NCBI GenBank assembly: GCA_951406725.2
Contig: OX597834.1
Location: 41,540,001-41,604,000 of the forward strand
Length of the DNA: 64,000 nucleotides
Source of the DNA: Octopus vulgaris
Taxonomy: Eukaryota
Direction: 5' to 3'
Part shown: positions 1 through 64,000 of the stretch, piece after piece
Layout of the letters: each line of letters begins with the position of its first letter
How positions within the stretch are numbered: position 1 is the stretch's first letter
Position numbers and translations under genes: made by a program
Notes under the pieces: model-generated
Seen by the model: only the letters and a program-made list of their open reading frames with translations
What the model was told of the DNA's origin: nothing
The model's database searches: none

Positions 1-271
1 TATATGTGTGTGTGTGTGTGTATATATGTGTGTGTGTGTGTATATATGTGTGTGTGTGTATATATATGTGTGTGTGTGTGTGTATATATGTGTGTGTGTG
101 TGTATATATGTGTGTGTGTGTGTATATATATATATGTGTGTGTGTGTGTGTATATATATATGCATGTATAGAGAGAGAGGGGGAGAGAGAGACTTAATAA
201 TAATATAAGATTAAGAATTGTGTTTTGATAGTTTTTCGTTAATAATTGCATTATTTATCTTGTCTTTATAG

Positions 272-492
272 ATATCAAGTTTGAAAAGTAGAATAAGGGG
301 TCTAGAAATGGAATTGGAGGAAGCCCTTAACGGACGGGCAACTGATGCCGCGAATTACAATCTCGAGATTAATACGTTGCGTTCAGAGTTGCAGGAAATG
401 TTGAAGGAATTACAAGACTTGATGGATACTAAACTGTCCCTGGAATTGGAGATTGCAGCGTACCGCAAACTCCTTGAAGGAGAAGAGGGCAG
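272..492 (+). CDS. IF-1 exon 6 (coil 2B, helix termination motif)
   Basis: tttatag|ATA...AG|gtaaat; 221 nt; ISSLKSRIRGLE...LELEIAAYRKLLEGEEGR. Confidence 0.95.
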
Positions 493-675
493 GTAAATAA
501 TAAATATCTAGCTTTAAACAAGAATATTCTGGAAGTCTTTCCGTTCTTCCGTGGGTTTCACCTTCCGATGGAATCGTAGACACACTTTTGAGACACGCGA
601 TGAAATTAAATTCGTCTTTTAGATTTCATATGAGAGAAAGAAGGAAACAGAGAGAGGGGGAGAGGGAGAGAGAGT

Positions 676-764
<89 letters not shown>

Positions 765-765
<1 letters not shown>

Positions 766-903
766 ATTTACAAAACAATAAACAAAACAAAAGACGAAGA
801 AGACAGGTGTGTAAGCACCAAACAGCTGTATTAGTTTAACGCTCGGGAAGTGAGAAAGACTTTTACGTTTCGAGCCGACGCTCTTCACCAGAAAGGAACA
901 GAA
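765..903 (-). mobile_element. Short repeat, probably Penelope-derived (family P1), with hammerhead-like motif at 860-895
   Basis: Inverted near-copy of 2010-2110; cttt-CTGGTGA-a-GAGC..GCTC-GAAACGTA-aaag. Confidence 0.6.
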
Positions 904-1883
904 TGGGATGAGATATTCTCAGATAGTTCAAAAGTAGAGCGATCAGGTAACTGACATTGAATAACATGAAGATTCTCGCCGTTTTGCTTGCACCTCAAGA
1001 ATGATCGCGTTTGGCACATGTCATCAGTAAATATATTGTTCTGCATATACCTTGTGAAACATTAGATAACAACAGAACTGGATAGTTGAAATGCCATTGA
1101 CTGGGATTCGCGTGGGGCCATCACATTTGTAACAAAGCAGAATCTACAATGATACAGCTCAAAACTTCATCTTCTGCTCTACACCTTATTGTCACAACTG
1201 CATAGCAAACAACATCCACGTTTCTTTCCCTCCACCTCCCTATTCTCACCGTAATACACTTACACATAACGAACAAATGGAAATCACTCGCATATACTTC
1301 AAAAAGAGATTCAACATTAAAAATCATCAACAAAAGTGCAGCATATTATTCTACAACACTACAAATCACACCACAATATCACTAATAACCAATATGAACA
1401 TGGGAAACATGTCCATTAACACGTACGCACACACACACATACACACACGCTCTCACACACACACTCACACGCACAAGAATACTCACACCAAAACACACAA
1501 AATAGCGACTGAATTTTTTTACCGTTCTGAGTCACTGACATCTTTAATTTCGCATATCACAATTACCCGGTTTGTAAAATCATGGTTTGCTAGATCTGAT
1601 AGAAAAGGCAGCCAGATTTCAATATGTTCCCGCGCTACACTTTTGTGCAAGAAACGCAAATTGAACGATATATACCGACAAAGAATACGACGGGATTACC
1701 TTTTCCCAACACGAGCCTTTTCTGTCTCGGCTAAACTAAAGTTGAAACTCAACAAACCATGCCCACCTCCAACGACAGCAAATACGAAACAAACTTCATC
1801 TTGTTGGAGACGATGATTCGTTATATGTACATAGCCATTCATATCATTTGTGCCATTACATGAAATGTATTTTTCTTTTGCAG

Positions 1884-1963
1884 GGTGTCTTCAATGATGA
1901 CCAGTTTTAGTGGACTTCAAACAGAATCTGAGTCTGCACTATCAGCTGCACTCCAATCAGCAA
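1884..1963 (+). CDS. IF-1 exon 7 (rod-tail linker)
   Basis: ttttcttttgcag|G...A|gtgagt; phase 2 to 1; VSSMMTSFSGLQTESESALSAALQSA. Confidence 0.85.
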
Positions 1964-2009
1964 GTGAGTTGCATTTCTCTTCTGTATATTATATACATAT
2001 ATATATTTT

Positions 2010-2110
2010 TTAATTTCTCATTCTGTTTATTTCTGTGTTCCTTTCTGCTGAAGAGCGTAGGCTCGAAACGTAAAAGTCTTTCTCACTTCCCGAGCGTTAA
2101 ACTAATACAC
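2010..2110 (+). mobile_element. Short repeat, probably Penelope-derived (family P1), with hammerhead-like motif at 2041-2076
   Basis: Matches 765-903 in the opposite orientation. Confidence 0.6.
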
Positions 2111-2499
2111 ACGCTTTACATAGTTTTTATATAATTTTTCATATGTCGACCGGTTTCGCTTTCGCTGTTCATGATATAATGGTTTACTTATTTGAATATG
2201 TATTTTCTTAAGAAGAAATTTTGTCCATGTTGTGTTTGTGATGATATTTACGAGTGAATGACTACATAAGTAGAAAAATAAGGGGAGGTAATTTGTTATC
2301 GTTATTATTGTTATTGTTGTGGGCAAGGGTGTTAACTGTTCAGCTTTCTGTAAGGGGAGGGGAATATATATGTACATGCAAAAAAGAAGTTTCGAAAAAC
2401 TTGTTTAGTGAGGGGATTTATGTACGGAGATGTAATCGGGAATTAAAATATGTAAAAAGATAACAGTTGGTTATGCATGCATATTAAGACGTGTTCTGT

Positions 2500-2815
2500 A
2501 TTTTTCAATGAAAAAAGTTTCTTTATTTAAACGTTCTTGTGGAGAGATTGTGTTTTTGCACTAGTAGAAAGGGAAGACTGTGAAATTTGGTGTTTGATGT
2601 TATCTGCATATTTTTCTATATGTTCAGTGAAATGAATTTGCCTGTATTGCGGGAAACGGATTTGCTCTTTACGTAGAGTGGTTCTCTTTCTCAAGGTCAT
2701 ACTTTTCTGGCCAATGTAGCTGTGCCTGCAACCCGAGCAGGTTATTACATAAATTAGGTTCTCAGAGATACAAGGGAAGCTAGCTTTAATTGTGAACATA
2801 TGTCCTTGTTTGAAT
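2500..2815 (-). mobile_element. Penelope-like element fragment, GIY-YIG endonuclease
   Basis: ORF 2527-2877 contains CISENLIYVITCSGCRHSYIGQKSMTLRKR (GIY-YIG with CxxC spacer). Confidence 0.8.
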
Positions 2816-3102
2816 ATATGTATATATATATCCTGTACCTCTTCATATACACATACATATGCATAGTTTGTATACAAACGTATATGTAAAGTATGTGTAT
2901 AAATGTCTATGTATATATGTATATATCTATATTTTTCAAATAAAATATGAGAAATCAGACATGTTCATCAATTCTAAATCCTACAATATAAACGAAGCAA
3001 AAGCAGTAATTGTGATATATTTAATGCATCTCTCATCAAAACGTTCAAAACCGAAGCAATACTAAAAATATTCACTATCGAAACAATATATATGTACACG
3101 TA

Positions 3103-3325
3103 AGCGTAGGAGTGGCTGTGTGGTAAGTAGCTTGCTTACCAACCACATGGTTCCAGGTTCAGTCCCACTGCGTGGAACCTTGGACAAGTGTCTTCTACTA
3201 TAGCCTCGGGCCGACCAAAGCCTTGTGAGTGGATTTGGTAGACGGAAACTGAAAGAAACCCGTCGTATATATGTATATATATATGTATATATATATGTAT
3301 ATATATATATATGTATATATATATG

Positions 3326-3390
<65 letters not shown>

Positions 3391-3620
3391 GTGTATATGT
3401 TTGTGTATCTGTGTTTGTCCCCCCAACATTGCTTGACAACCAATGCTGGTGTGTTTACGTCCTCGTAACCTAGCGGTTCGGCAATAAGAAACCGATAGAA
3501 TAAGTACTAGGCTTACAAAGAATAAGTCAAGGGGTTGATTTGATCGATTTAAAGGCGGTGCTCCAGCATGGCCACAGTCACATGACTGAAACAAGTAAAA
3601 GAATAAAGAATAAAAGAGAG
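3103..3620 (+). mobile_element. SINE family A (tRNA-like head, internal TA/TG microsatellite, (gagtaaaa)n tail)
   Basis: A-box-like GGAGTGGCTGTGTGG and B-box-like GGTTCAGTCCC; more than 10 related copies in this window. Confidence 0.9.
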
Positions 3621-3722
3621 TATGTATCTATATATATATGTATGTATGTGTGTATATATATATATATATATTTGTATGTGTAAATATTTATATATGGTAT
3701 ACCTCGACATTTTCTTTACCAG

Positions 3723-3826
3723 GCAGAATGACTATCAGCCGCTCTAAAAGTGGCTCCGTATCTATCCTTGAATTGGAATCCGAAGGTAGATATATTGAAC
3801 TTGAAGACAATCCTAAGTTTCCAAAG
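3723..3826 (+). CDS. IF-1 exon 8 (lamin tail domain start)
   Basis: tttctttaccag|GC...AAG|gtgagc; RMTISRSKSGSVSILELESEGRYIELEDNPKFPK. Confidence 0.92.
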
Positions 3827-4219
3827 GTGAGCGAACTGGCATCCTATATCATCCAATTGTCTCTTTTGATTTGCTGACATACATCATTCGAAAGCGGGTC
3901 CAATTCCGTATTAACAACGTTTCCACATGGATACATTAAGTCGACCAAACGTTAACATCCACTAGTATTTTTCTTTGCTTGATTACTATGCACATTTGTA
4001 GTAATTTGTGCTTCTGTAACTCTTCGGTAACGCTGCCTTATATAAACGGGAGGAAATCTTCATCCACACACCCTTCCAAACATACATATGAAAACGTGGA
4101 CATCTATTTTGCCTCTGTTAAATCCAGTGATATATTCAGTATTCATATAATTTGTTATGATTATAAAATCTTATTTTACCTATCGAATATTGCATATTCT
4201 ATTCTCTTTTTAATCGTAG

Positions 4220-4330
4220 GGATCAACAAACCTGAAAAACTGGACATTGATCCAATCTCAAGACAATGGCAAGACCTTCACCCATAAATTTACGGATGGT
4301 AACCTGTTTAGTTCTGGTAAAATGATCAAG
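4220..4330 (+). CDS. IF-1 exon 9 (lamin tail domain)
   Basis: cgtag|GGA...AAG|gtaagt; 111 nt; GSTNLKNWTLIQSQDNGKTFTHKFTDGNLFSSGKMIK. Confidence 0.92.
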
Positions 4331-5164
4331 GTAAGTTTGTATTTGTTCTAAAAGTCATTATTATTTTTATAATGTTTATTAACTAAATATTAGATATTAA
4401 AAGCACCAGTTTAAATCGAGAAAGGAGAACGCGACCGAGAAACGAGAATAGTCTCGTATCTATCGATTGCCAGGACTCGACATTCCCCATGACAATGTAA
4501 AGCAATATTAGTTATATTGTTCCTGTTATGTTAACTGTTATAATTTACTTCGATTGCATCTGACCAGGTAAGCATGGGAAAGTTGATGTTAAATTATTCC
4601 AAATGACGATGATTACGACGAAGATGATGATGAAGACGAGGAGGAGCGTGTCTTCAAATTATGCTTATATTAATTAAATAAAAAACTATTAGGAGTTAAT
4701 TCATAATGGATACCACACGGTAACTATGGTCAAAGAGCCTGTTGCTAATCATTCCGTGTATTGGCAAAATTGTTAGAGCAGCGGAAAAAAACACGTAGTG
4801 TTATTTATTCCATCCTTGTACTTACTTAGATCAAATCCCGCCGATAAATGAAATGAAGTTCTAATCAAGTAGTTAGATCGATAACATCGATAGACAACCT
4901 ACCTACTAATGCTTCAAATGTTTTGCCCAGGCAGAATCATTTGGGTATAAGAAAAATACCATTTGGTACTTGCTTTCCAGCTCTTTATTTTGTATCTTCA
5001 AATCCCGCTGCAATCAACTTTCCCGTCAACCACTTTGAGTTTATAAAATAAAGTACAAATGATGAACTCTTGTTCAAAGTTCTGACATTGTGTCTAAGTT
5101 ACAAGCAAATATTAGGTTTGTTGATGATGTTGCTACTGTACTTAATTCTTTTATCCATATCTAG

Positions 5165-5278
5165 GTTTGGGGATCAAGACACGGTGCTGGTCAAGGTGGC
5201 GTCACATCTTCCGATGTCACTGAATGGGGAACAATGGCCGTGCCATGCACAGTTACTTTGATAGACGACAAAGGCAAG
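5165..5278 (+). CDS. IF-1 exon 10 (lamin tail domain)
   Basis: atctag|GTT...AAG|gtaagg; 114 nt; VWGSRHGAGQGGVTSSDVTEWGTMAVPCTVTLIDDKGK. Confidence 0.92.
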
Positions 5279-6079
5279 GTAAGGTGTCCTAATTCGTTGC
5301 TATATTACTCATTTTCTCTCCCATATTTCTCCCTATAGCTCTTGAGTACGTTTCCCTTTCTAATTCCATGCACTTCGAGAGTTAATATGAGAACATCTAT
5401 CTAGCCATTTGACCCGGGCTGCTTTCAGTAATATCCATATCTCCCTGGCACGACCGAATCTGTAACGGAAATATGCTAGTACCATTTCGATATTCCTTCT
5501 CCAACAAGCTTAATATCCAAAAGCTTACGGGTATCAAGAGTAAGTAATAAAACTGATACAGTTCACTGATTTAAGTCACAGGAGGAATGTGACCTTAGAA
5601 CTTGCAAATGTTTCATGACCTCGCTGTATGGCGTTTAATAAATGCTTTCTGTCGACATGACTTGGAGAGAGACGTTATATCTTCCAGTATCAATATATTT
5701 GATACTTTTAAAAATTGTGATATGTTTTTGTTTCAGTACACAATCAAATTACTAGTCTATATGGAACATCGAATACCGATAAATAGAACGCATTTTGATT
5801 CACATGTGAAAGAAATCAAGTAGAGTTAAAATAGCTTATAAAATGTTTCATTTTAACTTGCTAGCTTAAAGAGCAGAGACAGAATATTTTTTGACTTCCG
5901 GTCAATACTGAAACGCGTATGTATAGTTTCATAATAAACACGCCAGATTGTACTATCCGAACAAAACTACAGGGTTAGTTGGAGGTGGGGCGGGGGGAAC
6001 TAAACTCCTTAATAATTTATAAATCTTCTTCATTATTCATTGGTTTCTCAATATTCTTCTTTTTTTTGTTACTTTGCAG

Positions 6080-6115
6080 GAAAGCGCTAAACTAGTTATC
6101 AAAACAAATATGTGA
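6080..6115 (+). CDS. IF-1 exon 11 (terminal coding exon)
   Basis: Long pyrimidine tract, tttgcag|GAA; ESAKLVIKTNM* with TGA at 6113-6115. Confidence 0.88.
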   Translation, partial: ESAKLVIKTNM

Positions 6116-6446
6116 AGAACGTAATTTGTCCTGCCGAACTTGTGTGCATGTTGTCTTCGCTGAAAAGTCACCGTTTTTTTTTGTTGCAGTTAGCACCAAG
6201 TTTCAGAAAGTCCCTTATTAATAATAATAGCTTCAGTTATTAAAAAAAAAACTAATTCTAATATAAACTTCTAAACACTTCAAATTTACTGTTTAATTTT
6301 TTTTTACATGATTCTCAAAAATTTAAGCTAATTATAAAGATGATGAGTAAATTCAGTTGTCAATATAAAAATGTGTTGTAACATTGATACACAATTATCA
6401 AATATCAACAAACACTTCAGCTTGATACCTCTATAATCATGGTTTC

Positions 6447-6541
6447 AATAAAGGCTGTTAGTGAAGTTACCTAGATACTATGACAAGCAATGTACCGTTT
6501 GTTTTGCTATCAGATGTTTTAATGGTATTTCACTCAATAAA
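6447..6541 (+). terminator. Candidate polyadenylation signals of IF-1
   Basis: AATAAA at 6447-6452 and 6536-6541, 330-420 nt after the stop codon. Confidence 0.5.
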
Positions 6542-6637
6542 AACTAAAAATGTATGCAATACAAAAAAAAAAAAAAAAATGCAACTGTATTTTGGGAAAA
6601 TATAATTAAAATTCTTAGCATTATTTTTTGTTTTATT

Positions 6638-6815
6638 AAGGCGGCGAGCTGGCAGAATCGTTAGCGCATTGTGAGTTCAGATTCCGCCGAGGTCGACTTT
6701 ACCTCTCATGCTTTCGGGTTCGATAAAATAAGTACCAGTCTAACACCGGTGTCGATATAATTGACTCATCCCCTCCCGCAAAATTACACCCCTTGTGGCA
6801 AAATTTGCAACCGTT
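6638..6815 (+). mobile_element. SINE family B (aggcggcgagctggcagaa... head)
   Basis: Shares gagttcaaattccgccgaggtcgactttgcctttcatcctttcggggtcgat with many copies. Confidence 0.8.
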
Positions 6816-7151
6816 ATTCTTTATTCAATTAACAACCTTGTACTTTGTAATTCGATTTTGAGGTTCTTTTCGCTATATTGTATGAAAAGAAGGCAATAAA
6901 ATCTTATTAAATAAATTATTTTCTTATATTGATTTATTCATCGTTAAATCGTCTCATTCTTATAGAATGGATTAGAGCTTCAGTGTCGTTATTTTATGTC
7001 ATTTTATGTTCAAATTAAAATCTCATGGACGTCAACCTTGCCCTTCGTCCCGCATGTGCCGATACAACAAGACACCAATCAAGGGGCTTGATCTCATTTC
7101 ACAAAAACTTCAACAAATATTTTCTAAATTATTTTCAGGTTGACTTCATAG

Positions 7152-7565
7152 TTTACTCTTTTACTCTTTTACTTCTTTCAGTCATTTGACTGTGGCCATG
7201 CTGGAGCACCATCTTTTAGTCGAGCAAATCGACCCCAGGACTTATTCTTTGTAAGCCTAGTACTTATTCTATCGGTCACTTTTGACGAACCGCTAAGTTA
7301 CGGGGACGTAAACACACCAGCATCGGTTGTCAAGCGATGTTGGGGGGACAAACACAGACACACAAACACGCACACACATATATATACATATATACATATA
7401 TACGACGGGCTTCTTTCAGTTTCCGTCTACCAAATCCACTCACAAGGCTTTGGTCGGCCCGAGGTTATAGTAGAAGACACTTACCCAAGGTGCCACGCAG
7501 TGGGAATGAACCCGGAACCATGTGGTTGATAAGCAAGCTACTTACCACACAGCCACTCCTACGCG
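7152..7565 (-). mobile_element. SINE family A
   Basis: Reverse complement of 3103-3620. Confidence 0.9.
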
Positions 7566-8295
7566 TTTATGGACGGAATTTAGCCAACAGATATGTAGAA
7601 GGAGTTCTCTTACGTGTGCGTTTGTAATCAAGGAACAGGAGATTGCCACAAAGTATATGGTTAACAAAAGAGACAGTGACGCTCTTGTAATCCCAAGGTG
7701 CAACCGCATGTTTAGCTATGTGATGGAAGACATTACGCATGTGATTAGCAGCTGTCCTAAAATGTCATCACGGTACTATCACCCAATGCGACACGATGTT
7801 GTTGCTAAAACAATGTACAATGCCATCCGCAAAAAAAAACCCCTGTCCTGAAATAAACTTAGAAAATCCCTCTGTTATGGAATACATTCATAAACACCAA
7901 CTCAAAGAATACTGGTTGAATATTCCCGTCAAAACTTCTGCCACTTGTAAGCATAACAGGCCAGGTATTGTTGTTTGGGACAGAGGGCCAAAGGTATGTA
8001 CCATCAAAGAGGTTAGCTGCCCTGCAGATATAAATATCTCTTTGAAAATCAAAGAAAAAAGGAAAGCTATGGACAACTGCTTTGGAACCTCCAGCTTCTA
8101 TATCTAGACAATGAATTCATATTCATACCTGTAATAATTGGAGCGTTAAGTTTTGTTAGTAAATGCTTAAAGGAGAATCTGGATAAACTGGAATTTTCAG
8201 AAAGAGGAATTGACCGGCTGATTCGTACATTACAAGTCAAATCTGTGAGTGGAACAGTGAAAATATGCAAGACTTTTCACAAGTTCCATATGTGA
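7566..8295 (+). mobile_element. 3' fragment of a non-LTR retrotransposon with restriction-like endonuclease (R2/R4/Dong type)
   Basis: Frameshifted EDITHVISSCPK...RHDVVAK and HNRPGIVVWDR..EVSCP (zinc knuckle, RHD and PD-(D/E)xK region). Confidence 0.8.
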
Positions 8296-8470
8296 ATTTC
8301 TCTGTGTTAACTACATCCCAAAGATCTTGTAGCTTTGTGGGAAACTGGCTTCCTACTCAGTGGAAGCTTTATAGTAATTAAAAAATAGAAGAGACACACA
8401 TATACATACATACATACATACATACATACATACATACATACACGCATACATACATACATACATACATACA

Positions 8471-8501
<31 letters not shown>

Positions 8502-9480
8502 GCATATATATTAATGTTCTGTTATTTGTGGGATCACTAGAAATACACTCCGTCCAGTGAGAGATAAATACCATCGTATATACTCAGTATTTGAATTCGT
8601 GCTACTATTCGTTTCATACTGTGCAAACACTATAAACTGGCAAGATTACATAATATGCCCTTGTGTTTCCAAGAAATTTGTCACACTGAAGTATACAAGA
8701 TAACAGGTCTTTATTTAAAAAAAAAAAAACGAGAAACGACGCCGGTGTTCGAGAAAGCACAAGAAACAAGGGAACGTCGAAAGCAAAAAGTGGAATGAGA
8801 AAACAAAGCAAAATGTGGAATGAAAAACGAAAACGAAACGAAGATTATGAGTTGCGTCTTAACGCCTGTTCGAATCAGAATTGATATGGTTGGTGTAAAT
8901 TACTTCAACGGAAACGTTTCTATAACTGTATGCCTGATCCGGTGTGAGTGTTGTCATGTGGTTTCACAAAAGAATATGCATTCATTTATGTAAACACCTA
9001 ATCTGGAATTTAGTATGTCCGTGGGGTTTTTAAATCTAAAAAGAATATGAGTTCTTTCGGCTGCACAAGGCCTGCACTTCCTTGATCCAGTAACGTATGG
9101 CGTGGATCGTTGCATGATGCTCCATTTGAAGCTGTGTGCTACGCAGTTGGTCTACTGATCCCAGGTATGTCGTGCGAACATTGTGGTTTTCTTCTTATCT
9201 ACGTGTCGGAAAGAAGATTGGTGGTAGGTTAGCCTTAAATTCAAACTACATTTTTCTTATGAACCAGAGGACACCACCCTCTCCGGATTAGCCATGCAGT
9301 CTCACTGACTTTGATCTTCTCCTCGTGGAATTAATTTAAACCAAATTTAATTCAAAGGGACGCAACTCTATGTTTTCTTCTTTCCTTCCTTTTTCCTCAT
9401 TCCTCTTTTTACATTTCTTCTTATTCCACTTATGATTTTGACACACTCTCGGGTTTTCTCGTGTTTTCTCAATGACCAAC

Positions 9481-9890
9481 AGAAATAGGTAATTCGTCTG
9501 CCGCTACGTTCTGAGTTCGTATTCCGCCGAGGTCGACTTTGCCTTTCATCCTTTCGGGGTCAATAAATTAAGTACCAGTTATGCACTGGGGTAGAGCTAA
9601 TCGACTGCCACCCCCCTGCTCCAAAATTTCGGACCTTGTAGCTAGAGTAGAAAGGAATATAAGAAATAAGCAACTTGTAAGTCGGTAAGCTGGTAGAATT
9701 GTGAAGCCCGCCGGGCAAAATGCATTAAGAGTATGTCACCCGTCTTTAAGTTCTGAGTTCAAATTATGCCGAGGTCAACTTTTCCTTTCATCCTTTCGGG
9801 GTCAAAAAAATAAGTACTACTGTGTTGACGTAATCTACTTAACACTCTCCCCAAAATTGCTGGCCTTGTACCAAAATTTGAAACCAATAT
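9481..9890 (+). mobile_element. Two adjacent SINE family B copies
   Basis: Core motif repeated at ~9510 and ~9752. Confidence 0.75.
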
Positions 9891-10109
9891 AAGCAATTTG
9901 TTACATTGTTCTTCAGAGAAATAGAAGAAAAACAAACAAACAACGGCAAATGTTGATTGGACACAAAATAACCGCATAAAAGCGCAATAAACATGTATTG
10001 TTTGAAAATACATTTGAAAAATATAATCTAACCCCTAATTATGGTGCTGGGGTCATTTACACTCAGCTTTTGGCCGCATTATTTAATGTGTTGTTTAACT
10101 TGACGTATG

Positions 10110-10393
10110 TGAGGGTGCATGGCTCAGTGGTTAGAGCATTGGGCTTACGATCGTGAGGTTGTGAGTTCGATTCCGGACCGGGCTGTGTTCAATTCTTGAA
10201 AAAGACAGGAGTGGCTGTGAGGCGCAGGAGGGGCTGTGCTGTAGGTAGCTTGCTAACCAACCACATGGTTTCGGGTTCAGTCCCACTGCGTGGCATCTTG
10301 GGCAAGTGTCTTCTGCTATAGCCCCGGGCCGACCAATGCCTTCTGAGTGGATTTAGTAGACGGAAATCGAAAGAAGCCTGTCGTATATATATG

Positions 10394-10430
<37 letters not shown>

Positions 10431-10930
10431 TTCTGTGTTTGTCCCCCTAGCATTGCTTGACAACCGATGCTGGTGTGTTAACGTCCCCGTCACATAGCGG
10501 TTCGGCAAAAGAGACCGATAGAATAAGTACTAGGCTTACAAAGAATAAATCCCGGGGTCGATTTGCTCGACTAAAGGCGGTGCTCCAGCATGGCCGCAGC
10601 CACATGACTGATACAAGTAAAAGAGTAAAAGAGTAAGACACTCTATTTCACGTTGCTCTAGTTCACTCAGATGTAGAAATGAGTTGCGACGTCACTGATC
10701 AGCTTTTCGCCTTTGCATGAAGAGGGGAGACTGGCAAGCATGGGCGACTGCTGGTCTTCCACTAAACAACTTTATCTGGACTTGTGCCTCGGACAGGAAC
10801 TTTCTTGGCGATGGCGTGAAAAGGGGAAACTGGTATGCATGGGCGACTGCTGATCTTGCACAAAACAACCTTGCCTGGGCTTGTGTCTCAGGGAGGAACT
10901 TTCTAGGTACGACTCCATGGCCATTCGTTA
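10110..10930 (+). mobile_element. SINE family D (tRNA-like head) interrupted by a SINE A copy (10207-10634)
   Basis: GCATGGCTCAGTGGTTAGAGC...GAGTTCGATTCC head; AAGAC duplicated around the insert; ~99-bp internal duplication 10723/10822; related copy at 62410-62718 (-). Confidence 0.8.
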
Positions 10931-12552
10931 CGGAAGCGGGTCTGTACCCAGTTTTACTCGACGTAAACCCTAGCTGAGCAGAATTATAATGAAAGAAATT
11001 CCATCCGTGACCAGCATTTTCTTTTTCATTCAGATATAGTGTATCGAAGACCATGCTAACCAATATGCCCTGGTTACTGTTGGTATTTTTGTTAAGCTCC
11101 AGGTCATCGTGCACCGAGTTGATCTTTGAGAGACTGTTTTCAGGCCGTGACTATCAAGTTCTTTTTATTTTTCTGGAAGAGTCAATTGTGGATAAATCTA
11201 CCTAATTTTTCTTGTCTTTCGTAAAATGGTGGCTTTATGTTTGAAAGATATTTTTCCTACTTTAAGTCCGGCGCATTTCACTTCCTCCCAGAATACTCAG
11301 TCGGCAAACGTCAAGTTCACGAAGAAGCTGGGCCAATAGTCCGCATTGGTACCGAATTAAACGTTCCGGGTAGCGATGTAAGCTTTTGGTTTGGCGTTCA
11401 GAATCGAACTCTTCACCAAGGGCTGGGCAACCTCTCCGCTCTGCCTCATTCCCGTCACTTGGAAAAGGTAATGTCATACTCCTTTTGCCGTGTGTTGTCA
11501 ACAATTTTTCGGCGATTATAGTTTTCTGCACATGAGTGTTTTCCTCGCTGGTTCTGGTAAGAGGTTGATAGCCCTTTGACCACCCCCTTCCTTTCGTTTC
11601 CTTTCTTGGGACCGGCATTAGGGGAGTTGTTTGAGAGAGAACTGGTTGCTATTTCTAACATGTTGCGCATCGAGGAGGAATTCATGTTATTAACTCAAAC
11701 TAAATTGCTGTTTAGCCGACGTCACCTCTGAGCCAAATGACCTTTGATAAGAGCTTTCCGTGCTTGGATATCCGTAATACCTAATCAGTCATAAATTAAG
11801 GTAGAGAATTGAGAGATTTAAGGGAGATTTTGTTGCTGTTTCTAGCAGATCAAGCAAGACTGTAAAACCTTCCTCCGTTGGCTCCAAATATGTTTTAGTC
11901 TGAAGGTAACGATATCCACCTATGAGCAAATGTAGGTGGGTAATTGGATACAGACACGATTAATCGATACGCCGTTGACAAGTGAAGCGTAAACAAGAAT
12001 TTCTTACGTTACATGATTTCCTTTCTTCATTCTCTTTATTTTACACACACACACACACACAAACACACACATACACACACACACACATACACACACACAC
12101 ATATATATATATATACATATATATACATACATATATATACATATATATACATATATATACATATATATCTCAATGCTATATAAGTTCGAAGAATCTTATT
12201 TAGTTAAAAAGAGCAAATAAATATGTCCGAAATAATTTTAATTTGAATATATATATATATACATATATATACATATATATATATGTATATCCCACATACT
12301 TTTCTTTTCCATCAAAACCTCGGAATATCTTATCCTTTCTTTGTTTCGTTTGCACAAGCCATATCACCATTCTTTACTCTCCTCCCCTGTCTCTCTTTTT
12401 CTTCCCTCCCTCTCTCTTTCTTTCTCTGTCTGTCTGTCTGTCTCTCTGTCTTTGTAAACAAATGCCAATTTTAACTATCAGTCAAATTTCACTCACATTC
12501 TTTTACCGCTCTCACTGTAAGTCATCTTTGTTATTTCTTAGGAGTGACAACG

Positions 12553-12586
12553 CATAAAACTCGGGTACATAGCAGTTAGGTCAGTG
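12553..12586 (+). promoter_or_regulatory. Candidate core promoter of IF-2
   Basis: CATAAAA at 12553-12559 lies 30 nt upstream of the A in an Inr-like TCAGTG (12581-12586). An alternative TATAAA is at 12619-12624. Confidence 0.4.
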
Positions 12587-12668
12587 TATGAAATCTTTTA
12601 TTCAAGAAACTTCTTCAGTATAAATTCCAATATACAAATTTCCATTTTACATCGATGTTTAAATAACA

Positions 12669-12722
<54 letters not shown>

Positions 12723-12725
12723 ATA

Positions 12726-13153
12726 ATGGCAATGGAAAAAAGTCCTTACCGGTCGACTGTCAGAAAAATTTCCGGCGTCAGAAGGCATCCTGCATCGATC
12801 AACACTCTTCAAACTCCAATAGTCTTGGAGAGTGGGTTAGCAACACTATGTTCCCAAGAAAGTATTTCTAAGATAAAAAATGCTAACCAACATGAAAGGA
12901 AAGAAATACGAGGTTTGAACGATAAACTTGCCAATCACATTGAAAAGGTACGTTTCTTAGAGGCTGAGAACACATATTTTAAGGATCTCTTATGGAACAG
13001 CAACCATAGCTTAAATATTGGTATAATCAAGAATTCGTATCATGCTGAGATGGGCATCTTGAAAGCAGACATACGGGGGAAGGATATTAAACTTGCAGCC
13101 TTACAATCTAAAGAGGAATCGCTAGAAGAAGAAGTCGATTATTTGTGCGCTCA
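12726..13153 (+). CDS. IF-2 exon 1 (head, coil 1A, start of coil 1B)
   Basis: ATAATGG start context; ERKEIRGLNDKLANHIEKVRFLEAEN; CA|gtaagt donor, phase 2. Confidence 0.93.
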
Positions 13154-13331
13154 GTAAGTAGTGACTTGTCTTTCTATGTCTAATCGCTTACCCCGGTATG
13201 GAGCCTAAGTTTCCGTTAACATATTTTAACTGTTTTCATATACATACTGTTCTTTGGATCTGTTAACTGGTGCTATATATAGGTATATTTGTATATATGC
13301 ATATATGCACGTGTGTGTATGCATGTATGTA

Positions 13332-13405
<74 letters not shown>

Positions 13406-13757
13406 GGAGTAAACACATAAATGTGAAACAAGGTGGAAAAAAGAGTACTCAAATACCAGTAGTATTTTAAATAAAGTATATATATATATATGCATGTGTG
13501 TGTGTGTGTTTATACATATATATATATATGTGTGTGTGTGTGTGAGCGCATATACATGTATACATATCCATATGCACATGCATATACACATACAAACTTA
13601 CATGCATACACAACGGAAGGTGATGGACGGTGGTACGTTGATTGTCGATTGGAAATTGGATAACTTTATATCCCTGGTTGATGGGAAACTCAGAGTAATG
13701 AATCTGAATGTTCCGTGCTTGTAGTTAATATTTTGTATATATATATGTGTGTGTGTG

Positions 13758-13848
<91 letters not shown>

Positions 13849-13851
13849 TTG

Positions 13852-14154
<303 letters not shown>

Positions 14155-14481
14155 TGTATGTATGTATGTATGTATGTCTTGTAGGAGTGCTTTTGCTTAG
14201 TTTTAAAGCTCCACGTAGATTGTCGTAAACCAGTCTTCTTCATCTTGTGTTGGATCATTCGTATATCCGTACATAAGCTGATAGACTATGATGTGCGGAA
14301 AATTTGACTGTTATTTCTAGCGATCCTACTTAAAATACAGAGTTTTATGTAGTTGCCCCCTCTTCGTTGATCTTAAACGTACACAAACATATATACATAC
14401 ATGAACTCATACAGATATGTGTGCATGGAAGGAATACTGAGGTTATCACACCCATCCTATACGATCTCAATATTATCTGAG

Positions 14482-14866
14482 TGGAGGCGCAATGGCCCAG
14501 TGGTTAGGGCAGCGGACTCGCGGTCATAGGATCGCGGTTTCGATTCCCAGACCGGGCGTTGTGAGTGTTTATTGAGCGAAAACACCTAAAAGCTCCACGA
14601 GGCTCTGGCAGGGGATGGTGGTGATCCCTGCTGTACTCTTTCACTACAACTTTCTCTCACTCTTACTTCCTGTTTCTGTTGTACCTGTATTTCAAAGGGC
14701 CGGCCTTGTCACTCTCTGTGTCACGCTGAATATCCCCGATAACTACGTTAAGGGTACACGTGTCTGTGGAGTGCTCAGCCACTTACACGTTAATTTCACG
14801 AGCAGGCTGTTTTTTTGATTCGGATCAACCGGAACCCTCGTCGTCGTAACCGACGGAGTGCTTCCA
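14482..14866 (+). mobile_element. SINE family C (tRNA-like head), full length
   Basis: GGCGCAATGGCCCAGTGGTTAGGGC...GGTTTCGATTCCC; target-site duplication CAATATTATCT. Confidence 0.9.
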
Positions 14867-14884
14867 ATATTATCTATCATTGTG

Positions 14885-15100
14885 AGGCAGCAAGGTGGCA
14901 GAGTCGTTAGCACGCCGGACAAAATGCTTAACGTCTTTTAGTCTGCCTTTATGTTCTGAGTTCGAATTCCGCCGAAGTCGTCTTTGCTTTTCATCCTTTC
15001 GGGACCGATAGATTAAGTACCAGTAGAGCTTTGGGGTTGATGTAATCGACTATCTCCGTCCCCCAAAATTTCAGGCCTTGTGCCTATAGCAGAAAGGAAT
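14885..15100 (+). mobile_element. SINE family B
   Basis: Family core motif. Confidence 0.75.
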
Positions 15101-15404
15101 ATTATCTATTATCGTGACCAACATGTTATACACCGCAACTTTGTTGAAAGGTTGATTCTATGGATGAGATTATATTGATCATATATAAAATAGAAATCAC
15201 AGTTATAATATGCAATATGGAAGAATAGTAGTGAAATTTTCTTATCAAGAACTCACGAGCACAAACAAAATATACCAGGCAAAATGATTTAGAACAGAGG
15301 AAAACTTAGACACAGTAGTGGTAATTAGTTGCGCAACAGATGTTAACATAATGATGCTAACAGAAAGTTGTAGTCATTTCACCTAGCTTATTGCTTTAGA
15401 TAAA

Positions 15405-15717
15405 CGTTAACGTCACCCTTTTCAAGCCTAGCCAGGCTCATGAGAACGGTTTCCCGGTTTCTGTGGCCTATGTGTTCCCTCCAGCTGGACAGGACGCCAA
15501 TCCATCGCAGCGTTACTCAAGAAACAAAGAAGAAAGAGTGAAAGAAAGTTGTGGCGAAAGAATACAACAGGGGTCGCCACCACCCCCTGCCGGAGCTTCG
15601 TGGAGCTTTTAGGCGTTTTCAATCAATAAACACACACAACGCCCGGTCTGGGAATCGAAACCGCGATCCTCCGACCGCGAGTCCGCTGCCCTAACCACTG
15701 GGCCATTGCGCCTCCAC
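15405..15717 (-). mobile_element. SINE with family C head and a different tail
   Basis: TSD ATTGCTTTAGATA on both sides. Confidence 0.85.
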
Positions 15718-15849
15718 ATTGCTTTAGATATATGCCTATAATTATTGGGGCATTAAGTAACCTCCTTAGCACTAATAGATGCTGGGCTTCGCAAAACCTA
15801 AAAGAAAACAGCTGCGAAGCAAATATTATGAAAGTCTACTCATTCCATA

Positions 15850-16186
15850 ATCGACCCCGGGACTTATTCTTTGTAAGCCCAGTACTTATTCTATCGGTCT
15901 CTTTTGCCGAACCGCTAAGTGACGGGGACGTAAACAATCCAGCATCGGTTGTCAAGCAATGCTAGGGGAACAAACACAGACACAAACATATTCACACACA
16001 CTTATATATATATACATATATACGACAGGCTTCTTTCAGTTTCCGTCTACCAAATCCACTCACAAGGCATTGGTCGGCTCGGGGCTATAGTAGAAGACAC
16101 TTGCCCAAGATGCCACGCAGTGGAACTGAACCCGGAACCATGTGGCTGGTTAGCAAGCTACTTACCAAACAGCCACTCCTGCGCCT
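15850..16186 (-). mobile_element. SINE family A (3'-truncated)
   Basis: Sequence match to family A. Confidence 0.85.
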
Positions 16187-17727
16187 ATGTACATATACAG
16201 AACCTAAAATATACAGATTCACATACACGATAACAATCATCCTTGCACACTGATATATGTATGCTCATAAATATACTTACATATATGAGACCAAAGTGTA
16301 CGTACGCCGCTATATTTTATATATAAAAAATATGAAAATGGGACAAGAACGCAAAACATTCAAACAGTTAGGTGAAACAAAAATGGGACAACAAAATATC
16401 CAGACAGACGATATAAGGAAAACAAGGACGGATCATTCGGAATTAGGTATATATACTGTAGAGTTTCATGGATACGCAATTTGGAGAGAATGAGACGCAG
16501 TGATATCGACAGTAATTCTTGACTGGTACTTGATCCACCTCGAAGGGGTAAAAGTTAAACTTGGCATCGATGTGGTTTGAACGTACATTGCCGAAGCAAA
16601 TGTCACACAGCGCTGTATCTGGTGATATACGTACTTAACCGATTCGCTGTCTAAAGATGAGATGAGTGCGAATGTGTGAAGCTATTTCAGCTCTTTCAAA
16701 CACACAGCAGAAATACGTTGCTGTCAAATGTTACAGATTTTATTGAAAATATTAATATATTTTAAAGGCTTAGTCAAATGAAGAGAAGCAGTGTCCACCC
16801 ATGACCTTTTATCAGAGCCCCTGAAGACAGAAGAAATGAACAACAATATGGGGTATTCACACAGAGGACTCCTTGCCTGAATGATTGCAACAGAATGAAC
16901 TCTGCAAAAGACAATCAAGAGACGAAGAGATGACGCTATACACTGCCACAAATTTCTCATGTCCAAGAATAGGAATTATTTTCGAATCTCCATGTATGAA
17001 ACCATTAACCGTTCCCACCGACAAAAAGAGACAACATTCGATACTGCGTGACAGATGATGCAGACGAGGTCAACTGTGACGTCAGTTCTGAATTCGAATT
17101 GTATCGTTTTACTGTGGAAACATGAGTGATTAGGAATGGACAATAATCACCAGATCAAATAAGTAGACTTGCAATTTGGTCGGAGGTCACCCTGGGTACA
17201 TTACAAAAGGAGTGTATTAAGATCAGAGAAGTATGTTATATCTCGTAACTGAATATATTTTTTTCAGAAATGTTATTATCTCTAGAATGTGGTAATCAAC
17301 CAAGAGACATCTTTCATCTTTAACTTCGGCGTCAGTTGCTCTTTTTCGGACAGGAGAAGAAATTCTCCAGAATAAATAATTAATCTCCAAGCCACTTCCC
17401 AACGCTTACTCGAGTGTCACAGAATGTGAACAGGAATCGTAGCTGAGCAACTATTTCGGCGCCGTCAGTGAGATAACAAGTGCATTGAGATTTGAAATAA
17501 GATCTATGGACGGTTTTGTTTCTAGACAACCATGCAATGGTATTTTGAACATCCGTTACGGTTGACATAATCTGTGTCATCTAATAAGCAGTATAGGTTT
17601 TGGAGTGGAGCGGGAAACGTTATAACCATGAAGACTGTAAATTAATTCGAGCAAACTTTCTCTGGAAAAGAATTGAGAGAGAGCTCACGAAACTGAGTTT
17701 ATCTGATAAACCTATCACAGAGACTAG

Positions 17728-18217
17728 TGCAGGGTAGTGATGATGGATTTTCTGGCAAAGTGCACCACAATTAACGTGACATATTATTCTTCTCTGGTAC
17801 AAAAATTGTGGGACGCCATCAAAGCAGAGGGCTGTGGCATGCTGACCAAAGGAGTCCGCCTCCTCCAAGACAATGCCCTAGTTCACAATGCGCATGTTAC
17901 CCATGAAAGCACACTCCTGTGGCTATGAAATCCTTCCTCATCCCCCCTTACTCTCCCGCCTTCGCACCTTCTAACTTCTACCTCTTTCCAGCCATGAAAT
18001 CTTTTTTCTAAGGGGGAGCACTTTTCGGATGATGAACTTAGTTGTGAGGTAATGTTTGGGATCCAGACGCAACCTATCAACTTCTACGGACGAGGTATTC
18101 ACAACTGCATAACTGTGTCACCATTGGTGTTGGTTATGCAGAGAAGAACTAATAATCATGTCAAGTTTCATTTATCCCAGTCCTTGAGAAGTGGAAATAT
18201 TTAATGAACACCCCTCG
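17728..18217 (+). mobile_element. Mariner transposase C-terminal relic with right terminus
   Basis: TINVTYYSSL..LWDAIK...LLQDNA.VH and PHPPYSPAFAPSNFYLF; ends ...aacacccctcg|TA. Confidence 0.85.
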
Positions 18218-18748
18218 TATCGGATGTCATATTCATCTACTTAATAAACTTTCTTTAACTCTCAATATTAAAACATAGTTCTTGGAATATCTAGGACTTT
18301 TATTAAAGGTTCATTAAAAATCGTCTATGTCTGTCCTCTTAGCTGTGGAAAAATATAACGCAGGAAAAATAATGTATGCATGATTGAGCGAAGTGTAACA
18401 TTTCCCTAGCGGTACAAGTTTCACAACCGGCTATCAGTAACTAGAATAACAAATACTCCGTGCGCTGTAAGTAAATACATCGATACCGTTGCTTGTTATG
18501 AGTGGAATGTTTCTTTTCATTTCTCTATTTCTTTTTGGGGGGATAAGGAATTATTAAAAGATTATTCTATTCATACTAAGCAATTCTATACCTACTTTGC
18601 CTACCCCTATATACGGGGTCACATCTACGTGGTTATCAATCATGTTCTTATTCTCGTTGGGCTATTTAGATGACATACTTGTATGACTCTGTATGTACAT
18701 TTATATACGTGGCGTCATTTAAGAGTTACATTCGAAGAAAGTTTGACG

Positions 18749-19000
18749 GTGATTTGAAGGAAATTTGGCTGTGATTTGAGCGATATTTAACTGTGATTTG
18801 AGGGAAATTTAACTGTGACTTGAGGGAAATTTGGCTGTGATTTGAGCGAGATTTAACTGTGATTTGAGGGAAATTTAGCTGTGATTTGAGGGAAATTTAA
18901 CTGTGACTTGAGGGAAATTTGGCTGTGATTTGAGTGAGATTTAACTGTGATTTGAGGAAGATTTAGCAGTGATTTGAGGGAGAATTATCTGTAATCTTAA
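18749..19000. repeat. 22-bp minisatellite, ~11 copies
   Basis: Unit gtgatttgagggaaatttaact with recurring variants. Confidence 0.9.
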
Positions 19001-19139
19001 GGTGAATTGGTTGAACATTGAAGGGGGTCTGGCTGTGATGTAATAAGGACCTGTTAGAGATTAGGCCTGTGTTTCTAATAGGTCTAACACATGTACCGAG
19101 GTATTCACTTTGGCTAGAATGAGGTTATTCTGTGAAATT

Positions 19140-19430
19140 AGGTATAACGATATATCATAGTGTTCATTTTATTTGCCTCACCTGTTGGTCGTTTGTCACA
19201 TGAGAAGAGATCTACTTTCCCTTTCTTCACGCTGCAGCTAATTAATTCTCTTCTGTTGTCTGCCATACTGAATATACGCAAACATTCACTTATCCATGAG
19301 TGTGGGATCATGTCATAGGCTTTCCTATAATCCATCCAGGCTATTGTTAGATTTTTTTCTTTCTAGCTTTTACTTCATTTAGAACTGCTTTGTCTATGTA
19401 TAATAGATCACGCGTTCCCCTAGCCTTCTA
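19140..19430 (-). mobile_element. Non-LTR reverse transcriptase fragment
   Basis: WMDYRKAYDMIPHSWISECL, homologous to WIDYKKAFDSIPQTWILETL in the 60477-61277 ORF. Confidence 0.75.
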
Positions 19431-19519
19431 CCTGCCTGTTGAGATGCTCTGAAGGAGCAAGAAGACTGCACATGGAGACTGCATGATCAATGGTTTCATA
19501 TTATTATTATTATTATTAT

Positions 19520-19725
19520 TCAGTAGTTTTATTTTTATAGCGTGCTTTCACTTCACTACCGAGCGCAGCTTTGTGTGCCTTGGGTATGTGCTGTGATTTG
19601 TTGTGACGCTCTGATGGTTATTGTTTGGAAAGTGTTCTGCGTAGGATGTGTGCAGTGCCTAGTAGTGCAATTTTCTGTATGTTATATGTGTTTGTAAGTC
19701 CTGGTGTTTTTGTTATGTATTTGTC
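19520..19725 (-). mobile_element. 3' end of the R4/Dong-like LINE embedded in (TAA)n
   Basis: Near-identical to 58868-59074; (TAT)n on both sides. Confidence 0.85.
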
Positions 19726-19773
<48 letters not shown>

Positions 19774-19774
<1 letters not shown>

Positions 19775-20207
19775 GAGTGAGAGAGCAGTTCATGCCATCA
19801 AAGTGACACTGGGGTAAAATATACGAAGCCCAATATACCCATCATGACTACCCGTCTGATAAGGGTACACCAGGCACATGCATCACAACCATATGTGCGC
19901 GACATGGCGATCTCATATCAAGGTAAACGGCGCATAACCTTGCAGGTGGGGTCCAGTTAGAATTTTCTTCAGGTCGAATAACCCATCCCGCTCAAAAGGT
20001 CCCTGAATAAGGGTTGTTTAAGGATGTTGAAAGAACCACCCATGTTTCCAGAGGTGAATTATTCAAACCCCAAAGAATTCCTCTGAACACATGGCTATGA
20101 TGCTCCCCCACTACTTCTGCTCGTGATCAGAGATGCACATATCGTCAGCCACTAAGGGACATCCTCAACTGGTTATGGTCAAACAACTGACAAGCAAATC
20201 TGTGGTA

Positions 20208-20210
<3 letters not shown>
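19774..20210. mobile_element. Unclassified insertion flanked by (TAT)n on both sides
   Basis: Complex, GC-richer ~435 bp block between two TAT arrays; single copy in this window. Confidence 0.45.
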
Positions 20211-20290
<80 letters not shown>

Positions 20291-20320
20291 TATTATTATT
20301 ATTATCAATTTGTCTAACAG

Positions 20321-20507
20321 AACGAGTCATGTGCGGGACAGAAATGATGAAATGGGGCACGCTATTGACGGTTTGTATGATGACATTTCCCGTCAAATTT
20401 CAGACAGCGAAACAAACCAAGAGAGAGCAAATTACCTCGAAAAACAACTTGCTCGCTCGAAAGAGAAATATGTCCAGCTTGCGAATGAAATGAAACCACT
20501 TGCATCG
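20321..20507 (+). CDS. IF-2 exon 2 (coil 1B)
   Basis: tctaacag|A...TCG|gtaaat; 187 nt, same as IF-3 exon 2; TSHVRDRNDE...NEMKPLAS. Confidence 0.92.
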
Positions 20508-20593
20508 GTAAATTGAAATACTTTATCATTACAACACGTTTATCTGTCTATCTATGTATCTGTCTATCCCTTTATCTCACTCTCTCTCTCTCT

Positions 20594-20642
<49 letters not shown>

Positions 20643-20647
<5 letters not shown>

Positions 20648-20843
20648 ATCCAAACAAGAAAGCACAAAAAAACACAACGCGAGGAGGACGTGGAACAAAT
20701 ATAGTATTATTGGACGCTCAGGAAAGAAGGAAAGAAGGAGGGTTTAACGTTTCGAGTGGAGCTCTTCGTCGGAAACATAGGAGAAAGAAAGATCCAGAGA
20801 AGGGAAGACAGAGGAAAAAAATCGCCAACGGTACACACGAGGT

Positions 20844-20845
<2 letters not shown>
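20643..20845 (-). mobile_element. Family P2 repeat
   Basis: Reverse complement of 13852-14058. Confidence 0.75.
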
Positions 20846-20876
<31 letters not shown>

Positions 20877-21975
20877 GATGTATATCAATGCATCTATTTA
20901 TCTTTCAGTCAGTCATTCATTTAATAATCATTCTATGTATGTGTGTCTTTATATATATGTATATATATATGTATATATGTATATATATATATATATGTAT
21001 ATATGTATATATATATATGTATATATGTATATATATATGTATATATATGTATATATGTATATTTATGTGTCTTCTGTGTTTAATCATTTAAATTCTTCTT
21101 CTAAAGAAAGAGCTGGTTTCTAACGAAGATACAAAGCTCCATAATTGGAATGTAGATGACGAAAAAAATCTCATATTTTAAACCTGAGAAAAGTCTTGCA
21201 CGGTTTTACTGTTCCGCTTACCAATTGTATTTATGATGTACGAATCAGTTGTTTGATTACTTTTTCTGTGTACAGTTGTGGAAATCAGCCGCACAGCGGA
21301 CGTTAAAATAAAGCTAAAAATCAGCGAAAAAGTATATACCTACACTGAATTATTGAGGAACTTATAGCTACTATATCCAGGTTATAAGTTCAGGTTTATA
21401 CCTGTAATTATTGGAACACTGGGATATGTAACAAACTGACTAAGTGCCAATCTTGATAAGAGTAAGCTGATCCGAAGACTACAGCTTCAGGTGTTTTCGC
21501 TCAATAAACACTCACAACACATCGCCCGGTCTGGAAATCGAAACTACGATCCTATGACCGCGAGTCCGCTGCCCTAACCACTGGGCCATTGCGTCTCCAT
21601 ACGTGACATGTATCGCCAACTCTTTCCATTCTACTGGTAGAAGCTGGAGAAGCTGCTTCTGTATGACCACTTGACCTTTCAGAAAGAGCAGCAAAAATGT
21701 TCTCAAATTACACCAAACCGACTTAAAAATATACATGTGATAATGTAGCCCTAGGTACACTTTGCCTAAATGAAAGACAGGATGATCAGTATTTGTCGTG
21801 AGTTTATTTTATCAGAGCTGACCTGCGGTCAAGCAATGCCACAAACAGCAATACCCGCTTATCATCACCTATGTAATCACGAAACTTTCGTCTTCGAGTA
21901 AGACACAATAATTCGTTATTTGGAGAGATAATTTCTTCAGAAATAATTATTTATTTTTCTTTTTGTTATTTTTAG

Positions 21976-22071
21976 GATTTACGAGACGAAACTACTCAAA
22001 GATTGATTGAAGCTGCACGTGTCAAGTCATTAGAGAATGAACTTGCTTTCAGCACTGATGTCCATGCTCTT
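21976..22071 (+). CDS. IF-2 exon 3
   Basis: tttttag|GAT...CTT|gtaatg; 96 nt; DLRDETTQRLIEAARVKSLENELAFSTDVHAL. Confidence 0.92.
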
Positions 22072-22692
22072 GTAATGCATTTTTTCTTCGCTTTTATTTA
22101 TTTATTTATGTATTTATTTGTTTATTTGTTTATTTATTTGGTGAAACGCCATGAGATATTTCAGCCACTTTCATTCAGAAAATGTTCACATCATTTAAGG
22201 CCTTTTTCAATCTAATCCATTTAATTTGGGGTATCAGATCAACAGGAACGAATCAGGAGATTTAAAATAGTTAAAACTCAATCTGCCAGCTTTCTATCTG
22301 ATTAAAAATTCCATAATTGACAAAGAACCGTTTCTAGAACTTGTTGTGAAATTCATCTTCGTTTTCAAAAGATATTTCGTGATAAATTGCTTTTTTTTAA
22401 AGAAAGGAAAGATCCAGAATTTTGCCTGGAGAGAGATCTGGACTATACGTGGATGTGAGATAACAGAAAATCCAGCAGTTTAAATTGTAGAAATAGACAC
22501 CAGCAATGACAGTCTATAACAGTCCGTAAGAGCTTGTCACCAAAATCGCAAAAAATCATTGCTTGGATGATTCCTTAGTTTCTGGGGTCAAAAGAGACTT
22601 TGGTATATTATTTTGTGATATAGTATTTGGAAAAAGCAATCCCATAGTTTATAAACAGCTAGAAAGACAGTTTATAAAAACATTTCCCAAAA

Positions 22693-23111
22693 TAGGCGCA
22701 GGAGTGGCTGTGTGGTAGGTAGCTTGTTTACCAACCACATGGTTCCGGGTTCAGTCCCACTGCGTGGAATCTTGGGCAAGTGTCTTCTGCTATAGCCCCG
22801 GGCCGACCAATGCCTTGTGAGTGGATTTGGTAGACGGAAACTGAAAGAAGCCTGTCGTATATATGTATATATATATATATGTGTGTGTGTGTTTGTGTGT
22901 GTGTGATTGTCCCCCTAGCATTGCTTGACAACCGATGCTGGTGTGTTTACGTCCCCGTCACTTAGCGGTTCGGCAAAAGAGACTGATAGAATAAGTACTG
23001 GGCTTACAAAGCATAAGTCCCGGGGTCGATTTGCTCGACTAAAGGCGGTGCTCCAGCATGGCCGCAGTCAAATGACTGAAACAAGTAAAAGAGTAAAAGA
23101 GTAAAGAGTAA
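22693..23111 (+). mobile_element. SINE family A, full length
   Basis: Flanked by duplicated acagtttataaaaa(c/t)atttcc. Confidence 0.9.
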
Positions 23112-23599
23112 ACAGTTTATAAAAATATTTCCATATTCATAATTTCAAGCCCTTTCCTATCTTTTGTCTATGCCTTTCATAAAATTATTTATTTCTTCTT
23201 GTCGACTTTACTCACTGATTGTAAAAGGATTTGGGGGTCCGCGATGTGAACACTCTTTTCTGATCTCGACCACCATCCTTGGACACAACCGTCTCTGAGA
23301 AAGTGTGGGATCGAAGGCAGAATTAAATAATGTTTTTTATCGACACGAATGGGTCAAAATCAAACTCGGCTGGATTTGAACTCATAATGCCGAGAGCGGG
23401 GATAAATACCGCAGACATTCCATCCAACTCCACCAATTGGTTACCCTTGATAAAATAAGTAGCAGCAATATATAATTTTCTATATTCACGTCTGTCTACT
23501 CGAATGTTTAAAATGTAGATTATCTTCTCAATAGAGTCTGCGGTGAGAGACTTTGCTTCAGCACTAATTACCGTTTCGTTTTCAAATTTCTACTTGCAG

Positions 23600-23764
23600 G
23601 AGATGAAAGAATACCGATCAATGCTATCGAAGATGAAGAACCAGCCCAGTTTATGTGATATACCGAAAGCTGACGTTGAAAGTATGGTTTCTGATTTAAG
23701 TAAAGAATATGAATCTCAGTTACAACAAATTACTACTCATCTTGAAAACAGGTATAGTGCACAG
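23600..23764 (+). CDS. IF-2 exon 4
   Basis: acttgcag|GAG...CAG|gtaaga; 165 nt; EMKEYRSMLS...LENRYSAQ. Confidence 0.92.
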
Positions 23765-24517
23765 GTAAGAAATATAGTAAAAAGAACAATTACTTTTTAA
23801 TATTTATAATAGCTCAATACAGTTTCTAAAATTCCCTTCTATAAAATTGTTTAATGCTTTGCGAATGTTGACATAATTTTACAAGACTTTTGTAAAAGCA
23901 AGTTAATTGTGCCAAAGTCTGTGCAATAATGAAAGTGTCAAGACATTGGAGGCGCAATGGCCCAGTGGACTCGCGGTTTCGATTCCCAGACAGGGCGTTG
24001 TGAGTATTTATTGAGCGAAAACACCTAAATCTCCACGAGGCTCTGGCAGGGGGGTGGTGTGGCGATCCCTGCTGTACTCTTTCGCCACAACTTTCTCTCA
24101 CTCTTTAACAAGAAATAGATGTACTTATGCAAAAATAAAAGAACACATAGAAATGACATGGAAAGGATAGAGTGCTTAAAGAGTGCTTAAAGCATAAACA
24201 ATGGATGAAAGCATTTGATTATGATAACAATGATCATGAGATAAAACCAAAACAGCCATCGTGCTAATTTGATTGCTCGAAGTGTTAAATAGATTGCTTC
24301 GAAATTAACTTGAATGCTCGAAAAGACGCTTCCGTGCATCCCGATTAATTTGAATGATGTGATTTTCTAAATTCTTTGACCGAAGTGCAAAACTGAAGGA
24401 TCGGAAAACGAATTTGAATGACTAACATCATGGCGCTAATTTTTTCCGCAAATTTTGATTGACCCGATTGTGAAATTGAATGACAAACGTATAAAAACGA
24501 CTGCAGACATTTCTATT

Positions 24518-24559
24518 GTCGTCGTCGTCCTCCCCTCCTCCTCCTCCCCCTCCTCCTCC

Positions 24560-24590
<31 letters not shown>

Positions 24591-24629
24591 CATCATCATC
24601 ACCACCATCACCATCACCATCACCACCAC

Positions 24630-24673
<44 letters not shown>

Positions 24674-24759
24674 CCATCACCATCACCATCACCATCATCT
24701 TCACCGTCATCATCATCATCATCATCATCATCGTCATCATCACCATCACCATCATCATC

Positions 24760-24825
<66 letters not shown>

Positions 24826-24848
24826 GTCGTCATCATCATCATCATCAT
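24518..24848. repeat. Compound (CGT)/(CCT)/(CAT/CAC)n trinucleotide repeat
   Basis: Directly visible; ends 25 nt before IF-2 exon 5. Confidence 0.95.
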
Positions 24849-24873
24849 TTTTATTATAATTATTATTTAACAG

Positions 24874-24996
24874 CTCAAGGAATTTCGTCTTCCCGTGATA
24901 ACTACAAATGCAGATACAGTCAATTCCTCGTGTAGAGTGCATTTCCGTTCCAAAAACAAGAAGTCACTGGAAACATTATCAGAATATGAAGGCACG
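24874..24996 (+). CDS. IF-2 exon 5
   Basis: tttaacag|CTC...ACG|gtaaga; 123 nt, phase 0-0; LKEFRLPVITTNADTVNSSCRVHFRSKNKKSLETLSEYEGT. Confidence 0.82.
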
Positions 24997-25095
24997 GTAA
25001 GAAAATCTCTCAACCATCGATCTCATATAACGTCTTTTGGTTCGTAGAGCAGAGCAGAGAGAGAGGGGCGGAGAGAGAGAGAGAAAAAGAGAGAG

Positions 25096-25153
<58 letters not shown>

Positions 25154-25254
25154 GAAATCATTAGACGGAAGGAATCACAAGAATCCCCACCTGTAACTGT
25201 CCTTTGTTCTCTCAAACACACTTTTGTTTAGAAAGTGCTCTAAGTTCATCAAAA

Positions 25255-25641
25255 TTACTTTTACTCTTTTACTTGTTTCAGTCATTTGACTGTGGCCATG
25301 CTGGAGCACAGCTTTTAGTCGAGCAGATCGACCCCAGGACTTATTCGTTGTAAGCCTGGTACTTATTCTATCGGTCTCTTTTGCCGAACCGCTAGATAAC
25401 GGGGACGTAAACACACCAACGTCGGTTGTCAAGCGAAGTTGTGGGGGGACAAACACAGACACACAAACATTCACACACACACACACACATACGCACACAC
25501 ACATATATATATATATACATATATACGACGGGCTTCTTTCAGTTTCCGTCTACCAAATCCACTCGCAAGGCTTTGGTCGGCCCAAGGCTATAGCAGAAGA
25601 CAGTTGCCCAAGCTACTTACCACACAGCCACTCCTACGCCT
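25255..25641 (-). mobile_element. SINE family A (deletion in head)
   Basis: Sequence match to family A. Confidence 0.88.
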
Positions 25642-25785
25642 ATAATTTTAACTTTTAATTTGTTAATTTTGTTTATTTGTTAATTTTTATTCTAGCTTTA
25701 TATAATCTGTAATCTATGTACAACCCTGTGGTGTGTTTTTATCATAATTTTTCAAAAATGAGAGCATTTCATTTCATTTGGAAAG

Positions 25786-26006
25786 ATTACAAACCTGAGA
25801 AATCAAATGAATTCATTAGAAGCCGAGCTGGAGATGATACAAGAACAAAAAACGAAGGAGAGGAATGAAAATGAGTTCAAAGTCAATGAACTGCGCTCGG
25901 AGATTGAATTACTTTTGAAGCAATTAAAAGATCTGATGGATTCTAAACTCACCTTGGAAACGGAGATTTCAACTTACCGGAAACTCCTTGATGGAGACGA
26001 CAATAG
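25786..26006 (+). CDS. IF-2 exon 6 (coil 2B end)
   Basis: ggaaag|ATT...AG|gtaaac; 221 nt; ...LMDSKLTLETEISTYRKLLDGDDNR. Confidence 0.93.
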
Positions 26007-26280
26007 GTAAACAAAAGGACTTTACATACTAAATAATGCTAAGAGAATGTCAAACTTCTGTTGAGAAAACTTCATGTTCAGTAAATTATGACGTAATTGT
26101 CTCCCTTGCTGAATCCACGGCTTCCAACTTATGCGGATATCTTTTTTTTTCTGCTGACCGCATTTATTTTGCTGTGAATATTTCTAAATTTGAAAATAAT
26201 GAATCCAATCCCTCTATTTCTTAACAACTGCATGATCTGTTCTTTTGTATCCGGTAGATGCAATACTTTGCATCGCTGAA

Positions 26281-26436
<156 letters not shown>

Positions 26437-26483
26437 ATATTTCGGAATGGTCATAAAAAATCTTGCACAACAAATATTTAAAC

Positions 26484-26519
<36 letters not shown>

Positions 26520-26913
26520 TAATAAATTTTAGGGTAGCAAAAAATTCTAGAAAAATTCTCCGCTACCAGCGGTCAAGTGAGAGAGAGAAAATAGTCAATA
26601 GACTATATAATATACATTCAAACATATAAGGGATGGCCACAATAGAACATCCGACTCACTAGAAAGAGCAGCTAAACTCCAAACCACTAATAGTTGTAAT
26701 TCTGAAATGGAAAGTGAAATAAAAACGTTTACCTTTATACCTGCCGTAATGCTTTATTTAGTTCGTCCTTAGTCGAAAGACACCTGTTGTTATATCCTCT
26801 TATTATTTTTATTGCATTTGTGTAACATTGTCCGTTTTTTTTTCCGTCCTTGTTCTTGTATACATTCGCTGCTTTCTTCCAAGGAATCTAATGCTCTTAG
26901 CTTAGTTTGAGAG

Positions 26914-26945
<32 letters not shown>

Positions 26946-26973
26946 TCAGTGAATGAACAAACGAAAGAAAGTC

Positions 26974-27087
26974 ACGTGGATCAAAAGAGTTTGATTCAAA
27001 TTCGTTGGAGCATTTGAGTTGACGACTAGCATCGCGCTTGAAACTCAAGGGTACAAACGAATTTGAATCAAACTGTTTGATCCATGT
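26974..27087. repeat. ~114-bp imperfect palindrome (MITE-like hairpin)
   Basis: agtttgattcaaattcgtt / aacgaatttgaatcaaact perfect 19-bp arms plus flanking pairing. Confidence 0.85.
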
Positions 27088-27093
27088 ACATAC

Positions 27094-27155
<62 letters not shown>

Positions 27156-27186
27156 ACACACAAACATGTATACATATATATGTATT

Positions 27187-27244
<58 letters not shown>

Positions 27245-27245
27245 G

Positions 27246-27302
<57 letters not shown>

Positions 27303-27368
27303 TTTATTCTTTTACTTGTTTCTGTCATTTGACTGTGGCCATGCAGGAGCACTACCTTCAGTGTATAG

Positions 27369-27405
<37 letters not shown>

Positions 27406-27666
27406 ATACACATACACACAAACATCAATACTTCTTTCTTTCTCTCTTTATGATATCAAATCAATCTTTTTCAGATTGATAAATTACTACATTAGCTGAG
27501 TAACTAAGTATTTTTCTTAAAAAACGGCTGACCATCCATTCTCGAGGCCTTCTTCCACCACACCTCAGAATGTTTAGCCTTTTAGGGTCCGGCACGCTCA
27601 CCGCAACTACTACTAACAAACAAACAGAACAGGGTTTTTATTTCGGAGTATGGTAATGGAACTGCG

Positions 27667-28036
27667 TGGAGGCGCAATGGCCCAGTGGTTAGGGCAGCGG
27701 ACTCGCGGTCCTAGGATCGCGGTTTCGATTCCCAGACCGGGCGTTGTGAGTGTTTATTGAGCGAAAACACCTAAAGCTCCACGAGGCTCTGGCAGGGGGT
27801 GGTGGCGATCCCTGCTGTACCCTTTCACCACAACTTTCTCTCACTCTTACTTCCTGTTTCTGTTGTACCTGTATTTCAAAGGGCCGGCCTTGTCACTCTC
27901 TGTGTCACGCTGAATATCCCCGAGAACTATGTTAAGGGTACACGTGTCTGTGGAGTGCTCAGCCACTTACACGTTAATCTCACGAGCAGGCTGTTCCGTT
28001 GATTCGGATCAACCGGAACCGGAGTGCTTCCATCCA
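27667..28036 (+). mobile_element. SINE family C
   Basis: TSD AATGGAACTGC. Confidence 0.9.
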
Positions 28037-28223
28037 ATGGAACTGCATCACAGAGCAGATAGCAATTCCGCAGCAAAAGTTTTCACACCTCACTATCTAG
28101 GTGAAAAGTTAATATAATAGTTTTCGTGCCAAATTGGCGTCTTCCATGATTTTATTAGGTTGTTTTCATAAATTTTTAAAAAACTACAATAGCAATTTCT
28201 CCGAATATATTTCATTACCACAG

Positions 28224-28312
28224 GAAGAACCTTGATGAAATAGTGATTCCAGTACACGAACACCAAACACAGAGTGAAAACGTACAGACTAATGCACTGG
28301 GAAATGAGTTAA
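28224..28312 (+). CDS. IF-2 exon 7 (linker)
   Basis: ccacag|G...A|gtaggt; phase 2 to 1, as in IF-1 exon 7; KNLDEIVIPVHEHQTQSENVQTNALGNEL. Confidence 0.78.
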
Positions 28313-28354
28313 GTAGGTGTTCTTGGCTTTCTTATTCAGTTTTCACGTATATAT

Positions 28355-29120
28355 ATTTCTTTATTACCCACAAGGGGCTAAACATAGAGGGGACAAACAA
28401 GGACAGACAAACGGATTAAGCCGATTACATAGACCCCAGTGCGAAACTGGTACTTTATTTATCGACCCCGGAAGGATGAAAGGCAAAGTCGACCTCGGCG
28501 GAATTTGAACTCAGAACGTAACGACAGACGAAATATCACAAAGCATTTCGCCCGGCGTGCTAACGTTTCTGCCAGCTCGCCGCCTTTTCACGTATATACG
28601 TTTTCACGTATATATGTACACACATGCACGTACACACACACGCACACACACACACACACAAACACAGACTCACACACACGCTAAACATAGAGGGGACAAA
28701 CAAGGACAGACACACGGATTAAGTCGATTAGATCGACCCCAGTGCTTAACTGGTACTTATTTAATCGACCCCGAAAGGATGAAAGGAAAAGTCGACCTCG
28801 GCGGAATTTGAACTCAGAACGTAACGGCAGACAAAATATCGCTAAGCATTTCGTCCAGCGTGCTAACGTTCCTGCCGGCTCGCCGCCTTAAAATTTAAAA
28901 AAAATTCATTTCTACTCTAGGCACTAGGCTCGATGTTTTTGGGGAGGGGGCCAGTCGATTAAATGGACCCCAGTATGCAATTAGTACTTAATTTATCGAC
29001 CCCGAAAGGATGAAAGTTAAAGTCAACCTTGGCGGAATTTGAACTCAGACAGTAATGACAGACGAAACACCGCTCAGCATTTTGCCCGGCGTGCTAACGG
29101 TTCAGCCAGCTCGCCGCCTT
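28355..29120 (-). mobile_element. Three consecutive SINE family B copies
   Basis: Copies at ~28355-28587, 28680-28890 and 28905-29120. Confidence 0.85.
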
Positions 29121-29256
29121 AGAATTAAAAAAATATTGACGCAGAAAAAAAAGAAATATATTGCACAATTTTATAAAATTAGTGCATGTGAAAAAAAAGA
29201 ATATGAACTATCGTTACAAAATTAGTAATTTTAAACACTTTATGTTATATTTTGAA

Positions 29257-29763
29257 CTAGCAGTATCGCCCGGCGTTGCTCGGGTTTGTAAGGGAAATAA
29301 CTATATAAGCATTTTTAGAGAGTTACTTCCTTTATAAATTCGGGCTTTCTTAGCCATTTTTGTTTTGGTGTCTTCAAGCCATGAAGTCGTCGTTCTAAAA
29401 GAACGCTGGTTTCCTTCACAACGCATTACGACGTTGATTTCTTTACACTCCCTTCCCCACAGCTTCACGAGGGAGGGAAGGGGGGAGAAGCAAACAGGTG
29501 CAGCTGTGAGAGTGGACGCCAACTCCGCCGCCATCGACACACGATGCATTTTATGCATTAAAATGGAATAAAAAATGATGTTAAATTATTTTTAAAATCG
29601 TAGACTCATCGTTGACGCGCGCTAATAGTCAGACGGGCTCGATATGAATCACGACTATAAGATACCCGAATTTGGTTAAACTGCACCGCAAAATGTGGGA
29701 GGAGTTAGGAATCTAAATCGAAGGGGACAGACACTCACACAACTAGAGTTTTATATATATAGA
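29257..29763 (-). mobile_element. Non-autonomous Helitron
   Basis: Minus strand A|TC...hairpin cccgagcaacgccggg...CTAG|T. Confidence 0.8.
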
Positions 29764-30375
29764 TTAGCTATTACCCTTTCAACTGTATGATGTGCCTCTA
29801 ATCCTAATCCCTTTCCCATCCGTATGATTACCACAACACAACTTTCTCGCATTTTTTACATGAGAAATTTGATTATTTTTACGTGTATAAAATTGACATG
29901 ATTTCCCTTTTCTGTGTTGCTGAGGATTAACATCTTGAGGTGAACTAGCAGCGGATTCAAATTTTGGGAATGTATTCGGTGTTGTTTTTATATATATATA
30001 TATATATATATTCAATTAGAGATAAAACCACTCTTTATCTTTTATTAAACTTTTAATACTTTTGATATATAACAAAAAAATAAATAAATTAATAAATAAA
30101 ATAATATATAAATATAAAAATATACATAATACATATATATATATATATATATTTGTATATATATATAAAATTTATAAGTTTAAATTATTTAAATAATTTT
30201 TTATTTCTAACTTTTATATTTTTAAATTAATTTTATGTATTGGCTTATGTTTTTCACTGTTTGATTTGCCTAATAGTGGTTTTATCTCTAATTTAATATA
30301 ATATAATATATTTATACTATAAAATTGGATTTAATCCTAAATCTAATTTTTCCCTGTAAGTTTGAATTTATTCCC

Positions 30376-30421
<46 letters not shown>

Positions 30422-30586
30422 TATATCTGCACAGAGTTTATGTTGCTTTTGTTGTATTTTGGTGCTTACGTATTGATACATGTTAATTTTACTTTGTACT
30501 CTTTCGAGCTGTCGAGCCCTATCATGACATTAATTTATCATTCGTATATGAATAAGATATAGCATTAAGGTACCCTTGATTGGCAG

Positions 30587-30696
30587 ATTTCTTAATGGGA
30601 AGAATCAAAGTGGAACGCACTACAAAAGGGACTGTGTCTATCATTGAATTAGACCCCGATGGAAAATACATTGAACTTAAAGATAAGTCTCTAGAG
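30587..30696 (+). CDS. IF-2 exon 8 (lamin tail domain)
   Basis: ggcag|AT...GAG|gtaaga; FLMGRIKVERTTKGTVSIIELDPDGKYIELKDKSLE, homologous to IF-1 exon 8. Confidence 0.92.
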
Positions 30697-30972
30697 GTAA
30701 GAAATATAAGGACAGATTATCTTTCCTTTTTTTATTATTATTATTATTTTCTATATCATCACAGCATTCGTAAATCAGATAACGTAAGTACAATACATAT
30801 AGACTCTTAACTACAAATAAGTAGACACATAGAGGTGCAGAGGGCAACGGGGTAGGTTTTAGGAAGTTACTTCACATGCTAGAAATATCAGTCAAATGCA
30901 CGCACGTCCAATTCAATTATAAACTACCCTCTTAAATAAATTAGAACAGAATGCAATATATCAGAAAGATTA

Positions 30973-31064
<92 letters not shown>

Positions 31065-31190
31065 GTAAGTAGTGTATATAGACATGCAATAAATATGCCC
31101 ACTATACAAAATATAATGATATATTCATAATCCATATAAAAAGTTATTCTCATGCAATCTTGTATTTTTGACAAATTTTTCAAATCATAG

Positions 31191-31301
31191 AATGCAACAA
31201 ACGTGAAGGATTGGACATTAACCCAAGCAACAGAAAATGGTGAGAGCTATACACATACATTTACAGACAGTAACGTGTTCAGTTCTAGTAAATTCATCAA
31301 G
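31191..31301 (+). CDS. IF-2 exon 9
   Basis: catag|AAT...AAG|gtaagt; 111 nt; NATNVKDWTLTQATENGESYTHTFTDSNVFSSSKFIK. Confidence 0.92.
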
Positions 31302-31368
31302 GTAAGTTTTTTTTTTTTTTACTTCTTTTCTTGAAATGTTCGTTATTCTTAAAATGTATCTCTCCTTA

Positions 31369-31751
31369 TGGAAGCACTCCGTCGGTTACGACGACGAGGG
31401 TTCCGGTTGATCCGATCAACGGAACAGCCTGCTCGTGAAATTAACGTGTAAGTGGCTGAGCACTCCACAGACACGTGTACCCTTAACGTAGTTCTCGGGG
31501 ATATTCAGCGTGACACAGAGAGTGACAAGGCCGGCCCTTTGAAATACAGGTACAACAGAAACAGGAAGTAAGAGTGAGAGAAAGTTGTGGTGAAAGAGTA
31601 CAGCAGGGATCACCACTATCCCCTGCCGGAGCCTCGTGGAGCTTTAGGTGTTTTCGCTCAATAAACACTCACAACGCCCGGTCTGGGAATCGAAACCGCG
31701 ATCCTACGACCGCGAGTCCGCTGCCCTAACTACTGGGCCATTGCGCCTCCA
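31369..31751 (-). mobile_element. SINE family C, full length
   Basis: TSD ATCTCTCCTTAT. Confidence 0.9.
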
Positions 31752-32261
31752 CATCTCTCCTTATAAGCACCAATTGAAAACGAGGACAGAAACAGGCCGC
31801 TCAGTGACGAAATCAAAACTCTTATCTATCGATAAGATGCGCTATCGAATACACTAAGCAGCAACATTAAAAAGGTTAATTTGTTTCTGATATTTTAGCT
31901 GTAATATCTCATCTCTATATTGATGATTCTTCAGTCACTTTCAGGTCAATGAGCCTGTCTTCAGTTTGTACAAATATCATTACCTCCTCCTTACCGTATT
32001 TATACATATACGACGGTCTTCTTTCAGTCTCCATGTACCAAATCCAGTCACATGGCTGTAATCGGCCCGAGGCTATAATACAAGACACTCGCCCAAGGTG
32101 CCATGCAGTGGGACTGAACCCGGAACCATGTGGTGGGAAGCAAGATTCTCAACACACAGCCACACCTAAAAACTCTCCACTGTGAGTACATTGTATCTTC
32201 TGGCAGAAACAGATCTGAAGTAATAAATTCAGGACATGATTTCTTATTCCCTTATCATTTA

Positions 32262-32654
32262 CTAGCAGTATCGCCCGGCGTTGCTCGGGTTTGTTTCGAC
32301 CCTTTAGAATTAGAATTTTTGAAAAGTAAAAAATTTGCATTATGTAGCTTGTTATTCTCTTTAAGTGAACATTTTTCTGGTTGAAATACACCGAAAAATG
32401 GCGACACAGCAGTCAAAAAATCGTAAAAAATAGAGATTTTCATAGAAAAAAAGCACCTTTTTGATGTAAATAATTTTTGGTGTTAACATGGTCCGAGTTG
32501 AATTTTTTCTTCTACGAAAGGAAGAGCAAGCCTTCTTCTATCATACTCTCAATTTTGGTCAACTTGCGCTGCAGGGTCTCGGAGGAGATAGTGTTAGTTG
32601 AAGGCTACCAAACCTGCCATACAACACACAACTTCAGCTTCATATAGAGAGAGA
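32262..32654 (-). mobile_element. Non-autonomous Helitron
   Basis: Same 3' hairpin and CTAG|T as 29257-29763, A|TC 5' end, different interior. Confidence 0.8.
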
Positions 32655-32832
32655 TTTAATTCCTTATTACTGCTCTGCACGCTACTGACACTTCTGAAGC
32701 ATAAATACATTGATTTCTAACACAAAGTTATTAATGTCGCTTTGCCTAAGCGAAATAACAAAATGTATCTTGTAATAATGAAATCAGGGTAAATACTGTT
32801 TTGAAGACATGTAATACACGTATTTTTCAGAT

Positions 32833-33255
<423 letters not shown>

Positions 33256-33410
33256 ATATAAAAGTAAATGCATTCCTTTACACAAGATCTCCTTCAGTTA
33301 ATAGATGTCAAAATATATTCTAATGATCTAACGAGGTTTTGGAGTAGTTCGTTGTATTTGACTAGAGTGAAAAATTCTGTTACAGTGGGTCACTTCTAAG
33401 GAACGCATGA

Positions 33411-33503
<93 letters not shown>

Positions 33504-33787
33504 CCATCTAAAGTTAGAACCAAGTACGGCAATAGCTTAGAGTTCAAAGACCAGCAATTTTTGAATTCCCTGCCAAAAGACATTAAGAAACCTGTACAAT
33601 GTGGACGTGGATGCCTTCAAAAAGAAGCGTAAAGCACTATGTGTTTGAGGTCCTTGTTGTGACTTGACAGGCACTACAAACCCCCGGAACACACAATGTC
33701 TTCAATCTACAACATCACAATATTGGACACTGTGCGAAGTATTCTATAATAATAATAATAGTAATAATAATTTCTTTCGATTTCTAG

Positions 33788-33901
33788 ATTTGGGGACACA
33801 AACACGGTTCTGTAGAAAGTGGCATTGTGTCCTCCACAGTCTCGGAATGGTCTGCATTGAGTAATCCTTCGACAATTACTTTGAAAGACAACAATAATAA
33901 G
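33788..33901 (+). CDS. IF-2 exon 10
   Basis: tttctag|ATT...AAG|gtaaga; 114 nt; IWGHKHGSVESGIVSSTVSEWSALSNPSTITLKDNNNK. Confidence 0.92.
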
Positions 33902-34515
33902 GTAAGATTCCTTTATTCCGTGCTTTAGAATATCGCTCCCTCCTCATTTCATAAATATGTATTTCCCATATATATATATGTATGTATGCATGTACGCATA
34001 CATATACACGTACATACACTCACGCACACACATATACATATATGCAGTTTAACAAATGCGTGAGTTATACGTGAGCTACTTCGAGTTTCATGCTAAGATT
34101 GTGCTGTGATAAGATGGCAATCGTTCATGATCAAATAATATGGCGACTTTGCAAGTAAAATTCGAAAACAAGAAATTGTATGAGAAAATATTGGTGAAGA
34201 AAATTTCTGAAAGAAAGGGGGCATAATCCATATCTTTCAAGGTATATTATGTCTCTTTAAGCCGAAGGTGTTATCAGCTAAACAGGATATGCGTACTGGG
34301 ATGAAATGAATGGATCGTGCCTGGTTCTTTATGCAAGACTGTTTGATTACTGCACGACGAGAGCATGGAATCAGAAGTAGTTTATGAGCAGATATATACG
34401 GTGTTATATATCGGAGAAACAAAATGAACAAGCAAGGCTTTTCCGTGAATTTTTTTCCACTTTAATAATTAATTGCTTACAAATCATATCACCCACACAA
34501 ACACACACACACACG

Positions 34516-34592
<77 letters not shown>

Positions 34593-34605
34593 CTATGTGT
34601 ATGTA

Positions 34606-34689
<84 letters not shown>

Positions 34690-34751
34690 TGTGTGTATGT
34701 ATATTTGAAAGAACTTTTTCTTCATCCATTCCCTTCCGGTCATTCAAAATG

Positions 34752-34954
34752 TAACCGCGTATGTACTGTTGGCGATTTTTTCCGTCCGTCTTGCCTTCTT
34801 TGGATCTTTCCTTTTCCTATGTTTCTGACGAAGGGCTCCGCTCGAAACATTAAAGCCTCCTTCTTTCCTTTTTCCCTGAGCGTCCAATAACACTATACTT
34901 GTTCCACTTCCTCACGTTTTTGTGTTTTCTCTTTGTGTTTTCATGTTTGGATTA

Positions 34955-34958
<4 letters not shown>
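34752..34958 (+). mobile_element. Family P2 repeat with hammerhead-like motif at 34821-34855
   Basis: gttt-CTGACGA-a-GGGC tcc GCTC-GAAACATT-aaag. Confidence 0.72.
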
Positions 34959-35008
<50 letters not shown>

Positions 35009-35102
35009 TTAATCCAAACATGAAAACACAAAGAGAAAACACAACAACGCGAAAGTTCGCAAGCATGATGGGGGAGAATGTTAGTAGTTATTTAGCTGGT
35101 GG

Positions 35103-35163
35103 ACTTTGGCTGATGAGAAATCACGCGTCTAGGTGGCGCTAAATTTCGAAACCGGTACCGAGT
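35103..35163 (+). ncRNA. Minimal type I hammerhead ribozyme motif with intact core
   Basis: Stem I UUUGG/CCGAG; CUGAUGA 35110-35116; stem II GAAAU/AUUUC; GAAA 35148-35151; palindromic CCGG; UA cleavage site after 35157. Confidence 0.75.
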
Positions 35164-35432
35164 TGGCCAGAATTTACTTGTTCTGACTCATTTGAGGTAA
35201 GACATTATTATTATTGTTCACTGATATTTTTTCCTATCTTGTCTGTAATAGATTTGTGACTATTTGGTGGTACAGAAGTATTTTTTGACTTCTATAATTA
35301 GCGATATAGGTACTCATGTAGTACCCTTCTGTATATATGTACATATCTAATATTGTATGTATGTATTTTATTAATTTGCCTGTACGGCTAATAATTCGCT
35401 TACCACTTGTGATGGTAATTTAATAATACCAT

Positions 35433-35499
<67 letters not shown>

Positions 35500-35746
35500 A
35501 GTGTATATATTTGTGTGTTTGTGTGTGTGTATGTGTGTGTATGTAAATATATATATATATGTATGTATACGTTCGCGTGTTGTCACTCACACGTACAAGT
35601 ACGATAGTTCGCCCGTCATATTTATATCCTAGACACAGCACATAAAAGTGGACAGTCAAACGATTGATGCCCCCATCCATTTGACATTCCAAAAGGTCAT
35701 GTAACTTCCGATATTCATTGATTTGTTATCTGTTTTCAATTTTCAG

Positions 35747-35785
35747 ATATGTGCTGCCTTTGTATCAAAATTGGTATTTGACTGA
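35747..35785 (+). CDS. IF-2 exon 11 (preferred terminal coding exon)
   Basis: ttttcag|ATA; ICAAFVSKLVFD*, similar in length and character to IF-1 ESAKLVIKTNM*. A competing acceptor ends at 35979. Confidence 0.65.
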   Translation: MCAAFVSKLVFD

Positions 35786-36936
35786 ATGGAGTAATTCAAT
35801 ATAAGAAAGACAACTGCTGAGCGCCTGTGCCTTTTTCTTAGCTGAGAGGACAAAGTTTTTCGAACAGTTCGGCCGAGTTTCATAGTCCTATTGCCTTTCA
35901 TTATAGTTATACTTGCGTAAAATAACTCTACTGCTAACTTTAATTTTGCTGTTTGTGTCTTCCTTTTTTTTCTTTACAGGATTCTCTCCAAAGAGAGAAT
36001 GATAAATGAATGATAAAGCACAGCACTACTTTTAGTTTTCTTTACGTGATATCTCGTGACGATTAGGAAATATTAACCAACGTTATTTACCATTATATTT
36101 TCTGCGGTAGACTGATATTATCGCTCAGTTTAGTACCATCACCTGGTCTTTGGATGTTTTCAGAGAAGTCAAGTCCACTATTTTGTAAGCAAAAAAGCTA
36201 GGTTTTTTTCACCTAAGGATAATCTCTTTCCCCTCACGAACCTTGGAGGCTCTGGAAACAATGGTGGACGTTAGAAAATCTCCACCGATTAAAATATTTA
36301 AAATATTTCCTTCGCAGTGAATTTCAATAGCTTTTGTTTTATATTTGTGGCAGTAAAACATATGCATGCCACTTTGTATTATTACATACACAAATAAAAG
36401 GATTATAAGTGGCAGTATCGGAAAGAACGAATTAATTTTATTGGAATTAATGGTGAATGAATTTCTTTTAATATCTTGAAGGAGTATCACAAATTTTCTT
36501 TTGTAGGATTTTCTTTCCATAATTACAAACAATAAAAAGTTTTTTAAATAACTACTTTTTGTGTAATTTCTCAATTAAACCAGTCAACTAAACTCAAACA
36601 GGCAAATGGTCGAGTACATAACGCAACATGAATTTGTAGATTATGAATAAAATAGGGATTTTTCTTATAAGAAAAGATCTTATCGAAGACCTTATTATTT
36701 TCTCTATTTTCCTGTTGCTTACAGTAGCCAGTGTTACCTGGTTAGTATTAATTTTGATAACAGGTACGTATAGCGCGCCATTTGAGGTAATAGTATTGAA
36801 GTTGTGGATAAATTGGAAAATTTGAATTGGGATGCCCAACTGACCCTACTATGCTGTGTAGTTGACAAAATCAAAAACAAACAATGCGCATGCATGAAAT
36901 TAAAACCATAATAAATAAATATATATATATAACAGT

Positions 36937-36960
36937 TTTATTGCCATTTATATTTTTATT
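36937..36960 (-). terminator. Candidate polyadenylation signals of IF-3
   Basis: Minus-strand AATAAA at 36960-36955 and 36942-36937, followed by a GT/T-rich tract (tgtttgtttttgatttt). Confidence 0.5.
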
Positions 36961-37386
36961 CTTTACAATTCAACTCAAAGAGCTGATGTAAAATACAATA
37001 CTTCAAGTGTTCAGAATATTTAACATTGATGCAGCTTATGTGTAAAATATCCTGTGCGCTGAACATTGAACTGGCTATTGTTAGTTAAAAAAAACGCTTA
37101 AAAATGATATTAGAAGGAAGAAAAACGGAAGATTTAAAGAATTAGTGTAAAAATATAATCAAAGAAAAAGAAATTAAAAAAAAATGTTCGTGTAAAATTA
37201 CAATTAAAGAGAAAATGATGAAAGCAAATATTTAAAGAATGAGCATAAAATTATGATTAAAGAAAGAGAAAAATGAAAAAAAAAACAAGCAAAAGTTTAA
37301 GCAATGATTGTAAAATTATAATTAGAGAAGGAGAAATTATGAAACCTTACTTTTAAAGACTGTAAAATTATTATCAAAGAGAAATA

Positions 37387-38138
37387 TTTGGTTGTCCCAC
37401 GTGAGATGAACTCTTTCTAAAATTTGTTTTTGTGAGAGTGTATCTGATAAATTTTAAAGCATCAACTCTTTCTTTTAAATTTACCAGACATGTGCTGCAT
37501 TTTTCTACACAATTTGCTGACATCAGATCTAGAAAATTTTAACTGTATTGTGGACTATAAGACAAATTTAATGTTCTTAGCCTTTTTAGACGCTGTCCAG
37601 GAAAGAAGTCAGACTTTTACCGTTCTATGATTTTAGACTCGATGAAAATGTCTCTAAAGCGAACGAAACTGTCAATGTTCCATTTCGAATGGGAACTTGT
37701 ACAGCAGAACAGAAAGAATATGGTTCAATAAATTTCGATCTAGAAACTCCCTCCATGATTGGTCAATGAGGAAACATTGGAACATGGTGTTCGTGCACTT
37801 GGCAATAATTAGAACGATTTTATAGGACTTCATCTTGCAACGATCAGTAAGTTGAAAGAGCTGAACAAATTTATTCCACATGATTTAAATGCTGTAAAGA
37901 AGATGCTTTGTTTGGCGGTCTGTTCTTTTTTCTTCAACTTTTCATGAACACGAAAAAGTATGCAAGCAAAGTCAATCACAGCATTTGAGTAATTTATAGC
38001 TTCGAAAGACAATAATATTTTCCAAGGCAGTATATAGACTCTCAAGATGATGGAAAAAAAATTGTTGAAGGTTATTTTGATTAAGAAAAAAAAAATTTAT
38101 AACTTTTGCTTCTTCATTTCTCATGTAGGACAACCTAA
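37387..38138 (+). mobile_element. Internally deleted mariner relic
   Basis: Imperfect TIRs (TA|tttggttgtcccacgtgaga ... tctcatgtaggacaacctaa|TA); remnants KEVRLLPFYDFRL and RTERIWFNKFRSRNSLHD resemble the mariner N-terminal HTH region. Confidence 0.7.
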
Positions 38139-38322
38139 TATAAAAAGGATAAGTAAGAGTTTAGAGAAAAGAAATTAAAAATAACAAAAGTTGAGAGAAA
38201 ATAATTATCGCATCTCTCAACTGAAGATATTATATGGGAAACTCTTTACATAAAATAATAAATCTTCTGGAAGTTGAGACAGAGAAAACGGTCTTGATGG
38301 CCAGGATTGGAAACAATACTTT

Positions 38323-38353
38323 TTATGTGTTCGTCTTTGAGGAAGATTCCTTT
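38323..38353 (-). CDS. IF-3 candidate terminal exon start
   Basis: Very strong acceptor atttctttcatttttttttctttttcag|A. Gives KESSSKTNT* after the micro-exon, or an immediate TGA if joined directly to exon 6. Confidence 0.4.
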
Positions 38354-38419
38354 CTGAAAAAGAAAAAAAATGAAAGAAATATATTGATATTGATACATAA
38401 GTATCTATTATCATACACA

Positions 38420-39018
38420 TCGTTCCGGGTTCAGTCCCTCTGCGTAGCACCTTGGGCAAGCGTCTTCTACTATAGCCTCGAACCGACCAAAGCCTTGTGA
38501 GTGGATTTGGTAGACGGAAACTGAAAGAAGCCCGTCGTATATATGTATATGCATATATATGTGTGTGTTTGTGTATATGTATTTGTCCCCCCAACATCGC
38601 TTGACAACCGATGCTGGTGTGTTTACGTCCCCGTAACTTAGCAGTTCGGCAAAAGAGACCGATAGAATAAGTATTAGGCGGTGAGTTGGCAGAACCGTTA
38701 GTACTCCGGGCGAAATGCTTAGCGGTTTTTCGTCTGCTGATACGTTCTGAGTTCAAATTCCACCGAGGTCGACTTTGCCTCTCATCCTTTCGGGGTCGGT
38801 AAAATAAGTACCAGTTACGCAGTGGGGTCGATCTAATCGACTTAATCCCTTTGTTCTTGTTCGTCCCCTCTATGTTTAGCCCCTTATGGGAAATAAAGAA
38901 ATAAGAATAAGTACTAGGCTTACAAAGAATAAATCCTGGGGTCGATTTGCTCGACTAAGAGCAGTACTCCAGCATGGCCGCAGACGAACAACTGAAACAA
39001 ATAAAAGAGTAAAAGAGT
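38420..39018 (+). mobile_element. SINE A interrupted by SINE B (38676-38900)
   Basis: agaataagta(t/c)taggc duplicated around the insert. Confidence 0.85.
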
Positions 39019-39314
39019 ATTATTGTTATTATCAAGTTTTCAATAATTTCATGTCTCCAAGCCCACATTTGCAAGCATCGTTCGTTTTGTTTTATTATTT
39101 GTTCTGTTAAGTTTGTTGTGAAGAATATGGAAAACACGAGAAATGTGTTATTTTGCTGGTTGTTGATTGAGTATCGAACGTGGTGTGTGCCGGGTTATGA
39201 ATGTGTAGAGCCTGTTGTGATATAATTATGGATGGTAAGAAGGAAAGAGAGAGAGAGATCAAGAGACAGCGAGAGAAGTGAACCATGATATATTTTATGA
39301 TTAGGTATTTATAT

Positions 39315-39740
39315 ATATTTCTTTATTACACACCAGGGGGCTAAACATAGAGGGGACAAACAAGGACAGACAAAGGGATTAAATCGATTACATTGACCCC
39401 AGTGCGTAACTGGTACTTAATTTATCGACCCCGAAAGGATGAAAGGCAAAGTCGACCTCGGCGGAATTTGAACTCACAATAACATAACGGCAGACGAAAT
39501 ACCTATTTCTTTATTACCCACAAGGGGCTAAACACAGAGCGGACAAACAAGGACAGACATAGGTATTAAGTCGATTACATTGACCCCAGTTCGTAACTGG
39601 TACTTAATTTATCGACCCCGAAAGGATGAAAGGCAAAGTCGACCTCGGCGGAATTTGAACTTACAATAACATAACGGCAGACGAAATACCGTTAAGCATT
39701 TCGCCCGACGTGCTAACGTTTCTGCCAGCTCGCCGCCCTT
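39315..39740 (-). mobile_element. SINE family B tandem dimer
   Basis: Two head-to-tail ~185-bp units. Confidence 0.85.
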
Positions 39741-39794
39741 TAGGTATTTATATATTTAAATATTATTATAAATATCAAAACATTTTTATCTCAC

Positions 39795-39830
39795 TTGAAG
39801 TTAATAAGCACAGTCCGAACAATTGCAATG
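39795..39830 (-). CDS. IF-3 candidate 36-nt exon 7
   Basis: ttattag|C...AA|gtgaga, phase 2-2; (C)IAIVRTVLINF(K). Weak pyrimidine tract; speculative. Confidence 0.3.
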
Positions 39831-40071
39831 CTAATAACATCACTACGAACTCAGATGATTGAAAGATCTGTCCAAGTAGTTGTTCGATATAACACCACGG
39901 GTCAGCAATTGAACGAGTGCGAGCAAATCAGTTTTGTCTCTCTACGCCCATCTCGGACAAACCTATCTACCAGCGCATAAGTGCCTATATATTGCATCTC
40001 CAACCGGTTGCGCCCCTTGGTAGCATTGTCACGCCAAAGAAAGTGTGTTTTTTTTTTATATATATGTGGGG

Positions 40072-40095
40072 TTAGGGTTAGGGTTAGGGTTAGGG
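40072..40095 (+). repeat. (TTAGGG)4 interstitial telomere-like repeat
   Basis: Directly visible. Confidence 0.85.
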
Positions 40096-41059
40096 GTGGG
40101 AGAAAAGGGTTTCTGTTATCTTCAGAAATGCAAACAAAGCCACTTCCGGTACTTACGGTACGTATACCGAAGGATCGCCCTATTAAAGCTCAATACCTGA
40201 ATGTAACAACACATGCCCAGCTAGAAAAACTCCTGAAAGTTATGTGGATAGATATAGATTATGCAACCAGGCCAAGGCAGTTCCGGAACATGGAAATCCA
40301 TGTCAAGAACGACGCCCCCCCCCGCCTCGCTGAAACACTCCACTCTTGCTACACGCCAGATGAAACTCCCAATGGCTGTTGTCTAGTGCTGCATTGGAGA
40401 GCAGTAACACCATTCTCAACGTCAAACGAACAGAGAGGGTGTTTTGGTTTATGATTACATCGTAGTTCAAATCCTGCCGAGATAAACATTAATTTTCATG
40501 TCTTCTTGGAACAGTAAAGTAACTACCAGCCCAAGAATTTAGAGAGGAGGAGGTCGTTACATCAGAATGTCTCGGCCTTTTGTAGCGCCGTCAATAATCA
40601 ATGTCCCGTATTCAAATACCGTTGTATTTGCCTTTGATTCTCATAACTTCCTGAGTCTACAAAATATGTACTGTTCAAGGAGTTAGGTAGGAGGGGGCAA
40701 TTTATAATTGTTGAAGACATGTTTGTCCCCTCTATGTTTAGCCCCTTGTGGGTAATAAAGAAATAGGCATTTCGTCTGCCGTTATTTTATTGTGAGTTCA
40801 AATTCCGCCGAGGTCGACTTTGCCTTTCATCCTTTCGGGGTCGATAAATAAAGTACCATTATTTTGATTAAGAAAAAACAAATTTCTAATTGCTTTTGCT
40901 TATTCATTTCTCAGCGGCCAATTCGTTTAGGACCACCTAATATAAAAAGACAACGGTTTAGTGTAAAGAATAAGTAAGAGTTTAGAGAAAGAAATTTTTA
41001 AAAATGATTAATTAAAGATAAGTTTTATAACTTGCAGATAAGTTAAAACCAGTATTTAC

Positions 41060-41280
41060 CAGTTTTCAGCCCGATCCAGGATGCTACGATAACGATCAAT
41101 TTCGTCTTCGATCCTCCGATTCGCGTCCAACAGATCTTGGTTTTCCTTTTGCAATATTTCAATATCGCCTCTGAGACGGGCATCATCGGCTCTATGTTCG
41201 GCTGTCTCACGTACCAGCTCCGAAGAAACAGATAAATATTTAGCGTTTGCTTCATCCAATTTCGATTTTAAATCGTTGAT
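41060..41280 (-). CDS. IF-3 exon 6 (coil 2B end)
   Basis: ttatag|ATC...TG|gtaaat; 221 nt; ...QDLLDANRRIEDEIDRYRSILDRAEN. Read-through gives W* (TAA at 41058-41056). Confidence 0.92.
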
Positions 41281-41356
41281 CTATAAGCAAATGAATTAAA
41301 GAAACAAAATCTATATTTATATTTACACACACATATTCGCAAACACACACAAACGC

Positions 41357-41430
<74 letters not shown>

Positions 41431-41433
41431 TAC

Positions 41434-41550
41434 CTGAGTCTGGCATTTCAAAACGTTTCTTTCAAACTCATCTCTCTCTTCACGAATTTCTTTGTTCTTT
41501 CTTTCCATTTGTCTCACTTTAAACTCTTCTTCCGAACGTATTCTTCGAAT
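41434..41550 (-). CDS. IF-3 exon 5
   Basis: atttcag|ATT...CAG|gtaata; 117 nt; IRRIRSEEEFKVRQMERKNKEIREERDEFERNVLKCQTQ. Confidence 0.9.
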
Positions 41551-43112
41551 CTGAAATAATATACAAACAATTCATAATATTTTAAACAATATATCAACAT
41601 CTTTCTTCTCTCTTTGACCAAAAACGTTTTGCTGAAATTGTTTGTATTTGCGTTTCACTTCGGCCTGAATTCGCGAAATTTACACAATTATTTTTGCCAA
41701 TAAACACCACTTCAACATCTTAAGGTCACCTCTAGTGTATTTCAATGAAAACCATTGCCAGATTTTGTCAACGAAAGCTCTGTTCCATTTTGCAAATGAA
41801 CACGAATGTTAAATTTTGTCAATGAATAACAACTTTTGGTTGGACACTGTCACGTCTTTTATTATGAAACAATGTTTAACAACGAAATTGGAATTGACTG
41901 TGGTTCAGCTGAAACAATTCTGGTTGCTTTTATCATTGCATAGCTCTCAGACGATTCCCCATTTAAAGCGGTAGAGTACAATTTCTATCATATAATCTGT
42001 TTCTGTGGTCTACAACCTATTGAAACAATGATTGTGTGTCTGTGTGTGTGTGTGTTTGTAAGTATCCATCTGTCTCTCGCACATTCTTACTGGCTTACAT
42101 CCAAACGGCGATTGACTTACTGAAACATGGAAACCATAAATTACCTCCTTCGACATCAGTGACATTTGAACTCAGAACATAAAGACGGACGAAATGCCGC
42201 TAAGCATTTTACTCGGCGTGCTAACAATTCTGCCTGCTTATCGCCCTACAACTAGGCTTAACCGTGGAGAAACAGAAGCAAGAGAAAATCTAAGCCTAAT
42301 TTCGATCTAGAAAATAGTAAACTCATCGGGATTTATTTTCAGCGAGATTTCTCTCACACACAGAAATGATTCTACATCGTCCCTCAGTTTCCTAATAAAT
42401 AGTCTTCACAGAACCTGACTCTACAGAGTTCCTCGGCTTCTTAATAATAGCAACCAAATATCCCTTAAATCCCAGTCGTCTCTCTTAAAAAGAGGGACAC
42501 GATGTACAACATAATTCTAAAGGCACAACAAAAAGAATGGTTTGCTCTTAAATGGGACACCTTTGATCGTATCGCTGCTCGAAATGGGGCTATACAACAG
42601 CAATGAAAAACAACAGCGACAACATGAACTGCAATGTTTCTAAAACAGTGGTTAGTGAAATGAACACCAGGTGGCTTTGCAACTGTTTGATTCTATGTTA
42701 CGAATGAAAAAAATATTCTTACGGGCATTGCCGTTGTATTTTGGACTTCTTTAGCGTTTCCTGAATTATTAATCATCTGTTGGTTGAATGAAATGGTTGA
42801 AACCTTACACAAGGATTTCTTAATACTCTAGATCCTCCATCCTCACCTTCTCTCGAAAATCAGAGCATTCTTCCCCTAACTCACCGATCTCAAGAAACGG
42901 TGAATGAAGTTAAAAGAAATCTACTGCAAAATATCTATTTCAAAAATCAGAATTTAAGTGTTCTTTTCAATAAGGTACATTTGTAGAATGGAGAAAGGCT
43001 GAGTGAGAAGCAATCAACCCTTTCTTGTAAAAAACATAATGGAAATTTTTAAGGAGCACTCATTGAGTAGCAGAGAACGAAACGGAAATGTAAAGATGTA
43101 AAGGGGACTCAC

Positions 43113-43277
43113 CTTGGATTCGAACTCAGTCTTTATGATAGAACATTCTGTTTCTAATTTATGTTCATATTCTCGGCGAATTTCATTCTTGGATTTGTTG
43201 AGTTCTGATTCCCAATATTTCTTAATTTCAGCATCGGGATTTTGTTTGGCCAAAAGTTCCTGATACTCTTTGCTTTT
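43113..43277 (-). CDS. IF-3 exon 4
   Basis: gtgtag|AAA...AAG|gtgagt; 165 nt; KSKEYQELLA...YWESELNKSKNEIRREYEHKLE...FESK. Confidence 0.92.
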
Positions 43278-43826
43278 CTACACAGAAACATAGAGAAGGC
43301 AAGATGATGACATAATGATGGTAAGTCCACAAAACACAACAGCAACGAAAATTACACTAGCAACAACAACAACAACATCAATATCAACCAAAAGAATAAC
43401 AAGAACACCAAAAGCAACAAGAGAATATGCAACGTCAACAACTTGGTAATGCTTCAGACCAGCCTAGAACACCAAAACAAATATACCCAGAGGAAAAAAA
43501 GCAGGGCATTGATCAGAAAAGCATGGGAGCTATCCCGGGCCTAATCAATCTATCAAACAGTACAAAAGTCTACGTGGTGAGTCAGAGCAGGAGACCGAGT
43601 CGTCACTTGTGCAGTGACTCACACCACCATAGTGTTTTCTGTCTACAGCAAATGAAAGAAGAAAGACCACAACTTCTTCAAGTACTGTAACCATAGCAAC
43701 ATCAGCAGCAGCAGTAGTAGTCGATGCAGGCTGCCACGATGGCATAAATAGCAAGAAGAGTAAAACTAGCAGTAGCAGCATAACTGGTAAGAGCATCTGC
43801 ATCAACAACTGCAACAACAACAGTAG

Positions 43827-44020
43827 TGGAGGGGCAATGGCCCAGTGGTTAGGACAGCGGACTCGCGTTCTTACGACCGCGGTTTCGATTCCCAGGCCGG
43901 GCATTGTGAGTGTTTATTGAGCAAAAGCACCTAAGCTCCGCGAGGCTCCGGCGGGGTAGGAGTGGTGAACCCCGCTGTACTCTTTCACTACAACTTTCTC
44001 TCACTCTTTCTTCTTACTTC
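43827..44020 (+). mobile_element. SINE family C, head and body (truncated)
   Basis: Sequence match to family C. Confidence 0.8.
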
Positions 44021-44029
44021 TGCCACAAA

Positions 44030-44400
44030 GCAGAGGAACCATGGTTTAAGCCACTATGGTGTGGTAAACTTTCAGACCCTAGTCTAGATTGCGAATCCTC
44101 TGTACCCCAGGATGGTTCAGCTCTCCACCCGTTAAAGGCCACCATGTAATTCCATACGGAGTTGGCTGTTCTTGTTTGGAATTCATGAGCATTCTCAAGT
44201 TCATTTTTGGTCACTCCTTCTGCACAAGCAGCATACTGTTTCAGATCTCCTTTGCTTTTTAGCTAATATTCTGCCTTGCTTCTTTTTTCACTGTTGATGC
44301 ACTTCTGTTCGCTAATCAGCCCACGTCCACCCTTACCTCTTTCAATGTAGAGCCTGTGTACATTTGCCTTAGGGCGGAGGGCACCATACATTGTCATTGT
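44030..44400 (-). mobile_element. Non-LTR retrotransposon fragment
   Basis: MYGALRPKANVHRLYIERGKGGRGLIS, homologous to MHHPKSDIEGLYIQRIEGGRGLI at 60023-60355. Confidence 0.75.
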
Positions 44401-44489
44401 CTTCGTATTTCTCACTTCAAGCCACAGTTGTTTATTTTTTTCCAGTTATAATCAGTTATAAGAGTAAAAGAAGGAGAAAATTTACTTAC

Positions 44490-44585
44490 GATTTCATAGT
44501 CATGTTTGAGGGTGACCAGTTCAGCTTGTATTGTATTTGCTCGTTGGGCCTCAGCTCCGCGATTGGAAATTTCCCTTTCCAAACA
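44490..44585 (-). CDS. IF-3 exon 3
   Basis: taacag|TGT...ATC|gtaagt; 96 nt; CLEREISNRGAEAQRANTIQAELVTLKHDYEI. Confidence 0.9.
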
Positions 44586-44689
44586 CTGTTAATAGAAATG
44601 AAGTTTTCGGTTTATATGTATATGTATATGTGTATATACATACACATACATACATGTGTGTGTGTGTGCGTGCATGTTTGTGTATATAT

Positions 44690-44920
44690 ATTTCTTTACT
44701 ACCCACAAGGGGCTAAACACAGAGGGGACAAACAAGGACAGACAAAGGGATTAAGTCGATTACATCGACCCCAGTGCGTAACTGGTACTTGATTAATCGA
44801 CCCCGAAAGGATGAAAGGCAAAGTCGACCTCGACGGAATTTGAACTCAGAACGTAACGGCAGACGAAATACGGCTACGCATTTCGCCCGGCGTGCTAACG
44901 TTTCTGCCAGCTCGCCGCCT
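44690..44920 (-). mobile_element. SINE family B, full length
   Basis: Sequence match to family B. Confidence 0.88.
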
Positions 44921-44943
44921 TGTGTGTGTATATATATATACAT

Positions 44944-44979
<36 letters not shown>

Positions 44980-45109
44980 TCACTGCGTTTATTTCAATTT
45001 CCGCCTACTAAATCCGCACACGAAGCTTTGGTCACTATAATATGAAGCGCCACATACAGATATTAAAATTAGATACAAATCTACAATATGTTTGTTAAAG
45101 AACAATGTA

Positions 45110-45432
45110 TGGAGCACTCCGTCGGTTACGATGACGAGGGTCCCAGCTGATACGATCAGCAGAACAGCCTGCTCGTGAAATTAACGTGCAAGTGGCTGAG
45201 CACTCCACAGACACGTCTACCCTTAACGTAGTTCTCAGGGAGATTCAGCGTAACACACAGTGTGACAAGGCCGGCCCTTTGAAATACAGGTACAACTCAT
45301 TTTTGCCAGCTGAGTGGACTGGAGCAACGTGAAATAAAGTGTCTTGCTCAAGTACACAACGCGTCGCTTGGAATCGAACTCACGACCTTACAATCGTGAG
45401 CCGAATGCCCTAACCACTAAGCCACGCACCTT
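45110..45432 (-). mobile_element. Chimeric SINE (family D head, family C tail)
   Basis: TSD AAAGAACAATGTAT. Confidence 0.85.
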
Positions 45433-45667
45433 CACAAAGAACAATGTATATATATCTCCTGATACCTGTTGCATGAACTTCACAAGAAACGAACGAAAGC
45501 AAGCGTTATGATGTGCACTTTTGTTCCTCGTAACAATTATGCCATCCGAAATCGATTGATCGCACATCCAAGGGGCTCCCGCAAACGCCCATCCACTAAA
45601 TTTCATTCCAAACGCGTTTTTGTAAAGCAGAAGCTGAGATAAAAGAAAATAACAAACTTCCTAGTGA

Positions 45668-46095
45668 TAGGCGCAGGAGTGGCTGTGTGGTAAGTAGCTT
45701 GCTAACCAACCACATGGTTCCGGGTTCAGTCCCACTGCGTGGCATGTTGGGCAAGTGTCTTCTGCTATAGCCTCGGGCCGACCAATGCCTTGTGAGTGGA
45801 TTTGGTAGACGGAAACTGAAAGAAGCCCGTCGTATATATGTATGTACATATATATATATGTGTGTGTGTATGTTTGTGTGTCTGTGTTTGTCCCTCTAGC
45901 ATTGCTTGACAACCGATGCTGGTGTGTTTACGTCCCCGTCATCTAGCGGTTCGGCAAAAAGAGACCGATAGAATAAGTACTGGGCTTACAAAAAGAATAA
46001 GTCCCGGGGTCGATTTGCTCGACTAAAGGCGGTGCCCCAGCATGGCCGCAGTCAAATGACTGAAACAAGTAAAAGAGTAAAAAGAGAAAAGAGTA
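45668..46095 (+). mobile_element. SINE family A, full length
   Basis: Sequence match to family A. Confidence 0.9.
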
Positions 46096-46123
46096 TACCA
46101 AGAGGAAATCACGTGGTTGTATA

Positions 46124-46357
46124 TATTTCTTTACTACCCACAAGGGGCTAAACACAGAGGGGACAAACAAGGACAGACATTGGTATTAAGTCGATTACAT
46201 CGACCCCAGTGCGTAACCGGTACTTAATTTATCGACTCCGAAAGGATGAAAGGCAAAGTCGACCCCGGCGGAATTTGAACTCAGAACGTAAAGGCGGACG
46301 AAAAACCGCTAAGCATTTGGCCCGGCGTGTTAACGTTTCTGCCAGCTCGCCGCCTTA
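46124..46357 (-). mobile_element. SINE family B, full length
   Basis: Sequence match; atca(c/t)gtggttgtata flanks both sides. Confidence 0.88.
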
Positions 46358-46613
46358 TCATGTGGTTGTATAGCGAACTTTTTAACCACTCGCTCAAGAT
46401 ATTATTAATTAGCATATTATATCAAAAACTTCATGTCAATTTTAATAAAACTTAAATATTTTATAAACATAGAAAACTGATTTTGTGGTAGGAGACACTT
46501 TCTCCAAATCCGGGGTCTCGTGGTTACTAAGAGAAACGCTTAGGTACTCGGCAATGCTTGCCAAATTACAAGTTCCCAAAACAGAGCAATAATCATGTTT
46601 AAGTTTTGCTTAC

Positions 46614-46800
46614 CAATTTAACTTGCTGTAGTTGGTCTTCCCGACAGCGAATGTTATTTTTCGAGTCGTCGAGTTCTTTCTCCAGAGTTTGAACCTGCCT
46701 TCTCATAATTTCGCTGTCAGTAACACGCCGAGAGAAGTCATCATTAAGAGTCGCAATAGTGTTTTGCTTTTGGCCGCACATATCAGTGAGTTCACGTACT
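46614..46800 (-). CDS. IF-3 exon 2
   Basis: ttacag|A...TTG|gtaagc; 187 nt; VRELTDMCGQKQNTIATLNDDFSRRVTDSE... aligns with IF-2 LYDDISRQISDSE. Confidence 0.92.
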
Positions 46801-46986
46801 CTGTAATATAAGAGTCGAAGTGTATTTGTTTGGGCCAGTGGAAAAAATTATATATATCGTTTGTAAAAAACATAAATCCGAAAGAAAACCACACTCTAAG
46901 ATGTAGAGCAGTATATATTATAAGGTATATATATAAAGTATATATTATAAAGTATATATATAAAGTATATATTATAAAGTATATAT

Positions 46987-47063
46987 AGGCGCAGGAGTGG
47001 CTGTGTGGTAAGTAGCTTGCCTACCAACCACATGGTTCCGGAAACTGAAAGAAGCCTGTCGTA

Positions 47064-47112
<49 letters not shown>

Positions 47113-47326
47113 ATATGTATATGTATGTGTGTGTGTGTGTTTGTGTGTCTGTGTTTGTCCCCCTAGCATTGCTTGACAACCGATGCTGGTGTGTTTACGT
47201 CCCCGTCACCTAGCGGTTCGGCAAAAGAGACCGATAGAATAAGTACTGGGGTCGATTTGCTCGACTAAAGGCGGTGCTCCAGCATGGCCGCAGTCAAATG
47301 ACTGAAACAAGTAAAAGAGTAAAAAT
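46987..47326 (+). mobile_element. SINE family A with internal deletions
   Basis: Sequence match to family A. Confidence 0.85.
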
Positions 47327-49759
47327 ATACATATATACATATAAAAAAATATATATATACATATTTAGAGACATTTGTTGGATGACCGTTGACTGTCCAG
47401 GATTTCATGAAGCGCTTGACAAGTCCTAATTTTCATCCTGCAGGGTGTCCAACACCGTCCTCCTCAACATGCAAGCTTGGTGGGGTTGCCAGTTTAGTTG
47501 CTGACAACCCGACTACGCGATATGTTGTACTGGATTACATGTTACCAGCAGCACTCAAGAGCGACCTGACATATATATTTACGTATAAGAGGTAATTTTA
47601 CCACTATGTGGAAACCTTTATGCTAGAAGAAGATCCGCTATGGTCTTAACCACTAAGAATTGTTCTCTAGAAAATTTAGCAAACACCAGAAACGTAAGCG
47701 AGCAAGACAAATGAAAAGTAACAAAAATATAGATTAATGATAAACAAATGTTTCACTATCAACAAATTACGATTTATTGATGTAATGTTGTGTATTACGA
47801 AAGCGAATGTACATACTGATCCAATACTAAACATCAAACAATTTGAAATTTTATAAATGCATAAACACAACACTTTAATATGTTCCAGCAGGAAGCGTTG
47901 AAAACGCAAAGTTTGAGTGAGCAAATGCAAAATTTGTAGAGAGAACTGGTTGGCATTGAATCGCACAGAAATATCAATAAGAGACGGCAGAGCGGAGCAG
48001 TAATGGTAAGGTAGAAAGAGCGAAACGAAGAAATGTTGTGAGAACGAGGATGAAAATATACAAGTTAAGTGATGAGATTTGCTTAGAGATGAGTATAAAA
48101 AAAAGAAAGAAAGAAGAAAAGTAGGGATAGACGGAAGGGTTAAAAAGTCGTTGAGGACCAGACAAATCAACGCAAATCATAAATCTAAGTTTGAAGAAAA
48201 TAGATTTGAGAAGGGAGGTCAAAGAGAATTATATAAAAGAAAGAAAACTAGGAAACACAGCTAGACCACCCTATTTTTACGTGTAGCAGAAAAATCTTTT
48301 CGTGATCTGAGTACAGTATAAGCATTCTATAAAGTAGCGAAAAATAAAGGTAAATTAGAAAATGTGAGGAATGCTTGCGAAAACGGTTATTATATAACTA
48401 TAAATTGAATTTTAAACACTTTAGGGCATTATACAAAATAAAGGAATGTCATAATTTTAAGTAGGTCTAATTAATATATGTAAATAGATGAAGAAGGATA
48501 TGAGAGCTAGGACAAAGATGACGGTCGATATACAATTTCATAGTTATCTCAGACGACTAGAACATTTTGATCTATGGTAAAAAGTAGAGGTTTTAGAAAT
48601 TAATGTCTTCTGAATATAGCTGCGTCAAGTTGTTAATACAAAGCAGAGAGTCAGGAAGACTTCGGAAGGTGAACATGTAGTATTTTATACGTAGTTAGCT
48701 ACACCCCAAGATAAGGAAGAAATAAAACCCAAGTAATGATGAGACAATTTGGTAAGTAGGTCGATAGTGTCACAGCTAAATATTTAAGAATTGCTTAAAG
48801 AGATGGGCAGGTAGTCTTTGACACCTATCTCTCAAATGGCTGCATGATTTGTGCAAACCTCTGCATATTGTCTATGTGGAAGGCTTGGAAATCTATGAGT
48901 ATGCTGTCAGTGCATTACATCGACCCCAAGGTTTGACTGGTACTTATTTTATCGACCCCGAGAAGATGAAAGGCAAAGTAACTGCGACTGAATTTGGTGT
49001 GTGTGTGTGGGGGGGTATGTATGTATGTATATATAATAATATAAATAATATATAAATATATGCATATATACATACATATATGTACATGCCTACATATATA
49101 TGTATATATATATACATGCATATATGGGTACTGGACATCAACGTTGAACACAATGAGAAACGAAAATAAAAACAAAAACATAGAAACGAACTTATTTTCG
49201 AACAACGAAAAAACAAACAGAAAAACGAGACATACAATATAAAGAATATTCTCCTTCTTCAGTTGTCCCTGTTTCATCTACTCCGCTTTTCGAAGGTAAG
49301 GACAAGACGCTACTTCGTTGAAACAGTCCTTCCCGCAAAGCAAATTAAATAACATTTGGGATTTTTTGCGGAGGATGGAAGTGGTAACAAGAACAGGACA
49401 GTGAAAACAAAACAGTAAAAACAAACGGTGAGGGTTGTTAAGTCAAGACGATAGAAAGATTATTAGGAACGCTAGGAAGACGAGCTTATGGAGGAGACAG
49501 TATGTGCACGTTGTTGTCTTTATCAAGGTAGTAGTCAGAAAGATAGATTCTCTTTCGTCACGTGTCAGCGACGAGAGAGTCGAGGAGGAGGAGTGAGAGA
49601 GAGGGAACGGTGAAGAGTAGAGGAGAAGAAAAGGGAAGGGTGGTAGAGAAAACCAGAAAGGATGGAGAACAAGAGAGGGAAGAGATAGACAGAGAAGAGA
49701 TCGTAAAGATAGAAGAGTGCGCATATATATATATATATATATATATATTTCGTACTTAC

Positions 49760-50022
49760 TTGGCACATGAGCCCTGCAGTTCTTGTTCCAAGGTGTTGAT
49801 ACGGTCGTTTTTCTGATCATTTGTCTTACCATGTATTTCTTTTATCGTTTGAATCTCTACTCGCGACGCCTCTTTAATGGACTTGACGTCAGCATCTCGC
49901 TTTTTCAAATCGTCTTTCAGGGAATTGAGCTCACACTGAAGGAAACTGTTCCTTTCCGTGAATTTTGAAAACCTTGAGTTCAAATTTCCCAACTCTTTCA
50001 CATCCTGCTGTTTGTGTCCCAT
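49760..50022 (-). CDS. IF-3 exon 1 (very short head plus coil 1A/1B)
   Basis: AAGATGG start context; in-frame stop upstream at 50092-50094; DVKELGNLNSRFSKFTERNSFLQCE; AA|gtaagt donor, phase 2. Confidence 0.88.
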
Positions 50023-50125
50023 CTTGTTGTTGTTATTCGAAAAAAAAACTGTTTTACAGTTTTGAGGAAAAAATCCTGTGCAGGTACAAGGCTAAAGCAC
50101 TGGTGACCACTTCGACGTATCTGCC

Positions 50126-50163
50126 AACTGTGGAAGATTACGAGATCCTAAGCATTTTATATA
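50126..50163 (-). promoter_or_regulatory. Candidate TATA box plus initiator of IF-3
   Basis: Minus-strand TATATAAAA (50163-50155) lies ~32 nt upstream of an Inr-like CAGTT (A at 50129), which is ~107 nt before the ATG. Confidence 0.6.
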
Positions 50164-50567
50164 TCACTCGTGAAGGGTTTGTCGCAAGGGCAACATATAG
50201 ACAAGAAGAGAGAGGGAAAAAAGAGTAGGAGGAAGCAGAGGAGGAGAGAAGGAACAAAACGGTAAGTAATGAAAAGTGACCAATCAAGAGAGAGAGAGAG
50301 AGAAAGAGAGAGAGTAAGAAAGAAAGAAAAATACACAGAAGAAGAGAGAAATAATAAAGAAACAGAGGTGGTAGTAAAGAAGAGAATGGAGGAGGGAGGA
50401 GAAACGGAACTATATTGAAAATAATGAAAAACAAATCAGACCCAAACGTCATGTAACAATGTGCAGAATGTACCGACACACCCAAACACACACACATACA
50501 CACACACACACACATCCACACACACACACACACACACACATACACACACACACATACACACACACAA

Positions 50568-50602
<35 letters not shown>

Positions 50603-50884
50603 ACATACACACACACACATACACACACACACACATACACACACACACACACACACACATACACACATACACACACACACGCACACACACACACACACAA
50701 ACACACACACATGCATGCATGCATACATGTACACACCTAGACACAAGCGCGTGTACCCAACCTTGCGCAGAAAAGAAACTCTATCGCAATCAGCATTCCG
50801 GAGGTATGTCCAGGCATCCAAAATTTGCCCAACACTACTTTTTATGGGCTCAGGAACCCTATCATCAAGACGACCCTTTTGTTC

Positions 50885-51084
50885 ATTTCTTTTATTTCTT
50901 TCATTTGTTTCTGTCATTTGACTGTGGCCATGCTGAAGCACCGCCTTTAGTCGAGCAAATTGACCCCAGGACTTACTCTTCGTAAGCCTAGTACTTATTC
51001 TATCGGTCTCTCTTGCTGAACCGCTAAGTTACGAGGACGTAAACACACCAGCATCGGTTGTCGAACATAGACACACAAACATAT

Positions 51085-51135
<51 letters not shown>

Positions 51136-51296
51136 CGACGGGCTTCTTTCAGTTTCCGTCTACCAAATCCACTCACAAGGCTTTGGTCGGCCCGAGGCTA
51201 TAGCAGAAGACACTTGCCCAAAGTGCCACGCAGTGGGACTGAACCCGGAACCATGTGGTTGGTATGCAAGCTACTTACCACACAGTCACTCCTGCT
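50885..51296 (-). mobile_element. SINE family A
   Basis: Sequence match; ~0.7 kb upstream of the IF-3 promoter. Confidence 0.88.
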
Positions 51297-51849
51297 GACT
51301 TTTTGCTCTTTTAGGGGTTTATTCTGAACACCACGCATGTATTTCTAGCTTAACTTGCTGCCTTTCTTTATTTAAGTTATACCTGCTTCTTGTTCCCTTA
51401 TTTTATCCTTTTCTGATGAGTTCTAATACACTTGGGCTCTGTATGCAATAATCCCATTTTTATTATTGCTTATTTTTATAAAAATACAGACAAGATTACA
51501 CGTACAAAGATACACACGCACACATTCACTGATGTACGAAGTAATTAGCTAAGTAATTGGCACTTTGTTGATGGCGGCGACAAATGTTCCACTTGATCCG
51601 ATCCATGGAACAGGCTGCCCGTGAAATTAATGCATAGGTGGTTGAGCACTCCACAAATACGCGAACATGCTTTCATAAATGTTCACATACCCAGATTGAG
51701 GTGGAGGCAATTATGCGGACAAACAATGTTGAATACAACAGTTTGGGTTCGATATACAATATATATGTGTATACATGTTTGTTTGTATGTATGTATGTAT
51801 GTATGTATGTATGTATGTATGTATGTATGTATGTATGTATGTATGTATG

Positions 51850-51932
<83 letters not shown>

Positions 51933-52260
51933 AAATAAATAAAATGGCTAATTTATTAGCTATTAAGCCACCTTAAAGCAAATTAATAGAGCTCACTAAA
52001 GCAGCGATTAGTACCAGAATTGCTAGAAATAAGAATCAAATCAACTCAAAAGCCACAAAGCGCTATCTTAATTATTGATAAAGGGGAGGTAAGCCCCTAG
52101 CGGATATAGCCAAATTGACGATTTCGGATTTTGATCCTCACCAGTAACTCTTACCGCTAGGATTAAACTCAACTCCTTATATTAGTCTTATAAGAATACC
52201 GTTGAAGCACATGCGCTGGTTTCAAAACGGCGAAAAGTGTAAACAATATATATATATATA

Positions 52261-52986
52261 TATTAAGGATTTTGTTTCTATTAAACTTTTAATACTTTTG
52301 ATATATATTTAAAATAATATAAATTAATTAATTTTACGTATTGGCTTATGTTTTTCATTGTTTGATTTGCCTAATAGTGGTTTTATCTCTAATTTAATAT
52401 AATTATGGAATTTACAGGTAAGATAGAACCGCTATTTTGGAATTCATCATTGAAGGATATTCCAGTACCTTCTAGGAAAGAATATATTTTGAAACTTATT
52501 AATAATATTAAGGATTTTGTTTCTATTAAACTTTTAATACTTTTGATATATATTTAAAATAATATAAATTAATTAATTTTATGTATTGGCTTATGTTTTT
52601 CATTGTTTGATTTGCCTAATAGTGGTTTTATCTCTAATTTAATATAATTATGGAATTTACAGGTAAGATAGAACCGCTATTTTGGAATTCATCATTGAAG
52701 GATATTCCAGTACCTTCTAGGAAAGAATATATTTTGAAACTTATTAATAATATTAAGGATTTTGTTTCTATTAAACTTTTAATACTTTTGATATATATTT
52801 AAAATAATATAAATTAATTAATTTTATGTATTGGCTTATGTTTTTCATTGTTTGATTTGCCTAATAGTGGTTTTATCTCTAATTTAATATAATATAATAT
52901 AATATATTTTACTATAAAATTGGATTTAATCCTAAATCTGATTTTTCCCTGTAAGTTTGGATTTATTCTCTAATATTTTATTATTA

Positions 52987-52990
<4 letters not shown>
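52261..52990 (+). repeat. 245-bp tandem repeat (~2.6 copies), probably the terminus of a Penelope-like element
   Basis: Units start at 52261, 52506 and 52751; related single copy at ~30040-30380; unit encodes NSSLKDIPVPSRKEYILKLI. Confidence 0.8.
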
Positions 52991-53059
<69 letters not shown>

Positions 53060-53627
53060 CGATATTGAACTTGTTATGTGATTCAATTTGGTAAGCAAGG
53101 CAGATATCTACTGCTTCGTAGCAGTAGCGTATCTTTGAAGCATTTGTGAGTGCTTCGAGAACAAACCTGTGATCGATGATCATCTAACCGTAATCATCTT
53201 TTGTTTTTCAGGTTTTAGTTAATATATGTAGGACTACATTTCCAATGCACGCTTTCTTATTTTATACATAGCTTTATTTTAAGTAGCCAGTGCTAGGCAA
53301 AATGGGTAGATATAATTATTGACCTGAAGTGTATATTCTTTTGTACGAAAAAGAAGTATTGACGATCGAATTAAAGATTAAACATTTTATCTTCATTGGC
53401 TGTTTGCCACCCAGCGCTGAGGCGCAAAACGCTTTTTATAATCTTCTTTTCTGATCTTCATTGTGTAACGAAGCTCTGAGGACATTTAACTCCGATTAAT
53501 AATAAACATGATACTTGATTTAATCACTCGATTAACTGAAGTAGTTTTCTTCCTAGTAGTTCATGAATCCCAAATGAAAAGGCATTGTTTTCATTTGGCG
53601 CCAATCCGACCCCATCTACCGTCCCTT

Positions 53628-54779
53628 AAACCGTTCCCATCCCTAAATGAGACAAATAACCAAGAAATCAAACAACTTTTTCGCATTTCAGCTTTATAGA
53701 TATTGATTAGAACAGCGGTCATTAATTAACATCATGAAATTAAAAGACACGTAATTGGGTGGCGGTTAATTTAGAGCAGTTTCCACCATAATATATTTAT
53801 TTCTTTATAGCTTTCACAGGTACAGCCAAATTTTGAAATTCTCAAGAATGAGATGAAGTTTCAAGAGACAAAACGTACATATTCTTGAGCGGTGGATCCA
53901 ATTTGCGGCCTAGTTTAACGCCATCGTTTAGTCTCTTGGGGGTCCCAAGTAGAGTACACAGTGTTGCAATCATTCAGACGAAGCTTCCCCCCTGTAGCTT
54001 TTTTTGAGCTACCCTTAAAATAAAAACAAGAACCGTCATAGGATAGATGTAAAATTAACAGCGGACCTTGAAGCAATCCAGAGAAGATTCACAAAGAAGA
54101 TCGTCTCTTTGCAACAGCTCAGCTACTGGGAAAGGTTGAAACAGCTAAGACTCTACTCCCTGGAGAGAAGACGGGAGAGGTATGCAGTAATATGTGTCTG
54201 GAAGATCCTGGAAGGAATTGTGCCAAGTTTTGGCATTGTAAGCTACACTATATTGCAATCATTCAGACGAAGCTTCTCCCTGTAGCTTTTTTTGAGCTAC
54301 CCTTAAAATAGAAACAAGAACCGTCATAGGGTAGATGTAAAATTAACAGCGGACTTTGAAGCAATCCAGAGAAGATTCACAAAGAAGATCGTCTCTTTGC
54401 AACAGCTCAGCTACTGGGAAAGGTTGAAACAGCTAAGACTCTACTCCCTGGAGAGAAGACGGGAGAGGTATGCAGTAATATGTGTCTGGAAGATCCTGGA
54501 AGGAATTGTGCCAAATTTTGGCATTGTAAGCTACACTATATTCCAATCATTCAGACGAAGCTTCCCCCCTGTAGCTTTTTTGAGCTACCCTTAAAATAAA
54601 AACAAGAACCGTCATAGGGTAGATGAACTCGTGTCAGCCAACCGCCACCCAATTACGTGTCTTTTAATTTCATGAGGTTAATTAGTGACCGCTGTTCTAA
54701 TCAATATCTATAAAGCTGAAATGCGAAAAAGTTATTTGATTTCTTGGTTATTTGTCTCATTTGGGGATGGGAACGGTTT
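53628..54779. mobile_element. Foldback-like element: 140-bp inverted repeats enclosing a tandemly duplicated LINE fragment
   Basis: 53628-53767 is the near reverse complement of 54640-54779; ~288-bp direct units at 53965/54254/54542 encode LEAIQRRFTKKI..LSYWERLKQLRLYSLERRRER (CR1/L2-type RT C-terminus). Confidence 0.8.
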
Positions 54780-55341
54780 GGCGCCAAAGTTTACACTGGG
54801 GGGTAAAATGGGGGTGGGCAATGGTGTGAGGAGGTTGTAAGTTGCTCGGGGCTACCGTTTGGTTGCCATGGTGAGGAATATGGGAAAAGGAGAAAAGAAA
54901 GAGTGGAAGAAGCGAAAGAAGAAAAAGAAGATAAAGACGGAGAAAAATTTTAAAATAAGAAAAAGAAAACGAAGAGGGCAATAAAAAGAACCAGGCAAAG
55001 AAGACGACCAAAAGAAAAAAGGGGACAACCCGCACAAAACACCACGACCACCACCACCAAAACCCGAGCGAAGCACGGCTCAAAATAGCTAGTTTATTAT
55101 AAAAGTATGAATTTCCAGATGTAGGCGCAGTCGTGGTGGTGAGGTAAGAAATTTGCTTCCCAATCACATGGTTACCGTTTCAGTCCTACCGCGTGACACC
55201 TCGGGCAAGCATCTTCTACAATAGCCTCCGCCCGACCAAATCCTCATCAAAGGATTTGGTAGGCCGAAACTGAAAGAAGGCGGACGAATTTTACCCAGGT
55301 AATCAGTTGCGAAGACCAGCTCATCGATGAATGTCAGGGTT

Positions 55342-55398
<57 letters not shown>

Positions 55399-55458
55399 CA
55401 AACCTAGTTCAAACCAATAATAGAAGAATACTTCTTCGAAAATTGTCATACTTATATA

Positions 55459-55540
55459 CCCTGAAGAGATCGTACTAATAATGCATAAATCGTATAAATA
55501 TGAAACAACATGTAGTTAATGCGATCGAAACAGGTGTCGG
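55459..55540 (+). ncRNA. Hammerhead ribozyme-like motif (stem I eroded)
   Basis: CUGAAGA 55461-55467; stem II GAUCGUA/UGCGAUC; GAAAC-AGGU-GUC 55527-55538; stem I only CC/GG. Confidence 0.55.
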
Positions 55541-57600
55541 ACAAGCCTGAAGTTTCAATGCTCGAATCCTTCATTCTTCTTCTTATCAATATTGTAGTTT
55601 ACACTCTAAGTAGCCAGGGAAAAGCTGTAACACTGGATGGGAGTTAAAGGAAGTTTACCAACAAACGAACTGTCTGAAGGTATTTATCATAGAGAAATTC
55701 GGTTTCTGCCTCGATATTATATTCCTCCTCTTACTATATGTGTGTGTGTGTCTTTGTGTCTGTATTTGTCCCCCCACCACCGTTTGACCACCGGTATTGG
55801 TATGTTTACGTTCCAGTAACTTAGCTGTTCACCAAAAGAAGGCGCCAAAATAAGTGCTAGGCTTAAAAAAGAATACTCTTTTACTCTTTTATTTGTTTCA
55901 GTTATTTGACTGTGGCCATGCTGCAGCATTGCCTTTAAGGCTTGAGTTCGATTTATTCAACTGAAAACTTTCAATGCGGTGCACCAGCATGGCACATGAT
56001 TGAAACAAGTAAAAGATAAAAGATAGCAGGAAGAAAAAATATTTAACTGATCAAGGAAGTACGATTGTCACCATGAGGTAGCTTACCGTCACCCTCTAGT
56101 GGATACATTAAACAACGAATTCATTCTGAAAGAAATATCTTTTGCGTCGTAAAAAACATGACATAAAGTTTTAAAATTCAGAACGAGTAAAAAAGCGAAT
56201 GAAAATATTTAATCTTGAACTTTGGCATCGGTTACTGTTTCTCGGTCAGAACAAATCTTCCTGATTAAATAATTAAAAGGCAATGGTTTTTTTTTTTTTT
56301 TCTGGCGCTTGCTCGGGTGTCACTAAGAATAAATGGGAGCCATAATTGAGCAATTATTTCGGCACGATCAAAATTGGAATTTCAAATTATGAGTTGACCA
56401 AGGTTCGGTTATATTTGTTTCTATACTATCATAGAGTACCATTTTTGAACAGTCGTTATAGTTGATATAATCTGCCTCATCTGAGAAACAGAAGTCCCTT
56501 TGGAGGGGCAAGCAATTTTATATTGAAGGAGATTTAAAATGTATTCAAGAGAGTTTTCTTATGTGAGAGCTCACCCATTTCACACGGTAAGAAGACCACT
56601 CAAACTCGAACAAATATATCAACAATATTGTCACTCACTTTATTAGAAATATTTGGCAAATTTGCCTCAAATCAGAACAAACTATTTATTAATATTTTCG
56701 CAGGAAGGAAGGATCTGCTCTCTACTACCGAAACAAAGTCCGATCATGGAAGTTTGGATAAAAGCAACAAGAATTGTGACAAAGCAAACTTTGCATAATT
56801 TTTTTTCTTCTACTTGCAGACTGTATTGCGTTAAGTGTCTCTTTGTTTCAGTTGTGAGTCCTGGCATCTCACGATTGTGCTGGAGATATTTAGTAGAGTT
56901 ACAAATAATTAGTAGAGTTACAAACTCCACTGATTATAAGTATGAATGTAAATAATGTAAATTATATAAGTAATGTAAGTTATATAAGCATTTGCTGTAC
57001 CAAAGTTTATTGTTGTAAAAGTACATTTTGAGCCTCCAAACACACGTTATCTTCTCCAGCCATTTGCACCAGTAATTTATTTCAAATTTTGAAAACGTTA
57101 GTTTAATATTTCCTTCATGCAGTGTTAATGACAGTAGCACTTGGAAGAGCAACTTTATCTGTTCTTAACCATTCCACGGACATATACATACGAGGGGACG
57201 CTGAAAAGTTCCTTGTTTTGGATAAAAGAAAATACAGGACGATCAGTTAATTATGATATTATTCTAGATATTCCCTTCTCAGATCCTCACACTTATTGCA
57301 GAGGTCCAGCAATAATTTTCAAACCCGGTAGAAGAACTCGGAAGGTTAGGTCCCCAACTTTTTAATCACATGAAGAAAGCGCGTTTTTCATGGTGCAATC
57401 GAACGATTGATCAATAGAAAATGTTCATATAAGTGAGTATATATATATATATATATTATAAGAAGGGCTTGGCTTGTTATAATTATGTATATAATTATAA
57501 AATATTTTTATTAATTTATCTACGAGGTTTTATTTCTGAGCTGACACTTGGTAAAAATCATTTATGAATTTACCTTTTATCATTATTTTAATCATCATCA

Positions 57601-57782
<182 letters not shown>

Positions 57783-57835
57783 GCACACACACACACACAC
57801 ACACACACTGGGATTCGAACTCACAACCTCACGAT

Positions 57836-58255
57836 CGTGACCTCGGCATAGCTGGAAAACTTGGAGTGTGGTTGCATGACTTCCTGAAAGATAGTAGTCA
57901 GACAGTAGTGGTTAATGGAGCCACCTCTATGAACACACAAATAGTGAGCGGTGTTCCACAGGGCACTGTCTTGGGACCATTGCTTTTTATAGTGGCCCTC
58001 TTAGATATGCCCTCAAATGCCCGGATAGCCACTCTGGCCAGCTATGCAGACGATACGAAAGTCTCGCAGAAAATACAGAACCCCAGCGATGTTGCACACC
58101 TGAAGCAGGAGTTGGACTCAATCTACAGATGGGCTGAAGATAATAATATGCAGTTTAATGCTGAAAACTTCGAGGCCCTACACTACCAGCATCCAAAACT
58201 GAATATTAAACTCACAGGATACACCGGTCCACGGGATTTCAATCCCAGAACCAGA
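57836..58255 (+). mobile_element. CR1/L2-type LINE reverse transcriptase fragment
   Basis: SGVPQGTVLGPLLF...SYADDTKV...LDSIYRWAEDNNMQFN. Confidence 0.88.
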
Positions 58256-58772
58256 ATGTTCGAATCCTTCATTCTTCTTATTCAACTGAAAACTTTCAAT
58301 GCGGTGCACCAGCATGGCACATGATTGAAACAAGTAAAAGATAAAAGATAGCAGGAAGAAAAAATATTTAACTGATCAAGGAAGTACGATTGTCACCATG
58401 AGGTAGCTTACCGTCACCCTCTAGTGGATACATTAAACAACGAATTCATTCTGAAAGAAATATCTTTTGCGTCGTAAAAAAACATGACATAAAGTTTTAA
58501 AATTCAGAATGAGTAAAAAAGCGAATGAAAATATTTAATCTAGAAGAACTCGGAAGGTTAGGTCTCCAACTTTTTAATCACATGAAGAAAGCGCGTTTTT
58601 CATGGTGCAATCCAACGATTGATCAATAGAAAATGTTCATATAAGTGAGTATATATATATATAATTATAACAAGGGCTTGGCTTGTTGTAATTACGAGGT
58701 TTTATTTCTGAGCTGACACTTGGTAAAAATCATTTATGATTTTACCCTTTATCATTATCTTAATCATCATCA

Positions 58773-58866
<94 letters not shown>
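58256..58866 (+). repeat. Deleted local duplicate of 55558-57720
   Basis: Mosaic of near-identical blocks from ~55558-55580, 55955-56214, 57329-57480 and 57521-57720. Confidence 0.85.
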
Positions 58867-58867
<1 letters not shown>

Positions 58868-58870
<3 letters not shown>

Positions 58871-61729
58871 TAGTTTTATTTTTTATAGCGTGCTTTCACT
58901 TCACTACCGAGCGCATCTCTGTGTGCCTTGGGTATGTGCTGTGATTTGTTGTGATGCTCTGATGGTTATGGTATGGAAAGTGTTCTGCGTAGGATGTGTG
59001 CAGTGCCTAGTAGTGCAATTTTCTGTATGTTATATGTGTTTGTAAGTCCTGGTGTTTTTTGTTATGTATTTGTCTGAATATTTTTTTATCATGCCTAATG
59101 CACCTACTATGATAGGAATTGTTTCTGTTTTTAGATTCCACATTCTGGTTACCTCCATATCCAGGTTCTTGTATTTTGAAAGTTTCTCCATTTCTTTTAG
59201 AGACACGTTGTCATCTGCCGGTATTGATACATCAATTAGAAAGCATTTTTTTCTTCATGATATCTGACAACTATATCTGGTCTGTTGGCCTTAATTTCTC
59301 TATCTGTGTGTATCGGCATATCCCAGAGTATGGTTGCTTTCTCGTTTTCTGTGACCTTTTCTGGTGTGTGCCTATACCATCTTCTTTCTGTTGTTATTCC
59401 ATAATGTTGGCATAGCTTCCAGTGTATGTAGGTTCCAACTCTGTCATGTCTGTGAATATATTCCTTCTTAGCCAGAACTCGGCAGCCAGAGATAATATGA
59501 TTTATTGTTTCTTGTCCATCTCCACATATTCTGCAGTTACTTGTAATATTTCTTGTCATTACATGTTTTTGGTAATTTCTGGTGTGGAGGCTTTGGTCTT
59601 GTGCTGCAATTAAAATCCCTCTGTCTCTGCTTTGAGTCCTGAGCTTCTCAACCATTGCTGGGATTTTTCTTTGTCTATTTCTTTTGCATTTAGTTTAGTC
59701 CAGTATTTACCGTGAAGGGGTTTTTCTGCCATCGTTTTATCATGGTTCTTTGCTGTTCTAGTTTTAGTTTGGATTTCATTTGTTTTATAGCTTTTGTTGT
59801 TTCTTCTTCTTCTTCTTCTTCTTCTTCTTCTTCTTCTTCTTCTTCTTCTTCTTCTTCTTCTTCTTCTTCTTCTTCTTCTTCTTCTTCTTCTTCTTCTTCT
59901 TCTTCTTCTTCTTTATATCTGTTAGGCGGTATGATTTCTTGTTTGTATTTGTCAGCTTCCTTAAATACTGAAAACAGTTTTTTGTTTTCCTCGTGTTTTG
60001 CCGCTATTTGTATCAGTTTTCCTTACTTCTGAAGTAGATATTTTTGCAGTCCTATGGTGGTTATTTTATAGTAGTTTTCCAGCTGTATAAGGCCTCTACC
60101 ACCTTCTATACGTTGTATATATAGTCCTTCTATGTCAGATTTTGGGTGATGCATCCTAGACCCTGTCATTATTTTTCTTGTTTTCCTATCTATTTTGGTC
60201 TGTTCATTTAGTGTCCAGTTAAGGATATTGTAGCTGTAACTTATAACTGGGTCAGCTAAAGTGTTAATACCTATTATCTTGTTTTTAAAATTGAGCTCTA
60301 TTTTTAGTATTGATCTGACTCGTCTATAATATTCTTTATTTATTTTCTCTTTCATTTGTGTGTTGTGTCTTATCTAGTTCATGGATTTCTAAGTATTTGT
60401 AAGTTTGGCTTTGGTCTAATTCTTTTATTTCATTGGTTTTATCTAGTGTGATGTTGCTACTCTTAACTAGTTTTCCTCATTTCATGGTTACTTTGGCGAA
60501 TTTTTCTAATCCAAATTTCATATCTATTTCTTTGGTAAATCCATGAACTGTCTTTAATAGTGTTTCCAGCTGTTTGTCATTTGCAGCGTATAGTTTTAGG
60601 TCATCCATATATAAAAAGTGGCTGATCGTTTTGCCGTAACATTTATATCCGCATCTAGTTCTATTTAGCATATCAGATAGAGGTGACATTGCCAAGCAGA
60701 AAAGGAGTGGAGAGAGCGTGTCTTCCTGGAATATTCCTCTTCTAATGGGGATGGCTTTGGTTTTCATGAGTCCCTCTTTTGTTTGGAGCTGTAGCACTGT
60801 TTGCCATTTATTCATAGAGTGCCCAAAGAATTTTATAATTGTTGGTGCTACTTTGTTAATGGCTAGTGTTTCGAGGATCCATGTCTGGGGGATGCTATCA
60901 AACGCCTTTTTGTAGTCGATCCAGGCCATACTGAGGCCTTTCTTCTTTCTGTGGCTGTCTTCAGTTATGGCTTTATTGATCATTAGTTGATCTTTACAGC
61001 CGTATGAGCCTTTGCGGCATCCTTTCTGCTCTTCTGGAAACAGGTTGTTTTCGTCTAGGTGCTTGTTCAACCTTTGCGATATCACTGCAGTAAATGCCTT
61101 GTACATCGTAGGGAGACAGGTTATTGGTCTGTAGTTTTCTGGTTTTGCTGTCCCATTTGATTTGGGAATTAAGATGGTTTTCCCCTTCGTGAGCCATTCA
61201 GGCATTGTCTCTGGCTCTGCTAGTACGTTGTTAAAGTTTTCAGCCAGCTTTTTGTGCATTCCTGTTAGATATTTCATCCAGAAGTTGGGGATCTTGTCAT
61301 GCCCAGGTGCCTTCCAGTTGCTTAGACTTTTCAGTGCCTGGGTGACCTTATCAGTTGTTATGGGGGTCCAAAGTTGCTCAGATGCTGAGTTTGTTGTTTT
61401 GATACTTCTTTTTTTTGGTTGTTCGTTCGCCGACCATATTTCTCTCCAGAATTATTCCACTTCTTCTGTCGTTGGTGCTACAGTGATTTCTATTTTATTT
61501 TTGCCAAGTTCTTGGTAGAACTTTTTGGGGTTGGAGTTGAACTTTTTGTTTTGGTCAAAGAAGCGCTGGCGTTTCTCGTACCGGCGGATCCTTTGTGCTT
61601 TGGCAAGGATATCTTGCTTCAGCTTATCTTTTATCTCAGGTAAATCTTTTTCTGTGATGTATTTTTGTTTTCTTTTTGTTGCTCAGTAGCGTTTATTGTC
61701 TACTGATTTCATTAAGAATCGACATATCT
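58868..61729 (-). mobile_element. R4/Dong-like non-LTR retrotransposon (RT plus restriction-like endonuclease), 5'-truncated and frameshifted
   Basis: RT motifs YRPITCL, DYKKAFDS, GIFQEDTLSPLLF, LYMDDLKLY (60477-61277); CRICGDGQETINHIISGC...RHD...RPDIV (59236-59655); internal (GAA)n expansion 59800-59912; (TAA)n on both flanks. Confidence 0.92.
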
Positions 61730-61753
61730 TATTATTATTATTATTATTATTAA

Positions 61754-61824
<71 letters not shown>

Positions 61825-61856
61825 ATATATATATACATATATATGTATATATATGT

Positions 61857-61894
<38 letters not shown>

Positions 61895-62210
61895 TCTTTT
61901 ATTCTTTTACACGTTTCACTGCAGTCATGCTAGACCCCCGCCTTCAACGGTTTCAGTCGAACAAATCGAACCCAGGAACTTCTGACTTGTAACACTACTG
62001 CTTATTCCATCGGTTTATGCAGAGCCGCCCAATTAAAGGGATATAAACACACCAACATCAGTTGTCATGTGATGGCTGGGGGGGGGGGACACACATACAC
62101 AAAATACACACACATAAATATTTATCTACATATATACGACTGCCTTTCAGTTTCCGTCTATTAAATCCACTCACCCGAAACTAGAGTGCACATGCATATT
62201 ATATATGTCT

Positions 62211-62315
<105 letters not shown>

Positions 62316-62376
62316 CATATATATATACATATATATATATATACATATATATATACATATATACATATATATATAC

Positions 62377-62409
<33 letters not shown>

Positions 62410-62411
<2 letters not shown>

Positions 62412-62718
62412 TTGAGACCCCCTTCGGTCATCACTGACCATGGGATTGCACCTAGAAAGTTACCCTCACAGGCACAAGTCCGAGCAAGGTTGTTTATGGA
62501 ATACCAGCAGTCGCCCATGCATACCGGCCTCCCCTCTCCACGCCACCAGTGTTATCCAAGGGAAAAGGCAAAGGGGCCGATACAGCTTGGCACCTGGGAC
62601 GTCGCAACGTGAAATAAAGTGCCTTGCTCAAGAACTCAATACGCAGCCCGGTCCGGGATTCGAACTCACAACCTCACGATCGTAAGCTCGACGCTCTAAC
62701 CACTGCGCCATGCCTTCA
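62410..62718 (-). mobile_element. SINE family D
   Basis: Head and tail match 10110-10930. Confidence 0.8.
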
Positions 62719-62719
62719 T

Positions 62720-63905
<1,186 letters not shown>

Positions 63906-64000
63906 TCCGAGTTGAGTCCCACTGCGTTGCACCTTGGGTATGTTAGTTTCAGGCCAACCAAAGCCTTGTGAGTGGATTTGATAGACGGAAACTTAAAGAA

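Follow-up and report, generated by a model that had tools for sequence, protein, structure and literature searches.

Headless intermediate filament (IF) chains do not assemble alone and are incorporated together with an intact partner, and changes at the rod ends or in the knob impair assembly. Nestin acts in vimentin disassembly, and phakinin/BFSP2, which has diverged rod motifs and has kept its head, co-assembles obligately. Little is understood of how IF assembly is limited or tuned in cells, and most rod-only chains are engineered fragments. Headless vimentin is reported to assemble only with the wild type (PMC4351089), synemin, with a head of 10 amino acids, to form no homopolymer and to join type III filaments (PMC7090255), and type I keratins to assemble with type II although they have neither knob nor pocket residues (PMC7555247). 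Human phakinin/BFSP2 is called tailless in the title of a reference cited in PMC13643694. For protostomes, PMC4351089 reports that engineered headless IFA-2 of C. elegans fully rescues, whereas tailless IFA-2 does not, and that the chain without one end domain still localises to filaments. PMC4448529 gives the lamin-tail (Ig) domain as conserved architecture of protostome cytoplasmic IFs.

The gene IF-3 of Octopus vulgaris lies in a window of 64,000 nucleotides, the whole stretch of DNA that was analysed. It shares the rod, the intron pattern and the descent of the protostome cytoplasmic IFs, but the basic head and the lamin-tail are missing. A very short head is common to IF-3 and the vertebrate IFs synemin and nestin, whereas the tail is very long in synemin and absent in IF-3. 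Phakinin/BFSP2 is tailless like IF-3, but retains its head and is not an orthologue. IF-3 originated independently of synemin and nestin, from a protostome gene with a long coil 1B. The IFA-2 constructs are artificial and have an intact rod, whereas IF-3 is a natural chain in which both ends are gone and the rod surfaces are eroded.

IF-3, with the accessions XP_029649123.1 / CAI9738638.1, is a real and intact gene. In agreement with a preliminary description of the locus, its six exons on the minus strand (Table 1) are delimited by ten internal splice sites, all of them GT-AG, the reading frame of 349 codons contains zero stops and zero frameshifts, and the intron phases (2,0,0,0,0) are the same as in IF-2. 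Four exon sizes (187, 96, 165, and 221 nt) are indeed identical to those of IF-2. However, they are common to all six paralogues built, and phases and sizes of IF-3 match five paralogues, so that they are no evidence tying IF-3 to IF-2; the exon 5 picks of IF-0 and IF-2 scored low (31 and 33) and are uncertain. Relative to IF-4, its parent, three in-frame deletions of 2, 3, and 3 codons had been missed, with two residues gone from linker L1 and three from the start of coil 1B in exon 1. Exon 2 is the best-conserved part, with 79% nucleotide identity to exon 2 of IF-4 and 57% identical residues between positions 106 and 140.

Table 1. Features of IF-3 in window coordinates
Feature	Position	Strand	Remarks
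Exon 1, coding part	50022-49760	-	263 nt; 6-residue head, coil 1A, linker L1, start of coil 1B
Exon 2	46800-46614	-	187 nt; coil 1B
Exon 3	44585-44490	-	96 nt; end of coil 1B; knob residues probably lost
Exon 4	43277-43113	-	165 nt; linker L12 and start of coil 2
Exon 5	41550-41434	-	117 nt; coil 2, 3 residues shorter than in IF-4
Exon 6	41280-41060	-	221 nt; end of coil 2, eroded end motif; phase-2 GT donor at its end
TATA box	50155..50163	-	conserved in IF-4
Inr-like site	near 50129	-	~32 nt downstream of TATA; presumed transcription start
Core promoter and 5' UTR, copied from IF-4	50054..50253	-	76.8% identity over 203 nt, E 1e-32
Candidate terminal exon	40927..40936	-	3-residue end WWS; in O. 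vulgaris model P0001
Alternative terminal exon	38955..38991	-	12 residues; exonised SINE-like repeat; matches the tail of O. sinensis X1

The O. sinensis model P0002 matched the Pfam family Filament (IF rod domain) with 44.8 bits (cut-off 40); the mis-modelled P0001 scored 25.7 bits. IF rod clusters were retrieved from the ESM Atlas at 0.92. RefSeq labels the O. sinensis IF-3 models as Rho-associated kinase; this is a misnomer, as no kinase family was among the Pfam matches at E 0.1. A nuclear lamin was rejected as well, since the models stop at most 12 residues past the rod and carry no CaaX; the lamin-tail (Ig) domain gave no Pfam match in IF-3. A sequence search of the PDB returned a single, irrelevant match (E 0.055). 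In homologue searches, IF-3 records were found in O. vulgaris and O. sinensis only (2/37 candidates, 2/2009, and 0/171 shorter proteins), and none of 33 representatives was nearer to IF-3 than IF-4. These searches returned no IF-3 record from O. bimaculoides, which is weak evidence of absence. Titles and abstract openings, searched by accession and topic, contained no paper on the gene.

Comparison with the paralogues identifies IF-3 as an inverted duplicate of IF-4, promoter included. IF-4 is the next gene past the window edge, head-to-head with IF-3. Nowhere else in the genome is the promoter/5' UTR segment matched, and the homology extends to within ~30 nt of the IF-3 ATG. At four-fold sites IF-3 differs by 0.26 from IF-4 and by 0.64-0.80 from the other four paralogues. 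In trees leaving out two unbuilt cluster genes at 41.409 and 41.459 Mb, the codon topology (IF3,IF4) was better by 40 log-likelihood units than either alternative, with bootstrap values of 93 (third positions) and 99 (all positions), and the protein tree joined both with support of 85/86. The rods are 39-40% identical and collinear bar 8 deleted residues. IF-2 was thus rejected as the parent, and the link to IF-1 and IF-2 drawn in the preliminary description gives way to IF-4.

IF-4 (CAI9738639.1; O. bimaculoides XP_014776803.1, named '60/70 kDa neurofilament-like') resembles IF-3 in its intron positions and phases, homologous promoter, and long coil 1B. It differs in having a basic, Ser/Thr-rich head of 60 residues, a lamin-tail domain, and intact rod-end motifs, and in being nearly invariant between species while IF-3 changes fast. 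In the supplement of PMC10138644, IF-4 transcripts carry the label omega-crystallin AAA16613.1.

The head of IF-3 was deleted within exon 1. The near absence of a head, noted before, was borne out: it has 6 residues (net +1, zero Ser/Thr), whereas the head of IF-2 has 56 and those of the remaining four paralogues built have 60-65. The in-frame stop (24 codons upstream of the ATG) and the TATA/Inr arrangement were recovered as well, and no ATG lies between the Inr-like site and the start codon. An upstream head exon that would enter via the weak AG at 50077-50076 was rejected, because this stretch is homologous to the 5' UTR of IF-4 and, as shared ancestral UTR, is no pointer to a hidden head exon. 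At the 3' end, the stop codon previously taken as the end of the protein sits within the GT donor of exon 6, which scores similarly to paralogue donors, and the database models add a tail of 0-12 residues. Three such models from two species have the same start Met and end at most 12 residues past the rod. The acceptor of the candidate terminal exon is weak (3.3 vs. a training minimum of 7.3), and an AATAAA is found nearby at 40791. With four paralogue tails as queries, no relic of a tail exon was detected in 33901-41060, down to IF-2 (best tblastn E 0.54), in line with the earlier failure to find lamin-tail exons there. Downstream, 41 pyrimidine-rich acceptors yielded a single long open frame (244 codons at 38949), which falls in repeat sequence. 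For exon 1 and its 5' flank no RNA dataset was listed among the sequencing runs, and none of four IF-3 peptides was among 3,654 listed rows of a skin-mucus proteome, in which IF-4 peptides are present.

The rod of about 350 residues has retained the long (lamin-type) coil 1B, heptad periodicity, and the L12 break. The 3.5-residue periodicity is kept in both coils (0/300 shuffles as strong), and the predicted structure consists of two long helices interrupted at L12 (residues 194-198, pLDDT 90). Both rod-end motifs have diverged, as had been recognised, with most buried positions kept and exposed ones lost; an eroded end motif is also carried by the cluster member at ~41.495 Mb. Among columns invariant in six reference rows, IF-3 keeps 53/99 (IF-2, 59; IF-0, 68). 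Conserved hydrophobic residues were kept at 42/50 a/d sites vs. 8/16 exposed sites (Fisher p 0.015), a split made after a null all-column result, with hand-assigned registers and 21 of 87 columns excluded as lying outside four segments. In the pooled columns, 64 were kept vs. 59-61 under neutrality (reached or exceeded in 317 and 127 of 1000 runs). With these limits, the comparison indicates that exposed conserved hydrophobics were lost preferentially. Tetramer formation is reported to depend on a knob of two residues close to where coil 1B ends (PMC8466517, PMC7555247). In IF-3, T175 and D179 replace F and V of IF-4. These positions align with vimentin F233 and L237, which we take to be the knob of vimentin. 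The tetramer knob was probably lost, the knob-pocket geometry being taken from IFs other than the long-coil-1B protostome ones.

The reading we favour, with a rough probability of 0.45, is that the IF-3 rod cannot polymerise alone and, as a minor subunit, limits how far IF-4-type filaments grow or how they pack. IF-4 was copied in inverted orientation together with its promoter, and the copy then lost head, tail, and several exposed hydrophobics and kept the rod. The protein would be made and would dimerise and, the promoter being the same, would be co-expressed with IF-4. It would join IF-4 filaments via the rod and act as a cap or diluent; we propose that, for want of head, knob, and end patches, it leaves the next subunit without a docking site. 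Its fast change while IF-4 hardly changes (24/349 vs. 2/392 residues between O. vulgaris and O. sinensis) is odd for an IF-4 binder and argues against this reading, as do the misfits of an in-register dimer with IF-4 described below. That the octopus evolved a dedicated anti-assembly subunit, which kept the dimer core, shed all elements of higher-order assembly, and is positively selected to cap or soften the lens- or skin-type filaments of its parent, seems doubtful to us; if true, invertebrates would have their own counterpart of nestin, synemin, and the beaded-filament chains, made from the rod alone. IF-3 and its near-unchanged parent form a natural matched pair for studying the rod surfaces used in tetramer and end-to-end assembly of long-coil-1B filaments, and could show whether a chain without head and tail caps, dilutes, or ignores a filament.

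Rather unlikely, in our estimation, is an IF-3 that has left the filament system, pairs with itself into a soluble coiled coil, and has acquired a new partner, its surface being reshaped by diversifying selection, for instance in reproduction, skin, or defence. A branch-site test (LRT 6.6, p 0.01, ~75% of sites at dN/dS ~2) points in this direction; we implemented the test ourselves, and it covered four sequences whose background branches are close to saturation. Double base changes occur in 7 of the 24 changed codons vs. 1.3 expected (P 1e-4), and residues 281-315 of coil 2 (35 residues, exon 6) hold 9/24 interspecies differences (P 0.009). Multi-nucleotide mutations, however, could yield both the branch-site signal and the double changes. 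The loss of head, tail, knob, and end patches would also suit a freed coiled coil, and self-pairing would be favoured by the deletion in coil 1B and by coil 1A, where the a-positions 25 and 32 changed from V to N and from N to L, shifting the buried Asn relative to IF-4. Against it, the promoter is still 77% like that of IF-4, and the rod length is fully kept.

An obligate, load-bearing heteropolymer, in which IF-4 supplies head, tail, and knob, is improbable. Type I keratins and headless IFA-2 provide precedents (PMC7555247, PMC4351089), although in the latter source tailless IFA-2 fails to rescue. Of the dimer types proposed earlier for structure prediction, a heterodimer was modelled, made up of the rod of IF-4 and IF-3 from O. 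sinensis. It scored 0.43 (best of 3 controls, 0.01), with runs agreeing in at least 83% of contacts and a partner pLDDT of at least 75. The mark applied is reached by 51/78 solved complexes and 2/108 mismatched pairs (39/65 solved and 2/126 unrelated pairs for eukaryotes), but the range up to 0.60 holds only 5 of the 78 solved complexes and all 4 passing mismatches of 180. As the calibration was made without close relatives and solved IF dimers exist, the pass may reflect likeness only; it lends weak support to pairing and would also fit an obligate partner. Attractive and repulsive g-e' charge pairs (18/4 vs. 20/3) do not separate homo- and heterodimer. IF-4, the parent, is the likelier partner. 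The 3-residue deletion in coil 1B and the shifted Asn fit an in-register heterodimer poorly. Because of these misfits, and because IF-3 changes ~ten times faster between the sister species than two paralogues (7/983 residues), a freed coiled coil and a minor modulator are both more probable than an obligate two-component system. Furthermore, IF-4 gives no sign of depending on IF-3: all of its self-assembly features are in place, and it is 93-95% identical in O. bimaculoides, a species for which the searches returned no IF-3 record. The proposal of a hetero-polymer partner or modulator survives in part, as headless chains co-polymerise elsewhere; an obligate system is its less probable form, and a link to IF-1/IF-2 is not supported.

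Similarly improbable is that selection on the duplicate has been relaxed and that it now drifts to loss, its frame reflecting past function, in which case IF-3 would be ordinary. The dN/dS analysis suggested earlier gave ~1.1-1.4 on the IF-3 branch vs. ~0.1 in paralogues, without significant difference from 1 (p 0.23; p 0.46-0.67), as decay would predict. The interspecies pN (0.029-0.037) is compatible with neutrality if neutral divergence is ~3%; the mitogenomes differ by 3.21% according to 10.1101/2023.05.16.540928. The tails are inconsistent, one being repeat-derived, and the eroded motif of the second cluster member also suits decay. However, the frame is intact despite ~60% amino-acid change, and neutral simulations remained stop-free in 0/3000 runs at the estimated distance of 0.38, 1/3000 at 0.2, and 44/3000 at 0.1. 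Helix constraint is likewise far from neutral: Pro+Gly number 7 vs. 25-31 expected (0/1000 runs so low in each of two settings) and non-core hydrophobics 20 vs. 45-51 (0/1000). All three indels are in frame, the splice sites are canonical, and in both species the frame is open and the last 34 residues are the same. The data support selection for IF-3 to remain a helical coiled coil.

Finally, an ordinary IF with missed head or tail exons is very improbable, as the good exon 6 donor with its weak nearby acceptor is outweighed by a parental head encoded in exon 1, promoter/UTR homology reaching nearly to the ATG, the absence of head relics up to IF-4 and of tail relics down to IF-2, and the concordant ends of the three models.

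Two further features bear on the cluster. The rod of IF-3 has a net charge of -6 vs. -26 in IF-4; compensation for the lost head is not supported as a cause, because the loss falls inside the neutral range (117 and 201 of 1000 runs gave values as low). 'IF-1', previously listed as a filament gene, is just a copy of the 3' half of a gene that lies upstream of the window. IF-3 itself is an unusually fast-evolving cytoskeletal gene filed in databases under a kinase label.

The six exons of IF-3, the rod-only intermediate filament (IF) paralogue, lie where the preliminary description had placed them and its observation of this gene was confirmed as a whole; they comprise 349 stop-free codons with intron phases 2,0,0,0,0. 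The O. vulgaris model P0001 (CAI9738638.1) and two RefSeq models from O. sinensis (P0002, P0003) share the start methionine, and exon 1 of P0001 matches IF-3 exon 1 with 100% identity. Further on, P0001 contains a 36-residue hydrophobic exon inserted from intron 3 and a truncated exon 5, which looks like a modelling error. The RefSeq label of the O. sinensis models, "rho-associated protein kinase 1-like", is wrong, as a Pfam search of P0002 returned Filament (score 44.8, cut-off 40) and no kinase match.

Exons of IF-3 (positions in the window) and start of the neighbouring gene IF-4 (position on contig OX597834.1, C21)
Feature	Position	Strand	Remarks
IF-3 exon 1 (coding)	50022-49760	minus	GT-AG
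IF-3 exon 2	46800-46614	minus	GT-AG
IF-3 exon 3	44585-44490	minus	GT-AG
IF-3 exon 4	43277-43113	minus	GT-AG
IF-3 exon 5	41550-41434	minus	GT-AG
IF-3 exon 6	41280-41060	minus	GT donor at its end
IF-4 start	C21 41609531	plus	head-to-head with IF-3, ~19.5 kb apart

The window corresponds to C21:41540001-41604000. Genome-wide, 11 matches to IF exon 6 were found, nine of them in a ~350 kb cluster on C21 (41.378-41.731 Mb), where IF-3 is the only inverted copy, and the others at C10:82.507 Mb and C23:19.657 Mb. Rods were built for five plus-strand paralogues (IF-0, IF-2, IF-4, IF-5, and IF-6); two further cluster genes were left out. Exon sizes of 187/96/165/221, previously noted as shared with IF-2, occur in every paralogue built and are therefore uninformative on kinship with IF-2. 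IF-3 shares 39% identity with IF-4 (CAI9738639.1), 36-37% with IF-5 and IF-6, and 23% with IF-2, and its four-fold-site difference is 0.26 from IF-4 versus 0.64-0.80 from the other paralogues. The pair (IF3,IF4) was favoured by 40 log-likelihood units in the codon model, by DNA-tree bootstraps of 93 and 99, and by a support of 85/86 in the protein tree, in which the IF-3 branch is very long. Window positions 50253-50054 are 76.8% identical over 203 nt, TATA included, to the promoter and 5' UTR of IF-4, the sole other copy found in the genome.

"IF-1" (window 272-5278) consists of exon 6 and tail exons only; upstream, in C21:41528000-41536227, lies a first exon 6 plus tail copy, part of a gene starting at 41510789, and exons 1-5 were not found between the two copies. 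"IF-1" is either a duplicated 3' half with alternative tails or a partial duplicate. The member at C21:41491272-41502295 has a strongly eroded rod-end motif and kept its tail exons, so degenerate copies arose more than once in the cluster. IF-2 (window 12726-33901) is itself divergent (protein-tree branch 1.15), and the best exon-5 candidates of IF-2 and IF-0 hardly resemble exon 5 of the other paralogues and look non-helical.

Exon 1 of IF-4 carries the homologous UTR, ~140 further UTR bases, and a 60-codon head. As UTR and head share this exon, and the homology ends ~30 nt before the IF-3 ATG, the IF-3 head was deleted within exon 1; coil 1A follows six codons after the ATG. The AG at 50077-50076 also occurs in the IF-4 UTR. 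Searches by tblastn turned up neither a relic of the head in the IF-3 to IF-4 interval (best E 0.61) nor one of the tail in the IF-3 to IF-2 interval (best E 0.54).

The predicted IF-3 structure shows two long helices with a break at residues 194-198, the linker L12 (pLDDT 90, pTM 0.28), and both coils retain the 3.5-residue period. With heptad registers borrowed from the paralogues, 42/50 conserved hydrophobics are kept at a/d positions versus 8/16 at exposed ones (p 0.015, post hoc); at the same sites, IF-2 keeps 41 and 11, and IF-0 42 and 13. Exposed losses include I22T (coil 1A), L331R and L335D (rod end), F175T, and V179D. The latter two align with vimentin F233 and L237, which reportedly form the vimentin knob (Eldirany 2019). 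IF-3 also carries M52A and Y53S, which would be located at the receiving pocket. According to PMC8466517 and PMC7555247, the A11 tetramer of keratins and vimentin requires a two-residue knob at the coil 1B end (F314/L318 in keratin 1), and keratin changes are most disruptive at rod ends (PMC2289357).

Our preferred, tentative reading (probability about 0.45) is that IF-3 is a coiled-coil rod that would probably not polymerise alone, is probably produced where IF-4 is produced, and probably caps or dilutes IF-4-type filaments. The assembly role suggested earlier is partly supported, with the partner reassigned from IF-1/IF-2 to IF-4. AAA16613.1 is the IF reported from cephalopod lens by Tomarev 1993. 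The O. vulgaris skin-mucus proteome contains IF-4 peptides, the transcripts being labelled omega-crystallin AAA16613.1, and 0/4 IF-3 peptides among the 3,654 rows listed (PMC10138644, part of the supplement); cephalopod lens proteins include an IF protein (PMC3594755).

It is rather unlikely that IF-3 is a freed homodimer under diversifying selection. Early coil 1B lacks three residues, and in coil 1A the buried Asn is displaced by one heptad (V25N, N32L); both changes would fit an IF-3 self-dimer better than an IF-3/IF-4 dimer. Charge pairs did not discriminate between the two. In a codon model of four O. vulgaris genes (347 codons), dN/dS was 1.36 on the IF-3 branch versus 0.12 elsewhere (LRT 87), a value indistinguishable from 1 (p 0.23, profile interval ~0.8-2.4). 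A branch-site test, fragile with so few sequences, gave an LRT of 6.6 (p 0.01), with ~1/4 of sites unshifted and the remainder near 2. Free-ratio fits gave 1.12-1.19 for IF-3; dS was 0.40-0.50 on IF-3 and 0.13-0.18 on IF-4, which makes the duplication age uncertain. O. vulgaris and O. sinensis, which diverged ~2.5 million years ago (10.1101/2023.05.16.540928), differ at 24/349 residues in IF-3, 2/392 in IF-4, and 5/591 in IF-6 (Fisher p 2e-9). For seven IF-3 codons the replacement would take two changes, against an expectation of 1.3, and residues 281-315 contain nine of the changes (P 0.009). If neutral divergence is 1.5%, 24 changes are more than expected (P 0.003), but not if it is 3% (P 0.6); from protein comparison alone, positive selection and near-neutrality are inseparable.

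That IF-3 is an obligate load-bearing partner of IF-4 appears improbable. Precedents are the knob-less type I keratins (PMC7555247) and the headless IFA-2 (PMC4351089). When the IF-4 rod and O. sinensis IF-3 were modelled as a complex, the score was 0.43 versus 0.01 for the best control (contact agreement at least 83%, partner pLDDT at least 75), which supports pairing weakly, under the preferred reading as well. Just 5/78 solved complexes passed with a score of 0.60 or below, as did every one of the 4 mismatches, among 180, that passed. The pass may reflect resemblance to IF dimers of solved structure.

A decaying duplicate is equally improbable. Neutral decay is unlikely because almost no simulated neutral runs stayed stop-free (0/3000 at distance 0.38, 1/3000 at 0.2, 44/3000 at 0.1), all three indels are in frame, and Pro+Gly (7 versus 25-31) and non-core hydrophobics (20 versus 45-51) are low compared to neutral drift at equal IF-4 identity, each reached in 0/1000 runs. 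On the other side, conserved hydrophobic columns as one set were kept no better than by drift (64 versus 59-61), and the net charge of -6, compared with -26 in IF-4, lies within drift expectation.

Missed exons are a very improbable explanation. Exon 6 ends at a donor resembling those of the paralogues, so splicing there would leave the stop behind the exon within the intron. The modelled tails add 0 (P0002), 3 (P0001, acceptor 40936), or 12 residues (P0003, acceptor 38991, within a SINE-like repeat), the two O. sinensis isoforms presumably resting on transcripts. The exonised repeat at window 38991-38955, source of the O. sinensis X1 tail, has unmutated copies at ~47291, 23065, and 10597. The stretch with the IF-3 intron-6 acceptor and terminal exon occurs again ~2.8 kb downstream (38220-38100), where acceptor 38134 would yield a 54-residue tail.

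As judged by descent and rod sequence, IF-3 is a protostome cytoplasmic IF, although it lacks both the head and the lamin-tail of that architecture (PMC4448529). It likely works similarly to synemin and nestin (PMC7090255), yet belongs to neither. Short-headed and tailless IF chains are already known separately; a natural chain without both ends and with eroded assembly surfaces, beside an unchanged parent, was not found in open-access literature searched by accession and topic.

Elsewhere in the window, LINE reverse-transcriptase-like fragments, their translations judged by eye, were seen at 59000-61700 (minus) and at 54000-54600 and 57800-58320 (plus), among them a tandem pair (54019-54282 and 54307-54591).
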